64,000 nt of DNA from an uncultured Actinomycetes bacterium (GCA_963706025.1 CAVPLM010000005.1:416001-480000); one strand, 5' to 3'; shown: positions 1 to 64,000, counted from the first letter of the stretch. Numbers and translations are program-made. Notes: generated by a model from the sequence alone, not told the origin.

Positions 1-531
1 GTTGTCGGCCGGGGTGTGGCAGCACATGTAGGGTAGATCCAGCAGACGGGCTGCGGCGATGTTCTGCTCGTTGTTGCGCGGATGCAGGGCCCGCATTATC
101 TCGGTCATGCGCTCGCTCATCACTGAGTCGCCATAGGCTATGGAGACCCCGAACTTGCGCCACACGTCTGCTTGAACACCCATCACTTCTTCCAGGCGGG
201 CGAGGGCGCGACCTTCCGGGTGGTGGGCGAGAAGCAGGTCGACGGTCCGTCCCTTGGCCCGCAGCGCATCGGCCAGCAGGACTTCACCGACCTCCAGGTC
301 GATCCCGACCAGGACGCCGCGGACCTCGGTTTCGGGATCACCGACGAGGATCCGGGTATCGGCATAGGGGTTGACCAAGGATTCGGGGTCATACTCCCAG
401 CGCTTCTCCTGCGCGAGGGCCTCGAAGTCCTTGCGCGCCTGCTCGAGGACCCGAGCGACGCCCTCCTCACCTCGAGGATCCGCGGCCATGCCTGCCCGGA
501 ACGCTACCTCGTACATCTCCCCCAGTCTCAT
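1..531 (-). CDS. NIF3 (NGG1p interacting factor 3)-like protein, 3' end outside window
   Basis: Manual translation MRLGEMYEVAFRAGMAADPRG...NPYADTRIL...LVGIDLEVGE...LLAHHPEG...CHTPADN; SD GGAGG upstream; absent from the ORF track because it runs off the edge. Confidence 0.85.
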   Translation of the reverse strand, partial: MRLGEMYEVAFRAGMAADPRGEEGVARVLEQARKDFEALAQEKRWEYDPESLVNPYADTRILVGDPETEVRGVLVGIDLEVGEVLLADALRAKGRTVDLLLAHHPEGRALARLEEVMGVQADVWRKFGVSIAYGDSVMSERMTEIMRALHPRNNEQNIAAARLLDLPYMCCHTPADN

Positions 532-536
532 CCTCT

Positions 537-1214
537 TCACCCTCCTCTTGATTGCACACGACGGCTTACGTAGGTGCTTTCACTCATGATGAACCTTAGG
601 AGCAGGCGATCTCCTTTGGAGATGCCGATCCTTTCGGTGCAATGCACCTTGGGGGCCACACCGTCGTCGATGACGTACAGTGTCGACGCTTCCCCCAAAG
701 GAAGACCATTCAGTCCCAGATGAAGGCCCAAAGCCTGCCCGACCCTTCCCGGCCCGCAACAGAGGCGAGGTCCATCGTGCCGGGAGTCCGGAACCTGCGC
801 CCACCGGCCTGTGGCGCTCCCGTTCCCCACTCGGTTGCACCTGAGATGTTGCGTTTCACCCAAAGGCTCGAACGAGCGGACCAGGACCGCCGAGCCCACC
901 TCTTCCCGATCGCATACCAGGTTGAGTAAGACGTGCACCCCATAACTCAGGTAGACATATACGCTACCGGGCGGTCCGAACATGGCCGCGTTGCGCCTGG
1001 TCAGGCCGCAGGCTGCGTGACAGGCCGGGTCGTCTTGGGGAAGATAGGCTTCGACTTCGGTCAGCCGACCTCCGCCGATGCCAGGGCGCCAGAGTATCTT
1101 CCCGATCAGGTCCGGACCGACCTCATCTGAAGGGCGAGCGAAGAATGCCGACGGAACTACTGACCCGCGAGGCAGTTCCACGCGAGCGGGAAATTCGGTT
1201 ATGCAGGAATCCAT
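537..1214 (-). CDS. mpg: DNA-3-methyladenine glycosylase (Mpg/AAG family)
   Basis: Motifs TEVEAY, D.ACHA, MFGPPG..YVY..YG, GPGR..QALG, RIGISK. Confidence 0.92.
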   Translation of the reverse strand: MDSCITEFPARVELPRGSVVPSAFFARPSDEVGPDLIGKILWRPGIGGGRLTEVEAYLPQDDPACHAACGLTRRNAAMFGPPGSVYVYLSYGVHVLLNLVCDREEVGSAVLVRSFEPLGETQHLRCNRVGNGSATGRWAQVPDSRHDGPRLCCGPGRVGQALGLHLGLNGLPLGEASTLYVIDDGVAPKVHCTERIGISKGDRLLLRFIMSESTYVSRRVQSRGG

Positions 1215-1310
1215 GCACTTATGTTATCAGCCTGCGTGGATGAACAGGCCGCGACGTCACCTCAAGGCGTGGGGCTAGTCAGGTACTAAGTTCCGGCCCG
1301 CCCGCGCCGG

Positions 1311-2720
1311 CTACTCTCCTGAGGGGCCCAACACATCTCGAGCAAGACTGAGTTGCTCCGCCACCCGCTGGGGGGCGGTCCCCCCGGGCGAAACTTTGGC
1401 GGCCACTACGCGATCCAGGTCCACCGCAGCGTAGTAGTCTTCGGCAAACAGCGGGCTGATCTCCAACAACTCGGCTCTTGTAGCTGCCGCCAATGGGCGG
1501 TCCTGAGCGGCAAGAAGCGCTACCAAGCGGCCGGTGAGCCGGTGGGCCTCGCGAAAAGGCAAACCTTTCTCCACCAGGTAGTCCGCCACGTCCGTCGCTT
1601 GGGCGTAGCCCCCTTCGGCGGCCCGTCTTCCCTGCTCCCGGTCGAACACCAGCCCCTGGACCATGGCCGTCATCGCGTCTAGACAGAGATCGAGTTCGTC
1701 GCGGCTGGCGAACACGTAGAGTTTGTCTTCCTGCAGGTCTTTGTTGTATGCGAGGGGAAGTCCCTTGAGAAGCGCGCCCAGGCCTAGCAGGCGGGCAAGG
1801 AAACCCGCGGTCTTGGCTCGGACCAACTCGGCCGCGTCGGGGTTGCGCTTCTGGGGCATGATGCTGGACCCTGAGGTCCAGGAGTCGGGGAGCGCGGCCA
1901 GACCGAATTCCTGGGTGGTCCACAGGATGATCTCCTCGGCCAGACGGGACAAAGTGAGCGCGCAACTGGTGGCGATGGCCAGGTAGGCGAAAGCGGTGTC
2001 CCTGGCGGCTACCGCATCCATGGCGTTTGGTGCCACCCGGGAGAAGCCCAGCTCGGCCGCCACCTGTTCCCTGTCGAGAGGGTAGTTGACCCCGGCCAGA
2101 GCACCTGCTCCCAAGGGCATCCAGGAGGAGCCGACCCATTCGTCGAACCGCTGTCGATCTCGTTCGAGCATGAAGAAGTATGCGAGCAGGTGATGGGCAA
2201 GCGAAACGGGCTGCGCCCGCTGCAGGTGAGTGTAGCCGGGGATGATAGTCGCCTGATGGTCCTCGGCCTGGTCAAGCAGGGCGCCCATCAAGGCGGCCAC
2301 TCGCTTCTGGTGTCCGCCGACCGCGTCGCGCAGGTAGAGTTGCAGGTCGAGCGCCACCTGGTCGTTGCGGCTGCGCCCGGTGTGCACCTTGCCTCCCACC
2401 GGACCGACGATCTCGGTCAAACGCCGTTCGATGGCCATGTGGATGTCCTCGTCCTCCAAAGACCAGGAGAAGGTGCGGTCTTCCACCTCTCGAGCCACCT
2501 GCGCCAGACCCTCCAGGATACGGTCCCGCTCCTCGGCGGTCATGACCCCGATGGCTGCCAGCATGCGCACGTGGGCACGGGAACCGGCGATGTCGTAGGG
2601 GGCCAGCACATAGTCGAACGGGATGGAAGCATTGAGGCGCTCGAAAAGGGGCGCCTGGGCGGCTTTGAAACGGCCGCCCCACGGCTTGTCGCCACCGCTG
2701 CCGGGGATCGCTTGGCTCAC
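1311..2720 (-). CDS. argH: argininosuccinate lyase
   Basis: WGGRF, HTGRSRNDQ, PGYTHLQRAQP, GSSIMPQKRNPD; start taken as the GTG overlapping the argG stop (GTGA). Confidence 0.97.
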   Translation of the reverse strand: MSQAIPGSGGDKPWGGRFKAAQAPLFERLNASIPFDYVLAPYDIAGSRAHVRMLAAIGVMTAEERDRILEGLAQVAREVEDRTFSWSLEDEDIHMAIERRLTEIVGPVGGKVHTGRSRNDQVALDLQLYLRDAVGGHQKRVAALMGALLDQAEDHQATIIPGYTHLQRAQPVSLAHHLLAYFFMLERDRQRFDEWVGSSWMPLGAGALAGVNYPLDREQVAAELGFSRVAPNAMDAVAARDTAFAYLAIATSCALTLSRLAEEIILWTTQEFGLAALPDSWTSGSSIMPQKRNPDAAELVRAKTAGFLARLLGLGALLKGLPLAYNKDLQEDKLYVFASRDELDLCLDAMTAMVQGLVFDREQGRRAAEGGYAQATDVADYLVEKGLPFREAHRLTGRLVALLAAQDRPLAAATRAELLEISPLFAEDYYAAVDLDRVVAAKVSPGGTAPQRVAEQLSLARDVLGPSGE

Positions 2721-3928
2721 AGCAGGCCTTGGCGACGGCGGGCCCACACTTCCACCGGCAAGCCCCAGAGTTGGACAAAGCCTTTGGCCGATTCGTGACT
2801 GAACGTATCGCCCGATCCGTAGGTGGCCAGCTTGCCCACATAGAGCGAGTTCGGGGAGCGTCTGCCCACCAGGCTGCAAGAGCCTTTGTAGTAGCGCAGT
2901 CGGGCCTCTCCGGTCACGTACTTCTGGCTCTCGTCGATGAACGCGCGCACGGCGTCGGCCAGGGGGCTGAACCACAGGCCCTCGTAGATCAGTTCGGTGA
3001 GCCGCTGGTCGATGATGGTCTTGAAGTGCTGCAACTCCCGGGTGAGGGTCAGGTCTTCGATCTCCCTGTGGGCCATGATCAGAGAGAGTGAACCGGCTAC
3101 CTCATACGTCTCCCGGCTCTTGATCCCCACCAGGCGGTTCTCCACCATGTCCACTCGACCGAAGCCATGAGACCCTCCGATCTTGTCGACCGTCTCGACC
3201 AGACGCACAGGATCCATCTCCTGACCGTCGAGGGAGATCGGGATGCCGGCCTCGAACCCTATGACCACCTCGACGGGCTCATCGGGGGCCTTGGTCGGAT
3301 CGACGGTGAAGACGTACGCATCGGAGGGCGCCGCCCGCCAGGGATCCTCCAGCTCTCCGCATTCGATAGCTCGCCCCCAGAGGTTCTCATCGATGGAGTA
3401 AGGGTTCTTCTTGGTAAGGGGGAGTTCTATGCCTCGAGCCGCAATATAGTCCATGAGCTCCTGACGGGTCATGTTCCAGTCCCGAGCCGGCCCGAGCACC
3501 GTGATCGAGGGGTCCAGGCAGCGGATGGAGACATCCATGCGCACCTGGTCGTTACCTTTGGCGGTACAGCCGTGGGCCACCACCTTCGCCCCGTACTGAT
3601 GCGCGAGCTCCACCATCTTCTTGGAGATGAGCGGGCGCGAGAGGGCGGAATGTAGAGGGTACTTTCCCTCATACAGCGCATTGGCCTTGAGAGCCGGGAA
3701 GGCGAAATCCCGAAGGAATTCCTCTTTGGCATCGATGACCACCGACTCGGCGGCGCCGGCTTGGAGCGCCCGCGACTGGGCGCCCTCGATGTCTTGCATG
3801 CGGCCCACATCTACCAGGGCGCAAATCATCTCGTAGCCGTGCTTCTCTTTCATATATGGGATCAGAGCGGAGGTGTCGAGACCTCCGGAATAGGCCAGTA
3901 CGCACTTCTCGTTGCCCATCTGTTTCAC
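2717..3928 (-). CDS. argG: argininosuccinate synthase
   Basis: LAYSGGLDTS, HGCTAKGNDQVR, YSIDENLWGR, ENRLVGIKSRE. Confidence 0.98.
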   Translation of the reverse strand: MKQMGNEKCVLAYSGGLDTSALIPYMKEKHGYEMICALVDVGRMQDIEGAQSRALQAGAAESVVIDAKEEFLRDFAFPALKANALYEGKYPLHSALSRPLISKKMVELAHQYGAKVVAHGCTAKGNDQVRMDVSIRCLDPSITVLGPARDWNMTRQELMDYIAARGIELPLTKKNPYSIDENLWGRAIECGELEDPWRAAPSDAYVFTVDPTKAPDEPVEVVIGFEAGIPISLDGQEMDPVRLVETVDKIGGSHGFGRVDMVENRLVGIKSRETYEVAGSLSLIMAHREIEDLTLTRELQHFKTIIDQRLTELIYEGLWFSPLADAVRAFIDESQKYVTGEARLRYYKGSCSLVGRRSPNSLYVGKLATYGSGDTFSHESAKGFVQLWGLPVEVWARRRQGLL

Positions 3929-4383
3929 CCTCCCAGTTGCGTGAGATACCTGTATACGGCTTCAGCCGCCTGCATGTCCTTGCTCACCACGATGACCGTG
4001 TCGTCTCCGGCCACGCAGCCGAGGATCAACTCATGGTCCAGCTCGTCGATGACCCGGCCCATGCCGGGGGCAGTCCCGGGGTCGCACCGTACGACGAGCA
4101 GGTTCTGTGCCGCCTCCACACCCCGCCCGAACTCCTTGAGCATCCGGCCACAGGCAGTTGGAGGATCCGGGCGTTCCTCGAGATTGGGTACAAAAACGTA
4201 CCGCAGCCGTCCGACCGGGTCGCGCCCCTTCTGCAGGCCGATCTCACGTAGATCCCGGCTGATGGTGGCCTGGGTGACGACGCAACCGGAGGCTGCCAGT
4301 TCCTGCACCAGTTCTCGCTGGCTGGTGATGGGCCGGCTCTTCAGCACGCGGCGGATGATCTGTTGACGTTGCCGCTTGTTCAC
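3925..4383 (-). CDS. argR: arginine repressor
   Basis: TQATISRDL winged helix; C-terminal G.VAGDDT. Confidence 0.97.
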   Translation of the reverse strand: MNKRQRQQIIRRVLKSRPITSQRELVQELAASGCVVTQATISRDLREIGLQKGRDPVGRLRYVFVPNLEERPDPPTACGRMLKEFGRGVEAAQNLLVVRCDPGTAPGMGRVIDELDHELILGCVAGDDTVIVVSKDMQAAEAVYRYLTQLGG

Positions 4384-5300
4384 GACGCACCGCCACCCAG
4401 CAGGAAGACCATGAGGGCCTTCTGTGCGTGGAGCCGGTTCTCAGCCTGGTCGAAGACCGCCGACTGCGGACCGTCCATCACCTCATCGGTGATCTCATCG
4501 CCTCGATGGGCGGGGAGACAGTGAAGAACGATGGCCTCCGGCCGAGCCAGAGCGAGCAGGGAGGCGTTGAGTTGATACGGTCTCAGGGCTTCGACCTTGG
4601 CTGCGTCTGGCACCTGGCCCATGCTGATCCACACGTCGGTATAGAGAGCCGAGGCGCCGCTCACCGCCGCCTTCGGGTCCCGCTCCTCCCGCACTTGCGT
4701 GCCGTGCGCGCTCGCCAGCGCCCTGATCGACTCCATCCTTGCCACAGGGAGGTCGCTCCCTTCCGGGGAACTCAGACACACGTCGATGCCGGCCAGCGCC
4801 CCAGCCTCGGCCAGAGAGGCGGCGACGTTGTTCCCGTCGCCCAAGTACACGATCTTACGGCCCACCGGATCGGCGAACCGTTCCCTGAACGTCTGGATGT
4901 CGGCGAGGGCCTGGCACGGGTGGTCCGAGTCGGTCAGGGCATTGATGACCGGCACGGACGCGGCGGCGGCGAGGTCCTCCACATCCTTCTGGGCGAAGGT
5001 GCGGATCACGATCGCGTCCACGTACCGGGACAGTACCCGGGCCGTGTCTTCCAGGCTCTCCGACTTCCGCATCTGCAATTCCTGCTCGGAGAGATAGAGG
5101 GGCATCCCCCCCAACTGGTGGACTCCAACGCTGAAGGAGACGCGAGTGCGGGTGGAAGGCTTCCCGAAGATCAGGGCCACGGTCTTGCCCTGAAGGACAC
5201 CCCCCCGGGGATTGCGTTTCCAGGCGGCAGCCTGGGTCAACACGGCGTCGAAATCCGCTTGGCTGAGGTCCGTGATCTTGAGGAAGTGCCTGAGTTCCAC
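4380..5300 (-). CDS. argF: ornithine carbamoyltransferase
   Basis: STRTR, HPCQALAD, YTDVWISMG, HCLP motifs; start estimated at GTG 5300. Confidence 0.96.
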   Translation of the reverse strand: MELRHFLKITDLSQADFDAVLTQAAAWKRNPRGGVLQGKTVALIFGKPSTRTRVSFSVGVHQLGGMPLYLSEQELQMRKSESLEDTARVLSRYVDAIVIRTFAQKDVEDLAAAASVPVINALTDSDHPCQALADIQTFRERFADPVGRKIVYLGDGNNVAASLAEAGALAGIDVCLSSPEGSDLPVARMESIRALASAHGTQVREERDPKAAVSGASALYTDVWISMGQVPDAAKVEALRPYQLNASLLALARPEAIVLHCLPAHRGDEITDEVMDGPQSAVFDQAENRLHAQKALMVFLLGGGAS

Positions 5301-5310
5301 TGCCCACCCC

Positions 5311-6210
5311 CTAGACTCGGGAAACGCTGCTACCAGGGACGATCTTGGTGCCCAACCCGGCATCGTCGGTCATGACCTCCAGGAGGACAGAGTGGGGGAT
5401 CCTTCCATCGATGATATGGGCTGCGGCCACTCCCCCTTGAAGACTGGTCAGTACTGCTTCCAACTTGGGGATCATGCCCTTTGAGACCTTGCCGTTGTCC
5501 ATGAGTTCGATCAGGTCGTCGCTCGTGCACTCCGAGATCACGCTGGTCTCATCTTCGATATCGGCGTGCAGACCTGTGACGTCGGTGAGAAAGATGACCT
5601 TCTCCGCTTTGAGAGCCGCCGCTAGCGCTCCGGCGACGGTGTCGGCGTTGATGTTGTAGCTCTCCCCTCCTGACCCGGTGCCCACCGAGGCCACCACCGG
5701 CACATAATCGGCGTCCAAAAGGCTGAGAAGCTCGGTGTTCACCTCGGTCACCTCGCCGACCAGACCCAGGTCCAGCGGAGCTCCGTCGGGCCCCCGCTTG
5801 AGCAGCGGCTCCGCCCGCAGGAGGAAGCCGTCGTCACCGCACAGGCCGACGGCCGGTGCTCCCTTACTGTTGATGAGGCTGACGATCTCTTTGTTGACCT
5901 TGCCCACCAGCACCATCTTCGCCACTTCCATGGTGGCCGCGTCGGTGACTCGAAGACCCTCAACGAATCTGACGGGCAGATCGAGCCTTCTCATGTAGTC
6001 ACTGATCTCGTTTCCGCCCCCATGGACGATGATGGGCTTGATGCCGACATAGCGCAGCAGGGCTATGTCGGTGGCGAACTCGTCCTTCAAGTCGGCGGAG
6101 CTCATCGCAGCTCCCCCGTACTTGATGACCATAGTGGTGCCGCTGAACATGCGGATCCACGGGAGCGATTCGAGGAGCGTCTGCACCCGCTTGCGATATA
6201 TCTCGCGCAT
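5311..6210 (-). CDS. argB: acetylglutamate kinase
   Basis: IKYGGAAM, VHGGG, GLRVTD, NINADTVA, GMIPK. Confidence 0.96.
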   Translation of the reverse strand: MREIYRKRVQTLLESLPWIRMFSGTTMVIKYGGAAMSSADLKDEFATDIALLRYVGIKPIIVHGGGNEISDYMRRLDLPVRFVEGLRVTDAATMEVAKMVLVGKVNKEIVSLINSKGAPAVGLCGDDGFLLRAEPLLKRGPDGAPLDLGLVGEVTEVNTELLSLLDADYVPVVASVGTGSGGESYNINADTVAGALAAALKAEKVIFLTDVTGLHADIEDETSVISECTSDDLIELMDNGKVSKGMIPKLEAVLTSLQGGVAAAHIIDGRIPHSVLLEVMTDDAGLGTKIVPGSSVSRV

Positions 6211-6227
6211 GACTTCGGTCGACCTTC

Positions 6228-7535
6228 CTAGGTGTGGTACTCGGCGTTGATGGTGATGTACTCGTGACCCATGTCGGCGAAGAACAGCTCCGTCGACTCG
6301 GAACCAAGCCCGAGGTACACCGTGATGTCGATCTCCGGCTGCTTCATAGCCTCGGTCATGACGGCTCGGTCGGCGTCCGAGACCGCGCAGGCCGATCCGC
6401 TTTCGACAACGGTGACCCCACACAGCTGCAGCGATGCATCCGGCAGAGACCGCCCGGCCATGGCCGCGCCGGCCGAACTGATGATGCGGCCCCAGTTAGG
6501 GTCGCCGCCGTGCATGGCGGTCTTGACCAAGGGCGAATTCGCGACAGCCCGGGCCACTGCTATGGCGCTGGGGGCCGTCTCGGCGCCGGCGACGCGCAGG
6601 CGCATGATCTTGCTCGCTCCTTCACCGTCGGCGACCATCATGAGGGCTACCCGCAGAAGCATGGCCTCCAGGGCGCCGGCAAGGCGGGAGAGATCGTCTC
6701 CCCGTGGTCGCACGCCCGAAGCGCCGCTGGACAAAAAGAACACCGAGTCGTTGGTGCTCATCTCGCCATCGACGGTGACGCGGTTGAACGACCCAGCCAC
6801 GGCTGCCGCAAGGAGAGACTGCATCTCCGCAGACGACAGCACCGCATCGGTGGTCGCGACGCACAGCATGGTGGCCATTGCGGGCGAGATCATGCCAGCG
6901 CCCTTGGCACACACGCCCAGCCGGACCATGCCGGCGCTCGTCTCTACCTCGTAGGCGCATATTTTGGGGAAGCGGTCCGTGGTCATGATGCTACGATTGA
7001 ACTCGGGACCACCTCCTGGCTTGATCGCAGCCGCCGCCTTCCTGGCGCCGGCGGCCATGAAGTCGGCGTCTAGCTGCACTCCGATGATGCCGGTCGAGCA
7101 CACCGCTACCGCTCTGGGCGGAACATCCAGCGCCTCCGCAGAGGCCGTCTGCATCGCCCGGGCTACGGCCAGTCCAGCGGCGCCCGTGCAGGCGTTGGCG
7201 TTCGCGCTGTTCATGACCACCGCCACGAGGTGGTCCAGGTCGCACTCCGTCCTGTTGAGAACGATCGGGGCAGCGGCGAAGGCATTGCTCGTGAAGACCG
7301 CGGCAGAAGTCGCCTGCGATCGCCACTCCGGCGCGACACTGAGGACGCCCATGTCCGGACCTCCGCTGTCCTTCAGGCCGGCCACGATCCCCCCAGCCAA
7401 GAACCCACCCGGGAACGTGGCCCCGGGCGATCCAGCGGGCGGCTCCACAAGGCTCACTCCCTCGGGGACCACCAGAAAACGCGAATCGTTGGGGGCGACG
7501 ACGACCGGGTGGTCCAGCCCACCGGTGTTGCTCAT
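6228..7535 (-). CDS. argJ: bifunctional glutamate N-acetyltransferase / ornithine acetyltransferase
   Basis: NSANANACTG, STGIIG, IMTTD, KGAGMI.P.MATML, DGEGA, INAEYHT. Confidence 0.96.
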   Translation of the reverse strand: MSNTGGLDHPVVVAPNDSRFLVVPEGVSLVEPPAGSPGATFPGGFLAGGIVAGLKDSGGPDMGVLSVAPEWRSQATSAAVFTSNAFAAAPIVLNRTECDLDHLVAVVMNSANANACTGAAGLAVARAMQTASAEALDVPPRAVAVCSTGIIGVQLDADFMAAGARKAAAAIKPGGGPEFNRSIMTTDRFPKICAYEVETSAGMVRLGVCAKGAGMISPAMATMLCVATTDAVLSSAEMQSLLAAAVAGSFNRVTVDGEMSTNDSVFFLSSGASGVRPRGDDLSRLAGALEAMLLRVALMMVADGEGASKIMRLRVAGAETAPSAIAVARAVANSPLVKTAMHGGDPNWGRIISSAGAAMAGRSLPDASLQLCGVTVVESGSACAVSDADRAVMTEAMKQPEIDITVYLGLGSESTELFFADMGHEYITINAEYHT

Positions 7536-8545
7536 ACTCTCCTCCTCAGTCCCGCATCTTCGGCAAGCCCGAACATGCAGTTCATGTTCTGTACCGCCTG
7601 GCCCGAAGCGCCCTTGACGAGATTGTCGATGACCGTGATGACCTTCACCAGGCCCGCTGCGGCGTCCTCCCGCACGGTCAGTCGACAGTAGTTGGTGTTC
7701 GCGACCTCCGCCAAGCCGGGCGCGTGCTCGCACACCTCGACGAACGCTTCGTCTGCATAGAAGGCACGGTACCGTTCCAACCAGGACTCGGTACCGATCG
7801 GTCCGCCTCGCGGTCGAAAGTACAGGGTGCTGAGGATCCCCCGGTCGACCGGCAGTAGATGGGGCGTGAACGACACTGAAAGCGCCCGCCCCGCGGCCAC
7901 GCTCAGCTCCTGTACCATCTCGGGGGTGTGACGGTGTCCGATCTCGCTGTAGGCGCGGAAGTCCTCGTTGACGGCGCAGAAATGCGTCTTCTCGGAAGGG
8001 GATCGCCCCGCGCCCGAGACGCCCGATTTCGAATCCACCACCACCCCGCCGTCATCGATCTCTTCGGCGATCGGCAACAGGCCCAGGAGCATGCCCGTGG
8101 GATAGCAGCCGGGGTTGGCGACCAACCTGGCCTTCGCGATCCTGCTCCGATGCAGCTCGGGCAGGCCGAACACCGCCTCTGCCACCAGATCGGGTCTTGG
8201 ATGCACGAAGCCGTACCAGTCTGCATAAGCGTGAGGGTCTGTCAGCCGGAAGTCGGCGCTCAGATCCACCACCCGGCACTCGGAGTCCACAAGCGCAGCG
8301 ACCACCTCGTGAGCTTCGCCGTGGGGATAGCAGACGAACACCACGTTCGATCCTGCCACGGCCTCGAGCGAGTACTGGGCATAGACTCCCTCCACACGCA
8401 GGTGCGGGAAGACCTCGCTCACACTCCGGCCGACGTACGACTTCGAGGTCAGAGCTTTCAAGCGCACGTCCGGATGAGACGCAAGGATATCTGTGAGGAC
8501 GGCTCCGGTGTAACCGGTCGCTCCGACGACGCTGGCCGTTATCAC
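7532..8545 (-). CDS. argC: N-acetyl-gamma-glutamyl-phosphate reductase
   Basis: GATGYTG, DLSADFRL, VANPGCYPT, SGVSGAGR, DNLVKGASGQA. Confidence 0.97.
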   Translation of the reverse strand: MITASVVGATGYTGAVLTDILASHPDVRLKALTSKSYVGRSVSEVFPHLRVEGVYAQYSLEAVAGSNVVFVCYPHGEAHEVVAALVDSECRVVDLSADFRLTDPHAYADWYGFVHPRPDLVAEAVFGLPELHRSRIAKARLVANPGCYPTGMLLGLLPIAEEIDDGGVVVDSKSGVSGAGRSPSEKTHFCAVNEDFRAYSEIGHRHTPEMVQELSVAAGRALSVSFTPHLLPVDRGILSTLYFRPRGGPIGTESWLERYRAFYADEAFVEVCEHAPGLAEVANTNYCRLTVREDAAAGLVKVITVIDNLVKGASGQAVQNMNCMFGLAEDAGLRRRV

Positions 8546-8580
8546 TTGCCTACCTTCTTATCTCCCGATCGACGATCACG

Positions 8581-8618
8581 AGTGCATGAATATACAGTCT
8601 CTTGCAAGAACATACAAG
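8581..8618. promoter_or_regulatory. tandem ARG boxes (ArgR operator) upstream of argC
   Basis: AGTGCATGAATATACAGT and CTTGCAAGAACATACAAG, two imperfect palindromes at 20-bp period, about 35 bp upstream of argC; argR is in the operon. Confidence 0.8.
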
Positions 8619-8712
8619 GAAAGGCGGCAGTAGAACTGGGGACTCCGAAAGTCCACGGCCGAGATCCCCTCCCGCGCCGATCGGTGATCGTGCCGAGAGA
8701 CGCCGGGCTTGA

Positions 8713-11133
8713 TCAGGCGCGCAATTGGGCGCCCAGAGTGCCGGCCACCTTTGCCAGCATGTGCTCGCGGATCTCCCCCACCTCGGCATCGCTCAAGGTG
8801 CGGTCCGCCGCCCGGAAGCTCAGGCGCAGAGCGAGGCTCTTCTTGCCAGGAGGGACCTGGGCTCCCTCGTATACGTCGAACACCGCCACATCCTCCAGCA
8901 ACTCCCCGGCAGCCTCCCTCAACTGGCCTATGACCTCTGCCGCCGGGATGTCGGCGTCGACGACCAGAGCGACGTCCTGCTCTACCACTGGATACGCGAT
9001 CAGGTCGCGAAACGCAGTTACCGCTCCTGAAACCTCCACAAGGTCCTGCAGACAGATCTCAGCGGCCACCACAGGTCCACGGAGATCATAGGCCTGAAGG
9101 ACCAGAGGGTGCACTTCACCGAGCCACCCCAGCACCTGTCCCTTCTCGTCCTTGATTACCGCGCTCTTGCCGGGATGGAGGAACCTTTCGTCGGCCACTC
9201 CATAGTCCAGCCGGCAGTGAAGCCCGGAGGCCACTCGGTCGACGAGCCCTTTGACCAGGTAGTAGTCCACGGTCGCACCCGAACGCAGCCACGACGGCTC
9301 CTCCCACTCACCGGTGACCAGCGCGCCCACCTGCGTCTTCTCCTGGGGAAGGACGTCTTCCCCCGGTGTGTATACCCGTCCGGTCTCGAAGACGCGCACC
9401 CGGTCCTCGCGCACGAAGACGTTCTTCCGCGCCGTCTCCAGGAGGCCCGGCAGCAGCATAGTGCGCATGAAGGCCTGATCGTTGCTCAGCGGATTCGTGA
9501 TCTGCACGGTCGTCCGGCGCGGGTCCCCGGGGTCCAGGCGCAACCTGTCCTGCCATTTGTCGTCAGCGAAACTGTAGTTGATCACCTGCGTCAGCCCGGC
9601 GCCGGCCAGGAGGTCCTCGACCCGGCGCCGGCCCGCCTGCTGCCGGTCTAGACCACCCATGCCCTCGCGCCGGGCGGGTAGGGTCGACGGGATCTGGTCC
9701 AGCCCATGGATGCGGGCGATCTCTTCGATAAGATCGATCTCCCGCTCCAGGTCGCCCCGGAACGTCGGTACCGTCACCAAGATGTCTTCGCCGCATTCAC
9801 CCGCGTTGCAGCCCAGCCGAGCGAGGATAGCCGCGACCTCCGCGGTCGAGACAGCGGCGCCCAGGATGTCCTCCACGCGCGCCGGCCGCAGCTTGATAGC
9901 CTTCTCCGAGGGAAGAGGGACGCGTACGTCTATGGTGCCCACCGATACCTCTCCGCCGCAGATCTCGACCAACAGGCTGCAGGCCATGTCGAGGGCCAGC
10001 GGCACCATGTTGGGATCGAGGCCCTTCTCATACCGGGTGGACGCCTCGCTGCGCAGGCCCAGCGCGCCTGAGGTGCGCATGATGGACGGTCCCGCGAAGG
10101 TGGCGCCTTCCAGGAGGATGTCGGTGGTGCTTTCAGTGACTTCGCTGTCCAGTCCCCCCATGATGCCGGCGACGACTGACGCCCGCTCCGCATCGGCTAT
10201 GACGAGCATGTCGTCGGTTAGAACGCGATGCTCGTTGTCGAGGGTGGTGAGCTTCTCGCCTGGGTAGGCGCGGCGCACGATGATCCGTCCCCCGCGTATC
10301 GTGCGGAGATCGAAGGCGTGTAGCGGCTGCCCGAGTGTCCAGAGGACATAGTTGGTGATGTCGACGACGTTGCTCACGGGGCGCATGCCCGCGTGGCAGA
10401 TGCGGGCCTTCAGCCACAAGGGCGATTCCCCGATCCTCACGCCTCTGATGACCCGACCGGCGTAACGGGGGCACAGGTCGGGGTCGAGGACCTCGATGGC
10501 TATGTCCTCATGCACGGGTCGGCTGCCCCAGGAGTGCCGGAAGGCTATGTCTTCGGCGAAAGGCGCCTCGGTGATGGCGGCTATCTCGCGCGCCAAGCCT
10601 CGGACGGAAAGGCAGTCGGGGCGATTGGGAGTGACCTCCACCTCCAACACCCAATCGGTCAGAGCAAAGTGGTCCGCGAGCAGTTCGCCGGCCTCCCACG
10701 AGTCGGGAAGTACCATCGTCCCTGGGCTCTTCGCGGCCAGACCCAGCTCGGCCTCGGAAAGGATCATCCCAGCCGACTGCACCCCCCGCAGTTTGGCATC
10801 GCGGATGCGCGTGCCATCCGGCATCACTCCGCCGGGCAGGACCACGGCCACCGTCTGCCTCGCAGCCACGTTGGGAGCACCACAGACTATCGTCCGTGGG
10901 TCGTCTTCCCCCACGTCGACCGTGCACACCGACAGCTTGTCGGCGTCGGGATGCCTCCGGCAATCGAGCACTTTCCCCACCACGAAGCGCTCCAGGTTCT
11001 CCTGATCGCCGGGTACCCCTACCTGCGCCACCCGCTCCACTTCGGTACCGGTGAGGGCAAGGCGCGAAGCCAGCTCCTCCACATCCATCTCGATGGGTAC
11101 GTACTCTCGCAGCCAGGTAAGTGGGGCTTTCAT
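8713..11133 (-). CDS. pheT: phenylalanyl-tRNA synthetase beta subunit
   Basis: HPDADKL, IVCGAPNV, TPNRPDC, DLEREIDLIEE, FDVYEG...KKSLA anticodon-binding domain. Confidence 0.98.
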   Translation of the reverse strand: MKAPLTWLREYVPIEMDVEELASRLALTGTEVERVAQVGVPGDQENLERFVVGKVLDCRRHPDADKLSVCTVDVGEDDPRTIVCGAPNVAARQTVAVVLPGGVMPDGTRIRDAKLRGVQSAGMILSEAELGLAAKSPGTMVLPDSWEAGELLADHFALTDWVLEVEVTPNRPDCLSVRGLAREIAAITEAPFAEDIAFRHSWGSRPVHEDIAIEVLDPDLCPRYAGRVIRGVRIGESPLWLKARICHAGMRPVSNVVDITNYVLWTLGQPLHAFDLRTIRGGRIIVRRAYPGEKLTTLDNEHRVLTDDMLVIADAERASVVAGIMGGLDSEVTESTTDILLEGATFAGPSIMRTSGALGLRSEASTRYEKGLDPNMVPLALDMACSLLVEICGGEVSVGTIDVRVPLPSEKAIKLRPARVEDILGAAVSTAEVAAILARLGCNAGECGEDILVTVPTFRGDLEREIDLIEEIARIHGLDQIPSTLPARREGMGGLDRQQAGRRRVEDLLAGAGLTQVINYSFADDKWQDRLRLDPGDPRRTTVQITNPLSNDQAFMRTMLLPGLLETARKNVFVREDRVRVFETGRVYTPGEDVLPQEKTQVGALVTGEWEEPSWLRSGATVDYYLVKGLVDRVASGLHCRLDYGVADERFLHPGKSAVIKDEKGQVLGWLGEVHPLVLQAYDLRGPVVAAEICLQDLVEVSGAVTAFRDLIAYPVVEQDVALVVDADIPAAEVIGQLREAAGELLEDVAVFDVYEGAQVPPGKKSLALRLSFRAADRTLSDAEVGEIREHMLAKVAGTLGAQLRA

Positions 11134-11144
11134 ATGGTCTCCGG

Positions 11145-12233
11145 TCAGAACTGGCGCAGGAAGCGCAGGTCGTTCTCAAAGAACAGTCGGAGGTCATTCA
11201 CCCCGTGCTTGAGCATGGCGATACGCTCGATCCCCAGGCCGAAGGCAAAGCCGGAATAGACCTCGGGATCGTAATCCACGAAGCCGAACACGTTCGGGTC
11301 CACCATGCCGGCGCCCAGGATCTCCAGCCAACCGCTCTTCTTGCATAGGCGACAACCGGCTCCGTCGCACATCATGCAGGACACGTCCACCTCCACGGAA
11401 GGTTCGGTGAAGGGGAAGAAGTGCGGCCTCAGACGCACCTTGCGGTCCGCACCAAAAACAGCCTTGGCGAACGTCTCCAGGGTGCCCTTGAGATCGGCGA
11501 GTGTGATGTCCTCGCCGACCACCAAGCCCTCGACCTGGTGGAACATGGGTGTGTGAGTGGCGTCGGAGTCCCTGCGGTACGTTTTGCCGGGGACGATTAT
11601 GTGGAGGGGAGGGCGTCGCTTTTCCATCGCGCGCACCTGCATCGGTGAGGTGTGAGTGCGCAGAACCACCTGATCGCTGATGAAGAACGTGTCGTGAAGC
11701 GACCGGGCCGGATGATCGGCAGGGGTGTTCAGAGCTTCGAAGTTGTAGTACTCGGTCTCGATCTCCGGTCCGTCGACGATCTCGTAGCCCATCCCGACAA
11801 AAATGTCTTCGATCTCTCGCTGGGTCTGGGTGACCAGATGAAGGCTTCCAAGAGGAGAACGCCACCCGGGCAGGCTGATATCGACCCGCTCCTTCTCGAG
11901 TCCGAGCACCAGTTGCTCGGCCTCTAGTTCTTGCCGGCGCACTTCGACGGCAGCCTCCAACTCCTTGCGGATGAGGTTTCCCACCTTCCCCACCTCGGGC
12001 CGTTCTTCCACGGGGAGCTCGGGGATGGTGCGCAGAAGGAGCACCAGGTCGGCCTTTCGGCCCAGGAAACGCACGCGAACGGCTTCCAGAGCGACCAGGT
12101 CCCCAGCCGCGGCGATCGCGGCCATGCCCTGAGTGTAGATACTCCTCAGGTCGTCCCTGGAGATCTGCTCGAGAATGCCGTCCTTGCCCGTGATAGCTCC
12201 TCCTTCCGAGCGTTCAATCCTAGCGGAACGCAC
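11145..12233 (-). CDS. pheS: phenylalanyl-tRNA synthetase alpha subunit (start uncertain)
   Basis: HPARS.HDTF, LRTHTSPMQ, FPFTEPS, GFAFGLGIER. Confidence 0.97.
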   Translation of the reverse strand: MRSARIERSEGGAITGKDGILEQISRDDLRSIYTQGMAAIAAAGDLVALEAVRVRFLGRKADLVLLLRTIPELPVEERPEVGKVGNLIRKELEAAVEVRRQELEAEQLVLGLEKERVDISLPGWRSPLGSLHLVTQTQREIEDIFVGMGYEIVDGPEIETEYYNFEALNTPADHPARSLHDTFFISDQVVLRTHTSPMQVRAMEKRRPPLHIIVPGKTYRRDSDATHTPMFHQVEGLVVGEDITLADLKGTLETFAKAVFGADRKVRLRPHFFPFTEPSVEVDVSCMMCDGAGCRLCKKSGWLEILGAGMVDPNVFGFVDYDPEVYSGFAFGLGIERIAMLKHGVNDLRLFFENDLRFLRQF

Positions 12234-12257
12234 CGTCGTTTGCCACCAGCGCCCCCA

Positions 12258-13095
12258 TCAAGGGTATTTCCGTCCAGCCGTGTGCCTGCTGAGCTCATAC
12301 AGCAGAACGGTGCCGGCCATGGCCACGTTCAGCGAGTCGAACCCGCCCTGAGGGATGGTGACGCGTCGCTCATGCGCCCAATCCGCGCCTGGTCCCGCTC
12401 GCTCCGCGCCCAAGACCACGATGGCGCCCGAATCCAGGCTCAGACTACGCACATCCTCCCCCGCGTGAGGATCCGCCACCAGCACCACCGGTCCGCCCTC
12501 CTCCGTGCGGGGCGACCGTCCCAGCTTCTCCCGGAGATCGCCCGGCGTCACATCGGTCACGATGGGGACAGTGAACTGAGCTCCCATACCCCCTCGCAGG
12601 GCTTTGGGTCCGTAGGGATCGGCCGTCCCCGGCGAGCATATGACCCCGGTCGCTCCGAAGGCCGCACAACTCCGCACCAGGGTGCCTACGTTCCCGGGAT
12701 CGCCTACCCCGGCGAGAAACAGCGTCAATCCGCTGGGCCAGCTCGAGATCGCCAAGGCTCCAGGCGGGTTCCGAGGACGTGAAGATGACGTCCGCCGAGC
12801 CGCCGAGGGAGCTGGCGTAGGCCAGGGTCTCCTCATCGCACACCCCGATGTGCACTCCGACGGCGTCCGAAGGCTCGCTTCGAGCGGCCCGCTCCATAAG
12901 GCTTGGGGGAAGGTCGGGAAGCAGATCGCGGCGTACCAGGATGTCGCGCAGGTCGGCCCCCGCGTCCACGGCGGCGCGCAGCAGGTCGAGGCCCTCTCCT
13001 ACGAGCAGACCCCGGTCGCGCCGCTGCTTCTTCTGCTGCAGCTTGCGCGCCAGCTTGACGCTGTGATTCTGCCGCCCGACAATGTCGCGGATCAC
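12258..13095 (-). CDS. TrmH/SpoU-family RNA methyltransferase, one frameshift near 12735 (probable sequencing error)
   Basis: N-part in ORF 12445-13095 (R..GLLVGEG), C-part in ORF 12258-12836 (DPGNVGTLVRS, LGAERAG, DSLNVAMAG); extra C in GCCC. Confidence 0.88.
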
Positions 13096-13132
13096 GTTGT
13101 GTTCTCCGCTCTTCTGGGCAGCGCGAACGAGT

Positions 13133-13495
13133 CTAGCCCGCGCTGAGGGCCTCTTTGGCCCGGGCGGCTATCTGCGCGAACACTTCAGGTTCGCGGACTG
13201 CCAGATCGGCCAGCATCTTGCGGTCGACATCGATCTGAGCCTCTTTGAGCCCGTGGATCAGCTGGTTGTAGCTGAGACCGTTCTCCCTGGCCCCGGCGTT
13301 GATGCGGGTGATCCACAGACGCCGGAACTCGCGTTTCCGCGCCCGGCGGTCGCGGTAGGCATAGGTGCCGGACTTGATGAGCTGTTCCTTCGCCCGCCGG
13401 TAAGAGGACTTCTTGAGCCCCCAGTAACCTTTGGCCTCGTCCAACACCTTGCGGCGCTTCTTGTGCGCGTGGATGCTCCTCTTGACTCTGGGCAT
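13133..13495 (-). CDS. rplT: 50S ribosomal protein L20
   Basis: MPRVKR...AKGYWG...[23 protein letters not shown]. Confidence 0.99.
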
Positions 13496-13507
13496 GGCGA
13501 TGACCTC

Positions 13508-13712
13508 CTAGCGGCCCAGAAGACCGCGCAGCCGGCTGGTGTCTTGGGCGTCTATCTCGACGGCCTTGCGTAGCCTGCGCTTCTTGTTGGCTGACTTCTT
13601 GGTGAGCAAGTGGCTGCCGAACGCGCGTCTGCCGCATGAGCTTACCCTTGGCGCTCACCCGAATGCGCTTCTTAGCGCCTTTGTGTGTCTTGTTCTTCGA
13701 GTTCTTGGACAT
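13508..13712 (-). CDS. rpmI: 50S ribosomal protein L35, +1 frameshift (probable sequencing error)
   Basis: KTHKGAKKR...GKLMR then, in the shifted frame, AFGSHLLTKKSANKKRRLRK; span 205 nt = 3n+1; lies between infC and rplT. Confidence 0.93.
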
Positions 13713-13807
13713 CTGTTTTCCCTTCGTGCATACACGGACGAACCCGGAGCACCGCAGAAGCGCGGGCATCGAGCCCGAAGAGACACCCGTCCGGAGTGGC
13801 CCTCGGC

Positions 13808-14320
13808 CTAACTCCGCTTCGGCGCCAGCATCATGACCATGTTCCTGCCGTCCAGATTGGGTTCGGACTCCACTTCGCCGATCTCGGCCAGATCATCGGC
13901 CATGCGACGCAGCAGCCTCTCCCCCAGATGGGGATGGACCAACTCCCTGCCCCGGAACATGATGGTGAGCTTGACTTTGTCTCCCTTTCTGAGGAAGCGC
14001 TCGACATGACCTTTCTTGGTGTCGAAGTCGTGGTCGTCGATCTTGGGCCGCAGCTTGATCTCCTTGATGCTGATCGTCGTCTGCCGCTTGCGCGCTTCCT
14101 TGGCCTTCTGTTCCTGCTCGTACCTGTACTTGCCGTAATCCATCACCTTGCAGACCGGCGGGCTGGCCATTGGCGCCACCTCCACCAGATCGAGATTGAG
14201 TTTGTCGGCGTAACTGAGCGCCTCAGGCACTCCCACGATGCCGACCTGCTCGCCGTCCGGCCCGATCAGGCGGACCGCGTCTGCGCGGATCTTCTCGTTG
14301 ATGCGAACGATATCGGCTAT
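13808..14320 (-). CDS. infC: translation initiation factor IF-3, probable non-canonical ATA start
   Basis: [45 protein letters not shown]; SD GGAGGTG 9 nt before ATA. Confidence 0.97.
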
Positions 14321-14372
14321 GTTGCCCTGCACCTCCCCCGGCGCTACCGGTTAGGAACCTTCATTACCACGC

Positions 14373-14492
14373 AAAAAAGCGGTGCAACCACCGCTTCCCA
14401 ATGCAGCCGCCCGGCCAAGCCGGACAGCTCTCTCTATGGTTCGACCTCCGCGCCATCCAGGCACGAGGTGGGAAGGGTGGCTTCCTCTTTAT
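14373..14492 (-). ncRNA. ribosomal protein L20 leader-like cis-regulatory RNA with attenuator terminator
   Basis: GGAAGCCACCCTTCCCACCTC...GAGGT resembles the L20 leader core; followed by hairpin AAGCGGTG-GTTG-CACCGCTT and a U-tract; upstream of infC-rpmI-rplT; TATACT -10 at 14503-14508. Confidence 0.75.
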
Positions 14493-14579
14493 GCAAACCG
14501 GCAGTATAGACCAAGAAGTCACCGGGCTCAAGGACACCGATCAAGAGCAACGCGGGCTGTGGGACTCACAGGCAGGCGA

Positions 14580-16494
14580 TCAGGGGCAGGGCGCCACTGT
14601 TGGCGGGCTGGAATGCTCGGCGATGGTGGCTGCGGCCTCGGACAGCCCGAGTGGTCGGGTGTCCTTGCTGCCTCGGGTGCGCAGCGTGACCGAGCGCTGC
14701 TCTACCTCACGATCGCCCACGACCAGCATGAACGGCACCTTCGCGACCTCGCCGTCGCGGATCTTCTTCGAGACCGACTCGGGTCGCACGTCGACCTCCG
14801 CCCGCAGACCGGCGCACCTGAGCGCGCCCTGTACCTCGGCCGCGTACCCGGCATGACGGTCGGCGACGGGCACGATGACGACCTGCACCGGCGCCAGCCA
14901 TGCGGGCAAAGCTCCCCCGTAGTGCTCGAGGAGGATGCGCAAGGAAGCGCTCGATGCTCCCGAGCACCGTGCGGTGGATCATCACCGGACGATGGCGCTG
15001 GTTGTCTTCGCCCACGTAATCGAGGTCGAGGCGCTCGGGCATGGCGAAATCCAACTGACAGGTGGCGCACTGCCACGTCCTCCCCATCACGTCTTCGATG
15101 TGGAAGTCGATCTTGGGACCATAGAAGGCGCCGTCGCCCGGATTGAGGGTGTAGGGCAGTTCCGCCCGCTCCAAGGCGGCCGCCAGGGCGCGCTCCGCGG
15201 TCTCCCACATGGCGTCGCTGCCGATCGACTTCTCCGGGCGGGTGGACAGTTCCACATGCACGCGGTCGAAACCGAAGGTCCGGTACATGCGGAGCACCAG
15301 CTCGATGACCGCCAAGACCTCGTCTTCCACCTGCTCGGGCAGGCAGTAGATGTGGGCGTCATCTTGGGTGAAGAGCCGTACCCGGAAAAGGCCTTGGAGC
15401 ACTCCGGACATCTCGTGCCGGTGGACCAGACCGAGCTCCGCCATGCGCAGCGGGAAGTCGCGGTAGGAGTGCTGCTCGCTCTTGTAGATCAGGGTGCCCC
15501 CAGGGCAGTTCATGGGCTTCACGGCGAAATCGACCCCGTCGATGCTCGTGAAGTACATATTGTCTTTGTAGTTATCCCAGTGGCCCGAGCGCTCCCATAG
15601 GGTCCGCTCCAGCATGATCGGGGTCTTGGTCTCTTCGTAACCCGCGGCGATGTGCTCCCGCCGCCAGTAGTCGAGCAGGGCGTTGATCACGCGCATGCCC
15701 TTGGGATGGAAGAAGGGGAACCCTGGGCCTTCGTCGTGGAAGCTGAACAGGCCCAGCTCGCGGCCCAGCCGGCGATGGTCGCGCTGCCTGGCCATCTCCA
15801 GGCGCTCCAGGTACTCGTCCAGCTCTTTCTTCGTTGGGAAAGCGGTTCCGTATATGCGGGTGAGCATGGTGTTTTCGCTCTTCCCCCGCCAGTAGGCCCC
15901 GGCCACCGACAGCAGTCCGACCGCCCCGATGCGGCCGCTATCCGGGACGTGCGGACCCCGGCAGAGGTCAAGGAACTCACCCTGCCGGTAAACGCTTATG
16001 GTGGCCCCGTCGGGAAGGTCGCGGATGAGCTCCAGCTTGTAGGGCTCGTCTGCAAAAACCGCGAGGGCCTCCGCCTTGCTCACCTCACGCCGTTCGAACG
16101 GCAGATGCATGGCCAGCAGACCCTGGATCTCTTCCAGTATCCGTGGCAGGTCATCCTCCCCCACCGGTTGGGGGAACTCGAAATCGTAGTAGAAGCCATC
16201 CTTGATCGCCGGGCCGATGGCGACTTTGGTGCCGGGATAGAGCCGTGTGGCCGCTTCGGCAAGGAGGTGCGCTGCCGAATGACGGATGACGTCAAGTCCG
16301 TCAGGAGACGAAGCGGTGATGATCTCCACTCGATCTCCCTCGGCCAGAGGCGCGCTGAGATCCAGCACCCGGTCCCCTACCCTGGCGGCGACCGCGGCCT
16401 TGGCCAAACGCGGACCGATGGTCTCTGCTACCTCAGCGGCAGTCGCACCGTCGGAGACGACGAGGTCCGATCCGTCCGGAAGCGCAACCCTCAT
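14580..16494 (-). CDS. thrS: threonyl-tRNA synthetase, +1 frameshift near 14940 (probable sequencing error)
   Basis: TGS domain, RHSAAH, DLCRGPH, RDHRRLG, KPMNCP, GAFYGPKID, GSIERF then, shifted, ILLEHYGGALPAWLAP. Confidence 0.96.
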
Positions 16495-16536
16495 GAATCC
16501 TCGCACGCAAGAAGTGGTAGGCCGGCAACGAGACAG

Positions 16537-16608
16537 TGGGCGCTGTAGGATTTGAACCTACGGCCTCTTCCGCGTCAAGGAAGCGCTCTCCCCCTGAGCT
16601 AAGCGCCC
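16537..16608 (-). tRNA. tRNA-Val(GAC)
   Basis: GGGCGCTTAGCTCAG...CTTCC-TTGACGC-GGAAG...GGTTCAAATCC...AGCGCCCA cloverleaf; own promoter TTGCCA-17-TATCAT at 16621-16649. Confidence 0.96.
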
Positions 16609-16805
16609 ATCAGGGCGGTCATGATACAGCCGCCCTCTGCGGGTGGCAAGGCCGCCCTGGCCAAGACCAACCGAGTTAGTAGTATGCGTGCACCCTGATG
16701 CCAACGGTCATGAAGAGCACCTGGCTGGCTCCGATCGACCTCGGAGTTCTGCCTCCGGACAATCGGTCAGAGAGTAGCATCCGGGCGTAGCAGGGAATCG
16801 TTGAT

Positions 16806-16832
16806 GTTTCGGCGTGGAGCCTTGTCGGGTAG
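16806..16832 (+). promoter_or_regulatory. candidate SigF/SigB-type stress promoter
   Basis: GTTT-N17-GGGTAG about 75 nt upstream of the DUF6325 gene; same architecture upstream of sod. Confidence 0.45.
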
Positions 16833-16907
16833 ACTCTCCTCGTCATGCACAGCAGGATCAACCCCCTACAGAGGTGGGAAGGCCTGGCCAAAGCGAGGGA
16901 GGCGATT

Positions 16908-17336
16908 ATGTCGTTGGGGCCTGTGGAGTACATCGTCATCGGGTTTCCGGGAAACAAGTTCAAAGGAGACATCCTTCCGGCCCTGGGAGATCTGGTCTCC
17001 AACGGTACTATCCGTGTCATGGATCTGGCCTTCGTCTCGAAAGACGCTGACGGTTCGGTGCTCGCCTTCGAGCTTGAGGATCTGGCCAACGAGGAGGCCG
17101 AAGCGTTTGCGTTTGAGAAAGCCGTGGGCGATGTGTTGTGTGAAGAAGACCTCATGGCCTTTGCCGACGAACTCAAACCCAATACTTCGGCTGCGGTGCT
17201 GGTATGGGAGAACCTCTGGGCCCGGCGCTTCCAGGAGACCCTCCTTGAAGCTGATGGCATCCTCGTCGACTACGCGCGCATACCTCATGAAGTGGTTCAG
17301 GCGGCTATCGGCGAGGCGAAGGCGTTCAAAGACTGA
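16908..17336 (+). CDS. DUF6325/DUF1269-like protein
   Basis: MSLGPVEYIVIGFPGNKF.G.I...IRVMDLAFV.KD.DG...AAVLVWEN.WA; SD GGAGG. Confidence 0.8.
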   Translation: MSLGPVEYIVIGFPGNKFKGDILPALGDLVSNGTIRVMDLAFVSKDADGSVLAFELEDLANEEAEAFAFEKAVGDVLCEEDLMAFADELKPNTSAAVLVWENLWARRFQETLLEADGILVDYARIPHEVVQAAIGEAKAFKD

Positions 17337-17368
17337 GCTGATCACAGACGGAAGGGAGAACAAGCATT

Positions 17369-17728
17369 ATGCGAAGGAGACGAGGCGGACTGGTTAGAGT
17401 GGCGGCTACGACCGCCGTGGTGGCAGGAACGGTTGGGGCGGTAAGTGGCCATCAGCAGAAGAAGGCCGCCGGTAAGCAGCAGGCGGCCGCCGATCAGCAG
17501 GAATTGGCCGCCTATCAGGCGCAGGAGCAACAGGCCGCAATGGAAGCTGCCGCCGCCCAGGCTGCAGCTGCAGCCGTGGCGCAGCAGCAGGCTGCCGCCC
17601 CCGTAGCTCCCGCGGCCGCACCGGTCGACACTGCAGCCGAACTCCAGAAGCTGGCCCAGCTACAGCAGCAGGGCATCCTGACGCCAGAGGAGTTCGCGGC
17701 CGCCAAGGCTAAGTTGCTAGGGATCTAG
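17369..17728 (+). CDS. SHOCT domain protein
   Basis: C-terminal ELQKLAQL.QQGILTPEEFAAAKAKLL; N-terminal TAVVAGT..AVSG. Confidence 0.88.
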   Translation: MRRRRGGLVRVAATTAVVAGTVGAVSGHQQKKAAGKQQAAADQQELAAYQAQEQQAAMEAAAAQAAAAAVAQQQAAAPVAPAAAPVDTAAELQKLAQLQQQGILTPEEFAAAKAKLLGI

Positions 17729-17815
17729 CTCTCGGCCGGCGACACTTGGCCGGCCAGAGGTCTGGAATACGGAGCCAGGCGGGGACGGCAATCTCGTAAC
17801 AGGAGGGACTAGAGT

Positions 17816-18175
17816 ATGGGTTTTCAGATTGAGACGGGCACCCTGGGCTTCCTGGGTTTCTTCTTTCTGCTCCTGATCTGGATCGCGCTGTTCCTGACCT
17901 GGGCCTTCACGATCTGGGATATCTTCCGTCGACACGATCTCGGCGGAGGGGCCAAAGCAGGCTGGTTTCTGCTCGTCATCATCCTGCCGCTGGTGGGCAC
18001 AGTGATCTATCTCATCGCCCGGCCCAAGCCGGAGCCTGAAGAGGCGCACTGGGCTCCGCGCGTGGAGGGATCTTCGCCCAGTCCCGCCCAGGAGTTGGAG
18101 ACACTTGCCAAGCTGAAGGAGTCGGGGCACATCACCCAGACGGAGTACGAGGCCCAGAAAGCCAAGCTTCTCTGA
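17816..18175 (+). CDS. PLDc N-terminal-like two-TM membrane protein with SHOCT domain
   Basis: DIFRRHDL.G.AKA.W...ILPLVG.VIYLIARP; C-terminal ELETLAKLKESG.IT..EYEAQKAKLL. Confidence 0.85.
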   Translation: MGFQIETGTLGFLGFFFLLLIWIALFLTWAFTIWDIFRRHDLGGGAKAGWFLLVIILPLVGTVIYLIARPKPEPEEAHWAPRVEGSSPSPAQELETLAKLKESGHITQTEYEAQKAKLL

Positions 18176-18206
18176 GCCAAGCCGCACGCATAGCTGGCGC
18201 CGTAGT

Positions 18207-18244
18207 CTGGGGCGCACCTCTTGGAGGTGCGCCCCAGTTGTTTT
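18207..18244 (+). terminator. rho-independent terminator
   Basis: CTGGGGCGCACCTC-TTG-GAGGTGCGCCCCAG 14-bp stem followed by TTGTTTT. Confidence 0.85.
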
Positions 18245-18245
18245 G

Positions 18246-18345
18246 GTACGCGTGGCATGAGCGACAGCTTGGGGGTGAGAGTCCCCTGGAGGAGGAGGTG
18301 ATGCCAACCTTTAGCCGAAGGCAAGGCGTCGCCGTGAGGCGGGCT
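18246..18345 (+). mobile_element. group II (class C-like) intron 5' remnant, no RT ORF
   Basis: GTACGCGTGGCATGAGCG...GGGGGTGAGAGTCCCC...GCCAACCTTTAGCCGAAGGCAAGGCGTCGCCGTGAGGCGG resembles the start of group IIC domain I; begins 1 nt after the terminator U-tract. Confidence 0.7.
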
Positions 18346-18412
18346 TCCCAAGCGACGACCGACCCGAGGATTCCGAGGACCCGGCGGGTGGACGTCGAAT
18401 GTCGACAGGAGT

Positions 18413-19636
18413 GTGGACAGAACGCCTATGACAGATGCAAGCCGTATTGCCAGCGAAGGCTCCAGTGAGGAGCGCGAGCTGGCCGGCTACCTTGAGGAGC
18501 TTATCTCGGCCACCTTGGCGCACAAAGCGCCCAGCAGGCCCGTTGAGGGCTGGGGAGCGAACGAACCTGCGCCGGTCGATCTCGTCGGCGACGATTCGGA
18601 ACAGACCGCCGCGCCCGAGATGGCTGCTGAAGACGAGACTCCTCGACAGAAGTCGCCGCCGCGTAGCAGGCAAACAGAACGGACCAGTCGCGCGTCGATG
18701 AGCGAAGAACTGGCGGCTCTGTTCCGTCCCACCGAGCAGTCTCCGCCCCTCTCCCCACGGACCGCCGTGCCGTCAAGTCCCGCGATGGCGAGGCAACCTG
18801 GAATCCCTGCGACGGAGCCCAGCGCGTTTCTGCAGCGTTTCCTGCAGCAAGCCGCGCGCCCCCACGAACTTGCCCCCTCGGGGCTGGCCGACCTTGACGC
18901 TCGTCTAGCCGGTGGGTTCGGCTCGGGGCTTCACGTGGTGTTAGGACGGTCAGGGGTGGGAAAGACCGCTTTTCTGGACTCAGTGGCCTGGGAGGCAGTC
19001 ACATCCGAGCGTCCGGTCATCTACTACTCCCTCCGCGAGGGCAGCCTTGGTGCTTGGGAGCGGCTGATCAGCGCGCTTGGTAATATCCTAGGCGACCCGA
19101 CCATCCCTCTTGCTACCCTGCGCGCCCGCAGACTGGGTCCGCACGAGCTCGAAGAGCTCACCCGTCTCGACATGGCCCTCCAGAACTCCGTCCTGCCTTT
19201 TCTGTCCCTGGTAGAGACCATTCCGGCCAGCACCGACACGCTGAGCGCCTTCCTGGAGGATGTCCGCTCCAGGGCCCGGGAGGCGGAAGAGTGGCATGGA
19301 AGGATCCCCCTGCTCCTGATCGACGACCTGGAGCGACTGCTGCTTCTCACCGGGTCGCAGCCCCTCTCACACGTCCTCTCGCGCTTGGACGGCACTTTGA
19401 GCGCGGACTCCATGCCCGGCCTAGTCGCCGCGACCTCGCTCGATCGATCGACCCACGGTCCTGATAGACTGCCGGCGCAGACGACGCTGGCTCTGGTGTC
19501 GGTCGCGACACCGGCGGACGATGACTTCGACCGGGTGGATCTCGAAGTGCGGGCCAATAGCCGCACGGGTTGGACGGGGGCTCTGCCGCTGCTCCTCGAC
19601 CGCCGCTCCGGCCTGTTCGCACAGCTATCTCAGTAG
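18413..19636 (+). CDS. DnaB-C/RecA-superfamily P-loop ATPase with disordered N-terminus
   Basis: SGLADLDARLAGGFGSGLHVVLGRSGVGKT (Walker A), YYSL.E, LLLIDDLE (Walker B). Confidence 0.7.
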   Translation: MDRTPMTDASRIASEGSSEERELAGYLEELISATLAHKAPSRPVEGWGANEPAPVDLVGDDSEQTAAPEMAAEDETPRQKSPPRSRQTERTSRASMSEELAALFRPTEQSPPLSPRTAVPSSPAMARQPGIPATEPSAFLQRFLQQAARPHELAPSGLADLDARLAGGFGSGLHVVLGRSGVGKTAFLDSVAWEAVTSERPVIYYSLREGSLGAWERLISALGNILGDPTIPLATLRARRLGPHELEELTRLDMALQNSVLPFLSLVETIPASTDTLSAFLEDVRSRAREAEEWHGRIPLLLIDDLERLLLLTGSQPLSHVLSRLDGTLSADSMPGLVAATSLDRSTHGPDRLPAQTTLALVSVATPADDDFDRVDLEVRANSRTGWTGALPLLLDRRSGLFAQLSQ

Positions 19637-20034
19637 GTGATCGCCCGCGGTAGAGCCTTGGCGGATTCGATCCACCCGGCCACCTGATCTTCGGTAGGGA
19701 ATCTGCGGACGAGTTTCTTTTGCTCGTTGACTTCCGCCATCTTCTTGGCGAGGTTATCTGCCCGTCGTCGGGCCAACTCGGGGACCGTGTCCACCCCCGC
19801 GGCCTCGAGCAGCTCGGCGTACTCCCCTCCGACACCCTTGATCCGGAAGAGGTCGGCCTGATTCACCCAGCGAAGGATCAGCTTCCGGCTGATGCCCGTG
19901 GTCGCCGCCAGATCCTCACGGCCTTTTGGGCCGGCACCGGCTGCCAGTAAGTCCTGCGTGGTCTTCAGACCCTGGGCCTTGAGCTTCTCCGCGTTGACCG
20001 GGCCGATGCCTTCGATGTCTTGCAGATTCGCCAT
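19630..20034 (-). CDS. DUF4332 helix-hairpin-helix protein
   Basis: DIEGIGP...ADLFRIKGVG.EYAELLEAAGVDTVPELARR; strong SD before ATG 20034. Confidence 0.88.
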   Translation of the reverse strand: MANLQDIEGIGPVNAEKLKAQGLKTTQDLLAAGAGPKGREDLAATTGISRKLILRWVNQADLFRIKGVGGEYAELLEAAGVDTVPELARRRADNLAKKMAEVNEQKKLVRRFPTEDQVAGWIESAKALPRAITY

Positions 20035-20531
20035 CCTCCTCCCCTCTGGCGGCCGGTCGACGGTCTCACCGAATGACGCACCACTTTGAAGCCCGGGACT
20101 CAGGGCGAAAGAGAGCGATTGATCGCCGACAGCTTGAGGGGGCCGATCCCTGGGCACGATGAACGGACAGCGTGCGCGTAGCCGCCCGGAGGCCAGCAAC
20201 GCGATTCCGATCACCACGGCCACTGCGAGAAACGGCCCCAGCAGGTACCTGGACTTGTGTGAACCGGTTCTCTTCACGTCAGCTCCTTCCCTGAAGCGGC
20301 GCGCGTGAGGAGTCGCGCTCATCTGCATATGATCCTCGCTCGCCCGCGTGGTTCGACATCTCAATTATCGGCAGCATACCCATACTAAGTCCAGATGATG
20401 GTCTTTGATAGGGAGCGAAGGGTGACAGGCAGGGTTGGTGACAGGTGGGCCGCCGTCTGCCGCCGCCGTCGCAAACACGGAGCCTCCGCTGTAGAGTGTG
20501 CACACGGCGGCATCCACCGAGGGAGCGAGAG

Positions 20532-20885
20532 ATGAGATGGGAATACCGCAACGTCATTTTGAGCGCACAGGCGCACGACCCCGAGACGAGGGCATATTTG
20601 CAGTCAGTGTGGCCTGGTTGGGAACCCCCGCGGTTCGCGCCGCAGGCGTTGATCCCTAAGCTGAACGAGTATGGGGCCAATGGCTGGGAACTGGTTCAGA
20701 TTCAGCCGGTGTATTTGGATGAAGATGCCAATGTGCTGATCCACGGAGGCCCACAGCCTCCCGACGACCCTATCACCGCTACGATCAAAGCCAAAGCGAA
20801 GATCCCTTCTCGCACCGGGTCCGAGCCAACCAGGTACGCTCACTCCTACCTCTGCACGTTCAAACGACAACTGGACTCAAACTAG
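20532..20885 (+). CDS. DUF4177-like protein
   Basis: WEYR...LNEYGANGWELV...FKRQ. Confidence 0.7.
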   Translation: MRWEYRNVILSAQAHDPETRAYLQSVWPGWEPPRFAPQALIPKLNEYGANGWELVQIQPVYLDEDANVLIHGGPQPPDDPITATIKAKAKIPSRTGSEPTRYAHSYLCTFKRQLDSN

Positions 20886-20968
20886 ATGGCCGTTTGGTTG
20901 TATGCGTCGGAGTCGGTCCGGTTGTACTATCCGCCCAGCGCTTTGCTACGTGGCTCAGGGAGGGCACG

Positions 20969-21259
20969 ATGACAAAATGGGAATACAAGTCCGTCCCGCT
21001 GGATCGCGCGGGAACGAAGGAGGACTTCGGATTCGGCTGGACTTACAGCCCTTGGGAGATCGGGACCTCCCAGGGAGGTAAGCGACCGCTGCACGCAGGA
21101 CTGCAGGAGCTTGGAGGCGAGGGATGGGAGCTTGCGGGTGTGGTACCCAACGACCTCTGGGCTGAGGGGACCAGAACGCCCAGCGCATCGCACGGAGTCA
21201 GAACGATCTCCTGCACCCTCCTTTTCAAACGGCCCGTGGACGATGTCGCCGGCGGTTGA
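20969..21259 (+). CDS. DUF4177-like protein
   Basis: KWEYK...LQELGGEGWELAGV...LLFKRP; SD GGAGG. Confidence 0.75.
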   Translation: MTKWEYKSVPLDRAGTKEDFGFGWTYSPWEIGTSQGGKRPLHAGLQELGGEGWELAGVVPNDLWAEGTRTPSASHGVRTISCTLLFKRPVDDVAGG

Positions 21260-21348
21260 GCAAGGGGCTAGATCCGCCGGTAGGACTCTGTTGGTAAGCT
21301 ATTGGAGATCATGGTCGGTGTCTTTTTGCTCTCAGAGAAAGGCGGCGA

Positions 21349-21981
21349 ATGGAGCCCTCCCGAAAGCCCGGAGAAGTTGCTGAAGAACGAAACGCGTCAG
21401 ATGCGGTTCTCCTTCAGGATGAGCAGTTGATGCAACGAGTAGACGCATGCCACTCACATGACTTCGTGAGAGAGAATCACCCAGACAGGTGCCCCGGCTG
21501 CGGCAAGATAGAGCCGGGCTTTCGCTATTGCCGGGGCTGCGGGCATCAGATAAAGCGCAAGACCAAAGATGCGTGCTTCTGGTTTCAGGAGGTAGCCGGT
21601 GAAGCGCAATACCAGGACGCGCTTGAGCGCGTTATTGAAGGAGCGGAGCGGGACGAGGACGGTGTTGTCCACGAATGGGTGACGGCCGTTCTAATTACCG
21701 AGCCTTCGAACGAGCATGACGAGGACGCCGTTAAGGTGCTGGTGACCAGGGAGCCGCAAGCCGAGCTCGTAGGCCACCTCCCGCGGGACGATGCGGCCGC
21801 CATTCAGAAGGCGCTTGTGAAGGTGTACTCAGCGCACCGGAGGTTTGTGGCCTGCAAGGCGCTGATTCAAGGTGGCTTTCGTCGTCAGGATGGATCGACG
21901 TCGTCTTACGGGATCAGGCTCTTGCTGCCGCTGCCCCGCGATATTCCCGGGGCGGCCAAGGCGGCCCTTGACGCCGAGTAG
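21349..21981 (+). CDS. zinc-ribbon plus HIRAN domain protein
   Basis: CPGCG...CRGCG; VAGE..YQ, L..EPSN.HD.DAVKV, VGHLPR. Confidence 0.72.
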   Translation: MEPSRKPGEVAEERNASDAVLLQDEQLMQRVDACHSHDFVRENHPDRCPGCGKIEPGFRYCRGCGHQIKRKTKDACFWFQEVAGEAQYQDALERVIEGAERDEDGVVHEWVTAVLITEPSNEHDEDAVKVLVTREPQAELVGHLPRDDAAAIQKALVKVYSAHRRFVACKALIQGGFRRQDGSTSSYGIRLLLPLPRDIPGAAKAALDAE

Positions 21982-22034
21982 TAGCGGCAATCCTCGGGCG
22001 GCCCAGAAGCGGGCTTTCGCAAGTAATCCTGAGG

Positions 22035-22106
22035 AGGCGACGGCCGGAATTGAACCGGCGTAGCGGGTTTTGCAGACCCGTGCCTAAGCCACTCGGCCAC
22101 GTCGCC
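22035..22106 (-). tRNA. tRNA-Cys(GCA)
   Basis: GGCGACGTGGCCGAGTGG...CGGGT-CTGCAAA-ACCCG...GGTTCAATTCC...CGTCGCCT. Confidence 0.96.
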
Positions 22107-22123
22107 TCGCAAGGGCAAATGCA

Positions 22124-22200
22124 TGGAGCGGATGAAGGGATTCGAACCCTCGACCTTCTGCATGGCAAGCAGACGCTCTAGCCAACTGAGCTACATCCGC
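22124..22200 (-). tRNA. tRNA-Gly(GCC)
   Basis: GCGGATGTAGCTCAG...TCTGC-TTGCCAT-GCAGA...GGTTCGAATCC...CATCCGCTCCA. Confidence 0.97.
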
Positions 22201-22291
22201 CCGGTACCTCGCGGCTGACGGATTATAGACCAGCCCCCACGGCGATGCAAACCGGCCCGCTCGCGGCCGCGGCGCTCAGAACATCGACCCG

Positions 22292-23908
22292 TCACGACGG
22301 AGGCGTCTCGTCCAGCGCCTGATTGACAAGCGCGTCGGCCCGGGTGTTGTCCTCCCGGGAGACATGCCGGAAGGAGATGCGGTCGAAAGCGTCCATCCGT
22401 CCCTTGGCTTCCGCGTGAAGCGGTTTCAGACCCTCGTTCTTGACCCGGTACTCGCCGCGCATCTGCCTTACGAGCAACTCTGAGTCGGACAGTATTTCCA
22501 CCTCACGAGCTCCCGCACGTTCGGCCAGTTCGAGGCCGGTCAAGAGCGCCTGATACTCCGCGGCGTTGTTGGTGGCTACCCCGATCGTGCGGCTGACTGT
22601 TTCCAGAACACGGCCGTCGTCGTCTTCGAGGACCACGCCGATGGCACTGGGGCCGGGATTACCGCGCGATCCTCCATCGATGCGGAGTCGCACCCGGGAG
22701 CTACGCCGCCCCTCACCCGACCCACGGGCCGGCACCTCGCTCGTCATATCGGAGGAGGATCCGCCGTTTGCCGCGTTCTCAGGGGTAGCCGCCAGGTCGC
22801 TTGGCGTCGCTCCCACCCAGGGGGAACGCCATTCTCGCGATATCGACACGGTCACCTCGCCTTCTGCCAACTGGTCACGCAGGGTCGTCTCGGCCCATTG
22901 ACAGAGGGCCCACCATTCCAATTCCCCGTGGGGCGCGGCGATCAGCGAAAGGCCCATCTCCCCCGCCCGTTCCGCATCGTGATAGCTCAGGTCGCCGGTG
23001 ATCATCACCTCGCAGGACGGGGCTGCGGCGTCGATCAGACTGCGACCACTGCCGGGAACTACCCCCACTCTGCTCACGATGCGGTCGCCGTCTCCACTCC
23101 AGCAACAGCCGCCCAATCCGACGACATCCGCCACCCGCGCGGCCAGAGCGGACACGGTGGTCGATTCGGGAAGACCCCCTACCCTCCCCAGACCGCCGCT
23201 CGGGAGGACGTCTTGCACCGGATACACGTCAAAGGCGGGCTCCTCGTACGGATGGGCGCTCACATAGGCGGCTATCACGCCACCAAGTCGAGCTTGCGGG
23301 ACGACCGCCTCCCAACGGATCTCAGAGATGCGCTGCCGCACCGCCGGTTCCCCGATGGCGGGGTGCGCCGCCGGCCCCGGCGTGAACCATCCCCTCCCCT
23401 CCGAGGCGAAGGCGCACTCCTGATACTCCCCGATCGTCCCGGCCCCGGCGGCGAACACTGCCGCCGCGACCTCCTCCACCGACTCCGGAGGTACGAAGCC
23501 CACAAGCTTGTACCATCTCGCCGGAGCGTGCTCCAAAGGTGTCGTGTCCCGGAGACCCAGAGCATCCCCGACAATGTCGGCCAAGCCGCCCGGCGCTGCG
23601 TCGAGATTGGTGTGGCAGGCAAAAAGGTTGATCTTTCCGGCGATCAGTCGACGGACGAGACGTTCGCGCGGGTGCTCATCTACCAGCGAGCGGAGCGGCG
23701 AGAACAATAGGGGATGGTGGGTGAGGATGGTGTCATAGCCGCCCGAGACCGCCTCGTCAAGCACGGGTTCGGTCAGCTCCAGCGCCACCAACAGCCGGCG
23801 CACGACTGCCTGTCCCGATCCCACGAGCAGTCCACAATTGTCGCCCGCTTCAGCCAGCGTCTTGGGAACCAGCCTCTCCAGCACCGCTTCCAGATCGGCT
23901 ACGAGCAT
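22292..23908 (-). CDS. Nif3-like dinuclear metal protein (YqfO/YbgI) fused to ribonuclease HI
   Basis: DNCGLLVG, THHPLLF, HTNLD, HPYEEPAFD, ITGDL.YH; linker; DGGSRGNPGP, TNNAAEY, SDSEL, HVSREDNTRAD. Confidence 0.9.
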   Translation of the reverse strand: MLVADLEAVLERLVPKTLAEAGDNCGLLVGSGQAVVRRLLVALELTEPVLDEAVSGGYDTILTHHPLLFSPLRSLVDEHPRERLVRRLIAGKINLFACHTNLDAAPGGLADIVGDALGLRDTTPLEHAPARWYKLVGFVPPESVEEVAAAVFAAGAGTIGEYQECAFASEGRGWFTPGPAAHPAIGEPAVRQRISEIRWEAVVPQARLGGVIAAYVSAHPYEEPAFDVYPVQDVLPSGGLGRVGGLPESTTVSALAARVADVVGLGGCCWSGDGDRIVSRVGVVPGSGRSLIDAAAPSCEVMITGDLSYHDAERAGEMGLSLIAAPHGELEWWALCQWAETTLRDQLAEGEVTVSISREWRSPWVGATPSDLAATPENAANGGSSSDMTSEVPARGSGEGRRSSRVRLRIDGGSRGNPGPSAIGVVLEDDDGRVLETVSRTIGVATNNAAEYQALLTGLELAERAGAREVEILSDSELLVRQMRGEYRVKNEGLKPLHAEAKGRMDAFDRISFRHVSREDNTRADALVNQALDETPPS

Positions 23909-23928
23909 GCTCCGCTCCCCCGACGTCC

Positions 23929-24546
23929 TCAGAGTGGTTCTCCGGGTTCCGCGGCCCCTGCCAGCCAGGCCGCCCCTTCCGCGTACAGCTTCTCCACCTC
24001 CGGCCCGCGAAGTCCGGGTAGAGCGGGCTTAACCTTGAACCCCACCTTCGTCTGCAAATACGCCAGATGCCTGTAGCCTTCGGGGAAGGCCGAAAGCAAC
24101 TCTTCGTCGAGCTTCAGCACGGCAGCCGGATCCACCGGGTCCAGACGGTCCTTCTCGTAGATGGGCTGTCGACGGACGATGCCCCAGCGGCCCTCACGCT
24201 TCTCGAAGAAGTCGTAGAAACGCCCCCAGCAGACCACATCGACCAGAACGCCTTCTACGGGAGCGCGCTGATGGATGGTCATCTTGGCCTGCGAGATGGC
24301 CCGCGTCCCGGCAAGGTCGCACGACCAGCCTCCCAGCAGGTGGAGGATGTTGGATCCCGAGTCGAAGGCCTTTCGGCTCACTTCGATGAAATCCTCGAAG
24401 GGGCCCTGAAACCAGGTGGCCGTCATCCATCCTCCGGAGTGCCAGACGGTGGCGAAACGCTCCCAGTCAGCGGAGTCCCGCCAGACGACCCAGTTCTCCA
24501 CTGCCTCCCGGATCGCCACTCTGTCAGCGGCTAGGTCATCCAGCAT
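23929..24546 (-). CDS. SnoaL-like / NTF2-fold protein
   Basis: DR.AIRE.VENW..WRD..DW, M.ATWFQG, GRFYDF.EKR.GRW, YEKDR.DP. Confidence 0.8.
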   Translation of the reverse strand: MLDDLAADRVAIREAVENWVVWRDSADWERFATVWHSGGWMTATWFQGPFEDFIEVSRKAFDSGSNILHLLGGWSCDLAGTRAISQAKMTIHQRAPVEGVLVDVVCWGRFYDFFEKREGRWGIVRRQPIYEKDRLDPVDPAAVLKLDEELLSAFPEGYRHLAYLQTKVGFKVKPALPGLRGPEVEKLYAEGAAWLAGAAEPGEPL

Positions 24547-24664
24547 GGTCTCTCTCCTCTCGGATTCGCGGAGCGATGGCCGACCGCCTCCAGCTTAGCA
24601 CCGGCTTTCTGCGAAATGGGAGGGCAGAGGATGCGTGCCTAGGCGGACCGAGTCGGGCCCCAAC

Positions 24665-24985
24665 CTACTGCCGGTCGGGCTTCTCCCGGGGAGCCGACCT
24701 CTCGCGGACCAATTCCTCCCAATCGAAAGCCTGAGCGTTGTCCCTGCCCACAACAAAGCCGAGGCTACGCAAATGGTTGCGCGCCTGGTTCGTCGCGAAA
24801 TCCAACCGATCGAGTTTGGTCGCCCGGGCGAACGCCTGTTTGACCGGATAGCGGGTTCCGTTGATGTCGACCCAATGAGTGCGTATCGGCTCAGGGGAGA
24901 CACCGAGCAGTGACTGGACCACCTGACCTTTGGTCAGTGCGTAGATTTTGCCCCCTTGAGTGAAAGTAATCCTGTCAGCCGCCAC
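24665..24985 (-). CDS. small SCO5918-like putative nucleic-acid-binding protein
   Basis: LTK..V...L.GV.PE.I..H.V.ING..YPVKQ......D..DF.T..A...L..LGF pattern. Confidence 0.55.
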   Translation of the reverse strand: MAADRITFTQGGKIYALTKGQVVQSLLGVSPEPIRTHWVDINGTRYPVKQAFARATKLDRLDFATNQARNHLRSLGFVVGRDNAQAFDWEELVRERSAPREKPDRQ

Positions 24986-25025
24986 GAAATAATTCCCCTG
25001 CTAATGACCATAATTTTATTAACAC

Positions 25026-25055
25026 TTATACCATCCCTTGAGGGATATGTGTCAA
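25026..25055 (-). promoter_or_regulatory. sigma70-like promoter with palindromic operator
   Basis: TTGACA and TGnTATAAG flank the palindrome ATCCCT-CA-AGGGAT in an AT-rich patch; spacing is 19 nt, longer than ideal. Confidence 0.5.
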
Positions 25056-25254
25056 CCCTTTCCTCTGGGCCGCCGTTACCCATTAGCTCAGGGAGAACCT
25101 GAGAATGGGTCGGCAAAGGCCTCCTCCAGCGAGCCAGTGTGTGTACATCACGTAAAGAAAGGCGGAACCGACCCCTACGCACCAGCAGGTCGCTTCTCCC
25201 GAACATGTGGGCCCCATTCGCGCTACTCTGGATGCGTCGACCCCAAGGGAGGAA

Positions 25255-25517
25255 TGATGAACGCGTACGACATCATGCATGAGTGGGACCGTGCAACCGG
25301 GAAAGCCCCGCGCTCGGACGCCGATCTTGATAGGGACGTCCCTGCGAGTCTCGGCACTGGCGACTACGAAGCATGGAAGGCCCGCCTGGAGGCACGCGAT
25401 GTCGACGCCATCACGGCAGGTATGAAGTGCTGGGGTCTACCGATCGCGCCCCTGGGCCAGTTCGAGTTGGACGCTGAGATCGAGGTCATAGAGAGACCGT
25501 ACTCCCCGGAATCCTAA
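25255..25517 (+). CDS. hypothetical protein
   Basis: SD GGGAGG then ATG; about 87 aa MMNAYDIMHEWDRATGK...; no family recognised. Confidence 0.6.
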
Positions 25518-25553
25518 GGGGTCTGCTTGACAGCGCACCCTGGACCGTCATAG

Positions 25554-25588
25554 GTGGGCCCAGCAGGACTCGAACCTGCGACCGGCCG
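25554..25588. repeat. att site: 35-bp duplicate of the tRNA-Ile2 3' half
   Basis: GTGGGCCCAGCAGGACTCGAACCTGCGACCGGCCG is identical to 31327-31361. Confidence 0.95.
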
Positions 25589-25743
25589 GCTCAGTCGTTG
25601 CAGTCACCGCAACAGTCTGTGAAGCCCACCCCATGACGGTCGTCCCAGCCGGCGCTGGGGGCTATGGGACTTTGGTTGGAGAGGAGGTCCCGGTAAGATG
25701 GCAATCGACGACCTACGAGAAGACCTACCCTCAGGAGGTACAC

Positions 25744-26046
25744 GTGAGCGAAACAAAAGCCTGCGCAACCTGCTTCTTTTGGGAAGAGCAATCCAATCGC
25801 TGCCGTAGATACGCCCCACACCCGGCCCTGGGGAACAGCGAAGACAGCGACGGAAGCCAGAACGCCTTCTGGGTCTTGACCAAAGCCGAAGACTGGTGCG
25901 GAGACTACGAGTCTATCTTGGGAGAGGAGTACGAGGAGGAAGAGGAACACGAGGAGGAGGATGACGAGGAGTGGGAAGCCGATGGCTCACTCAAATGGTC
26001 GCCGCCGCCTCCAGCACCCCCAGCGCAGAGAGGGCTTTTCAGGTGA
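25744..26046 (+). CDS. small Cys-rich phage-type protein with acidic tail
   Basis: SD AGGAGG, GTG start; CATCFFW...CRRYAP...W..T...DWCGDY; poly-Glu and poly-Pro tail. Confidence 0.65.
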   Translation: MSETKACATCFFWEEQSNRCRRYAPHPALGNSEDSDGSQNAFWVLTKAEDWCGDYESILGEEYEEEEEHEEEDDEEWEADGSLKWSPPPPAPPAQRGLFR

Positions 26047-26183
26047 GGTCCTAAGCGCAGAGTCTCTCTGGACGCGTCCAGAGCCCCGAGGACGCGATGA
26101 GAGCGACAGGGTAGGGTGCAGCATCCCCTGTTTTGGGCGCACCTATTGGCCCAACGGACGAAAGCCCCCCGGAGCCTGTGACG

Positions 26184-27063
26184 TTAGATGGGCGGGTTAC
26201 AGACCTTGCAGGGAGTGTAGCCCTGGGCTTTGGCTTCGCTCAGGCTGATGGCTATCTTGCTTTCCTCCAGATACCGGCACCCGTCGCGGTGATACTTGGT
26301 GCCGGTCGCGGTGATGTAGACGGTCGGCCCCCCTGAGGGCAGGGTTGTGGTCGTAGTGGGAGCGATTGCGGTCGTCGTTGAACCGGGTATGTGGGTCGTC
26401 GAGGTAGTGGAACCCGTGCCGCCGCCCTTGATGAGCAGCAGGTTGTAGAGCAGTTGGGCGCACTCCCCCCGGCTGGCGTTGGCGTATGCGTTCCAGCTGT
26501 AGGAGAGGCCTACCAGACCGTCCAGTAGGTGATTGAACTCTGCCTTCCTGATGTTGGCCCCGTGGGTGGCGTCGGAATAGTTGAGAACCCCTACCCAACC
26601 AGCCGGGGGAGCCTCAAGATCAGCCCCACCGGCTCTCACCACCATGGTTATCACCTGTTGCCGGGTGATCTCTTTGCAGGGGCCGGAAGGTATTGTCCGG
26701 ATAGCCGGTGGTGAGACCGGTTCGCGCCGCAACCGCGATGTAGTTGTCAGGGTAGAGCGGATCGATGGAATCGACGGGTAGGACATCCTTGAAGGGGCAG
26801 ACGTCGTCTTCTGTGGTCTGGAAGCCCATGGTAAGGACGATCATCTTGGCGAACTGCTGACGCTTGACCAGATCCTCCGGTCCGAAGTTGCCGTTCGCAT
26901 ACCCACCGATGATGCCCCGCGCGGAGAGCTCGGTGATGGCGGTGACATACGGATGAGTAGAAGGAACGTCCGGGAACAAGCCGGAAGCAAGCGCCGGTAC
27001 GACGATGAGCACTACTGCCGCCAGACTCAGAAGAATCCCGGTGACCCACCGTCTTGCGCGCAT
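26184..27063 (-). CDS. S-layer homology (SLH) protein with C-terminal Ada-like metal-binding domain, +1 frameshift near 26678
   Basis: Signal peptide; FPDV, GIIGGY.NG.FGP..V.RQQ, GYPDNTFRP then ITRQQ; Thr-rich linker; VYITATGTKYHR.GC...GYTPCKVC. Confidence 0.82.
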
Positions 27064-27212
27064 GTGCGATTCCCCCTGTCTAGCGATTGAGCAAACTGTA
27101 GAGCACTACGCAGACCTCGCCCCGAGTCGCGGGAGTGAGAAGCGTATGCGCTTTACCGGCCGTTCGCTCGGGTACGTAGTGGTGGAGGATCGGCTCCTCT
27201 CACCGGAATCAC

Positions 27213-29249
27213 TCAGGGCCGTTTGCCGTCGAACCTGTAGCGCGTCTCCCCGCTCCACTGGAGTTCAACCTCCAGATACCCGTTGTTCACCTTGCCGATG
27301 ATGGTTATGGGGAAGCCCTCGGGCGGGCTGGTGGTTGCCCGCACGCCGCCGGGGGTATCGGCGGGCTCGAAGTAGACCACCTCGTAGACGGTCTTGCTCG
27401 TCCCCTTTCCCATGATCACCCCGTCCTTGTCCACAGTGCCGGCAAAGCTCATGGTTTGCTGGCACCGCTCCCGGACGAACACGTTCCCTTGCCAGGTGCG
27501 GACCTGTTCGACCACGTCCGTGTTTACAGCCGTGCCTGTTACCGCACCGTCTCTTATCTCTACCCGGGCCACTGAGTCGAGCGTCTCCTTCACGGGGCCG
27601 GTGCCCACCGGAACGTGACGCCAGATCTCCGCTCCGACATACTTGCCGTTGAACGACTGGACCGGCTGCTCGTCCACGTCCTGTTGATCGGCACCGCCCT
27701 CACCTTCCCCGCTGCCGGGAGCCGACCCGTCATCGCCGCCCGGGGTCGCTCCGTCTGCGCCACTGTCAGGGGTCTGGTCGGCGCCAGAAGGCGGCCCGGC
27801 CGCGACCGGCGGAACCTGACCGGCGGCCCGAGCGAGAACCGCACCACCGAGACGCGCCCCACACTCGTCGGCCACGCCCTTGTCCCGGTCCGGGACATCC
27901 CCCGCAAAGATGCCAAGCCCGGCACGCAACACCGCCTCTCCCGCGGCAGCGACATTGCCTGAGTTGATCCACTCATAGCCCCAGGCTCCAGCGACAGCGG
28001 CGGCGAAGATATGGTAGAGAGAGCCCATCTTGTCCAGGCGTCCACTCGGGTTGGCCGGGTCTGCTTGACGCCAGGGCTCCAGGTGGGCGACAGGTTGGCC
28101 GGTGAGGGGAGGGACCGGCTTCGGGGCAATGGGCATCTTGCTGTCGTCGAGTTTGCCAGGATCGGCGAATTCCCGTCCCAAATAGGCGAGGTTCTTGAGG
28201 TAGTTGTGGGCGGCCAGGAGACCCATGGGCACGTTTCCGCCATTGGCGTCGATGGCGATCTTCAGTACTTGGGCGGGTGTGAGCGGGGTGCTGCTGTCAA
28301 GAACCTGCCGGTTGATCGTGGCCATGGAGTCTCTGGTGTAGTCCCAGAACTCGGGCCATTGGTCCTGCATCTGCTGTGCGGGATCTGAGGCATCGGCGAG
28401 GTAGCGGCCTAAGCGATAGCCGCTGTAGCCATCCGGCAGAGAGAAGTCGGTGTATCCGGCGATGGCAGTCTGCAGCTCTTGGCACATCTCCTCCTGGGTG
28501 CGCGTAGGAGAAACGTATTCTCCGCTCTCGTCTAGACCGTAGAAGTCGCGGGTCGATTGGTCCGCTTGGGTCATCACCCATCCTTGGTGTACTTGCTCCT
28601 GGACTCCGACAGAAAACGCGCCCGGGATGCCCCAGTTGGTCCATTTGCCGAGCATCCAGCCCTTCTCTACGAGCCACTCGATTCCGGCCGGGAGGAAGGT
28701 GATCAGGGTCTTGGAGAAGTGGGAGATCTCAACCCTGGTCGTATCGCCGGGCGGTACTTCTACCTGTGCCCACACACCGTCCTTGAGCATGGCTACTGCG
28801 CTCACCTCAGTGGGGAAAGGGATTTCCAAGATAACGGGCTGATCGAGGATAGAGTAATCGCGGTCGGTCTCGATTGCATAGGTGCGGGCCAGGCCCAGCC
28901 GTGAATCGAAGTAGTTCAAGGCCAATCCCACAATGGTCACGGTCAGTGAGGTGTCCTCCGAAAAGGCCTCAACCGGTACGATGACCGTGGCGCCATCTGC
29001 AAGGTTAAGCTCGCCGCCAGCGGAGTCGAAGTCGGCTGATACGGGGGGGGCTTCGATGGCCGCCAGGTCTCCGAATACAGCCAGCTCGGGAGCGACCTTT
29101 GCAGCCGTCAATTGACCGTCTTCGTCAGAGGTACCACCCGATCCACCGCAGCCGCACAGGCTGAGGAGCCCGAAACCAAGGAAGACAAGGAGCACGGCTG
29201 TTGCCAGATTCAAAGCGAGAGTACGTAAGAAGAATCTGCGCTCTGCCAT
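27213..29249 (-). CDS. large secreted lipoprotein, possible ZU5-like N-terminal domain
   Basis: Hydrophobic signal with lipobox-like LCGC; GG.L.L.DG.TV.VP..AF...VEISHFS pattern; 678 aa. Confidence 0.7.
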   Translation of the reverse strand: MAERRFFLRTLALNLATAVLLVFLGFGLLSLCGCGGSGGTSDEDGQLTAAKVAPELAVFGDLAAIEAPPVSADFDSAGGELNLADGATVIVPVEAFSEDTSLTVTIVGLALNYFDSRLGLARTYAIETDRDYSILDQPVILEIPFPTEVSAVAMLKDGVWAQVEVPPGDTTRVEISHFSKTLITFLPAGIEWLVEKGWMLGKWTNWGIPGAFSVGVQEQVHQGWVMTQADQSTRDFYGLDESGEYVSPTRTQEEMCQELQTAIAGYTDFSLPDGYSGYRLGRYLADASDPAQQMQDQWPEFWDYTRDSMATINRQVLDSSTPLTPAQVLKIAIDANGGNVPMGLLAAHNYLKNLAYLGREFADPGKLDDSKMPIAPKPVPPLTGQPVAHLEPWRQADPANPSGRLDKMGSLYHIFAAAVAGAWGYEWINSGNVAAAGEAVLRAGLGIFAGDVPDRDKGVADECGARLGGAVLARAAGQVPPVAAGPPSGADQTPDSGADGATPGGDDGSAPGSGEGEGGADQQDVDEQPVQSFNGKYVGAEIWRHVPVGTGPVKETLDSVARVEIRDGAVTGTAVNTDVVEQVRTWQGNVFVRERCQQTMSFAGTVDKDGVIMGKGTSKTVYEVVYFEPADTPGGVRATTSPPEGFPITIIGKVNNGYLEVELQWSGETRYRFDGKRP

Positions 29250-29620
29250 CGTCGTCTACCCCCTGAGGCGCACCACGCCGGATCCAGGACGAGCTCAATC
29301 TAGCATGGGGCTCTTGGCACGTACAGTCGCTCAATGGAGGCAGGCAGTTCAGGGTGATCCACCACACCACGCAAGGATGCCCTCAAAAGAGGAAGCGAAC
29401 ACTATGACCTCGTGGTGTTCGTAGCAGCTTCGAGTTTCCTGACCCCTCCCGCCTGACGACTGCGCGTTGCGCAAGTTCGGAGCCGGGAGCCGTGTACTAC
29501 GGCCCGATGGCTCCCCAGGTTCTTGGGTTCCGCGGCGCACCGTGGGAATGCCTCCTGAGCCCAAGTAGCACGCCGAGCGGGGAAACCCCCGTCTCCGCTC
29601 TTGGTGTCAGGTCGCAACGG

Positions 29621-29830
29621 CTACGAGGCCCGGAGGATTGCGGCCAACTCAGCTATGTCCAACTCGTTCACAGCCGTGGCAAAGCGATTCCTTGCGCCGA
29701 TAGAACCACCCTGGGCCCGCTTCTTGAGGGCCCGGGTCAGAGAAGCAAGAAGACGCCCCGCCTGTTCCTTGTTGTCCACACCGGGCTGCAACACCACGCG
29801 GTCTATCTGGACGCCATTCATGTAAATCAA
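29621..29830 (-). pseudogene. 3' fragment of an unknown phage-like gene
   Basis: Open frame with no SD, abutting an opposite-strand recombinase fragment. Confidence 0.3.
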
Positions 29831-29847
29831 GAGGTAGCCAGCCGGTC

Positions 29848-30153
29848 GAGAAGCAGCGCCGTTCAGGTTCTCTCCGTACTGTCCAGGGCTACTCCAGCAT
29901 GCTCCAGGACTCCTTCGGCCGAGTCGGCAAAGCCCCAGATAAGGTCACGGTTCAGGAGGTCTTTGTCTGGGCCCATGGCAAGGGAGTCTCGGGCAAAGAC
30001 CCCTCCCCGGTCACCATCGGCGTCCGCATAGCCCGTCTATCTTCCTTCTACCGCTTCCTGCAACGGATGGACGTCGTCATCAGCAACCCCTGTGACAAGC
30101 TGGAGAGACCGCGGACTACCAGTACCACCGCCCGGGGACCTCTCCTACCTTAG
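29848..30153 (+). pseudogene. tyrosine recombinase N-terminal (core-binding) fragment
   Basis: EKQRRSGSLRTVQGY...SP.TI..RIA.LSSFYRFL......NPC..LERP; no catalytic domain follows. Confidence 0.75.
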
Positions 30154-30286
30154 CCGCCCCCGCGAGGAGGGGAATCCGACCCTGCTGTAGATGCTGCTCT
30201 ACCGTGCGTCGCTTCGAAGCACCCGAAGCGAGGGTTCTGGGCTCTATGGAGCCACGAAGAGTGCGTGGAGCGATTCTCGAAACCCA

Positions 30287-30405
30287 CTACCAGTCGCGCT
30301 CGACCGGAGCAATACCGACACGGTAGTAGAACCCCAACTGCTCCCACAGACGAGCAAACAAAGCGCGGTTCTCCCGCTCCACCTTGACTAGCGGATGGAC
30401 GTGCA
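30287..30405 (-). pseudogene. C-terminal fragment resembling P27-family phage terminase small subunit
   Basis: HPLVKVERENRALFARLWEQLG resembles the HP...ER..R..F.R...QLG pattern of such proteins. Confidence 0.45.
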
Positions 30406-31274
30406 GGGCGCCGCTGACGGCCGATGACGTGGAAGCCTTCTGCAATCGGGCACTCAAGACCGGCCGCGTCGTGAAGCCGACAAAGGACACCGACAGGCCC
30501 GACGCTGAGGCGGCGCCACCGGATACCACCCTCTCGCCGCGTACCGTCCAATACTGCCACGCGGTACTACGCATGGTCCTGCAGACGGCCCTCAGACGGC
30601 GCCTGGTGCATCAGAACGTGGCCGCCTTGGCATCAGCGCCCAAGGTATCCCGCGAGCCCGTGCGGCCCTTCACGGTGGAAGAGTCCAAGCAGTTCATCGA
30701 GAAGGCGGCCGGCGAGCCCCTCGAGGCCCTCTACGTGGTCCCCTTGGTGCGGGGCTTGCGCCGCGGTGAGGTATTCGGCTTGTGTTGGGAAGACGTGGAT
30801 TCGGAAGAAGGGCGGCTATGGGTCCGCCATGCTCTGCAGCGGCAAGCGAAGAAGGGCCTGGTCATGGTAGAGCCCAAGTCGCGCTCCAGCCGGCGCCCGC
30901 TCGCCCTACCCCCGTTCGTGGTGACAGTGCTCAAGGATCACCGCAAGCGACAGATGGAGCAGCGCCTCGCTATGGGCCGCAAGTGGCAGGACTCCGGCCA
31001 CGTGATTGTGATGGAGAATGGACGCCCCATGTCGCCCGACTTCGGCTACAAAGAGTTCTCAGCGTTCCTCGAGCGGGCGGAGCTCCGGCACGTACGCTTT
31101 CACGATCTGCGCCACTCCTGCGCGTCCCTACTGTTCGCGCAAGGCTGCAGCCTGCGTCTGGTCAAAGAGATCCTCGGGCACTCGCAGATAGCACTCACGG
31201 CGGACACCTACACGCACCTTTTGCCAGAAGCGGATCGGGAAGCGGCAGCGGCCATGCAGAACATGCTCGGCTGA
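30384..31274 (+). CDS. tyrosine integrase, probably 5'-truncated
   Basis: GLRRGE, K (EPKS), HDLRHS, LGHS, DTYTH catalytic set intact; arm-binding N-terminus not seen. Confidence 0.9.
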   Translation: MTSGWTCRAPLTADDVEAFCNRALKTGRVVKPTKDTDRPDAEAAPPDTTLSPRTVQYCHAVLRMVLQTALRRRLVHQNVAALASAPKVSREPVRPFTVEESKQFIEKAAGEPLEALYVVPLVRGLRRGEVFGLCWEDVDSEEGRLWVRHALQRQAKKGLVMVEPKSRSSRRPLALPPFVVTVLKDHRKRQMEQRLAMGRKWQDSGHVIVMENGRPMSPDFGYKEFSAFLERAELRHVRFHDLRHSCASLLFAQGCSLRLVKEILGHSQIALTADTYTHLLPEADREAAAAMQNMLG

Positions 31275-31276
31275 GA

Positions 31277-31297
31277 TTGGCAACACGTTTGGCAACA
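31277..31297. repeat. candidate integrase arm-type binding sites
   Basis: TTGGCAACA twice at 12-bp period, between the integrase stop and the att core. Confidence 0.6.
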
Positions 31298-31327
31298 TTC
31301 CAAGAGGGAAGTATTGCTGTTTTAGAG

Positions 31328-31401
31328 TGGGCCCAGCAGGACTCGAACCTGCGACCGGCCGATTATGAGTCGGCAGCTCTAACCAACTGAGCTATGGGCC
31401 C
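31328..31401 (-). tRNA. tRNA-Ile2(CAT), lysidine type (elongator Met not excluded)
   Basis: GGGCCCATAGCTCAGTTGGTTAGAGC-TGCCGA-CTCATAA-TCGGC...GGTTCGAGTCC...TGGGCCCA. Confidence 0.9.
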
Positions 31402-31501
31402 CGGCGAATGCTCATTCTACCGCACCGCCGCCGTCCCAGAAGCCTTCCCAGGAGCCACCCCGGGCGCCGAGCTTAGCGGGGGCGTCACTCCGGGCGTTGC
31501 G

Positions 31502-32212
31502 CTAGTCGTCGCTCTGGGCGTCGTCCAGGGCGCCGACCTTGACCTCGCGCCTCCCTGAGGCGTCCGGGCTCTCGGGGCCGCCGTCTCCGCGTGGCGTGGT
31601 CACCTTCTCGAGCACGAACACGCCGTAGGCTCCCCGCAGATTCGGCCAGAACCGAAGATGTCCCTTTTCCCCCAGATAGAAGCTGCGCACGATATCTATG
31701 CCTTGCTCGCGCGCGAACACCTGGAAGTCCTTGATGGTCAAGAAGTGGACGTTCGGTGTGTCGTACCACTGATAGGGCAAGGAGTCGGTCACCGGCGCCC
31801 TCCCGGTCACCAACAGGTCGAGGCGGGTCTTCCAGTGCCCGAAGTTGGGGAAGCTGGCCACCACGAACTGCCCTACTCTCAGGGCTTCCTTCAAGACCGC
31901 CACGGTCTCCCGCGCCTCCTGCAGGGTCTGGCTGAGGATGACGTAGTCGAAACTGTTGTCGGGGTAGTAGGAGAGTCCCTCGGTGAAATCGCCGTGGTAC
32001 ACGGTGACTCCCTTGGTGACGGCGTCGTACACCTTCTCCTCGACGATCTCGATGCCGGTGCCCCGCACCCCTTTCTGCTCCAAGAGCATCTTGAGCAGCG
32101 TGCCTCGGCCGCAACCCAGGTCGAGTACCCGCGACCCCTGGGGTACCACGTCGACAATGAACAGGTGGTCCCAACGCACCCCCTCGGCATTGCGGGCGAT
32201 GGCGCTAGGCAA
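31502..32212 (-). CDS. metW: methionine biosynthesis protein MetW
   Basis: [38 protein letters not shown]; overlaps metX. Confidence 0.93.
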
Positions 32213-33386
32213 GGCGGATGCCTCGCAGTCTGGCCGTCGATCCCAGGAAGTGCCATATCACTCTGGCCAAGTCCTTGTTCTCCAGAAGGAAGGCGTCGTG
32301 TCCGTAGGAAGACCTCATCTCGAGATACGAGCAATCCAGGCCGTTGCCCTTGAGTGCCCGTACGATCTCTTTCGACTGATAGGGGGGATAGAGCCAATCG
32401 CTGCTGAACGCGATGACCAGGAAACGCATGTCGTCCGGCAGGTCGCGGAAGGTCTCGACGAGCACGCCCCGGTCGGCGGTGAGATCGAAGTAGTCGAGGG
32501 CCTTGGTGATGTAGAGGTACGTGTTGGCGTCGAAGCGGCGCGTGAACACCTCCCCTTGATAACGAAGGTAGCTCTCCACCTCGAAGTCGAGCGTGAGATC
32601 GAAGCCGGGCAGCTTCTCATCCCGCAGCCGTCTGCCGAACTTCTCGTGCATAGACTCATCGGATAGATAGGTGATATGGCCGATCATGCGGGCCACCGCA
32701 AGCCCGCTATCGGGGGCGTCTCCCTGGTAGTAGTCTCCGCCGTTCCAGTTGAGGTCGGTCATGATGGCCTGACGTCCCACTTCGTTGAAAGCTATCTGCA
32801 TGGGCGAGTGCTTGTGGGTGGCGGCGATCGGGATGCATGAGGCTACCGCTTCGGGATAGGCGACCGCCCACTCCAGGGCCTGCATCCCGCCCATCGAGCC
32901 CCCGCACACGCAGAGAAGTCGCTCGATCTCCAGGTGGTCGATGAGCATCTTCTGAGCCCGCACCATGTCGGCCACGGTGACCATGGGGAAGCCAAGCCCG
33001 TACTCTCTCCCAGTGGCCGGGTTGATGCTGCTGGGCCCGGTACTTCCCTTGCAGCCCCCGATGACGTTCGAGCAGATCACGAAGTACCGCTCGGTATCGA
33101 AACCCTTCCCGGGGCCGATCTGGGTCTCCCACCAGCCGGGTCTGTCTTCTCCGGCGTAGTATCCGGCAGCGTGCGCATCACCCGAGAGGGCGTGCAGGAT
33201 GAGAACGGCGTTGGTCCGCTGATCGTTGAGCCGGCCGTAGGTCTCGTAGGCGATGGTGAACGGCTCCAACCTCTCGCCGGAATCCAGCGGTAGCGAGCTG
33301 AAATCGATTGACTCCAGCCTCACCGTTCCCACCGAGACGCCCAAGGCCCGCTTCCCCAGCACGTAGTCGCTCAACCCTGTTCCCAA
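32205..33386 (-). CDS. metX: homoserine O-acetyltransferase
   Basis: [41 protein letters not shown]. Confidence 0.96.
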
Positions 33387-33468
33387 CCTCTCTACGGATC
33401 GCGTCCGCCGTCGCGTCAGCGGATTATACGAGCTATGCCCGCGCCGGTGTAACCCGCGTACCTGAGTG

Positions 33469-35255
33469 TCATCCCCTGTAACGGTTCGTTATGGGTAGGC
33501 GCCTGTCCTTTCCGAAGGCCTTGGGAGTGATGCGCACCCCCGGGGCGGCCTGCCGGCGCTTGTACTCGTTGCCGTCGATCATGGCCACCACTCGTTCTAC
33601 CCCGTCCCGCTGCAGGCCGAGCGCCACTATCTCGTCGACACTCTCGTCCCGCACCACGTACGCCTCGATGATGCGGTCGAGGATATCGTAGGGCGGCAGA
33701 GTGTCCTGATCTGTCTGATCCTCGGCCAACTCGGCAGAGGGGGCTCGGTCGATGGTGGACGCAGGTATGGGACCCGGACCCGGACCCAGCGAATTCCTGT
33801 GCCGCGAAAGGCTGTAGACCAACGTCTTGGGCACATCCTTGAGCACGGCGAAGCCGCCGGCCATGTCGCCGTAGAGCGTCGCGTAGCCTACGGCGGTCTC
33901 GCTCTTGTTCCCGGTGGTGAGGACCAACCAGCCCAGTTTGTTGGAGAGCGCCATCAGCACGTTGCCGCGTATGCGGGCCTGGATGTTCTGCTCCGTCACC
34001 CCGGGCTCGTCATTCACGAAGTAGGGGGCGAGGCTCTCCAGGTAGGAGCCATACATGCCTTCGATAGGGATCTCGTAGAAGCGTATCCCCAAGCGGGTGG
34101 CGGTCTCGCGGGCATCGGTCTTCGTACCGGCGCTCGAATAGCGAGACGGCATGGAGACGGCGTTGACTCTGTCCCTGCCCAGGGCATCGGCGGCGATGCA
34201 GGCGGTGAGGGCCGAGTCGATCCCCCCGCTGAGACCCATCACGACCTGCTGGAAGCCGTTCTTCGTGACGTAGTCCCTGACTCCCAGGCAGAGGGCGGCG
34301 TAGACCTCGGCCTCCGTGGTCAGGGGCTCGCTGAGCCTTGCCGCCACGGGTTCGGTCGAAAGACCCTCGCGGGACACCCCGCATGACCCGGCCGGTCAAG
34401 CCGGTGCCCGACTCACCGCCCGAGCGTGCATCAACGACGATGAGCTCCACCGGCCAGTCCCGCTCGACGCAGCGGGAGAGCGCGACGCCCTTTCGCGCAC
34501 GCTCGGGATCCAGGTCGACCACGAGCAGGTCCTCCTCGAACTGGCGGGCGCGGGCAACGACCGTTCCTGAGGGATCGAACACAAGACTCTGGCCATCGAA
34601 GACCAGCTCGTCCTGGCCCCCGACCCCATTGAGGTAGCACAGAAAGGCATCCGCCTCTCTCGCCCTTCTCGAGAGCAGCTCTTCCCGCTCCTTACCCTTT
34701 CCCAGATGGTAGGGCGACATGGAGAGATTGATGATGACGTGGGCCCCGCCCCGGTACGCCGCCGTCTCGGTGGGGCCGCAGTCGTCCCAGATGTCTTCGC
34801 AGATGCTGAGTGCCAGGCGCACCCCTGAGACCTCGAGCACGGTGACGCGATCTCCCGGTGTGAAGTAGCGCTTCTCATCGAACACGGCGTAGTTGGGCAG
34901 CAAGAGTTTCTGGTAGAAGCCGACCATCACTCCCCCAGCCAGGACAGCCGCCGCGTTGTGACACACCTCCACCGTCCACGAGCGGAACCCCGACCAGGGC
35001 GACTATGTCGGGACAGGCGACCGCGACGTTAAGGAGGGCTTCACGGCAGCCGGCCAAGAAATGATCTTTGAGGAGCAGATCCTCCGGCGGATACCCGGCT
35101 ATGGCCAGCTCTGGGAAGACGACGATATCCACGCCCATCGCACAGGCCTGCCCCGTCCGCTCGATAAGCAGCTGCGCGTTGCCTTTGAGATCACCGACGG
35201 TCGGATTTACCTGCGCCAGCGCTATCCTCACCTTGTCCGTCCCCTCACCCGGCAC
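33469..35255 (-). CDS. nadE: glutamine-dependent NAD+ synthetase, two frameshifts near 34970 and 34378 (probable errors)
   Basis: RIALAQ.N..VGD, FPEL..GYPPEDL; [18 protein letters not shown]; [26 protein letters not shown]. Confidence 0.93.
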
Positions 35256-36645
35256 TCTCCAGGACATCCAGCAGCTCTCTAGTCTTGAGCTCGAGCAGAT
35301 CCCTGTCCGCCCGGGTCTCGACGTTCAAGCGCACCACCGGCTCGGTATTGGACGGGCGGACGTTGAAGCGCCACGTTGGGTATTCGATGCTCAAGCCGTC
35401 CGTCTCGTCGACAGCCAAAGCCCCGGGCTCATACTTATCCCTGACCAAGGCAAGGGCCCTTGCCGGGTCCGCGATGGTCAGATTGATCTCTCCGCTGACA
35501 GGGTAGCGCGCGATCCCTTCCTCCATGAGTGCGGAAAGCGGCCGCCCCTCCTCGCTCAGCGCTTCCACCACCTGCAGCCAGGGGATCATGCCGCTGTCGC
35601 AATAGGAGAACTCCCGGAAGTAGTGATGGGCGGACATCTCCCCCCCATAGGCAGCGTCGACGGCCCGCATCTTCTCCTTGATGAAGGCATGCCCGCTCTT
35701 GGAGACCACCGCCCGCCCGCCCGCCGCTTCCACGAGATCGCGGGTGTTCCAGACCAGGCGGGGATCGTGGACGATGGCCGCCCCGGGATGGCGGCGGAGG
35801 GCGCGTTGGGCCAGCAGACCCACGAGGTAGTAGCCCTCGACGAACTCGCCTCGCTCGTCGAAGAAGAAGCAGCGGTCGAAGTCGCCGTCCCAGGCGATAC
35901 CAAGGTCCGCCTTCTCTGCCACCACCGCTTCGGCCGTTAAGGCCCGGTTCTCGGGCAGTAACGGGTTGGGAACGCCCAGGGGGAACGACCCGTCCGGCCG
36001 ATGGTTGATCTTGACGAAATCGAGGGGCAGGGACTGCTCCAACAGGTCCACGATCGGTCCGGCTCCGCCGTTTCCGGCGTTGACGACCACCTTCAGCGGC
36101 CGGAGCTTCGTCTCATCGACATAGGACAAGAGGTGCTCGACATAGCGCGATCGCACGTCGACCTGCGTGATGGCTCCCGGCCGCGTCGCTCCAGGTCCGG
36201 TCGGGGCCGAGGCCCCTTCTGCAGCCCGGCTGAGGGCACTCGCCACCATCGCCTCCATGTCGAGCAGCCCGGTATCGGCACTGATGGGTCTGGCCTGCGC
36301 ACGGGTGAACTTCATGCCATTGTAGTCACGGGGATTGTGGCTGGCTGTGACCATCACTCCGCCGTCGAGATCGAGGAAGAAGGTCGCGAAATAGACTTCC
36401 TCCGTGCCCACCAGGCCGATATCGACCACGTCGACTCCCGAGCCGGTGAGTCCCCTGCACAGCGCCTCGGTCAACGCCGGACTTGTGAGGCGGACATCGT
36501 GGCCGACGACGACCTTGCGTGCACCCACCAGGGCCGCGTATGCGCGCCCGATGAGCTCAGCCATCTCTTCGTTCAGTTGGTCGGGCACCCGGCCGCGTAC
36601 ATCGTAGGCTTTGAAGCACTCCAGGTGCGCCCCGTCATGCGCCAT
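35245..36645 (-). CDS. manB: phosphomannomutase
   Basis: FKAYDVRG, TASHNP, DGDFDR, GGEMSAH, RPSNTEP. Confidence 0.93.
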   Translation of the reverse strand: MAHDGAHLECFKAYDVRGRVPDQLNEEMAELIGRAYAALVGARKVVVGHDVRLTSPALTEALCRGLTGSGVDVVDIGLVGTEEVYFATFFLDLDGGVMVTASHNPRDYNGMKFTRAQARPISADTGLLDMEAMVASALSRAAEGASAPTGPGATRPGAITQVDVRSRYVEHLLSYVDETKLRPLKVVVNAGNGGAGPIVDLLEQSLPLDFVKINHRPDGSFPLGVPNPLLPENRALTAEAVVAEKADLGIAWDGDFDRCFFFDERGEFVEGYYLVGLLAQRALRRHPGAAIVHDPRLVWNTRDLVEAAGGRAVVSKSGHAFIKEKMRAVDAAYGGEMSAHHYFREFSYCDSGMIPWLQVVEALSEEGRPLSALMEEGIARYPVSGEINLTIADPARALALVRDKYEPGALAVDETDGLSIEYPTWRFNVRPSNTEPVVRLNVETRADRDLLELKTRELLDVLESAG

Positions 36646-36742
36646 CGGTGACCTCCCAGTATCTGGTGGGTATCCCCCGCTTCCGCGTCTCGAGACCCGG
36701 ACGGCCTCGAGCGGACGGGTCCCCCTCGGCGGCTGCCTCCCG

Positions 36743-36771
36743 TTGCATGGGGCAATTCATTCGCCTATACT
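36743..36771 (+). promoter_or_regulatory. sigma70 promoter of tRNA-Asn
   Basis: TTGCAT-N17-TATACT. Confidence 0.7.
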
Positions 36772-36786
36772 ACGCGAGGTTCCCGC

Positions 36787-36861
36787 TCCTCGGTAGCTCA
36801 ATGGTAGAGCACCTGGCTGTTAACCAGGGTGTTGCAGGTTCGAGTCCTGCCCGAGGAGCCA
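36787..36861 (+). tRNA. tRNA-Asn(GTT)
   Basis: TCCTCGGTAGCTCAATGG...CCTGG-CTGTTAA-CCAGG...GGTTCGAGTCC...CCGAGGAGCCA. Confidence 0.97.
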
Positions 36862-36888
36862 TTTATTTCCGGAAGGATAGCGGGCTGA

Positions 36889-37149
36889 TCACGCCGCTCG
36901 GATAAGGTCCCGGCCCGCTTTCGCCGACGGCTGGTCGCACGAAAAAGCGGCTATTTCGCAACCGCAGACCGGGCAGGTCAGGATACGGCTTTCCTCTGGA
37001 TAGGGCCGGCTCAGGCCCATCGTGCAAGAGGCACCGCCGCTTTCCATCGACTGCAATGCTGCTCCGCAACACACACATACCGATCCCGGGTGGAGATCGC
37101 ACACATACGCCCCTAGAGTGGGCGCTTCAACGACTCTGTTACCTTCCAT
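36889..37149 (-). CDS. small zinc-ribbon protein coupled to lexA
   Basis: C.CCG...CPVCG; ATG overlaps the lexA stop (TAATG). Confidence 0.65.
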   Translation of the reverse strand: MEGNRVVEAPTLGAYVCDLHPGSVCVCCGAALQSMESGGASCTMGLSRPYPEESRILTCPVCGCEIAAFSCDQPSAKAGRDLIRAA

Positions 37150-37767
37150 TAGAGCCTCCGGATCACTCCTGTGACCTTACCCACGATCCGCGGATCCCGG
37201 GTGAAGATCGGCTCCATCGAGTCGTTCTCGGGTTGAAGCCGAACGGTGTCGGACTCCCGGAAGAACCGCTTGAGGGTGGCTTCTTCATCCAGGACCGCCA
37301 CCACTATGTCACCGTCATCTGCGGTCTCCTGTCGTTTGACCACGACCAGGTCACCATCTAAGATGCCTGCCTTGATCATGGAGGTTCCCGTCACCCGTAG
37401 GGCGAAGCACTCCTGCGGTTCGCCCAGGAACGCCGGGATGGCGATCGCCTCCTCGATGTTCTCCTCCGCCAGCAACGGGACCCCAGCTGCGACCCGTCCT
37501 ACCAGGGGGATCAGCAGGGGATTCCGAACAGCGCGACGAGGCGACTGACCGCCCGCCGGCCGGATGACTTCGAGAGCCCGCCGCTTCGACGAGCCCCGGC
37601 GGATGTAACCCTTGGCTTCGAGTGAGGCAAGGTGACTTTGCACCGACGCCGGCGAGCACAGACCGACGGCGGCGCCGATCTCGCGCACAGTGGGCGGGTA
37701 CCCCTGCGCTCTGACCGCCTCCTCTATCACCTGCAGTATCTGCCTGCTGTCTTTCCGGCAGTTTCAT
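37149..37767 (-). CDS. lexA: SOS repressor LexA, +1 frameshift near codon 8 (probable error)
   Basis: MKLPERQQ then QILQVIEE...GYPPTVREI, VAAG.P cleavage site, G.SM catalytic Ser, TLKR catalytic Lys. Confidence 0.95.
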
Positions 37768-37782
37768 CGCCGTCTCCTCGGT

Positions 37783-37833
37783 GAACATTCGTTCGGTTGG
37801 GGGCAGTATAGAATATGTGTTCGGTCGCTGCAA
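37783..37833 (-). promoter_or_regulatory. lexA promoter with two Gram-positive-type SOS boxes
   Basis: GAACATTCGTTC (37783-37794) and GAATATGTGTTC (37811-37822); TTGCAG-N17-TATACT. Confidence 0.88.
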
Positions 37834-37841
37834 GACTCCTG

Positions 37842-37870
37842 TTGACGCCCCCAGACGGGGGCCCTATACT
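37842..37870 (+). promoter_or_regulatory. sigma70 promoter of tRNA-Leu
   Basis: TTGACG-N17-TATACT. Confidence 0.78.
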
Positions 37871-37891
37871 CACCGCTGTTCGCAAGTCCAC

Positions 37892-37976
37892 GTCCGAGTG
37901 GCGGAACTGGCAGACGCGCTAGGTTGAGGGCCTAGTGAGTGCATAACTCATGGGGGTTCAAGTCCCCCCTCGGACA
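37892..37976 (+). tRNA. tRNA-Leu(GAG)
   Basis: GTCCGAGTGGCGGAACTGG...CTAGG-TTGAGGG-CCTAG, long variable arm, GGTTCAAGTCC. Confidence 0.96.
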
Positions 37977-38134
37977 CCTCTCTCCCCCTCTTTCGCGGTC
38001 GCGCGCTTCGCATCTGCTTGAACAAACCTGATCCAAGTGGTTGCATCGGCGGCTGAACGGGTAGTCTGCTAACGTTGCAGACAGGCAAGATCGGCGTGGA
38101 TTCGAGTCAACCTTTCGACGATCCGGAGGAAGAA

Positions 38135-40644
38135 ATGGTCAGAGGCCCCGCAGAACTCCGACCCGACGAGATATACCGGCTTTGCGACGGGTCGATCTTC
38201 CCGTTCGAGACCACAGCGGAATTGCCCGAGTTTGCCGACATCATCGGTCAGGCCCGCGCTGTATCCTCGGTGGAGTTCGGGATGGGGATCAGCAACGACG
38301 GCTACAACATCTTCGCCGTCGGTCCTGCAGGGACGGGGAAATCCAGCACTATCCTTGGCTTCCTGTCCCGAGAGGCGGCCTCTCTTCCGGCCCCCGATGA
38401 CTGGGTCTACGTCTACAACTTCGCCAAGCCGTATCAGCCGAATGCGATCCGGATGCCGGCCGGTCGGGGTGATGAGTTCCGCAAGGATATGGAGAAGCTG
38501 GTCGAGGATCTCCAGGCCGCAATCACCCAAGCCTTCGAGAGCGAGGAATACGAGAAGCAGAAGCGGGAGATCGCCCAGCAGGTCAGCGAGCGCCAGGAGA
38601 GCAAGCTGAGCGCGCTCAGCCAGAAGGCGGAGTCAGGACAGTTCCAGATGGTACGCACCCCCGCGGGCTTGGCCTTCGCTCCCAAGACCGCAGACAACGA
38701 GACCATGTCGCGAGAGGCGTATGAAGCCCTGCCCCCCGAGGAGCAGAAACGCATCGACGACGGCCTTGAAAGCTTGAACGAAGAACTGCAGCAGATAATG
38801 CGTCTCGTCCGGCAGGACGAGCGGGCCGGCCGGGAGTCCTGGCGAGAGCTCGACCGTCAGGTCACCACGTTCGCCGCAAAGCATCTTGTTGACGAGGCCT
38901 GCGAGCGCTGGTGTGACGTGCCCGAGATGGTGGACTATCTGCAGGGCGTCCTGCAAGACGTGGTGGAGAACGCCGACGACTTCAAGAAGTCGGACGACGA
39001 GACGCCGGTTATGTTCATGGGCATGCCCATCTCTCCACGCCAGAAGGGCGAGGGCGTCTTCCGCAAGTACAAGATCAACGTTCTGGTCGACAACTCGAAA
39101 CAGACCGGAGCTCCCGTCGTCAGCGAAAGCAACCCCTTGATGGGGAACTTGGTTGGCCGGATCGAGCATCAGGCGCAATTCGGCGCTCTGCTCACCGACT
39201 TCAGCATGATCAAACCTGGAGCCTTGCACAAGGCCAACGGTGGCTTTCTCGTGCTCGACGCCAGAGATGTCCTTATGAAGCCTTATGCGTGGGACGCCCT
39301 GAAGCGCACGCTCAAGACCTCCGAGATCCGGGTGGAGGATATCGCCCAGCAGATGGGCTTCGTCACCACCGCCACCCTTGATCCGGAACCCATCCCCTTC
39401 AAGGCCAAGATCGTGCTCATCGGGGAACCCTTCATCTACTACCTGCTTTACACACAGGACCCGGAATTCCAGGAATTGTTCAAAGTCAAAGCCGACTTCG
39501 ACACCGTCGTGGACCGAACCCCGGACAACGAGCAACTGTATGCCCGCTTCATAGGCCACCTCTGCCGGCAACGCGGTCTCCCCCCTTCTCTGCCGACGGA
39601 GTCGCCCGCGTGATCGAGCAGTGTTCCCGCTTGGTCGAAGACCAGCGCAAGATGACTACCCGGTTCGTCGATGTCGCCGACCTTCTCACAGAATCCGGGT
39701 ACTGGGCGGGAAAGGGACGCCGGGGGCGGGCAAGGCCTGTGGTTCTAGGAAAGCACGTCCAGAAAGCCATAGACCAGCGGGTCTACCGCTCCAACCGGGT
39801 GGAAGAGCGGGTGCGCGAGATGATCACCGAGGCGACCGTGATGGTCGACACTCGAGGTGCAGTGGTCGGCCAGATAAACGGGCTTTCGGTCTCGTCGATA
39901 GGAGACTACATGTTCGGGCGCCCCAGCCGCATTACCGCCACGCACCGCCTGGGGGATGGCGAACTGGTGGATATCGAGCGAGAGGTGGAGATGGGCGGTC
40001 CCATCCACTCCAAAGGGGTACTGATACTGGCGGGCTATCTGGGCGCCAAGTACGCCTCCGACCGGCCTCTCTCTCTGACGGCCCGGCTCGTGTTCGAGCA
40101 ATCCTACTCCGGAGTGGAAGGCGATAGCGCTTCGTCGGCCGAGTTGTATGCCCTGCTGTCCTCGCTCTCCGGCCTGCCCATCCAACAGCGTTTCGCTGTG
40201 ACCGGTTCGGTCAACCAGCGTGGGCAGGTGCAGGCAATCGGGGGTGTCAACGAGAAGATCGAGGGCTTCTTCGCAGTGTGCAAGGCTCTGGGTCTGAGGG
40301 GCGATGAAGGCGTTCTGATCCCGAAGTCCAACGTCCGCAACCTGATGTTGAGCGAATCGGTACGGCAGGCCGTGGAGAAGGGACGGTTCCACATCTACCC
40401 CATCACGAGCATCGACGAAGGGATCACCGTGTTGACCGGCCTTCCTGCCGGTGCACTCAGCGCAAAGGGAGCGTATCCGAGGGGATCGGTCAATCGCCTC
40501 GTGGTCGACCGCCTGGCCTTCCTCACCGAAAAGGCGCGAGAAGGAGAACGCAAGAAGGACAGAACCGGAGGACGGACCAGCGCGACTGGGGACGATGGAT
40601 CGCTCCGCCCAGCGCGGAATGAGGCGACCAAGACCTCATTCTGA
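38135..40644 (+). CDS. Lon-like (LonC/LonB-type, S16) protease, -1 frameshift in a C-run near 39580
   Basis: IIGQ.RA, GPAGTGKS, IKPGALHKANGG, FKVKADF; GQINGL, HSKG, EGDSAS catalytic Ser, IGGVNEKIEGF catalytic Lys. Confidence 0.9.
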
Positions 40645-40679
40645 AACGAGTTCTAGGAAGCAGGTCGACGCCAGTTCGA

Positions 40680-40708
40680 GGTGTGAGGGGCGGCACGCCC
40701 CTCACACC
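40680..40708. terminator. hairpin between convergent genes (likely bidirectional terminator)
   Basis: GGTGTGAGGGGCG-GCA-CGCCCCTCACACC 13-bp perfect stem. Confidence 0.7.
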
Positions 40709-40722
40709 CAACCCTTCTACTC

Positions 40723-43420
40723 CTATACTCGCTCAATGCGGACCGCCGGAGTACCGGAGACCCCCCATTCGAAGAGACGGGCGGCCGGCGCCGTTGCAGA
40801 GAAGCCGGGTAGGAACACGACACCCGCCGGTACGCGTCCGGTGACCCAGGCCTCAAGCTCGATCGCCGCCTGATTGCGCCCGACGACCCTTACCCGGTCG
40901 CCGTCCGAGATACCGATGCTCGTCGCATCCGCGGGGTTGACCTCGAGTCTGGCCTCGTCGACCAAGCTGGTCAGCCCGGCCGAGCGGCGCGACCGCACAC
41001 CTGTTCCGTGGTGCTCGAGGACGCAACCAGTGAGCAGCACGAACCCATAGTCGGCATCGACCGCTGTTTCCGAGATGCCGCTTTCCACGGGCGCGAATAC
41101 GGCTTTGCCCCCGCGCGAACTCACTCACGTGCAGGACGGCAGTACCTGGGTGGTCCACTCCCGGGCAAGGCAGCTGCAGACCCTCGTCATCGAGACGGTC
41201 ATACGAGATGCCCTTGTAGCACCAGACCACGTCGGCGATCTCGCGCATCACGTCCGCGGGCTCTGCATAGGCCCAATCGCCACCAAGCCCTTTGGCCAAC
41301 CGCTGGATGATCTTCCAGTCGGGAAGCGCCTCCCCCAGTGGCGGAACCGCCGGCCGTACCCGCTGGACGAAACGCTCCACATTGGTGAAGGTGCCTTCAT
41401 CCTCACTGCTGACCACGGACGGCAGGACCACATCGGCGAACTTCGCGGTCTCTGTGAGGAAACTATCCTGCAAGACCACGCAATTCACCTTCGTCAAGGC
41501 CTGGCGAGTCCTGGCCTCGTCGGCGGCGGAGAGCGCCGGATCGGTCCCAACGACGTATAAGAAGCCGATCTCACCCTTTTCTGCGGCCTCGAGCACCTGG
41601 CTGGAGGTTCGACCGGGCACCGCAGCGGACAGGGTGGCACCCCAGGCCGCTTCCAACCTGGCGACAGCTTCGGGGTCGTTCGGTAGCGACCCTCCGGGGA
41701 GTCGGTCAGGGCGGAGGCCCATGTCGAACAGGCCCTGCGAGTTGGCGCCGGCACGCAGCGGGTAGACGCCGGTGCCCGGACGCCCGATGTTGCCGGTGAG
41801 GAGGGCCAGGTCGGTCACCGCCTTCACCGACGCTACTCCCGTTGAGCCGTGGGTCAGACCCGGTCCGAACAGGATAGCGGCAGCGGCGGCCTGGCCGTAG
41901 GCCGCGGCCGCCGCCCGCAGGACATCCGCATCTAGACCGCAGGCGGCGGCTTCGCCGGCTACGTCCACCTTCTCCAACGAAGCCAGAAAAGCGTCGAAAC
42001 CCTCCGTACGGTCCGCCACGAACTCCGCATCGTTGAGGCCGAGGTCGAGCAGGTGGCGCATCATCCCGCGAAGTAGCGCAAGATCCGTCCCCGGCTTGAT
42101 GGCCAGGTGATGCTTGGCCCGCCGGGCGAGCTCGGTGGTGCGCGGATCCACGACGATCACGGTCTTGCCCTTGCGCATCGCTCTGATCACATCGAGCGCA
42201 AGAACCGGGTCGGATTCGGTAAGGTTGGCGCCGATCACGAGGATCACGTCGGCCGCCCCCAGATCCTTGCGCGAATTGGTGGCGGGGGCCGCTCCGAAGG
42301 CGGCCGGGAGAGCTTCCTCGGAGGCAGCCTGCCAACCGTGGTCGATGGAATCGATGTTGTTCGAGCCCAGGAGTCCGCGTACCAGCTTCTGCAAGAGGTA
42401 GGCCGCTTCATTGGTGCAGTGTGTCCCACACACCGCCGCAATGGCTTGGCCCCCCTTCTCCTTCCGGACCGCCGCGGCCTTCTCGACCACCCGAGCCAGA
42501 GCTTCCTCCCACGAGGCCTCTTCCAGCTCTCCGGCAGCGCTCCTCACCAGAGGGGCAGTCAGCCGGTCGGGAGCGTCGGTGTAACCGATCCCGAAGCGCC
42601 CCTTCACGCACAGGTTGCCGGCGTTGAGGCCCTTCTCCAGTTCCGAGGCGACCCGGACCACCTTGTCCCGGTAGCTGTGCAGGACCAGACGGCAACCATT
42701 GCTGCAGTAAGAGCAGGTGGTGGCGGTCTTCGTAGTCTGCCACTCGCGCGCGCCCTGAGGAGTGCGCTGACCGATGACCGCCCCGACCGGACAGGTGCTC
42801 ACGCACTGTCCGCAGGAGACGCAACCCACTTGCTGCAAGGGGAGCCGATAGGCCGTGTCGACCTCGCTCTCGTAGCCGCGATTGAGATATCCCCAGCAGC
42901 CGATCGACATCACTTCGCGACAGATGCGTACGCATCGACCACACAGAATGCACCGGGCCCCGAAGTGAGCCACGTTCGGATGGTCGCCTGGATCGCCGGC
43001 CAGTGGTCCCCGCCAGCCCCATGGCACCATATCCACGAGATACTCGTAGGCATAGTCCTGTAGACGGCAGTCGCCGGCGGCCTCGCAGACGGGGCAATCG
43101 AGCGGATGGTTGGTCAGCAGTAGTTCCATCACGAACTTGCGCAGCTTGAGGATCTTCTCGCTGTGCGTCTCCACGACCATGCCTGCCCTGATCGCAGTCC
43201 CGCAGGCTGCCATGGGGCCGCGGGCGCCTTCCACCTCCACCAGGCACATACGGCAGGCGCCATAGGGCTCAAGACGGGGATCGTGGCACAGGGTGGGGAT
43301 GTCGACGCCTGCTTCGCGCGCCACCTCCAGGATGGTCTTGCCAGGGAGTGCCTGGATCTCCCGCCCGTTGAGGGTGAGAGTCACCGGTTGGGCCCCGGTC
43401 GGCTCGGCGGCGACGGACAT
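40723..43420 (-). CDS. FdhF/NuoG-like Fe-S molybdopterin-oxidoreductase-fold subunit lacking the catalytic Cys/Sec; +1 frameshift near 41108
   Basis: [2Fe-2S] (IPTLC...GACRMC), HPLDCPVC.....C, CILCGRCVRIC, CVSCGQCVSTCP, CSYCSNGC...LCVKGRFG; active-site region reads NNIDSIDHGWQ. Confidence 0.88.
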
Positions 43421-45309
43421 CACGACCTCCTCACAGCGTCGAATCGGCACTTGTCGTAGCATTCTCCGCACTTGATGCAAAGCTCTTGATCGATCACGTG
43501 GATTTCCTTGCGCTCTCCGGTGATGGCCTGGACCGGGCAGACACGGATGCAGGCCCGGCACCCGGTGCAGGTCCCGGGGTCGATGGAGTAGGTGGTGAGG
43601 GCTTCGCAGGCCCCCGCCCTGCATTTGTGCTCGATCACGTGCTCCTCGAACTCCTCCCGGAAGTACTTCAGAGCAGTGAGGACCGGGTTCGGGGCCGTGG
43701 TGCCCAGTCCACACAGCGAGCCGGTCCGCACTTGCTGGGCCATCTCCTCAAGGAACGTCAGGTCGCCGAGCGTGCCCTTGCCCTCACAGACCTTGTCGAG
43801 CAGATCCAGCATGCGTTTGGTGCCGATCCGGCAGGGCGGGCACTTGCCGCAACTCTCGTGTTGGGTGAAACGCAGGAAATAGCGGGCGGTATCAACGATG
43901 CAGTTGTCCTCGTCGATGACGATCATTCCACCCGAGCCGACGATCGCACCGGTCTGGTTGATAGTCTCGTAGTCGACAGGAAGATCCAGGAGCGATTCGG
44001 GCAGACAGCCACCCGAGGGGCCTCCCATCTGCACCGCTTTGAAAGCCTTGTCGTTCTTGATTCCGCCCCCGATCCCGAAAATCACTTCCCGGAGGCTCTT
44101 TCCCATCGGGACCTCCGCCAGGCCGGTGCGGTTCACCTTGCCCGCCAGGGCGAAGACCTTGGTGCCTTTGGACTTCTCGTAGCCGCGGGAGGCAAAAGCC
44201 TCTGCTCCGTTCAGGATGATCCAGGGTACTACCGAGAGGGTCTCGACATTGTTTATGTTGGTCGGACGGCCCCACAGCCCCGATTCGGCCGGGTAGGGAG
44301 GGCGCAGGCGAGGCATCCCGCGCCTGCCCTCGATGGACTCCATCATAGCCGTCTCTTCGCCGCAGACGAAGGCCCCTGCACCTTCCTTGATCGTGACATG
44401 GAAGGAGAAGCCCGAGCCCATGATGTTGTCGCCGATGAGCCCCCGTTGCTCAGCCACTTGCACGCCGATCTTGAGACGTCTAAGAGCCAGGGGGTACTCT
44501 GCCCGCACATATACGTAGCCCAGGGGGGCTCCGATCGCATACGCACCGATGGCCATACCCTCGAACACCGCGTGCGGATCGCCTTCCAACACCGAGCAGT
44601 CCATGAAGGCGCCGGGGTCGCCTTCGTCGCCGTTGCAGATGAAGTACTTGATCCCGTCCGGCGACGAATAGCCCGCAGCGAACTGCCACTTCTGGCCGGT
44701 GGGGAAACCCGCGCCTCCACGACCTCGCAGCCCCGAGCGTTTGATCTCGTCGACGACCTCCTCGGGCGACATGCTGGAGAGGACCTTGTAGAGAGCCTGA
44801 TAGCCGTCGGCCTCCAAGTAGTCGTCGATGTCCTCGGGATCGATGATCCCCACGTGCCGCAGGGTGAGCTTCTCCTGCGCCTCGTAGAAGGAAGCGAACT
44901 CGGTCGGGCCATCATCGCTAAGCACCAGCCACTTCGCGATCGGCTCCCCGCCGATGATGTGCTTCGCGATGATCTCGTCCACCATGGCCGGCGTCACCTG
45001 ACCGTAGGTGACTTTGTGAGCAGATCCGTTGCGCCTGAGTATCACCTCCACCAGCGGGTCCATGGCGCAGAGACCCTGGCAACCGGTGCCCGTGATCGAG
45101 GCGCACTGCCCCCCGCACTCATCCTCGCGGGGACGGATCACTGCGTAGACCCCTGAGAGGGCGAGCTTCTTCTCGAAGGCCTTCAGTACCTCCCGGCTCC
45201 CCGCGGCGACGCCCCCGGTACCCAAGCAGATGCGCACTTCGACTTCGGGAACGCTCAGGCGGGGGTTGCGCGGCGCCGGTCTTTCCAAGACTCGCTCGGG
45301 AGCCATCAC
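43420..45309 (-). CDS. NuoF/HydB-like NADH-binding flavoprotein subunit with C-terminal 2x[4Fe-4S]
   Basis: GLRGRGGAGFPTG, NGDEGDPGAFMD, GAFVCGEETA, GGPSGG, ESCGKCPPCR, CTGCRAC...CIKCGEC. Confidence 0.93.
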   Translation of the reverse strand: MMAPERVLERPAPRNPRLSVPEVEVRICLGTGGVAAGSREVLKAFEKKLALSGVYAVIRPREDECGGQCASITGTGCQGLCAMDPLVEVILRRNGSAHKVTYGQVTPAMVDEIIAKHIIGGEPIAKWLVLSDDGPTEFASFYEAQEKLTLRHVGIIDPEDIDDYLEADGYQALYKVLSSMSPEEVVDEIKRSGLRGRGGAGFPTGQKWQFAAGYSSPDGIKYFICNGDEGDPGAFMDCSVLEGDPHAVFEGMAIGAYAIGAPLGYVYVRAEYPLALRRLKIGVQVAEQRGLIGDNIMGSGFSFHVTIKEGAGAFVCGEETAMMESIEGRRGMPRLRPPYPAESGLWGRPTNINNVETLSVVPWIILNGAEAFASRGYEKSKGTKVFALAGKVNRTGLAEVPMGKSLREVIFGIGGGIKNDKAFKAVQMGGPSGGCLPESLLDLPVDYETINQTGAIVGSGGMIVIDEDNCIVDTARYFLRFTQHESCGKCPPCRIGTKRMLDLLDKVCEGKGTLGDLTFLEEMAQQVRTGSLCGLGTTAPNPVLTALKYFREEFEEHVIEHKCRAGACEALTTYSIDPGTCTGCRACIRVCPVQAITGERKEIHVIDQELCIKCGECYDKCRFDAVRRS

Positions 45310-45857
45310 TCCTCACTCTCCTGCCCGCTCGCGGCAGGAGAACCGCCGTTCTCCCCCTCTACCTCCGCCTGGAAGGTCTTGACGACTTCCACCGCCTTAT
45401 CCGGGGTCAGCTTGCCGTGCGCCCGGTCGTTGATCATCACGACAGGAGCCATTCCGCAGGCACCCACGCAGTGCACCTCTTCGATCGTGTACAGCATGTC
45501 CGAGGTGTTCTCACCGGCATGGATGCCGAGATGCTTCTCGATCTCGCGCGAAATGAGCGGTGCGCCGGACACATGGCAGGCGGTGCCATGGCAGCAGCGG
45601 ATGGTGTTCTTGGCGTGGGGTTGCAGTCTGAACTGGGAGTAGAAGGTGGCCACGCCGAGAGCCTGGCTGAGGGGCTCGCCAGCCGTCTCGGCCACACGAG
45701 CCATCACCTCTTCCGGCAGGTAGCCGAAGATGGCCTGTGCTCCCTGTAGGAGAGGCACAAGTGCGCCCGGTTGTCCCTCGTAGTGATCGAGTAGCTCCCG
45801 AAACTGCTCTTCCAGCTCCGGCTCGATCGTTGTCCCAGCCACAGTCCCACTCGTCAT
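45306..45857 (-). CDS. NuoE/HydC-like [2Fe-2S] subunit
   Basis: GVATFYSQF, C.GTACHV, CVGACGMAP. Confidence 0.93.
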   Translation of the reverse strand: MTSGTVAGTTIEPELEEQFRELLDHYEGQPGALVPLLQGAQAIFGYLPEEVMARVAETAGEPLSQALGVATFYSQFRLQPHAKNTIRCCHGTACHVSGAPLISREIEKHLGIHAGENTSDMLYTIEEVHCVGACGMAPVVMINDRAHGKLTPDKAVEVVKTFQAEVEGENGGSPAASGQESEE

Positions 45858-45994
45858 CGATATGGCCTCCGTAGGTCCGGGCTATTGTAGCTCGGCGTTT
45901 AGGACAGAATACAAGGATTTGTCGGTCGCCGCCCGCACCAGGCGCACCATACCCAAGGGGCCGTAGAGAGCGTCGGACCCGGCTGCGACCATGT

Positions 45995-46927
45995 TCAGGT
46001 TGTCCACTCCGACGAACACCGGTCCTTGATCACACCAGGAGTTCTAGCTTGGGCGAAGCTCTCGCCCGCTTGGAAAGAGCTGCGAACGAACGGCCCGGCC
46101 TGCACTCGAAGACCGAGAGCTTCGCCCCACTCCCGGTACCTTGCGAAGACCTCAGGGTGCACATACTCCACCACCGGGAGATGGCACGCCGAGGGCCGCA
46201 AATACTGCCCGATGGTCACCATGTGTACTCCGGCTTCCGCCACCTGACGCAGGAGATCGGCAATCTCCTCCTGCGTCTCACCCAACCCCACCATCCAGCC
46301 GGTCTTCACCACACTCTGTCGCACCAGGGCCGCCCGTCTCAGCACCATCAGGGAGCGCTCATACACTGCCTGTGGCCGAACGGTAAGGTACAGGCGGGGG
46401 ACGGTCTCGATATTGTGGTTGAAGACCTCTGGCGCTTCGGCCAACACCATGTCGAGATCCTCCATTCGACCGGCAAAATCAGGGACGAGCACTTCTAGGG
46501 TCACCCCGGGAGCTCTTGAACGGATGGCCCGCATGGTATCCACATAGTGTCCCGCCCCCCCATCTTTCAGATCGTCGCGAGTGACTGAGGTAACGACGGC
46601 GTGTAACAGTCCCAGGCGGCTCACAGCGTCGGCGACGTTCTTTGGTTCCAGGGGATCCAAAGTAGCCGGCCGTCCGGTGGCCACGCCGCAGAAGCCACAG
46701 TCACGAGTGCACACATCCCCCATGATGAGGAACGTGGCGGTGCCCGCCGCGAAACACTCGCCCAGATTGGGGCAGAGAGCGCTCTCGCAGACAGTGTGCA
46801 AGTGCCTGTCGCGGAGCAAGGTCTCCATTCTCCGCAGGGCGCCGGACTCGGGCAGTGGCTTCTTGAGCCAATCCGGCTTTCGACTCGGCCGGTCGTCCCT
46901 GCTGTCAAACACCGTGCGCTCGTTCAC
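45995..46927 (-). CDS. lipA: lipoyl synthase
   Basis: RKPDWLK, CESALCPNLGEC (CX4CX5C), CTRDCGFC, TSVTRDDL, GQYLRP, VRSSF; GTG start overlaps the larC stop. Confidence 0.95.
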   Translation of the reverse strand: MNERTVFDSRDDRPSRKPDWLKKPLPESGALRRMETLLRDRHLHTVCESALCPNLGECFAAGTATFLIMGDVCTRDCGFCGVATGRPATLDPLEPKNVADAVSRLGLLHAVVTSVTRDDLKDGGAGHYVDTMRAIRSRAPGVTLEVLVPDFAGRMEDLDMVLAEAPEVFNHNIETVPRLYLTVRPQAVYERSLMVLRRAALVRQSVVKTGWMVGLGETQEEIADLLRQVAEAGVHMVTIGQYLRPSACHLPVVEYVHPEVFARYREWGEALGLRVQAGPFVRSSFQAGESFAQARTPGVIKDRCSSEWTT

Positions 46928-48189
46928 GAGATCGAGACACCGTGTTCGAGCCGTGCGGCCGCGGCCTCGGTCGCCAGCTGCATCACGACCCTCAAAGGCA
47001 GGCCGGCCGCCGTCGCTGCGCCGGCCGCGTCTTCGTACTCCGGCGCGACACTCACCAGACGGTCGCGCCACCGGCCCCATTTCACCCTCACCTCGCGACC
47101 CGCTACCTCGACGGTCACCGTTCCCCGTGTGGCCAGCCAGCGCGAGGCCGGCTGCCGGCGGACGCCCAGCGTCCCCGTCTGTCCAAGCAGGAGTTCCACC
47201 GCGGCGGGCTCAGCGTCAGGGCGGACGAGGGCATGAACGACCACCCCTGGGCGGTCCTTCTTCATCTGAGCGGCCACGGTCCACACGTCCAGCGCTCCTG
47301 TTTCGCGCAGCAGGCGACACGTGTAGCCGATCACCTCCGGCGAGACATCGTCGAGGTTGGTCTGCAGTTCGACGACCGTATCCAGTCCCTCCTCGCCAGC
47401 GAGGGATGCACCCCGACCCTCCCACGAGCGCCCCAACAGGACCCTCAGAATATTGGGACCGTTATCCAGCTTCATACTCCCGGCGCCGTGCCCCACCTTT
47501 TCGATCTCCATCGGGGGCAGCGGGCCGGGCACAGCTCCCAGTTGACTCACCAGCAGAGCCCCCGTGGGTGTGGTCAGCTCCCGCATCTCAGGGCCTCCCA
47601 CTATCGGATAGCCTTTGAGAAGAAGGGCAGTCGCGGGCGCGGGCACACCCATCCGTCCGTGTGCGATCTCGACGGTGCCGCCTCCCACCGGGATCGGGCC
47701 CACCATGACCTTGTCGACCCCGAAGGCCTCTACCAGCACGAAGGCCCCGACCACATCGACCAGGGTATCCACTGCCCCCACCTCGTGGAAATGGATCTCC
47801 TCCACCGGACAGCCATGGACCTCGGCTTCCACCGCCGCCAGCCGCCGGACCGCAGCTAGGCTGTGAGAGCGCACCCATGCCGACAGAGACGAATCCTCGA
47901 TGATGTGTTCCATGTCGGCCAGGTGCCTGAGGGGAGCGTTCTCGGCAGCGCGTACCCGCACCCGCGTGCACGAAACGCCCCACTCCACGTCGCGTACGAT
48001 TTCCACCATGGAGTCATCCAGGTTCAAGGCGGCCAGGGCCCTCCGCAGGTCGGCTTCGAGCTTACCGCCGGCTTGATCGGTGCTCAGCAGCGCGCCCAGG
48101 AGCATGTCCCCGGACACTCCGGCCCACGGATCCAAATAGAGCAGCGTCCGGTCGATCGCCGTCGCCCCACCACCCGAGTGATCCGCCAT
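46924..48189 (-). CDS. larC: nickel pincer cofactor biosynthesis protein LarC
   Basis: GVSGDMLLGAL, HFHEVGAVD, HG.M.VPAPAT, ELTTPTGA, TNLDD, MKKDRPG, TGTLGVR, PEYED. Confidence 0.93.
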   Translation of the reverse strand: MADHSGGGATAIDRTLLYLDPWAGVSGDMLLGALLSTDQAGGKLEADLRRALAALNLDDSMVEIVRDVEWGVSCTRVRVRAAENAPLRHLADMEHIIEDSSLSAWVRSHSLAAVRRLAAVEAEVHGCPVEEIHFHEVGAVDTLVDVVGAFVLVEAFGVDKVMVGPIPVGGGTVEIAHGRMGVPAPATALLLKGYPIVGGPEMRELTTPTGALLVSQLGAVPGPLPPMEIEKVGHGAGSMKLDNGPNILRVLLGRSWEGRGASLAGEEGLDTVVELQTNLDDVSPEVIGYTCRLLRETGALDVWTVAAQMKKDRPGVVVHALVRPDAEPAAVELLLGQTGTLGVRRQPASRWLATRGTVTVEVAGREVRVKWGRWRDRLVSVAPEYEDAAGAATAAGLPLRVVMQLATEAAAARLEHGVSIS

Positions 48190-48296
48190 CCCGTTCTCCT
48201 TGTCCGCTGTCTCAGTCTCGGTGGTTGCATTCTCGCATGCCACCCCATACACTGCAGAACGTAGGCTCCGGCAACCTTCAGAATCGGGTCAAGGCA

Positions 48297-48674
48297 GTGA
48301 CACAGAGGCGCCTAGCCGACTACATAGGCTTCACGGTGCGCCGTCTGCGCGCGGACCGGGAGTTCACCTTGCAGGCCCTGGCCGACGAGTCCGGGGTCTC
48401 CAAGAGCTACCTGGGTGACATCGAGAAGGGTCGCAAGAACCCCACCACCGACGTCATAGAAGCCATTGCCGACGCGCTGGGCGTGCCGGCTCGAGAACTG
48501 CTTTACCATGCCGCGCTCGACGAGGAGGACCCGTTCCTCCAGCCGGAGCAGCTGAGCTTGGAGGAAGTGGCTGAGGAAGACGCCGAAACGCGGGAGTTGA
48601 CCCAACTGGCCAGGCGCATGCGGACCATCGATCGCCGGCTTCTGCTCGAGTTCGCCCGCAGGCTCTCGCACTAG
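48297..48674 (+). CDS. XRE-family HTH transcriptional regulator
   Basis: RRLR....TLQALA..SGVS.SYL..IE.G.KNPT...I..IA.ALGV; promoter TTGCAT-N17-TACACT at 48225-48253. Confidence 0.88.
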   Translation: MTQRRLADYIGFTVRRLRADREFTLQALADESGVSKSYLGDIEKGRKNPTTDVIEAIADALGVPARELLYHAALDEEDPFLQPEQLSLEEVAEEDAETRELTQLARRMRTIDRRLLLEFARRLSH

Positions 48675-48714
48675 GGGCAGCTGCATCCCTCAAGACAAGG
48701 CCACTCGGGTGCCT

Positions 48715-49086
48715 TCACCAGCCCAGCTCGTCCAGACGCTCGTCGTCGATCCCATAGTAATGCGCGATCTCGTGGATGACCGTTTGACGCACTTGCTGCT
48801 TGATCTCCTCGTCGTCGCCGCGGGCCACCGCCTCGATGGGTTTCTGATAGATAGAGATACGGTCCGGGAAGGACATGTAGAAGACCCCCCGGTCGGTCAG
48901 GGGCACGCCGTGGTACAAGCCCAGTAGCGAGTATTTCGCCCTGGGCGACAGCCCGGCGGCCGCCAGGTCTTCGGGCGTCGGCCATTCCTCGATATCCACC
49001 TGGATGTTCTCGAGCCCGTCGAGGAACTCCTCCGGCAATGACTGCATCGCCTCAGAAACCAGCTCCGCGAAGGCGTCAAGATCCAT
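48715..49086 (-). CDS. zincin-like metallopeptidase (DUF1025/Zincin_1)
   Basis: LLGLY.GVPLT.R, PDRI.IY..PI, HEIAHY.GIDD. Confidence 0.88.
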   Translation of the reverse strand: MDLDAFAELVSEAMQSLPEEFLDGLENIQVDIEEWPTPEDLAAAGLSPRAKYSLLGLYHGVPLTDRGVFYMSFPDRISIYQKPIEAVARGDDEEIKQQVRQTVIHEIAHYYGIDDERLDELGW

Positions 49087-49711
49087 CGCCGATAACCCCT
49101 TCTTCCCTCAGACGCGCGAGGAGAGCTCTCGCAGCCGCCCCTCGATGCGAGACGCTGTCCTTGTCCGCAGGGTCGGCCTCGGAGAGAGTCTCCGCCCATC
49201 CGAGTGGTTCGAAGATCGGATCGTACCCGAAGCCATCGCTACCACGGGGGGAGAGTGTGATGGTCCCCTCCAGCAGTCCCTCTGCTGCGGAAACCCGCGG
49301 AGTCGAGCCGGGACCGGGCTGGAGGGGCGGAAGGATGAGACACAGTGCGCACACGAAGCGCGCGGTCCGGTCCTCATGCCCGGACAACTCCGCCAGAAGC
49401 TTCCGTACGTTGTCTTCGTCAGAGGCATGATCGCCGGCGTAGCGGGCGGACCGTACCCCTGGACTGCCGTGTAGCGCCGCCACCTGTAGTCCGGAGTCGT
49501 CCGCCAACACGCCTGTTTCACCCCCGAGGGCGGCGAAGACCGTGGTGGCTTTCAGCCGGGCGTTCTCGGCGAAAGTCTCTCCGGTCTCCTCGGGTAGGGG
49601 GATCCCCGCAGGCACTGTACGCAAGTCGAAAACACCCTCCAGCAGACGCGCGAACTCTCGGGCTTTTCCCGGGTTGCGCGTCGCGAGGACTACCTTGGGA
49701 GGGGCGGTCAC
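49076..49711 (-). CDS. rdgB: non-canonical purine NTP pyrophosphatase
   Basis: LATRNPGK..E, ENA..KA, DDSGL, GFGYDP.F, SHRG. Confidence 0.95.
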   Translation of the reverse strand: MTAPPKVVLATRNPGKAREFARLLEGVFDLRTVPAGIPLPEETGETFAENARLKATTVFAALGGETGVLADDSGLQVAALHGSPGVRSARYAGDHASDEDNVRKLLAELSGHEDRTARFVCALCLILPPLQPGPGSTPRVSAAEGLLEGTITLSPRGSDGFGYDPIFEPLGWAETLSEADPADKDSVSHRGAAARALLARLREEGVIGDGS

Positions 49712-50472
49712 GGCCGGGACATGCTCCCGGTTCCGCCGGTGTATGCCTGGGCGACCACTTCCATCTGAGCCGCCTTGATCTCGGCGATGCCCTTCTGAGC
49801 CAGGTCGAGCAGTTCGTCGAGCACGTGCCGCTCGAACGGATCGGTCTCCGCGGTCGCCTGGACTTCGATCAAACGCCCGTTCCCGGTCATCACGACGTTC
49901 ATGTCCACCTGGGCGACGCAGTCCTCTTCATACTCCAGGTCCACCACCGGCATCCCCCCGACCACACCCACGCTCACAGCGGCTACGGAATCGTTCAGAG
50001 GCAGTGACCGGAACAGCTTGTTGTCCACCGCTCGCTTCAGAGCCAGATGAAGGGCGATGTAGCCCCCACTCACGGCCGCACAGCGGGTGCCACCGTCGGC
50101 TTCCACCACGTCGCAGTCGACATACACCGTGCGCTCGCCGAGGGCCGCAAGCTCGACCACAGTGCGCAGGCTCCGTCCGATGAACCGCTGGATCTCGATT
50201 GTCCGCCCCCCTTGCTTGCCTCGGACCGCTTCCCGCGGAGTACGCTCCCGAGTGGAACTGGGCAGTAGGGAGTACTCGGCCGTGACCCATCCTGCGCCGC
50301 TTCCTCGTCGCCAACCGGGGACACCGTTGACCACCTGGGCCGTGCAGAGAACACGCGTGCCGCCTAGCTCCAGAAACACCGACCCATCGGCCGTGCGCAC
50401 GAAGTCCGGGGTGATCTTCAGGCTCCGCATCTCAGCGGGACCCCGCGTGCCGGCTCCACTTCTTCCGCTCAT
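49708..50472 (-). CDS. rph: ribonuclease PH
   Basis: GWVTAEYSLLP, GRTIEIQR.IGRSLR, ADGGTRCA, DL.Y.ED, DMNVVM. Confidence 0.95.
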   Translation of the reverse strand: MSGRSGAGTRGPAEMRSLKITPDFVRTADGSVFLELGGTRVLCTAQVVNGVPGWRRGSGAGWVTAEYSLLPSSTRERTPREAVRGKQGGRTIEIQRFIGRSLRTVVELAALGERTVYVDCDVVEADGGTRCAAVSGGYIALHLALKRAVDNKLFRSLPLNDSVAAVSVGVVGGMPVVDLEYEEDCVAQVDMNVVMTGNGRLIEVQATAETDPFERHVLDELLDLAQKGIAEIKAAQMEVVAQAYTGGTGSMSRP

Positions 50473-51285
50473 ATCTGGGTCACCTCTCGGATAGGCAGTT
50501 GGAGGAAGCGCATGCCCACTTCCCTGAACTCCTCGCTGTCCCCGGTCGAGAAGAACTCGATAGGCGCCTTCCCGCCGAGGGCCGTTACCGATTGCTTTGC
50601 GCTCCAGAAGCTCCCGGACCTCCCTGGCAGTCTCCTCGGCGGAATCGATCAGGGCGACCTCGGGACCCAACAACCGGCGGAGCATCGGCGTTATCAGGGG
50701 GTAATGGGTGCATCCCAGGATGACCGTGTCGACCTCGGCCTCTTTGAGGGGAGCCACGCATCCGCGGGCGGCCTGCTCCGTCTGTTCTGAGAACACGTCG
50801 CCTTCCTGGATAAGGGGAGCCAGGCGTGGACACGCGACCGGGAACACCTCCACCCCGGCATCGAGCGTGTGGAGGGCGTGCTGGTAGGCGTTTGAGCGCA
50901 CCGTAGCTTCCGTGGCCAGCAGCCCCACCCGCCGGTTCCGCGTCTCCTGGGCTGCCGCGCGGGCTCCCGGCATCACGACCCCGACGATAGGCGTGGAATA
51001 GGCGGTCTGCAGTTGGGAGAGCGCCGCGGCCGCGGCGGAGTTGCAGGCGACGACAACCAGCTTGACCCCTCTTGCCACCAGGAAGCCCACGGCGGCAAAG
51101 GCCAAATGACGAACTTCGGCCAGAGACTTCGAACCGTAGGGGAAATTGCCCGTATCGCCCAGGTAGACGAAATCCTCATGAGGCAGGTTCACCAGACATT
51201 CGTGCAAGACCGTGAGGCCGCCGACCCCAGAATCGAAGACTCCAACGGCACGTGTGTCGGGGATGGGCGCGTCTGGTGCAGTCAT
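50469..51285 (-). CDS. murI: glutamate racemase; +1 frameshift near 50560 makes an artefactual fusion with rph
   Basis: FDSGVGG, PYG, ACNSA, LGCTHYP; the true C-terminus EFFSTGD..EF....RFL is in the shifted frame and ends in an ATGA overlap. Confidence 0.94.
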
Positions 51286-51360
51286 CGTCAGCCGATTCTA
51301 CCAGACCCTGCCTGCATCCCCGCTCGAATCCGGCCGCGCCGCCGCGGCGGCTACCGGGCC

Positions 51361-51669
51361 CTACTCCGTGTAGACGCGCACGCCCGGGTACTTGCAGGCG
51401 TAGCTGGGAACAAGCGTATTGAGCCGGGCCACGAGATTCCCGGCCAGCAGTCCGTCAAGAGCGTGCTCAACTGCGGGTTCCGGACACGAGACTCTGGCCA
51501 CTATCTGTTTCTGTGTCAGCCCGGCCCCGGCCTGTTGTAGACAGTCGAGAACCTTCTTCTGTTCGTCAGTCAGCTTTGCAAGCGAGGAGGCGGACGTCGT
51601 GTCGCCGTCTCCGACGAGTTTCTCCGCCGGCTTGTCCCGGTGCTGGTCGGCTCCGGTCTGCCGCTTCAC
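51361..51669 (-). CDS. small winged-helix-like hypothetical protein
   Basis: LTDEQKKVL..L....GLTQ..I......VE.AL..L...LV pattern; SD present. Confidence 0.6.
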   Translation of the reverse strand: MKRQTGADQHRDKPAEKLVGDGDTTSASSLAKLTDEQKKVLDCLQQAGAGLTQKQIVARVSCPEPAVEHALDGLLAGNLVARLNTLVPSYACKYPGVRVYTE

Positions 51670-51744
51670 TAGGGCCCTCCTTCCCGGCGCCCAAACTCGC
51701 GCCAGTGCGGTCCTTAGAGATAGCTTGCCCAGGCGTAATCTGCT

Positions 51745-52983
51745 TCAAACGTCAAGTGCCTCAGCGTTGTCGCTGCCTCGGAAGAAGAAGAGCGAGATCA
51801 CGATCATGAGTGCTGAGACCAGCCAGATCACGGCGTACTCCCGGCCGTCTTCCGCGAATGTGGCGGTGATGTCGATCGCCACGCCGGCAATGATAGGTCC
51901 AAGGATGTTGGCGAAGCCTCTCGTCATGGAGAACATGCCGGTGAACTGTCCGATGTGTTCCTTGGGCATCAGTTTGATGAGAATAGCGTACGGCAGTGTG
52001 AGGACAATCGATCCCCCCAAGCCGAATATGGGTAGGAAGATGAAGGCCCACTTGATGTCGGTGAGAAACACGCCCAGGATGCAGCCGCCCAAATAGATCC
52101 AGAGACCGATACGCATGATCCGAACTCGCCCGTATCTGTCGGCCAGGTACCCGCTCGAAACCCCGGCGATCATGTAGGTGACTCCGACCAGACCGAGGAG
52201 GAGGGCACCTACCTGCTCGGTCGCCCCCAGCGTGTAGATGAAATAGAGCATGATGAAGGGGCGCAGGGCGGCCAGAGTGGACTCCCACAGAAAGCTGGCG
52301 ACCATGAAACGCTGGATGCCCTTGGTCTGGCGGGTCGATTGCCACACCCGCTGGATCTCGACCCAGATGCTTGCACGCGGGGGCAGAAGGAGGTGCTCAG
52401 GTTCCGGTTCCTGGATCTTCACGACAGTCAGATAGGTGAAAACCATGATGAGCAGGCTGCAGAGGATGAACGGCAGTGGCTTCCAGCGGTAGAAGAGGAA
52501 TCCGGCCACGACCATGCCAAGAAACATGCCTCCTCCGCGCATGAAACTCTGGAATCCCTGCGCCCGGCCCTGGACGTTCGATGGAGTGACGTCGGGCAGC
52601 AGCGACTGATAGGGCGACGTGTAGAAATGATATGCGGCGAAAAACACGAAGGTGGAGACGGCGATGGGCACGTATCCCGGTTGGAAGGGGGCCAGCATCA
52701 AGGCCGCGGCCATGAAAGGAGCGGCGAAGATCATGAACGGCTTGCGCCGGCCCCAGCGCTTCGTCCAGATGCGATCGCTCATGACGCCGGCCCACAAGGG
52801 GATCAGAGAGGAGAAGATCCCTTCCCCACCGATCGCGAACCCTATCAGCGTGGCCGACGAAGTGAAGCGTTTTAGGATAAGGGGGAGATAGGTGGTGACC
52901 AGCGAAAGGCCGGTAGCAAAGCCCAGCGTCGGCAGAGTCAGGATCAGCAGGAACCTGACGCCCACCTTTTGCTCGCTACTCAC
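51745..52983 (-). CDS. MFS transporter (sugar/GPH-like)
   Basis: About 12 TM helices, SDR..T.RWGRRKPF, LADRYGR. Confidence 0.9.
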   Translation of the reverse strand: MSSEQKVGVRFLLILTLPTLGFATGLSLVTTYLPLILKRFTSSATLIGFAIGGEGIFSSLIPLWAGVMSDRIWTKRWGRRKPFMIFAAPFMAAALMLAPFQPGYVPIAVSTFVFFAAYHFYTSPYQSLLPDVTPSNVQGRAQGFQSFMRGGGMFLGMVVAGFLFYRWKPLPFILCSLLIMVFTYLTVVKIQEPEPEHLLLPPRASIWVEIQRVWQSTRQTKGIQRFMVASFLWESTLAALRPFIMLYFIYTLGATEQVGALLLGLVGVTYMIAGVSSGYLADRYGRVRIMRIGLWIYLGGCILGVFLTDIKWAFIFLPIFGLGGSIVLTLPYAILIKLMPKEHIGQFTGMFSMTRGFANILGPIIAGVAIDITATFAEDGREYAVIWLVSALMIVISLFFFRGSDNAEALDV

Positions 52984-53283
52984 ACTGCCGCACCCTTCCG
53001 CCTCCTAAAGCATGCTTCGAAGGACTTCAAGGCCCTCGTTCAGTGTAGGCCAAACCGGATTCTACCAAAGGGGCAAGCGGCAGCGCGAATGGGCACGGCC
53101 TTCCGGAGTCGAGACCCGCCGGGGGGCTCGCGATCCCCGGGAGAGCCTGTGCTATCCACGGGTCGGCGCATGCGCGAGGCCGACGTCAGGTCAGGCGGGG
53201 CGACCCGCGCAAGATCTATCCGTGTCCGGGTGCGAGAGGTCCGCCGCCTCGCCCCTCATCCCTCAGGTGTCTCGCGAAGCGCT

Positions 53284-53871
53284 TCAGCGGGCAGCGGCGT
53301 AGTTCGCAGCCACGAAGTCCCAATCGACGAGATTGCTGAGGAAGGTCTCCACATACTTCGGCCGAAGATTGCGGTAGTCGATGTAGTAGGCGTGCTCCCA
53401 GACGTCCACCGTAAGCAGGGCGGTCTGCCCGTGCTTCAAGGGGAGGTCGGCGTTGCCTGTCTTCACGATCTTGAGGCTGCCGCCTTCGACCACTAACCAG
53501 GCCCAGCCGGAGCCGAACTGGGTGACGGCCGCCTGAGTAAACTCCTTCGCGAAAGCCTCGTACGACCCAAAAGCCTCGTCCATGGCCTTGGCCAGTTCTC
53601 CACTGGGCGCTCCACCGCCGCCCGGCTTCATGCATTTCCAGTAGAAGCTGTGGTTCCACACCTGGGCCGCGTTGTTGAAAACGCCTCCGTCCGAGGCCAG
53701 GATGATCTCCTCGAGAGTGCTCGCCGCTAGGTCGGTGCCCTCGATCAGACCGTTCAGGTTCGTGACGTAGGCGTTGTGATGCTTGCCGTGATGGTATTCG
53801 AGCGTCTCTTCGCTGAGATAAGGGGCAAGGGCGCCCTTGGCGTAAGGCAGGTCGGGCAACGTGAAGGCCAT
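53284..53871 (-). CDS. sodB: superoxide dismutase, Fe-type signature
   Basis: HHGKHH, FNNAAQVWNH, FGSGWAW, DVWEHAYY. Confidence 0.95.
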   Translation of the reverse strand: MAFTLPDLPYAKGALAPYLSEETLEYHHGKHHNAYVTNLNGLIEGTDLAASTLEEIILASDGGVFNNAAQVWNHSFYWKCMKPGGGGAPSGELAKAMDEAFGSYEAFAKEFTQAAVTQFGSGWAWLVVEGGSLKIVKTGNADLPLKHGQTALLTVDVWEHAYYIDYRNLRPKYVETFLSNLVDWDFVAANYAAAR

Positions 53872-53912
53872 GACGGTCTCCTCCTCCAGGCGTTGATGTT
53901 TCCGTGTGCGAC

Positions 53913-53964
53913 TTACCCGGATGGAAGGGCCTCTGAAACCTGCTCGCCCCTGAAACCTGCTCGC
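53913..53964 (-). promoter_or_regulatory. candidate SigF/SigB-type promoter with 15-bp direct repeat
   Basis: GGTTT-N17-GGGTAA; CTGAAACCTGCTCGC at 53933-53947 and 53950-53964. Confidence 0.5.
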
Positions 53965-54004
53965 GTCTGGGACCTGCCCGGTCCTGAGACCCTCGCGGCG
54001 CGTG

Positions 54005-55339
54005 TCAGCCGGTCAGTTCCCGCTTTCGTAGGAACGATCGGATGAAGTCCGAAAGCCTCGGCTCGCCCCGCTCGGCCAGCTCGTAACTCACCTGTACCAG
54101 AGGCTTGTCTACCTGGATGAGGCTCTTCAGAGAGAAAGGCGTGGCGCTCACCACCACGTCCGCCGGCACCGCTTCGACGGTTGCCTCGAGATCTCGCAGT
54201 TGGTCCTGGTAGTAGCCCAGGGCTGGAAGGATCGGCCCGAGATGCGGGTAGGCGGCATATGTTTCCGCCAGGTGCCCCTGAGCAAACGGCCGGGGATCCA
54301 CCAACTCAGCCGCCCCGAACTCCCGCGCCGCTTCCACTCCCGCTCCGGTGGCCATGCCCCCATGGGTGAGAGTGGGGCCGTCCTCCACCACGAGGACCCG
54401 CTTGCCTCTTATCTGCTCACCTCCCGGGACGCTTATGATCGAGTCGGTCTGGACGATCACCGCCTCCGCGTTCACCCTCCGGATGTTGGCCACCACCCGA
54501 TCGACATTCTCCCGCGGGGCGCTGTTCACCTTGTTTATCACCACTACCTTGGCTCGCCGCACGTTCACCTCACCCGGGTGATATGCCAGTTCATGCCCAG
54601 GCCTGAAGGGGTCCACGATCACTATCTCCAGATCCGAGCGCAGGAAGGAGAAATCGTTGTTCCCTCCATCCCAGATAATGATGGATGCCGCCCTCTGAGC
54701 TTGCTCGACGATCGCCTCGTAATCCACCCCCGCCCAGACCACCAGGCCGCGACGGATATGCGGCTCGTAGTCCTCTCGCTCCTCCACCGTTGCTTGATGG
54801 CGGTCGAGATCCTCGAGGGTGGCGAACCGCTGAACTTTTTGCCGCACCAGGTCCCCATAGGGCATGGGGTGACGAATGATCGCCGGTCGTAGGCCCTCGA
54901 CGATCAACAGATCGGCCACGAATCGCGAGGCCGGGCTCTTGCCGGCACCGGTGCGCACCGCGAGAACCGAGATCACCGGCACCGAGCATCCCACTTGGGT
55001 GCTTTGCGGGCCCAGCATGGTGAAGTCGGCCCCGGCGGCGAGGACCCGGGAAGCTTGATGCATCACATACTCGTGGGCCACGTCGCTATAGGCGAACACG
55101 ACCTCGTCGATCCTCTCCTTGCGTATAAGGTCATCGAGTGAGTCCTCCGGAATGACCGGAATGCCCTCGGGGTACAGGGATCCGGCCAACTCGCGGGGGT
55201 ACTGGCGCCGGTCGATGCCCGGAATCTGGGTGGCCGTGAAGGCGACGACTTCGGTCTGGGGATCGTTCCGATAGACCACATTGAAATTGTGGAAGTCGCG
55301 CCCTGCCGCGCCCATGATCACCACCCGCTTCCGCTCCAC
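54005..55339 (-). CDS. COG2403-type P-loop protein (cyclic 2,3-diphosphoglycerate synthetase-related; arginine synthetase ArcE-like)
   Basis: IMGAAGRDFHNFN, AFTATQIP, AVRTGAGKS, RHPMPYGDL, EEREDYE, WDGGNND, EDGPTLTHGGM. Confidence 0.8.
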   Translation of the reverse strand: MERKRVVIMGAAGRDFHNFNVVYRNDPQTEVVAFTATQIPGIDRRQYPRELAGSLYPEGIPVIPEDSLDDLIRKERIDEVVFAYSDVAHEYVMHQASRVLAAGADFTMLGPQSTQVGCSVPVISVLAVRTGAGKSPASRFVADLLIVEGLRPAIIRHPMPYGDLVRQKVQRFATLEDLDRHQATVEEREDYEPHIRRGLVVWAGVDYEAIVEQAQRAASIIIWDGGNNDFSFLRSDLEIVIVDPFRPGHELAYHPGEVNVRRAKVVVINKVNSAPRENVDRVVANIRRVNAEAVIVQTDSIISVPGGEQIRGKRVLVVEDGPTLTHGGMATGAGVEAAREFGAAELVDPRPFAQGHLAETYAAYPHLGPILPALGYYQDQLRDLEATVEAVPADVVVSATPFSLKSLIQVDKPLVQVSYELAERGEPRLSDFIRSFLRKRELTG

Positions 55340-55421
55340 GCCAACCTCCTCGTCATTCGCGGTGACGTTCGCTCGCGATTATGGCTGAGGCCCCTCCCGT
55401 TAGGAAGGAGCCCCCGCGGTA

Positions 55422-55855
55422 GCAGCCCTGTAAGCCGGATTCTGTCCTATGGGCTGCTGGGACATGACCCCCGGCCTCCAGAATGCACTGGACGCACCCT
55501 GCGGGCGAAGCGCCATGTCCCAGCAGCCCACTTGGGTAGCCATCTATCTGTGGCCGACCGTTGCCGGACGGCTCATGCGACCAACCCGAAGGCATCGGGC
55601 GAGCAGCCCTCGAACGCCTCCCTATTCGGCCTTGCACCGGGTGGGGCTTGCCTGGCCGCTGTGTCACCACAGCGCCGGTGCGCTCTTACCGCACCATTTC
55701 ACCTTCGCAGCCGGATGAACCGGCGTGCTGTGTAATTTCTGTGGCGCTTTCCCTGGGGTTTCCCCCGCTGGACGTTATCCAGCACCCTGCTCTACGGTGT
55801 CCGGACTTTCCTCAAGAACCCGCCTTTGGCGAGTCCCTGCGACTACCCGGGCTGC
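55422..55855 (-). ncRNA. rnpB: RNase P RNA (type A)
   Basis: GAGGAAAGTCCGG and ACAGAATCCGGCTTA conserved regions; P1 GCAGCCC/GGGCTGC; -10 TATACT at 55862-55867. Confidence 0.97.
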
Positions 55856-55895
55856 ATATCGAGTATACCAGTATGCAGTCCCGGCAGGTCGGCCC

Positions 55896-56909
55896 CTACG
55901 AGCCCGCTTTCCAGTCCGCGGGGATGGGGAAGGGCTTGGCAAAATGGCAGGCGGCTCGATGACCGATGGCCACCTCGTTGAACGGCGGCTCCTCCTCTTT
56001 GCAGATCGGGAACTGCGCGATAGGGCAGCGGGTGTGGAACCGGCACCCACTGGGCGGATCGATGGGGCTGGGCACGTCGCCGCGCAGGATGATGCGGGCC
56101 CGCCGCCGCTGTTTCTCGGGATCCGGTACAGGGGCTGCCGAGAGCAGTGATTGCGTGTAGGGGTGGTTGGGGGTGTTGTAGACCTCTCGCCAGCCGCCGA
56201 GCTCTACCACCTTCCCTAGATACATCACCGCCACCCGGTCGCAGATGTGGCGGATCACGGCTAGGTCGTGGGCGATGAACAGATACGTAAGCCCGAACTC
56301 CTCCTGCAGCTCCTCGAGCAGGTTTATGATCTGCGCTTGGATGGAAACATCCAGAGCCGAGACCGGCTCGTCGCATACGATCATCTTGGGCCGGAGCATG
56401 AGGGCCCGAGCGATGCCCACCCTCTGCCTCTGGCCGCCTGAGAACTCGTGCGGGTAGCGATGGATGTGCTCGGGATTCAGGCCCACCACCTGCAACATCT
56501 CCTTGCAGCGCTCCTCGCGCTCCTTGCGCGTGCCAATGCCGTGGATCACGAGAGGCTCGGACATTATCTCGCCGAAGGTCATGCGCGGATTGAGGGAAGC
56601 ATAAGGGTCTTGGAAGATGAATTGGACGTCGCGGCGGAAGGCCTTGAGGCGTCCTCGCTTGAGAGCCCTCACATCCTTGTCCTCGAAGCGGATGGTTCCC
56701 GCCGTAGGCTCGAGAAGCCGGATGATACAGCGCCCGGTGGTCGACTTCCCGCATCCCGACTCCCCTACCAGGCCGAGGGTCTCCCCCTGCGCCACCGAGA
56801 AATTAACGTCATCGACCGCCTTGACCGTGTCACCGAGCCGCGAAAAGATCACTCCCTTGCTCACCGGGAAGTGCTTCGTCAGGCCCTCGACCTCCAGGAG
56901 CGCGGTCAC
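55896..56909 (-). CDS. oppF: oligopeptide ABC transporter ATPase
   Basis: [42 protein letters not shown]. Confidence 0.93.
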
Positions 56910-57946
56910 TTCGCCCCGTCCCCTGAAGCGCTCCCCACGTAGCAGGCGCGATTCTCGAACCGGGCGATGAAATCTGGATCGCCGGCGAAATGGCAGGATG
57001 AGTAGTGCCCAGAGTCCAGCTCAACCAAGGGAGGCACCTGGCTGCGACACAAGGGCTGCGCGTGGGCGCAGCGGGGACTGAACGCGCACCCGGCCGGCAG
57101 ATTGATGAGGCTGGGAGGTTGACCCTTGATGGGGCAAAGCGCGCCCTTGTCATCGACGTCGTGGCGCGGCAGGCTCTCGAGGAGGCCCCACGTATAGGGG
57201 TGTATGGGTCTGTAGAAGACATCATAGGCCTGACCGAACTCGACCGCCTTGCCACCGTACATCACGAGGATGTGATCGGCCATATCCGCCACCACCCCCA
57301 GATCGTGGGTGATCATGATGATGGCCGACTCGGTGCGCTTCTGGATCTCCTCCATGAGCTCCATTATCTGCGCCTGGATGGTGACGTCGAGAGCAGTGGT
57401 GGGCTCGTCGGCGATGAGGATGTCGGGACCGCAGGCGAGGGCCATCGCGATCATCGCCCGCTGGCGCATGCCCCCCGAGAACTCGTGGGGGTAGTTGCGC
57501 GCCCTCTCCTCTGCTTGGGGAATCCCTACTTGATCGAGGAGTTCGACGGCGGCGGCCCAGGCATCGCTCTTGCTCATGTTCTTGTGTATCCGCAGAGGCT
57601 CGGCGATCTGCTTGCCGATGCGATGCACGGGATTGAGCGAGGTCATCGGGTCCTGGAAGATCATAGCTATCCGGTTGCCCCGGAGCTGGCGCTGGTCCTT
57701 CTCGGACATAGTCAGGATGCTCTCTCCCTTGAAGCGGATATCGCCGCTCACTACCTTGCCCGGAGGTTCAGGCACCAGCCGCATGATGGAAAGCGCCGTG
57801 ACCGACTTGCCCGAGCCCGATTCTCCCACCACGCCCAGAGTCCCGCCGGCTTCCAGGGTGAAGCTGACCCCATCGACGGCCTTGACCACGCCGTCGCGGG
57901 TGAAGAAATGCATATGTAGGTCGGCCAGTTCGAGAAGCGGGGGCAC
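56906..57946 (-). CDS. oppD: oligopeptide ABC transporter ATPase
   Basis: [33 protein letters not shown]. Confidence 0.93.
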
Positions 57947-57948
57947 TA

Positions 57949-58917
57949 CTACTCCTTCAGCTTGACATCGAGGGCATCGCGCAGACCGTCACCAAGCAGC
58001 ACGAAAGCCAGCACCGTGGTTAGGATGGCCAGGCCCGGATAGATCATGAGCCAGGGCGCCGTGAACATGAACGAACGAGCTTCGGAAAGCATGAGACCCC
58101 AGGAAGGCGCCGGCGGCTGCACGCCCATCCCCAGGAAGCTCAGGGCGGCCTCGGTAAGAATGGCCCCTCCTACACTCATGGTCGCATAGACGATGATCGG
58201 AGAGATCGAGTTCGGCATCAGATGCCGGGAAAGAAGACGAGTGGTCGATGCCCCCATAGCCCGGGCGGCGTCCACATACTCGTTCTTCTTGATACCCAGA
58301 ATGGAGCTTCTGAAGACCCGGGCGATGCTCGGCCAGCCCAGGATGCCGATGGCGAGGAAGACGTTTTGGAAGCCCTTGCCCAGCACGGCGATGAGAGCGA
58401 TGGCGAACAAGATATACGGGAAGGCAAAGAACACGTCGGCCGTACGCATGATCAAGCTGTCCCAGATCCCCCCGTAGTAGGCGGAAATGGCCCCCAGCAC
58501 CAGGCCGATCACGACCATGATGAACACTGCCACCACACCCACGACGAGCGACACCCTGGCGCCATAGATCACCCGGGAGGCGACGTCGCGCCCCAGTTCG
58601 TCGGTACCGAACGGATGATCCGGAAACGACGGGGGCAGAAGATCCTGCTCGGCCACGGTGGTGCTATCGATAGCAATGGGATCGCCCAACCAGTAAGGAA
58701 CCCAGAGATCGGCCGTGACCGCGATCAGGACGATGATGATGATCCAGATGAGTCCAGCCACGGCCAGCTTGTTCTTGCGCAGGCGCCGGATCGCATCGGC
58801 CCGGAGAGTTCGGCCTTTGCCGGCAAACGTCTCGACGTCGCCGATGGCGATGTCCGCCGGGCCACCGTCAGGCACGGAGACCGGCGGGGCGACAGGCTCC
58901 GACGGGTCCCTAGCCAC
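57949..58917 (-). CDS. oppC: oligopeptide ABC transporter permease
   Basis: HPFGTD.LGRD, YGARVSL, EYVDAARAMGA, EAALSFLG. Confidence 0.93.
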   Translation of the reverse strand: MARDPSEPVAPPVSVPDGGPADIAIGDVETFAGKGRTLRADAIRRLRKNKLAVAGLIWIIIIVLIAVTADLWVPYWLGDPIAIDSTTVAEQDLLPPSFPDHPFGTDELGRDVASRVIYGARVSLVVGVVAVFIMVVIGLVLGAISAYYGGIWDSLIMRTADVFFAFPYILFAIALIAVLGKGFQNVFLAIGILGWPSIARVFRSSILGIKKNEYVDAARAMGASTTRLLSRHLMPNSISPIIVYATMSVGGAILTEAALSFLGMGVQPPAPSWGLMLSEARSFMFTAPWLMIYPGLAILTTVLAFVLLGDGLRDALDVKLKE

Positions 58918-58925
58918 TTGTCACC

Positions 58926-59897
58926 TCATGCCACCTGGTGTCCATAGCGGATCCGTGGATCCAGGAACGCGTAGCTGATGTCCACAAGCAGGTTGATGAT
59001 CATGACCAGCACCACGATGATGATCGTGCCCCCCATGATGATAGGCCAGTCCCGCTGGCCGATGGCCAGGTACATCTCATAGCCGATCCCCGGCCAGTTG
59101 AAGACGGTCTCGGTGAGGATGGTGCCCCCTATCATGGCTCCCAGATCGAGACCCAGGAACGTAACCACCGGGATCATAGCGTTCTTCATGGCGTGGCCGC
59201 CGACGACTCGCCGGTAGGAGAGACCCTTCGCCGAAGCCGTTCGGATATAGTCTTGGCCCGTCACTTCCAGCAGCTGGCTGCGCATGATCCGAGCGCAATA
59301 GGCGGTCGAGACAGCCGCCAGAGTCACCGCGGGTAGGATGATGTGGATGGCGGTCGGGAACTGGCGCGAAGACATGCCCGAGATCGGGAGATACGGCAAC
59401 CCCCATTGCTTGAACTTGATGCCGAAAAGTATCTGCAGCAGCATCCCGAGCCAGAACACCGGTAGCGAGACAAGCACCGAAGTGCTGAACGTCACCAGCA
59501 CGTCCCAGAACGAATAGCGCTTGATAGCGGAGATGATCCCGGCGGCGATACCGAAGATCATCTCGATGATTATGGCCGCAACCGCGAGCTTGATAGTGTT
59601 CGGCAGCTTGTCCATGAGGATGTCGCTGACCGAACGCCCCTTCTGGTAGGACTGTCCCAGATCGCCTTGGAGCAGAGCGACCAGGTAGTTCTTGTACTGC
59701 ACGATGAGCGGATCGTCGAGTCCGTACTTCTCGACAAGCTCGTTGTAGAGCGTCTCCGAGATGGCCCTTTCTCCCGTGAGCAACTTGATGGGGTCCCCCG
59801 GTAGGATGCCCGGAGCCCGGAGGATGAAGAGGATGATGGTGACCCCGATGAACACCGGGATCATCTGCAGGATCCGCCGCGCGATGTAGCCGATCAT
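58926..59897 (-). CDS. oppB: oligopeptide ABC transporter permease
   Basis: GDLGQS, DYIRTA.AKGL, ETVFNWPGIG, LDPRIR. Confidence 0.93.
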   Translation of the reverse strand: MIGYIARRILQMIPVFIGVTIILFILRAPGILPGDPIKLLTGERAISETLYNELVEKYGLDDPLIVQYKNYLVALLQGDLGQSYQKGRSVSDILMDKLPNTIKLAVAAIIIEMIFGIAAGIISAIKRYSFWDVLVTFSTSVLVSLPVFWLGMLLQILFGIKFKQWGLPYLPISGMSSRQFPTAIHIILPAVTLAAVSTAYCARIMRSQLLEVTGQDYIRTASAKGLSYRRVVGGHAMKNAMIPVVTFLGLDLGAMIGGTILTETVFNWPGIGYEMYLAIGQRDWPIIMGGTIIIVVLVMIINLLVDISYAFLDPRIRYGHQVA

Positions 59898-59930
59898 GCG
59901 GCGGCCTTCGCGTACTCAACCTCAGATAGG

Positions 59931-59968
59931 GACATGGTAGGGCGCCGTCGCCGGCGCCCTACCATGTC
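59931..59968. other. intercistronic stem-loop after oppA
   Basis: GACATGGTAGGGCGCC-N6-GGCGCCCTACCATGTC perfect 16-bp stem, no U-tract. Confidence 0.75.
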
Positions 59969-60007
59969 TACAGTGACTTGCCTGCTACACACTAATGAAT
60001 GAAGCTG

Positions 60008-61666
60008 TTACTCAGCCGGTTCGATCCAGGTTTTTTCCAGGGTGGCCAGGGTCATAACGCTGTACGTGAGGCCATGGATCCGGTCGGAACCCACGTCTTT
60101 GTGAGCGTAGTTGACAAGCGGGATGACCGGGGAGTCTTCACCGGCCAGCCGCTCCGCCTCCTGGTACTTGGCAGCCCTGGCGGCGGGATCCGCCGTCTGA
60201 CGCGCCTCCTGGAGCAATTGATCGAACGCCGGGTTCTTGTACAACCCATCGTTGTCGGCGCTCTCGCTGGATAGCTGCGGCCAGAGGAAGTTGTCGGCGG
60301 AAGGATAGTCGGCGACCCAGCCGGAGCGGCTGATCGTGAAGTCTCCGGCGTCCCGTGTGTCGAGGAACTGGGCCCATTCTATGCCTTCCAGCTTGGTCTT
60401 GACGCCGACGGCTGCCCAGTCGGCCTGGACCAGAGCATAGACCTTCTCGTGACCCGAACCGGTGTTGTAGATGATCGAGAACTCGGGCAACCCTTGGCCG
60501 CCCGGGTAGCCGGCCTTCTCGAGCAGCGCCTTGGCCTGTTCCACATCGTACTTGGCATACGGCCATTGATCGGGAAGGAATCCTTCTACACCCTCGGAGA
60601 CCATGCCCGTGGCCGGCTTACGAGCACCCTCGTATATGGTGTCGCAGATGGCCTGGCGGTTGATGGCCAGGGAAAGCGCTCGGCGGAGGTCGGCGTTCTT
60701 GAGGAACTCGTCCTCATTCATCAGGATGGTGTAGTTGATACCGAGATATGCACCGGTGACGACCTGCTTGCCCGGCGAAACGGTCCAACCGTTTTCACTT
60801 GCGCCGTATGCAGCCTTCGCTGCCTCCAGTTGACCGGTGGGGACTTGGGTGAAGTCCAGGTTACCGGCCTGGAACTCGAGGTAGGCGGTTTCTTCATCCT
60901 TGAAGATCTTGAAGTCGATCCCGTCCAGGTAGGCCTTTTGGCCGTAGTAGTCGTCGTTACGGACCAGTTGGATCAATTGGTCGTGCTGCCACGGTGCGGC
61001 CATCTTGAAGGGGCCGTTGCCGATGGGCATCTCGGCGAAGGCCTCGGCTCCTTTGTCCACCTCTTCCTTGGGCACCGGTCCCAGCGTCGGGTGGCCGACC
61101 CATTTCAAAAAGTCGCCGAATGGATACGACAACGTTATTTCCAAGGTGTAGTCGTCGATGACCTTGACACCCTCGAGCTCGGTGGCGGTGCCGTCCTGCA
61201 TGGCCTGGTAGCCCTTCACGGCATCGAGGTGGTAGGAGATCTCGGACCCGCCGTTCGGGTCGCAGATGCGCTCGAAGGCATACTTGAAGTCGGCCGCCGT
61301 GACCTTGCGCCCGTTGTGGAACTTGGCGTCCTCGTTCAAACTGAAGGTCCACACGGAGGCGTCGGCGTTGGCTTCCCAGCTGTCTGCCGCCGCCGGGAGA
61401 GGCGCTGAAGTAAGCGGGTCGAAGGCGACCAGGCTGTCGAAGACGCATTGGATTACCTGCACGCCTTCGGATTCTTGACCGTTGTAAGGGTCGATGAAGG
61501 CCGGTTCAATGATGAAGTAGTTGAATATCCCACCTTCGACCGGCTCTCCGCCTTCGCCTGTGGTGGCGGTCTCGTCGTCGCCGCCGCAGGCTGCGACCGC
61601 GATCAGCACACCCACCAACACAAGGGCCAGAACGAGTCCATACCATGTACGTTTGCTCAGTTTCAA
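60008..61666 (-). CDS. oppA: oligopeptide ABC transporter substrate-binding lipoprotein
   Basis: Lipobox VAAC; family 5 SBP motifs (WTF.L...KF.NG..VTA.DF, GNGPF, W.ADYP). Confidence 0.93.
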   Translation of the reverse strand: MKLSKRTWYGLVLALVLVGVLIAVAACGGDDETATTGEGGEPVEGGIFNYFIIEPAFIDPYNGQESEGVQVIQCVFDSLVAFDPLTSAPLPAAADSWEANADASVWTFSLNEDAKFHNGRKVTAADFKYAFERICDPNGGSEISYHLDAVKGYQAMQDGTATELEGVKVIDDYTLEITLSYPFGDFLKWVGHPTLGPVPKEEVDKGAEAFAEMPIGNGPFKMAAPWQHDQLIQLVRNDDYYGQKAYLDGIDFKIFKDEETAYLEFQAGNLDFTQVPTGQLEAAKAAYGASENGWTVSPGKQVVTGAYLGINYTILMNEDEFLKNADLRRALSLAINRQAICDTIYEGARKPATGMVSEGVEGFLPDQWPYAKYDVEQAKALLEKAGYPGGQGLPEFSIIYNTGSGHEKVYALVQADWAAVGVKTKLEGIEWAQFLDTRDAGDFTISRSGWVADYPSADNFLWPQLSSESADNDGLYKNPAFDQLLQEARQTADPAARAAKYQEAERLAGEDSPVIPLVNYAHKDVGSDRIHGLTYSVMTLATLEKTWIEPAE

Positions 61667-61806
61667 AATGTTCCCTCCTTAGCTTCGAGACACCCCACGC
61701 CGAACTGCTACACCATCGCTACGCCTCACCACCTCCTCCGCACTTTCGTGCGTCTCGCCTCAGACGGTCCCAGACGATGTGTCAAGTCGGCTCTTGGACG
61801 ACGCCC

Positions 61807-62025
61807 TCAGATGACAAAGGCCAGAGCGATCGTCACTATGAAGAAAGCGACCGCGCAACCCACGGTCAGCCGGTCGAGGTTCTTCTGCACCATCGAACTG
61901 CCGCCGAACGCGCCGGACCCCCCAAAAGTAGTGGCCAGGCCGGCGTCCTTGCCGGAGTGGAGGAAAATGAGGAACAACAGCCCCAGACCAAAAATGGTTT
62001 CTAGCCCAACCAGAACGAATAACAC
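61807..62025 (-). CDS. secG: preprotein translocase subunit SecG
   Basis: Two TM helices, LH.GK..GL...FGG, KNLDRLT; follows tpiA-gpmI. Confidence 0.9.
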   Translation of the reverse strand: MLFVLVGLETIFGLGLLFLIFLHSGKDAGLATTFGGSGAFGGSSMVQKNLDRLTVGCAVAFFIVTIALAFVI

Positions 62026-62130
62026 CTCAGACTGCCCTTCCCCTGCTAGCGGTTTCGCCCCTCGACGGCGTTCGCATCATTCTACCTTGTAAAGTACCAC
62101 CCTGAACACTATCTTGCATACACAACTTTC

Positions 62131-63678
62131 CTATTCATCCCCACACAGAGAGCGTCCCGTCATCACCGCCGGCGCCTTCAGGCCCATGAAGCACAGAATC
62201 GTAGGGGCCACATCGGCCAGCCCGGCGCCCTCGCGCGGGGTCACCCCTTCGTCCAGAATGATCAAGGGGACCTTGGCGGTGGTGTGAGCCGTGTTGGGAC
62301 TCCCGTTCGTTTCAACCATCGATTCGGCGTTCCCGTGATCGGACGTCACCATGACTTTCGCTCCCAGGCCCTCCAAAACCTTCAATACCCGCCCCAGACA
62401 GTGGTCGACATGCTGGATGGCCTCGACTGTCGCGCGTATGTCGCCTGTATGTCCCACCATGTCGGGATTGGCGAAGTTCAACACCACCAGGTCGACCGGG
62501 TTCTCCGCCATCGCCTTCTCAAAACACTCCGCCACTTCGTAGGCGCTCATGGCCGGCTTCTCGTCGTAGGTGGCCACGTCTCTCGGCGACGCGACCAGCC
62601 TGCGCTCTTCCCCCGGGAACGGTTCCTCCCGACCACCGTTGAAGAAGAACGTCACGTGCGCGTACTTCTCCGTCTCGGCGATGTGCAACTGAGTGAGGCC
62701 GGCGGCGCTCACCACCTCGGCCAATACGTGTCGCGGCTCGTCTTTGGGGAAGGCGACGGCGAGCCCAAGGTGGGGATCATATTCCGTCATGCCGACGAAG
62801 TCGATATCGGGCGGCGCCCCGTCCCGGTCGAACCCGGTGAAGTCAGACTGGGTGAGGGCGGCCGCCAACTCCCGCACCCGATCCGGCCTGAAGTTGAAGA
62901 AGACCACCCCGTCGCCCTCACGCACCCGGCTATCCGGGTCGTCGCCAATGACGGTCGGCTGGACGAACTCGTCGGTCTCGCCGCGGGCATACGATTCCCG
63001 GATCGCCGCGGCAGCTTCAGCAGCCCGCAGTCCCCGGCCATGCACCAAAGCGTCGTAAGCAAGCTTGACCCTGTCCCAGCGGCGGTCCCGATCCATGGCG
63101 TAGTAACGACCGGATATCGTGGCGATCGCGCCCAGTCCCTCCGCCTCCATGAAGCCTTCGAGCTCGTCCACATAAGCTTCCCCCGCGGTCGGCGAGGTGT
63201 CGCGGCCGTCGGTGAAAGCGTGGATGTAGAGCCGATCTACTCCCCGCCGGTGGGCCATCTCGACGAGAGCCTTGAGGTGCTCCAGCGAGGAATGCACCCC
63301 GGCGTCGGATAACAAGCCCATGAGGTGTATCGAGCGACCACGGGTGACGGCTCCATCTATCACCGCCGCCAAGGCCGGGTTGTCGTAGAACGAGCCGTCT
63401 GCTATCGCCCGGTTGATGCGGGAAAGATCCTGGTAGATGACGCGCCCCGAACCCAGCGTCAGGTGCCCCACTTCCGAGTTGCCCATGACGCCCGGCGGCA
63501 GACCCACGGCTTCGCCGCTGGCTTCGAGAAGCGCATGGGGGTAGCGGGCCCACAGTGCGTCCCAAATCGGGGTGTCGGCCAGAGAGATGGCATTACCGGG
63601 TCCGGGAGGCGCGCAGCCCCAACCGTCCAATATGACGAGGGCTGCGCGCCGGTGTTCCGTGTTGCTCTCGATAGACAT
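62131..63678 (-). CDS. gpmI: 2,3-bisphosphoglycerate-independent phosphoglycerate mutase
   Basis: ILDGWG, MGNSEVGH, GRYYAMDRD, FNFRPDR, AETEKYAHVT, NPDMVGHTG, DHGN. Confidence 0.97.
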   Translation of the reverse strand: MSIESNTEHRRAALVILDGWGCAPPGPGNAISLADTPIWDALWARYPHALLEASGEAVGLPPGVMGNSEVGHLTLGSGRVIYQDLSRINRAIADGSFYDNPALAAVIDGAVTRGRSIHLMGLLSDAGVHSSLEHLKALVEMAHRRGVDRLYIHAFTDGRDTSPTAGEAYVDELEGFMEAEGLGAIATISGRYYAMDRDRRWDRVKLAYDALVHGRGLRAAEAAAAIRESYARGETDEFVQPTVIGDDPDSRVREGDGVVFFNFRPDRVRELAAALTQSDFTGFDRDGAPPDIDFVGMTEYDPHLGLAVAFPKDEPRHVLAEVVSAAGLTQLHIAETEKYAHVTFFFNGGREEPFPGEERRLVASPRDVATYDEKPAMSAYEVAECFEKAMAENPVDLVVLNFANPDMVGHTGDIRATVEAIQHVDHCLGRVLKVLEGLGAKVMVTSDHGNAESMVETNGSPNTAHTTAKVPLIILDEGVTPREGAGLADVAPTILCFMGLKAPAVMTGRSLCGDE

Positions 63679-63683
63679 GGCGG

Positions 63684-64000
63684 CTACAAGCTTTCGAACT
63701 CGACGATGCGCGCAAATGCCTCGACGTCGAGGCTCGCGCCTCCCACCAGCACGCCGTCTATGTCCGGTTGGGCCATGAGTTCATCGATGTTGTCCGGTCG
63801 GACGCTTCCCCCGTATAAGATCCGCACCGTCCCGGGCGCGTCCCCGCCGAGGAACTCCGCCGCCCTGGCGCGGCAGAACGCGACGGCCTCTTGCGCGATT
63901 TCAGGCGTAGCCGTCTTGCCTGTGCCTATGGCCCATTTGGGTTCGTAGGCGAGCGCCAGCGAGGGGCCTTCTTCAGACCGAACCTTCGAAAGGGCGGCCC
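63684..64000 (-). CDS. tpiA: triosephosphate isomerase, 5' part outside window
   Basis: Manual translation [15 protein letters not shown]...ILYGGSV.P.N...[12 protein letters not shown]. Confidence 0.95.

Follow-up and report, generated by a model that had tools for sequence, protein, structure and literature searches.

What does a formate-dehydrogenase-like large subunit do once its active site has been replaced, and is such a protein still a working part of an enzyme? Three genes on the minus strand of a 64,000-nucleotide stretch of DNA from an uncultured Actinomycetes bacterium (the whole stretch is referred to as the window) raise this question. They encode a NuoE/HydC-like, a NuoF/HydB-like and an FdhF-like protein, which we call BfuC, BfuB and BfuA. 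They overlap, as the original prediction had it, and the bfuC/bfuB/bfuA junctions are TGATG overlaps.

The three genes and the split in bfuA

The first gene, bfuC (45306-45857, minus strand), encodes a NuoE/HydC-like protein of 183 aa with one [2Fe-2S] site (PF01257, E 4.2e-46), and its cysteines C89, C94, C130 and C134 are kept in 29/29 orthologues. It is followed by bfuB (43420-45309, minus strand), whose 629-aa NuoF/HydB-like product is laid out, judging by its Pfam domains, as an N-terminal thioredoxin-like region, an FMN/NAD(H) domain, the NuoF [4Fe-4S], an extra B2 site and a C-terminal 2x[4Fe-4S]. Complex1_51K, NADH_4Fe-4S and two C-terminal Fer4 domains are matched in Pfam, and SLBB is a weak match under the gathering score (E 0.0029). 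Both ends of the protein agree with what had been read from the sequence before, the thioredoxin-like N-terminus by a weak match to 2Fe-2S_thioredx under the gathering score (E 0.0012), and the GAFMD and GGPSG motifs are found at residues 233 and 429. In the part of PMC7311640 available to us we found nothing on GAFMD, or AFM, as a mark of bifurcation.

The third gene, bfuA, lies in two pieces. Its N-part (41125-43423, minus strand; assigned by Pfam, alignment and motifs) encodes 766 aa of an FdhF/FdsA-like large subunit with a [2Fe-2S], a His-ligated [4Fe-4S], 2x[4Fe-4S], the Mo-domain [4Fe-4S] and a pterin-like domain, matched in Pfam by Fer2_4, NADH-G_4Fe-4S_3, Fer4_Nqo3, Molybdop_Fe4S4 and Molybdopterin. 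The start lies at 43420/43423 and is likely the ATG at 43418-43420, which overlaps the bfuB stop. The C-part (40723-41107, in an ORF of 40723-41124, minus strand) carries the Molydop_binding-like domain (PF01568, E 1.2e-16). The large subunit had been read as a single intact ORF, but the two parts are set apart by a frameshift of +1 that falls within the G5 run at 41108-41112 (minus strand). Orthologues are one base shorter here: L001-L003 have G4 at this position and are read through, and bfuA homologues are uninterrupted at ~898 aa. The frameshift is probably an assembly error of the long-read homopolymer type.

If the frameshift were real, the locus would be a decaying pseudogene and the dead site would reflect lost function. 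The split of bfuA in this assembly speaks for this reading, which we consider very improbable, as the shift sits within a homopolymer and a second homopolymer, the C6 run at 39580-39585, also carries a frameshift, which breaks up a Lon-like gene that is a single 856-aa ORF in locus L004. Moreover, several bfuA relatives on long contigs are truncated likewise (e.g. P0004 and P0008), bfuA downstream of the shift has a dN/dS of 0.18, the gene is unbroken in orthologues, and the dead site is an old trait shared across the family. A scan of 40300-48400 for promoters and terminators gave counts no higher than in shuffled sequence. The fold of the module proteins is already settled by sequence matches to solved structures.

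The active site and pterin domain of BfuA

Aligning BfuA with FdsA of Rhodobacter capsulatus (6tg9, HMMER, E 3.5e-150) places a Trp on the Mo-ligand Cys and a Gln on the adjacent His, which we take to be Cys386 and His387 of FdsA. This agrees with the original reading of the degenerate active-site loop NNIDSIDHGWQAAS (42320-42361, minus strand), with the Trp codon TGG at exactly 42332-42334 on the Cys/Sec position and Gln on the His position. Further along, the Arg of 'PLR' (41756-41758, minus strand; coordinates derived manually from the residue numbering) aligns with an Arg that is invariant in canonical relatives, presumably Arg333 of E. coli FdhH; it is kept here and is L, Y, K, S or A in relatives. 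The GQNNVQG segment that follows PLR has become AGANSQG. The predicted change of the C-terminal TGR to TGC is also present, as the C-part reads LLTGC where canonical enzymes have TGR (LTGC is C-part residues 31-34, with the Cys codon at 41023-41025, minus strand, again placed by hand). With the Cys-His pair and further canonical-invariant residues lost, the large subunit is, as proposed, not a conventional Mo/W formate dehydrogenase.

The original prediction made much of the Trp-Gln pair, and in this respect it has to be revised: the pair is no signature but a quirk of the lineage, and the site varies, being mostly Glu or Asp in relatives. In the 24 related loci in which the motif was found, the codon at the site is never TGA, TGC or TGT and encodes Glu or Asp in 20, and across the family the residues W, E, D, G, H, K, R and N occur. 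Because the site is this variable and mostly Glu/Asp in relatives, the Trp is not derived from a TGA or TGC codon. A Sec/SECIS reading was also considered and rejected, as TGG stands at the site in the window gene and in L001 and L003, with mostly Glu/Asp codons elsewhere. An Rfam scan of the whole window at gathering thresholds returned six tRNAs and RNase P RNA only, with no SECIS element or riboswitch. Among the 120 homologues listed, 117 have residues other than Cys-His, two have Cys-His and one is garbled at the site.

The Fe-S part of the protein has been treated very differently from the pterin part. All five Fe-S motifs that had been read in the large subunit are present and their ligands are kept family-wide, with each of the 20 cluster ligands of BfuA found in 93-94 of 94 full-length family members. 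Counting as canonical-invariant those positions that are ≥90% conserved in 40 canonical Cys-His-Arg relatives, the BfuA family retains 98.6% in the Fe-S region (30 positions), 70% in the pterin domain (61 positions) and 53% in the C-terminal domain (17 positions). The losses include most of GQNNVQG, the Arg of TGR and both residues of the Cys-His pair; in total at least 17 canonical-invariant positions are gone, including the Arg of TGR, His403, His524, Gln557 and Asn558, and the losses in the C-terminal domain include His872 and Lys888. The Arg of TGR, His872 and Lys888 are presumably pterin contacts. The intact orthologue P0002 scores 582.5 bits against the NCBIfam Fdh-alpha model TIGR01591 and does not reach the cut-off of 666.25.

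Compared with its counterpart in L004, bfuA has a dN/dS of 0.05 in the Fe-S part, 0.18 in the pterin-like part and 0.18 in the C-terminal part (residues 711-899), and therefore the whole gene is being maintained. The pterin-like and C-terminal domains together range from 0.18 to 0.29, so that the pterin-like domain is relaxed yet under purifying selection. Given this selection and the 70% retention, the domain may have a residual ligand-binding role.

These same observations could be read as the mark of an enzyme that still uses Mo or W, bound through an unconventional ligand, and catalyses something other than formate oxidation. Candidate ligands would be the Asp in a conserved 'IDH', or the Glu/Asp that has taken the place of the Cys. 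Besides the purifying selection and the persistence of 70% of the pterin-domain positions, the predominance of Glu/Asp at the former Cys position in the 24 loci and an Asp three residues upstream of it that is common in the family would be consistent with such an enzyme. We nevertheless regard it as highly unlikely, since at least 17 canonical-invariant positions are gone and both the site itself and the Arg equivalent (R/L/Y/K/S/A) vary. Furthermore, the retention in the pterin domain equals that of three representatives with NfnA domain architecture (69%), and the cryo-EM map of NfnA from Caldicellulosiruptor saccharolyticus (Csac) contains no pterin according to the part of PMC11829005 available to us, while StnC showed no formate:methyl viologen activity (PMC7483475). 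With its catalytic site lost, as in these related enzymes, BfuA is best described as a mislabelled wiring subunit.

The BfuBC core compared with known enzymes

By score, the top solved matches of BfuB are NfnB, StnB and HydB from enzymes proven to bifurcate (9bov_B, 796 bits, E 3.5e-238; 8oh5_B, 764; 9n5u_B, 751; 7t2r_B, 747), whereas non-bifurcating FdsB and NuoF reach at most 434 bits (FdsB 360). The B2 site, which in the available part of PMC9304861 has five named ligands, Cys plus a conserved His, and is absent from non-bifurcating homologues, is present: in the alignment C470, C508, H557, C563 and C568 of BfuB correspond to C438, C476, H525, C531 and C536 of 7t2r_B. These ligands are kept in 26/26 orthologues, as are the B1, B3 and B4 cysteines, including all eight of the C-terminal 2x[4Fe-4S] (B3/B4). 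In the N-terminal B5 cluster C28, C77 and C81 are kept in 26/26 and C65 in 25/26; as the second canonical B5 Cys is a Gly in BfuB, the fourth ligand is, we propose, C65, located in an insertion. The HydB architecture predicted for the NuoF-like subunit is hence borne out, with every cluster site that defines a bifurcating BfuB/HydB present.

As defined in the same part of PMC9304861, a Bfu enzyme has a BfuB with NuoF FMN, NuoF [4Fe-4S] and 4Fe-4S ferredoxin-type domains, a NuoE-like BfuC, and a BfuA for which 2Fe-2S and 4Fe-4S ferredoxin-type domains are the minimum. The Pfam equivalents PF01512, PF10589, PF00037/PF12838, PF01257 and PF13510/PF00111 are all found above their cut-offs. From this conservation of cofactor sites only, we infer that the module bifurcates.

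A different origin for the same subunits would be a respiratory complex I, perhaps of the predicted 'Nuo-Bfu' kind, for which they would form the NADH input (NuoEFG) while its membrane-bound and connecting parts are encoded elsewhere. The NCBIfam models for NuoE, NuoF and NuoG are among the top matches, the Fe-S half of BfuA is matched by NuoG from mycobacteria and mitochondria (E 3.5e-70 or weaker), and Schut 2022 lists 51 Nuo-type Bfu clusters (available part of PMC9304861). Yet all three scores stay below the cut-offs (NuoG 394 vs 470, NuoF 472 vs 559, NuoE 136.1 vs 141), BfuA scores higher on Fdh-alpha (582 bits for P0002) and keeps a Molydop_binding C-terminal domain, nuo genes are absent from the window and from the 34 related loci, and BfuB has the B2-B5 sites that non-bifurcating Nqo1/NuoF lack according to that part of PMC9304861. 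We think a complex I module quite unlikely.

Among characterised systems the Nfn-Bfu enzymes (NfnABC of C. saccharolyticus, 9bov; StnABC of Sporomusa ovata, 8oh5) come closest, as they share the C-B-A gene order, supply the closest solved relatives of BfuB, and have in NfnA another Fdh/NuoG-like subunit with Fe-S sites kept and a degenerate pterin site. The window BfuA differs in lacking the GltD/NfnL-like FAD/NADPH domain: no Fer4_20 or Pyr_redox_2 is found in it, while both are present in the NfnA-type proteins P0135, P0237 and P0242 and in the distant loci L035-L077 with enough flank. Conversely, it has a NuoG-type His-ligated motif and a C-terminal Molydop_binding domain, both missing from P0135, P0237 and P0242, and in pairwise comparison its score with genuine FdsA (506 bits) exceeds that with solved NfnA (311 bits). 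NfnA-type proteins form a near sister group of BfuA in the tree, a link that is moderately supported (0.73-0.81). Of the 43 distant loci, whose BfuB is 52-57% identical, 35 had enough flank and all 35 are NfnC-NfnB-NfnA in the same order.

The other relatives each share part of the arrangement. Type 1 Fdh-Bfu in the classification of Schut et al. 2022, with Carboxydothermus hydrogenoformans as an example, has three subunits and an Fdh domain by cluster A5 in BfuA (available part of PMC9304861), whereas the window BfuA lacks the Cys/Sec-His pair and many canonical-invariant positions. R. capsulatus FdsABG is the same NuoE/NuoF/Fdh trio, and FdsA is among the best whole-length solved matches of BfuA, but FdsA has the Cys-His pair and FdsB, which scores far under the bifurcating BfuBs, is without B2-B5 in the same source. 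NiFe-HydABCSL (7t2r) has a HydB close to BfuB and a HydA that matches BfuA (E 5e-64); this HydA has a [4Fe-4S] where the FeFe enzyme has the H cluster, and the NiFe site is in separate HydSL, as that source describes, but hydS and hydL are not near the window module. SfrAB of Geobacter sulfurreducens, likened here by its description, combines an Fdh/NuoG-like alpha subunit with a GltD-like NADPH subunit (PMC7483475) and resembles the L004/L034 arrangement (see below); the window instead has NuoE/NuoF-like partners.

Related loci and the third couple

Pfam searches of 45 further ORFs chosen across the window returned no nuo, fdhD, hydrogenase or Moco-biosynthesis domains, in agreement with the original statement that no other nuo, fdhD or hydrogenase genes are adjacent. 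Upstream, the 'radical SAM' gene is lipoyl synthase (lipA) and the gene before it is larC, encoding LarC. As these neighbours are housekeeping genes kept by lineage synteny, the context is uninformative on function. The order bfuC-bfuB-bfuA is kept in 30 of the 34 related loci, two others being truncated by contig ends and two, L004 and L034, carrying a swapped cassette in which a foreign NfnS/NfnL-like (NfnAB-like) pair has precisely taken the place of bfuCB, reaching to the very last bases ahead of the bfuA start. The bfuA of these two loci, with no bfuCB beside it, has a dN/dS of 0.21, and its maintenance is at odds with a function that depends on BfuBC alone. In a search with the NfnL-like protein, the 120 matches listed were all at least 80% identical and came from many phyla; none lay on contigs of bfuCB-type loci.

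Neither the window nor the 34 related loci encode a third-substrate module, an NADPH-binding domain or an extra subunit, and a search of longer proteins for a partner fused to BfuA (Rosetta-stone) gave nothing above 43% identity, only GltD-fused Fdh-type proteins and tandem duplicates.

We favour, as probable on the strength of these sequence comparisons, a three-subunit flavin/Fe-S bifurcating enzyme of the HydABC/BfuABC family in which BfuA would be an Fdh-like Fe-S conduit without pterin. The BfuBC core is complete in sequence, comprising the FMN/NAD(H) site, the NuoF-type [4Fe-4S], the Cys/His B2 site, the thioredoxin-like cluster, the ferredoxin-facing 2x[4Fe-4S] and the [2Fe-2S] of BfuC. 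BfuA, with five clusters kept and the Mo/W ligand lost, would bind no pterin, be unable to oxidise formate and act as the conduit of the medium-potential branch. Such a core joined to such a conduit would couple NAD(H) and ferredoxin to a third couple, and the conduit would lead either to a redox partner whose gene lies outside the operon or nowhere further, buffering electrons as has been proposed for NfnA. Our leading guess for the third couple, a tentative one, is NADP(H) via a GltD/NfnL-type flavoprotein that would be encoded at another place; equally tentative is the suggestion of a catalytic module, for instance a hydrogenase, with genes likewise set apart.

That the module has no third partner seems to us rather doubtful. 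In one form of this idea the trimer would simply be a ferredoxin:NAD+ oxidoreductase, with BfuA serving only as a structural part or electron buffer, consistent with the absence of a partner gene in cis from all 34 loci, with the account given of NfnA, whose A2-A4-A5 branch is taken for a dead end or perhaps an overflow pool (available part of PMC11829005), and with the two relatives in which bfuCB gave way to NfnAB-like genes, which encode another soluble enzyme balancing pyridine nucleotides and ferredoxin. We hold it unlikely, because the five clusters of BfuA are invariant, including the His-ligated one, which in NiFe-Bfu leads to partner subunits, and because characterised Bfu enzymes are tightly coupled three-substrate systems (both from the available part of PMC9304861).

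A more speculative thought, on which we would not rely, is that the pterin-less BfuA is a free-standing Fe-S hub for interchangeable pyridine-nucleotide/ferredoxin modules. It is translationally coupled to the BfuBC core in most genomes; in L004 and L034, bfuCB has given way to an NfnS/NfnL cassette gained by horizontal transfer. Were this true, the trimer would be no evolutionary leftover but a Bfu enzyme of a 'split' or minimal form not described before, and its third couple would either arrive in trans or bind to the ex-pterin Rossmann-like domain, put to a new use.

Returning to the bifurcating enzyme with a conduit-like BfuA, the dead Fdh-like subunit cannot be called new: pterin-less large subunits of this kind are already described (NfnA/StnC), NfnA structurally, in the part of PMC11829005 available to us, and such subunits make up 97 of the 149 nearest cluster representatives. 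We found no paper on this actinobacterial module, or on Thermoleophilia/Gaiellales in this context, in a literature search. The BfuA family itself comprises more than 100 clusters at 90% identity; the 34 species-level genomes in which it is found belong to Thermoleophilia/Gaiellales-like Actinomycetota, uncultured bacteria of soils and digesters. The expected mislabelling does occur: JGI names relatives 'formate dehydrogenase alpha subunit', and NCBI does likewise for P0108, which has Asn-Gln at the site. The label thus misleads for a large family unable to use the canonical mechanism, and carbon- or formate-cycling inferences drawn from it would be wrong. A full bifurcating core and a full Fe-S wire with no visible third-substrate site is a combination in none of the four Bfu types of Schut et al., and finding the partner, or showing its absence, would widen what Bfu enzymes couple. 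The in-place swap of bfuCB for an NfnAB-like pair is a natural experiment on the interchangeability of bifurcating modules.

Gene layout and the frameshift in bfuA

The module consists of three minus-strand genes whose stops and starts overlap as TGATG: bfuC (NuoE/HydC-like; 45306-45857, 183 aa, PF01257, E 4e-46), bfuB (NuoF/HydB-like; 43420-45309, 629 aa, with Complex1_51K, NADH_4Fe-4S, two C-terminal Fer4 domains and a weak N-terminal thioredoxin-like Pfam match) and bfuA, which runs downward from 43420/43423 and encodes an FdhF/FdsA-like large subunit (Fer2_4, NADH-G_4Fe-4S_3, Fer4_Nqo3, Molybdop_Fe4S4 and Molybdopterin). The motifs and coordinates of the original prediction are correct: GAFMD and GGPSG lie in the HydB-like protein, LLTGC lies in the C-terminal piece of the large subunit, and the active-site loop NNIDSIDHGWQAAS is at 42320-42361 with its Trp codon TGG at 42332-42334. 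In a HMMER alignment with R. capsulatus FdsA (6tg9, E 3.5e-150) this Trp aligns with the Cys that ligates Mo, and Gln with the His next to it, while the Arg of 'PLR' is retained and GQNNVQG becomes AGANSQG.

What that reading overlooked is that the large subunit is not encoded by a single intact gene. bfuA is broken by a frameshift, its N-terminal part (766 aa) ending in out-of-frame sequence and the Molydop_binding domain lying in a separate minus-strand ORF (40723-41124, 133 aa). The break is a G5 run (41108-41112), at which the orthologous DNA of three related loci (L001-L003) has one base fewer and reads continuously as F-S-R-G-K-A; BfuA homologues are ~898 aa long and uninterrupted. The shift is probably a long-read consensus error, since a second homopolymer frameshift (C6, 39580-39585) occurs in the convergent Lon-like gene, truncation also affects several relatives from very long contigs, the contigs of many related records are named in the manner usual for long-read assemblies, and the part of bfuA downstream of the break has a dN/dS of 0.18 against the related locus L004. 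The Lon-like protease gene (38075-40644, plus strand) is split at the C6 run into ORFs of 512 and 344 aa, its L004 orthologue being one 856-aa ORF; this again points to indel errors in the assembly.

The flavoprotein pair and the pterin-like subunit

Assigning the flavoprotein pair to the bifurcating type is correct by all the sequence criteria tested. Among solved structures, the product of bfuB is closest to the BfuB subunits of enzymes proven to bifurcate (Csac NfnB, 796 bits; StnB, 764 bits), with further matches to T. sibiricus NfnB (751 bits), NiFe-HydB (747 bits) and FeFe-HydBs (644-731 bits), whereas the non-bifurcating FdsB and NuoF reach at most 434 bits. Sections 4-6 of Schut et al. 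2022 (PMC9304861) take a BfuBC core bearing clusters B1-B5 and C1 as the definition of the Bfu family, and the paper singles out the B2 site, whose His it describes as absent from non-bifurcating homologues. Aligned to 7t2r_B, the five B2 ligands are C470, C508, H557, C563 and C568; these, B1 and the eight C-terminal cysteines are kept in all 26 BfuB orthologues. The N-terminal domain of BfuB keeps three canonical Cys, with a fourth, C65, inside an insertion (25 of 26 orthologues), and the four Cys of BfuC are kept in 29 of 29. BfuB and BfuC are thus predicted to form a complete bifurcating core.

Each of the 20 ligands of the five BfuA Fe-S clusters is present in 93-94 of the 94 full-length family members. 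The mean identity of these members to the intact homologue P0002 falls from 73-93% across the Fe-S domains to 60% for the pterin-like domain, 54% for the C-terminal domain and 45% for the linker. The needs of a working enzyme were approximated by the positions that are conserved to 90% or more among 40 canonical (Cys-His-Arg) relatives. Of the 30 such positions in the Fe-S region the family retains 98.6%, compared with 70% of the 61 that fall in the pterin domain and 53% of the C-terminal domain's 17. Among the residues lost are the Cys-His pair, the Cys and Arg of the upstream 'CAR', His403, His524, Gly556, Gln557, Asn558, Val560, Arg683, the TGR Arg, His872, Asn879 and Lys888. By these sequence criteria the original call of a catalytically dead subunit was right, and we conclude that formate dehydrogenase chemistry would be excluded for BfuA. 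Three representatives with NfnA domain architecture are equally eroded, keeping 69% in the pterin domain. According to the cryo-EM description of Csac NfnA in PMC11829005 its site is incomplete and pterin density absent, and StnC, also annotated as formate dehydrogenase, is reported in PMC7483475 to have no formate:methyl viologen activity. Between the window and L004 the dN/dS of bfuA is 0.05 in the Fe-S part and 0.18 in each of the other two parts; the pterin-like domain is not in free drift, and we conclude that it is probably a maintained scaffold.

Active-site residues, phylogeny and names

The dead site is family-wide, but Trp-Gln is not its signature. When the best 120 BfuA homologues are aligned with MAFFT, ...CARLCH... 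occurs only in P0118 and P0120 (46-47% identical; the P0119 row is garbled), and the remaining 117, with identity down to 51%, carry other residues at both positions, Trp-Gln being limited to the closest relatives (P0001-P0004, P0008 and P0115). A DNA motif search located the site codon in 24 of the 34 related loci (L001-L034), with Glu/Asp in 20, TGG in two, and TGA, TGC or TGT in none. A misread or mutated Sec codon is therefore ruled out as the source of the Trp. On this survey the Trp is a late replacement of an acidic residue, and loss of the metal ligand is old; the Trp-Gln pair carries no special meaning.

Dead large subunits are common, as the nearest 149 cluster representatives (50% identity) comprise 44 with Cys-His, 97 with other residues and eight with gaps. 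In a FastTree phylogeny of 162 sequences the family forms one clade (support 1.0), neighboured by P0155 (0.81) and by three proteins of 1230-1276 aa (0.73) that Pfam shows to be NfnA/StnC-type, all nested in a 30-sequence clade (0.94) without a Cys-His member. Wherever the flank was sufficient (35 of 43), the more distant loci (L035-L077) are Nfn-Bfu operons, NfnC-NfnB-NfnA, with the gene order of the window and BfuB proteins 52-57% identical to its own. What sets the window's BfuA apart from NfnA is the absence of the GltD/NfnL-like insertion and the retention of both the C-terminal domain and the NuoG-type His-cluster motif. Proteins of more than 1341 aa included no fused form with over 43% identity; these longer relatives are GltD-fused Fdh-type proteins or tandem duplicates. 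The giant relatives P0270, P0271 and P0121 span 1405-1788 aa; by Pfam, P0121 is a tandem duplication of the entire NuoG/Fdh-like architecture, and NCBI names the other two formate dehydrogenase subunit alpha.

The expected mislabelling as formate dehydrogenase is found in part: JGI names relatives 'formate dehydrogenase alpha subunit', as does NCBI for P0108 despite its Asn-Gln site, but NCBI otherwise uses the neutral 'molybdopterin-dependent oxidoreductase'. This name results from NCBIfam scores below cut-off for all three proteins (Fdh-alpha 582.5 against 666.25 for P0002, NuoG 394 against 470, NuoF 472 against 559 and NuoE 136 against 141).

Neighbourhood and replacement of the core

The 34 loci, from uncultured Actinomycetes/Gaiellales/Thermoleophilia MAGs, have in common a long synteny of MFS, murI, rph, rdgB, zincin, ORF, larC, lipA, bfuC, bfuB and bfuA, followed by convergent lon, lexA, pgm, nadE, metX and metW. 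This is a lineage synteny of housekeeping genes and offers no functional clue, and 45 further ORFs sampled across the window include no other redox module. The longest-ORF calls put larC and lipA in a 157-base overlap (46924-47080); lipA most likely starts further downstream, since the match to the lipoyl synthase model sets in at residue 61-68. A 525-aa ORF (49708-51285, minus strand) with both glutamate-racemase (Asp_Glu_race) and RNase PH domains, which has full-length matches in L015 and L025, may be naturally fused or may reflect a further frameshift or read-through; a 538-aa ORF (22292-23908, minus strand) carries NIF3/DUF34 and C-terminal RNase H-like (RVT_3) domains. The region at ~24600-31400 is possibly a small integrated element: a tyrosine integrase (30384-31274) adjoins a tRNA gene (31328-31401), ORFs upstream of it lack Pfam families (e.g. 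27213-29249, 678 aa), and GC is lower (~0.605) in the 2-kb windows at 24-26 kb and 28-30 kb. RNase P RNA (bacterial class A, 265 bits) lies at 55416-55858 (minus strand), and six tRNA genes are dispersed over the window.

Two of the loci, L004 and L034 (BfuA 80-84% identical to that of the window), have neither bfuC nor bfuB, nor any remnants of them. Precisely between lipA and bfuA sits an NfnS/NfnL-like cassette (L004:7327-9690; L034:7643-9940) encoding a PyrK/NfnS-like protein of 281 aa and a GltD/NfnL-like protein of 479 aa, an in-place replacement with the same junction ahead of bfuA, GGAGGTCGTGATG, as in the window. Its GC is 57-59% against 67% in the flanks, and the matches listed for its NfnL-like protein include proteins with names from Acidobacteria and Desulfobacterales at 80-91% identity; these matches from other phyla point to horizontal acquisition. 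The other 32 loci have no NfnL-type gene near the module. L004 and L034 are mutually nearest (dS 0.67, against ~1.2 to others), and a bfuA dN/dS of 0.21 between them indicates that the subunit was kept since the swap. According to section 5 of PMC9304861, Thermococcaceae have Nfn-Bfu or NfnAB, but not both. In L049 (3130-5750, Ignavibacteriaceae MAG) and L059 (3149-5777, Ca. Tepidiaquacella MAG), complete Nfn-Bfu operons are directly preceded by NfnS/NfnL-like genes with 58-63% identity to the L004 pair, so both kinds of transhydrogenase gene are adjacent there.

The module is real and widespread and yet less surprising than originally proposed, since pterin-less subunits of the Fdh-like BfuA and NuoG types are common, with structures to document them, the Trp-Gln pair has no particular significance and the gene is frameshifted in the assembly. 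We found no description of this actinobacterial module in the literature searched, which lay outside the supplementary table of PMC9304861, where members might be listed. What is new is a full core with a full five-cluster wire but without a third-substrate site in cis, and the finding that in two relatives an NfnAB-like cassette has taken the exact place of that core. The swap, the either/or distribution in Thermococcaceae and the adjacency in L049 and L059 tilt the likely role towards pyridine-nucleotide/ferredoxin balancing, in which NADP(H) might be supplied to the module via a separate NfnL-type protein.
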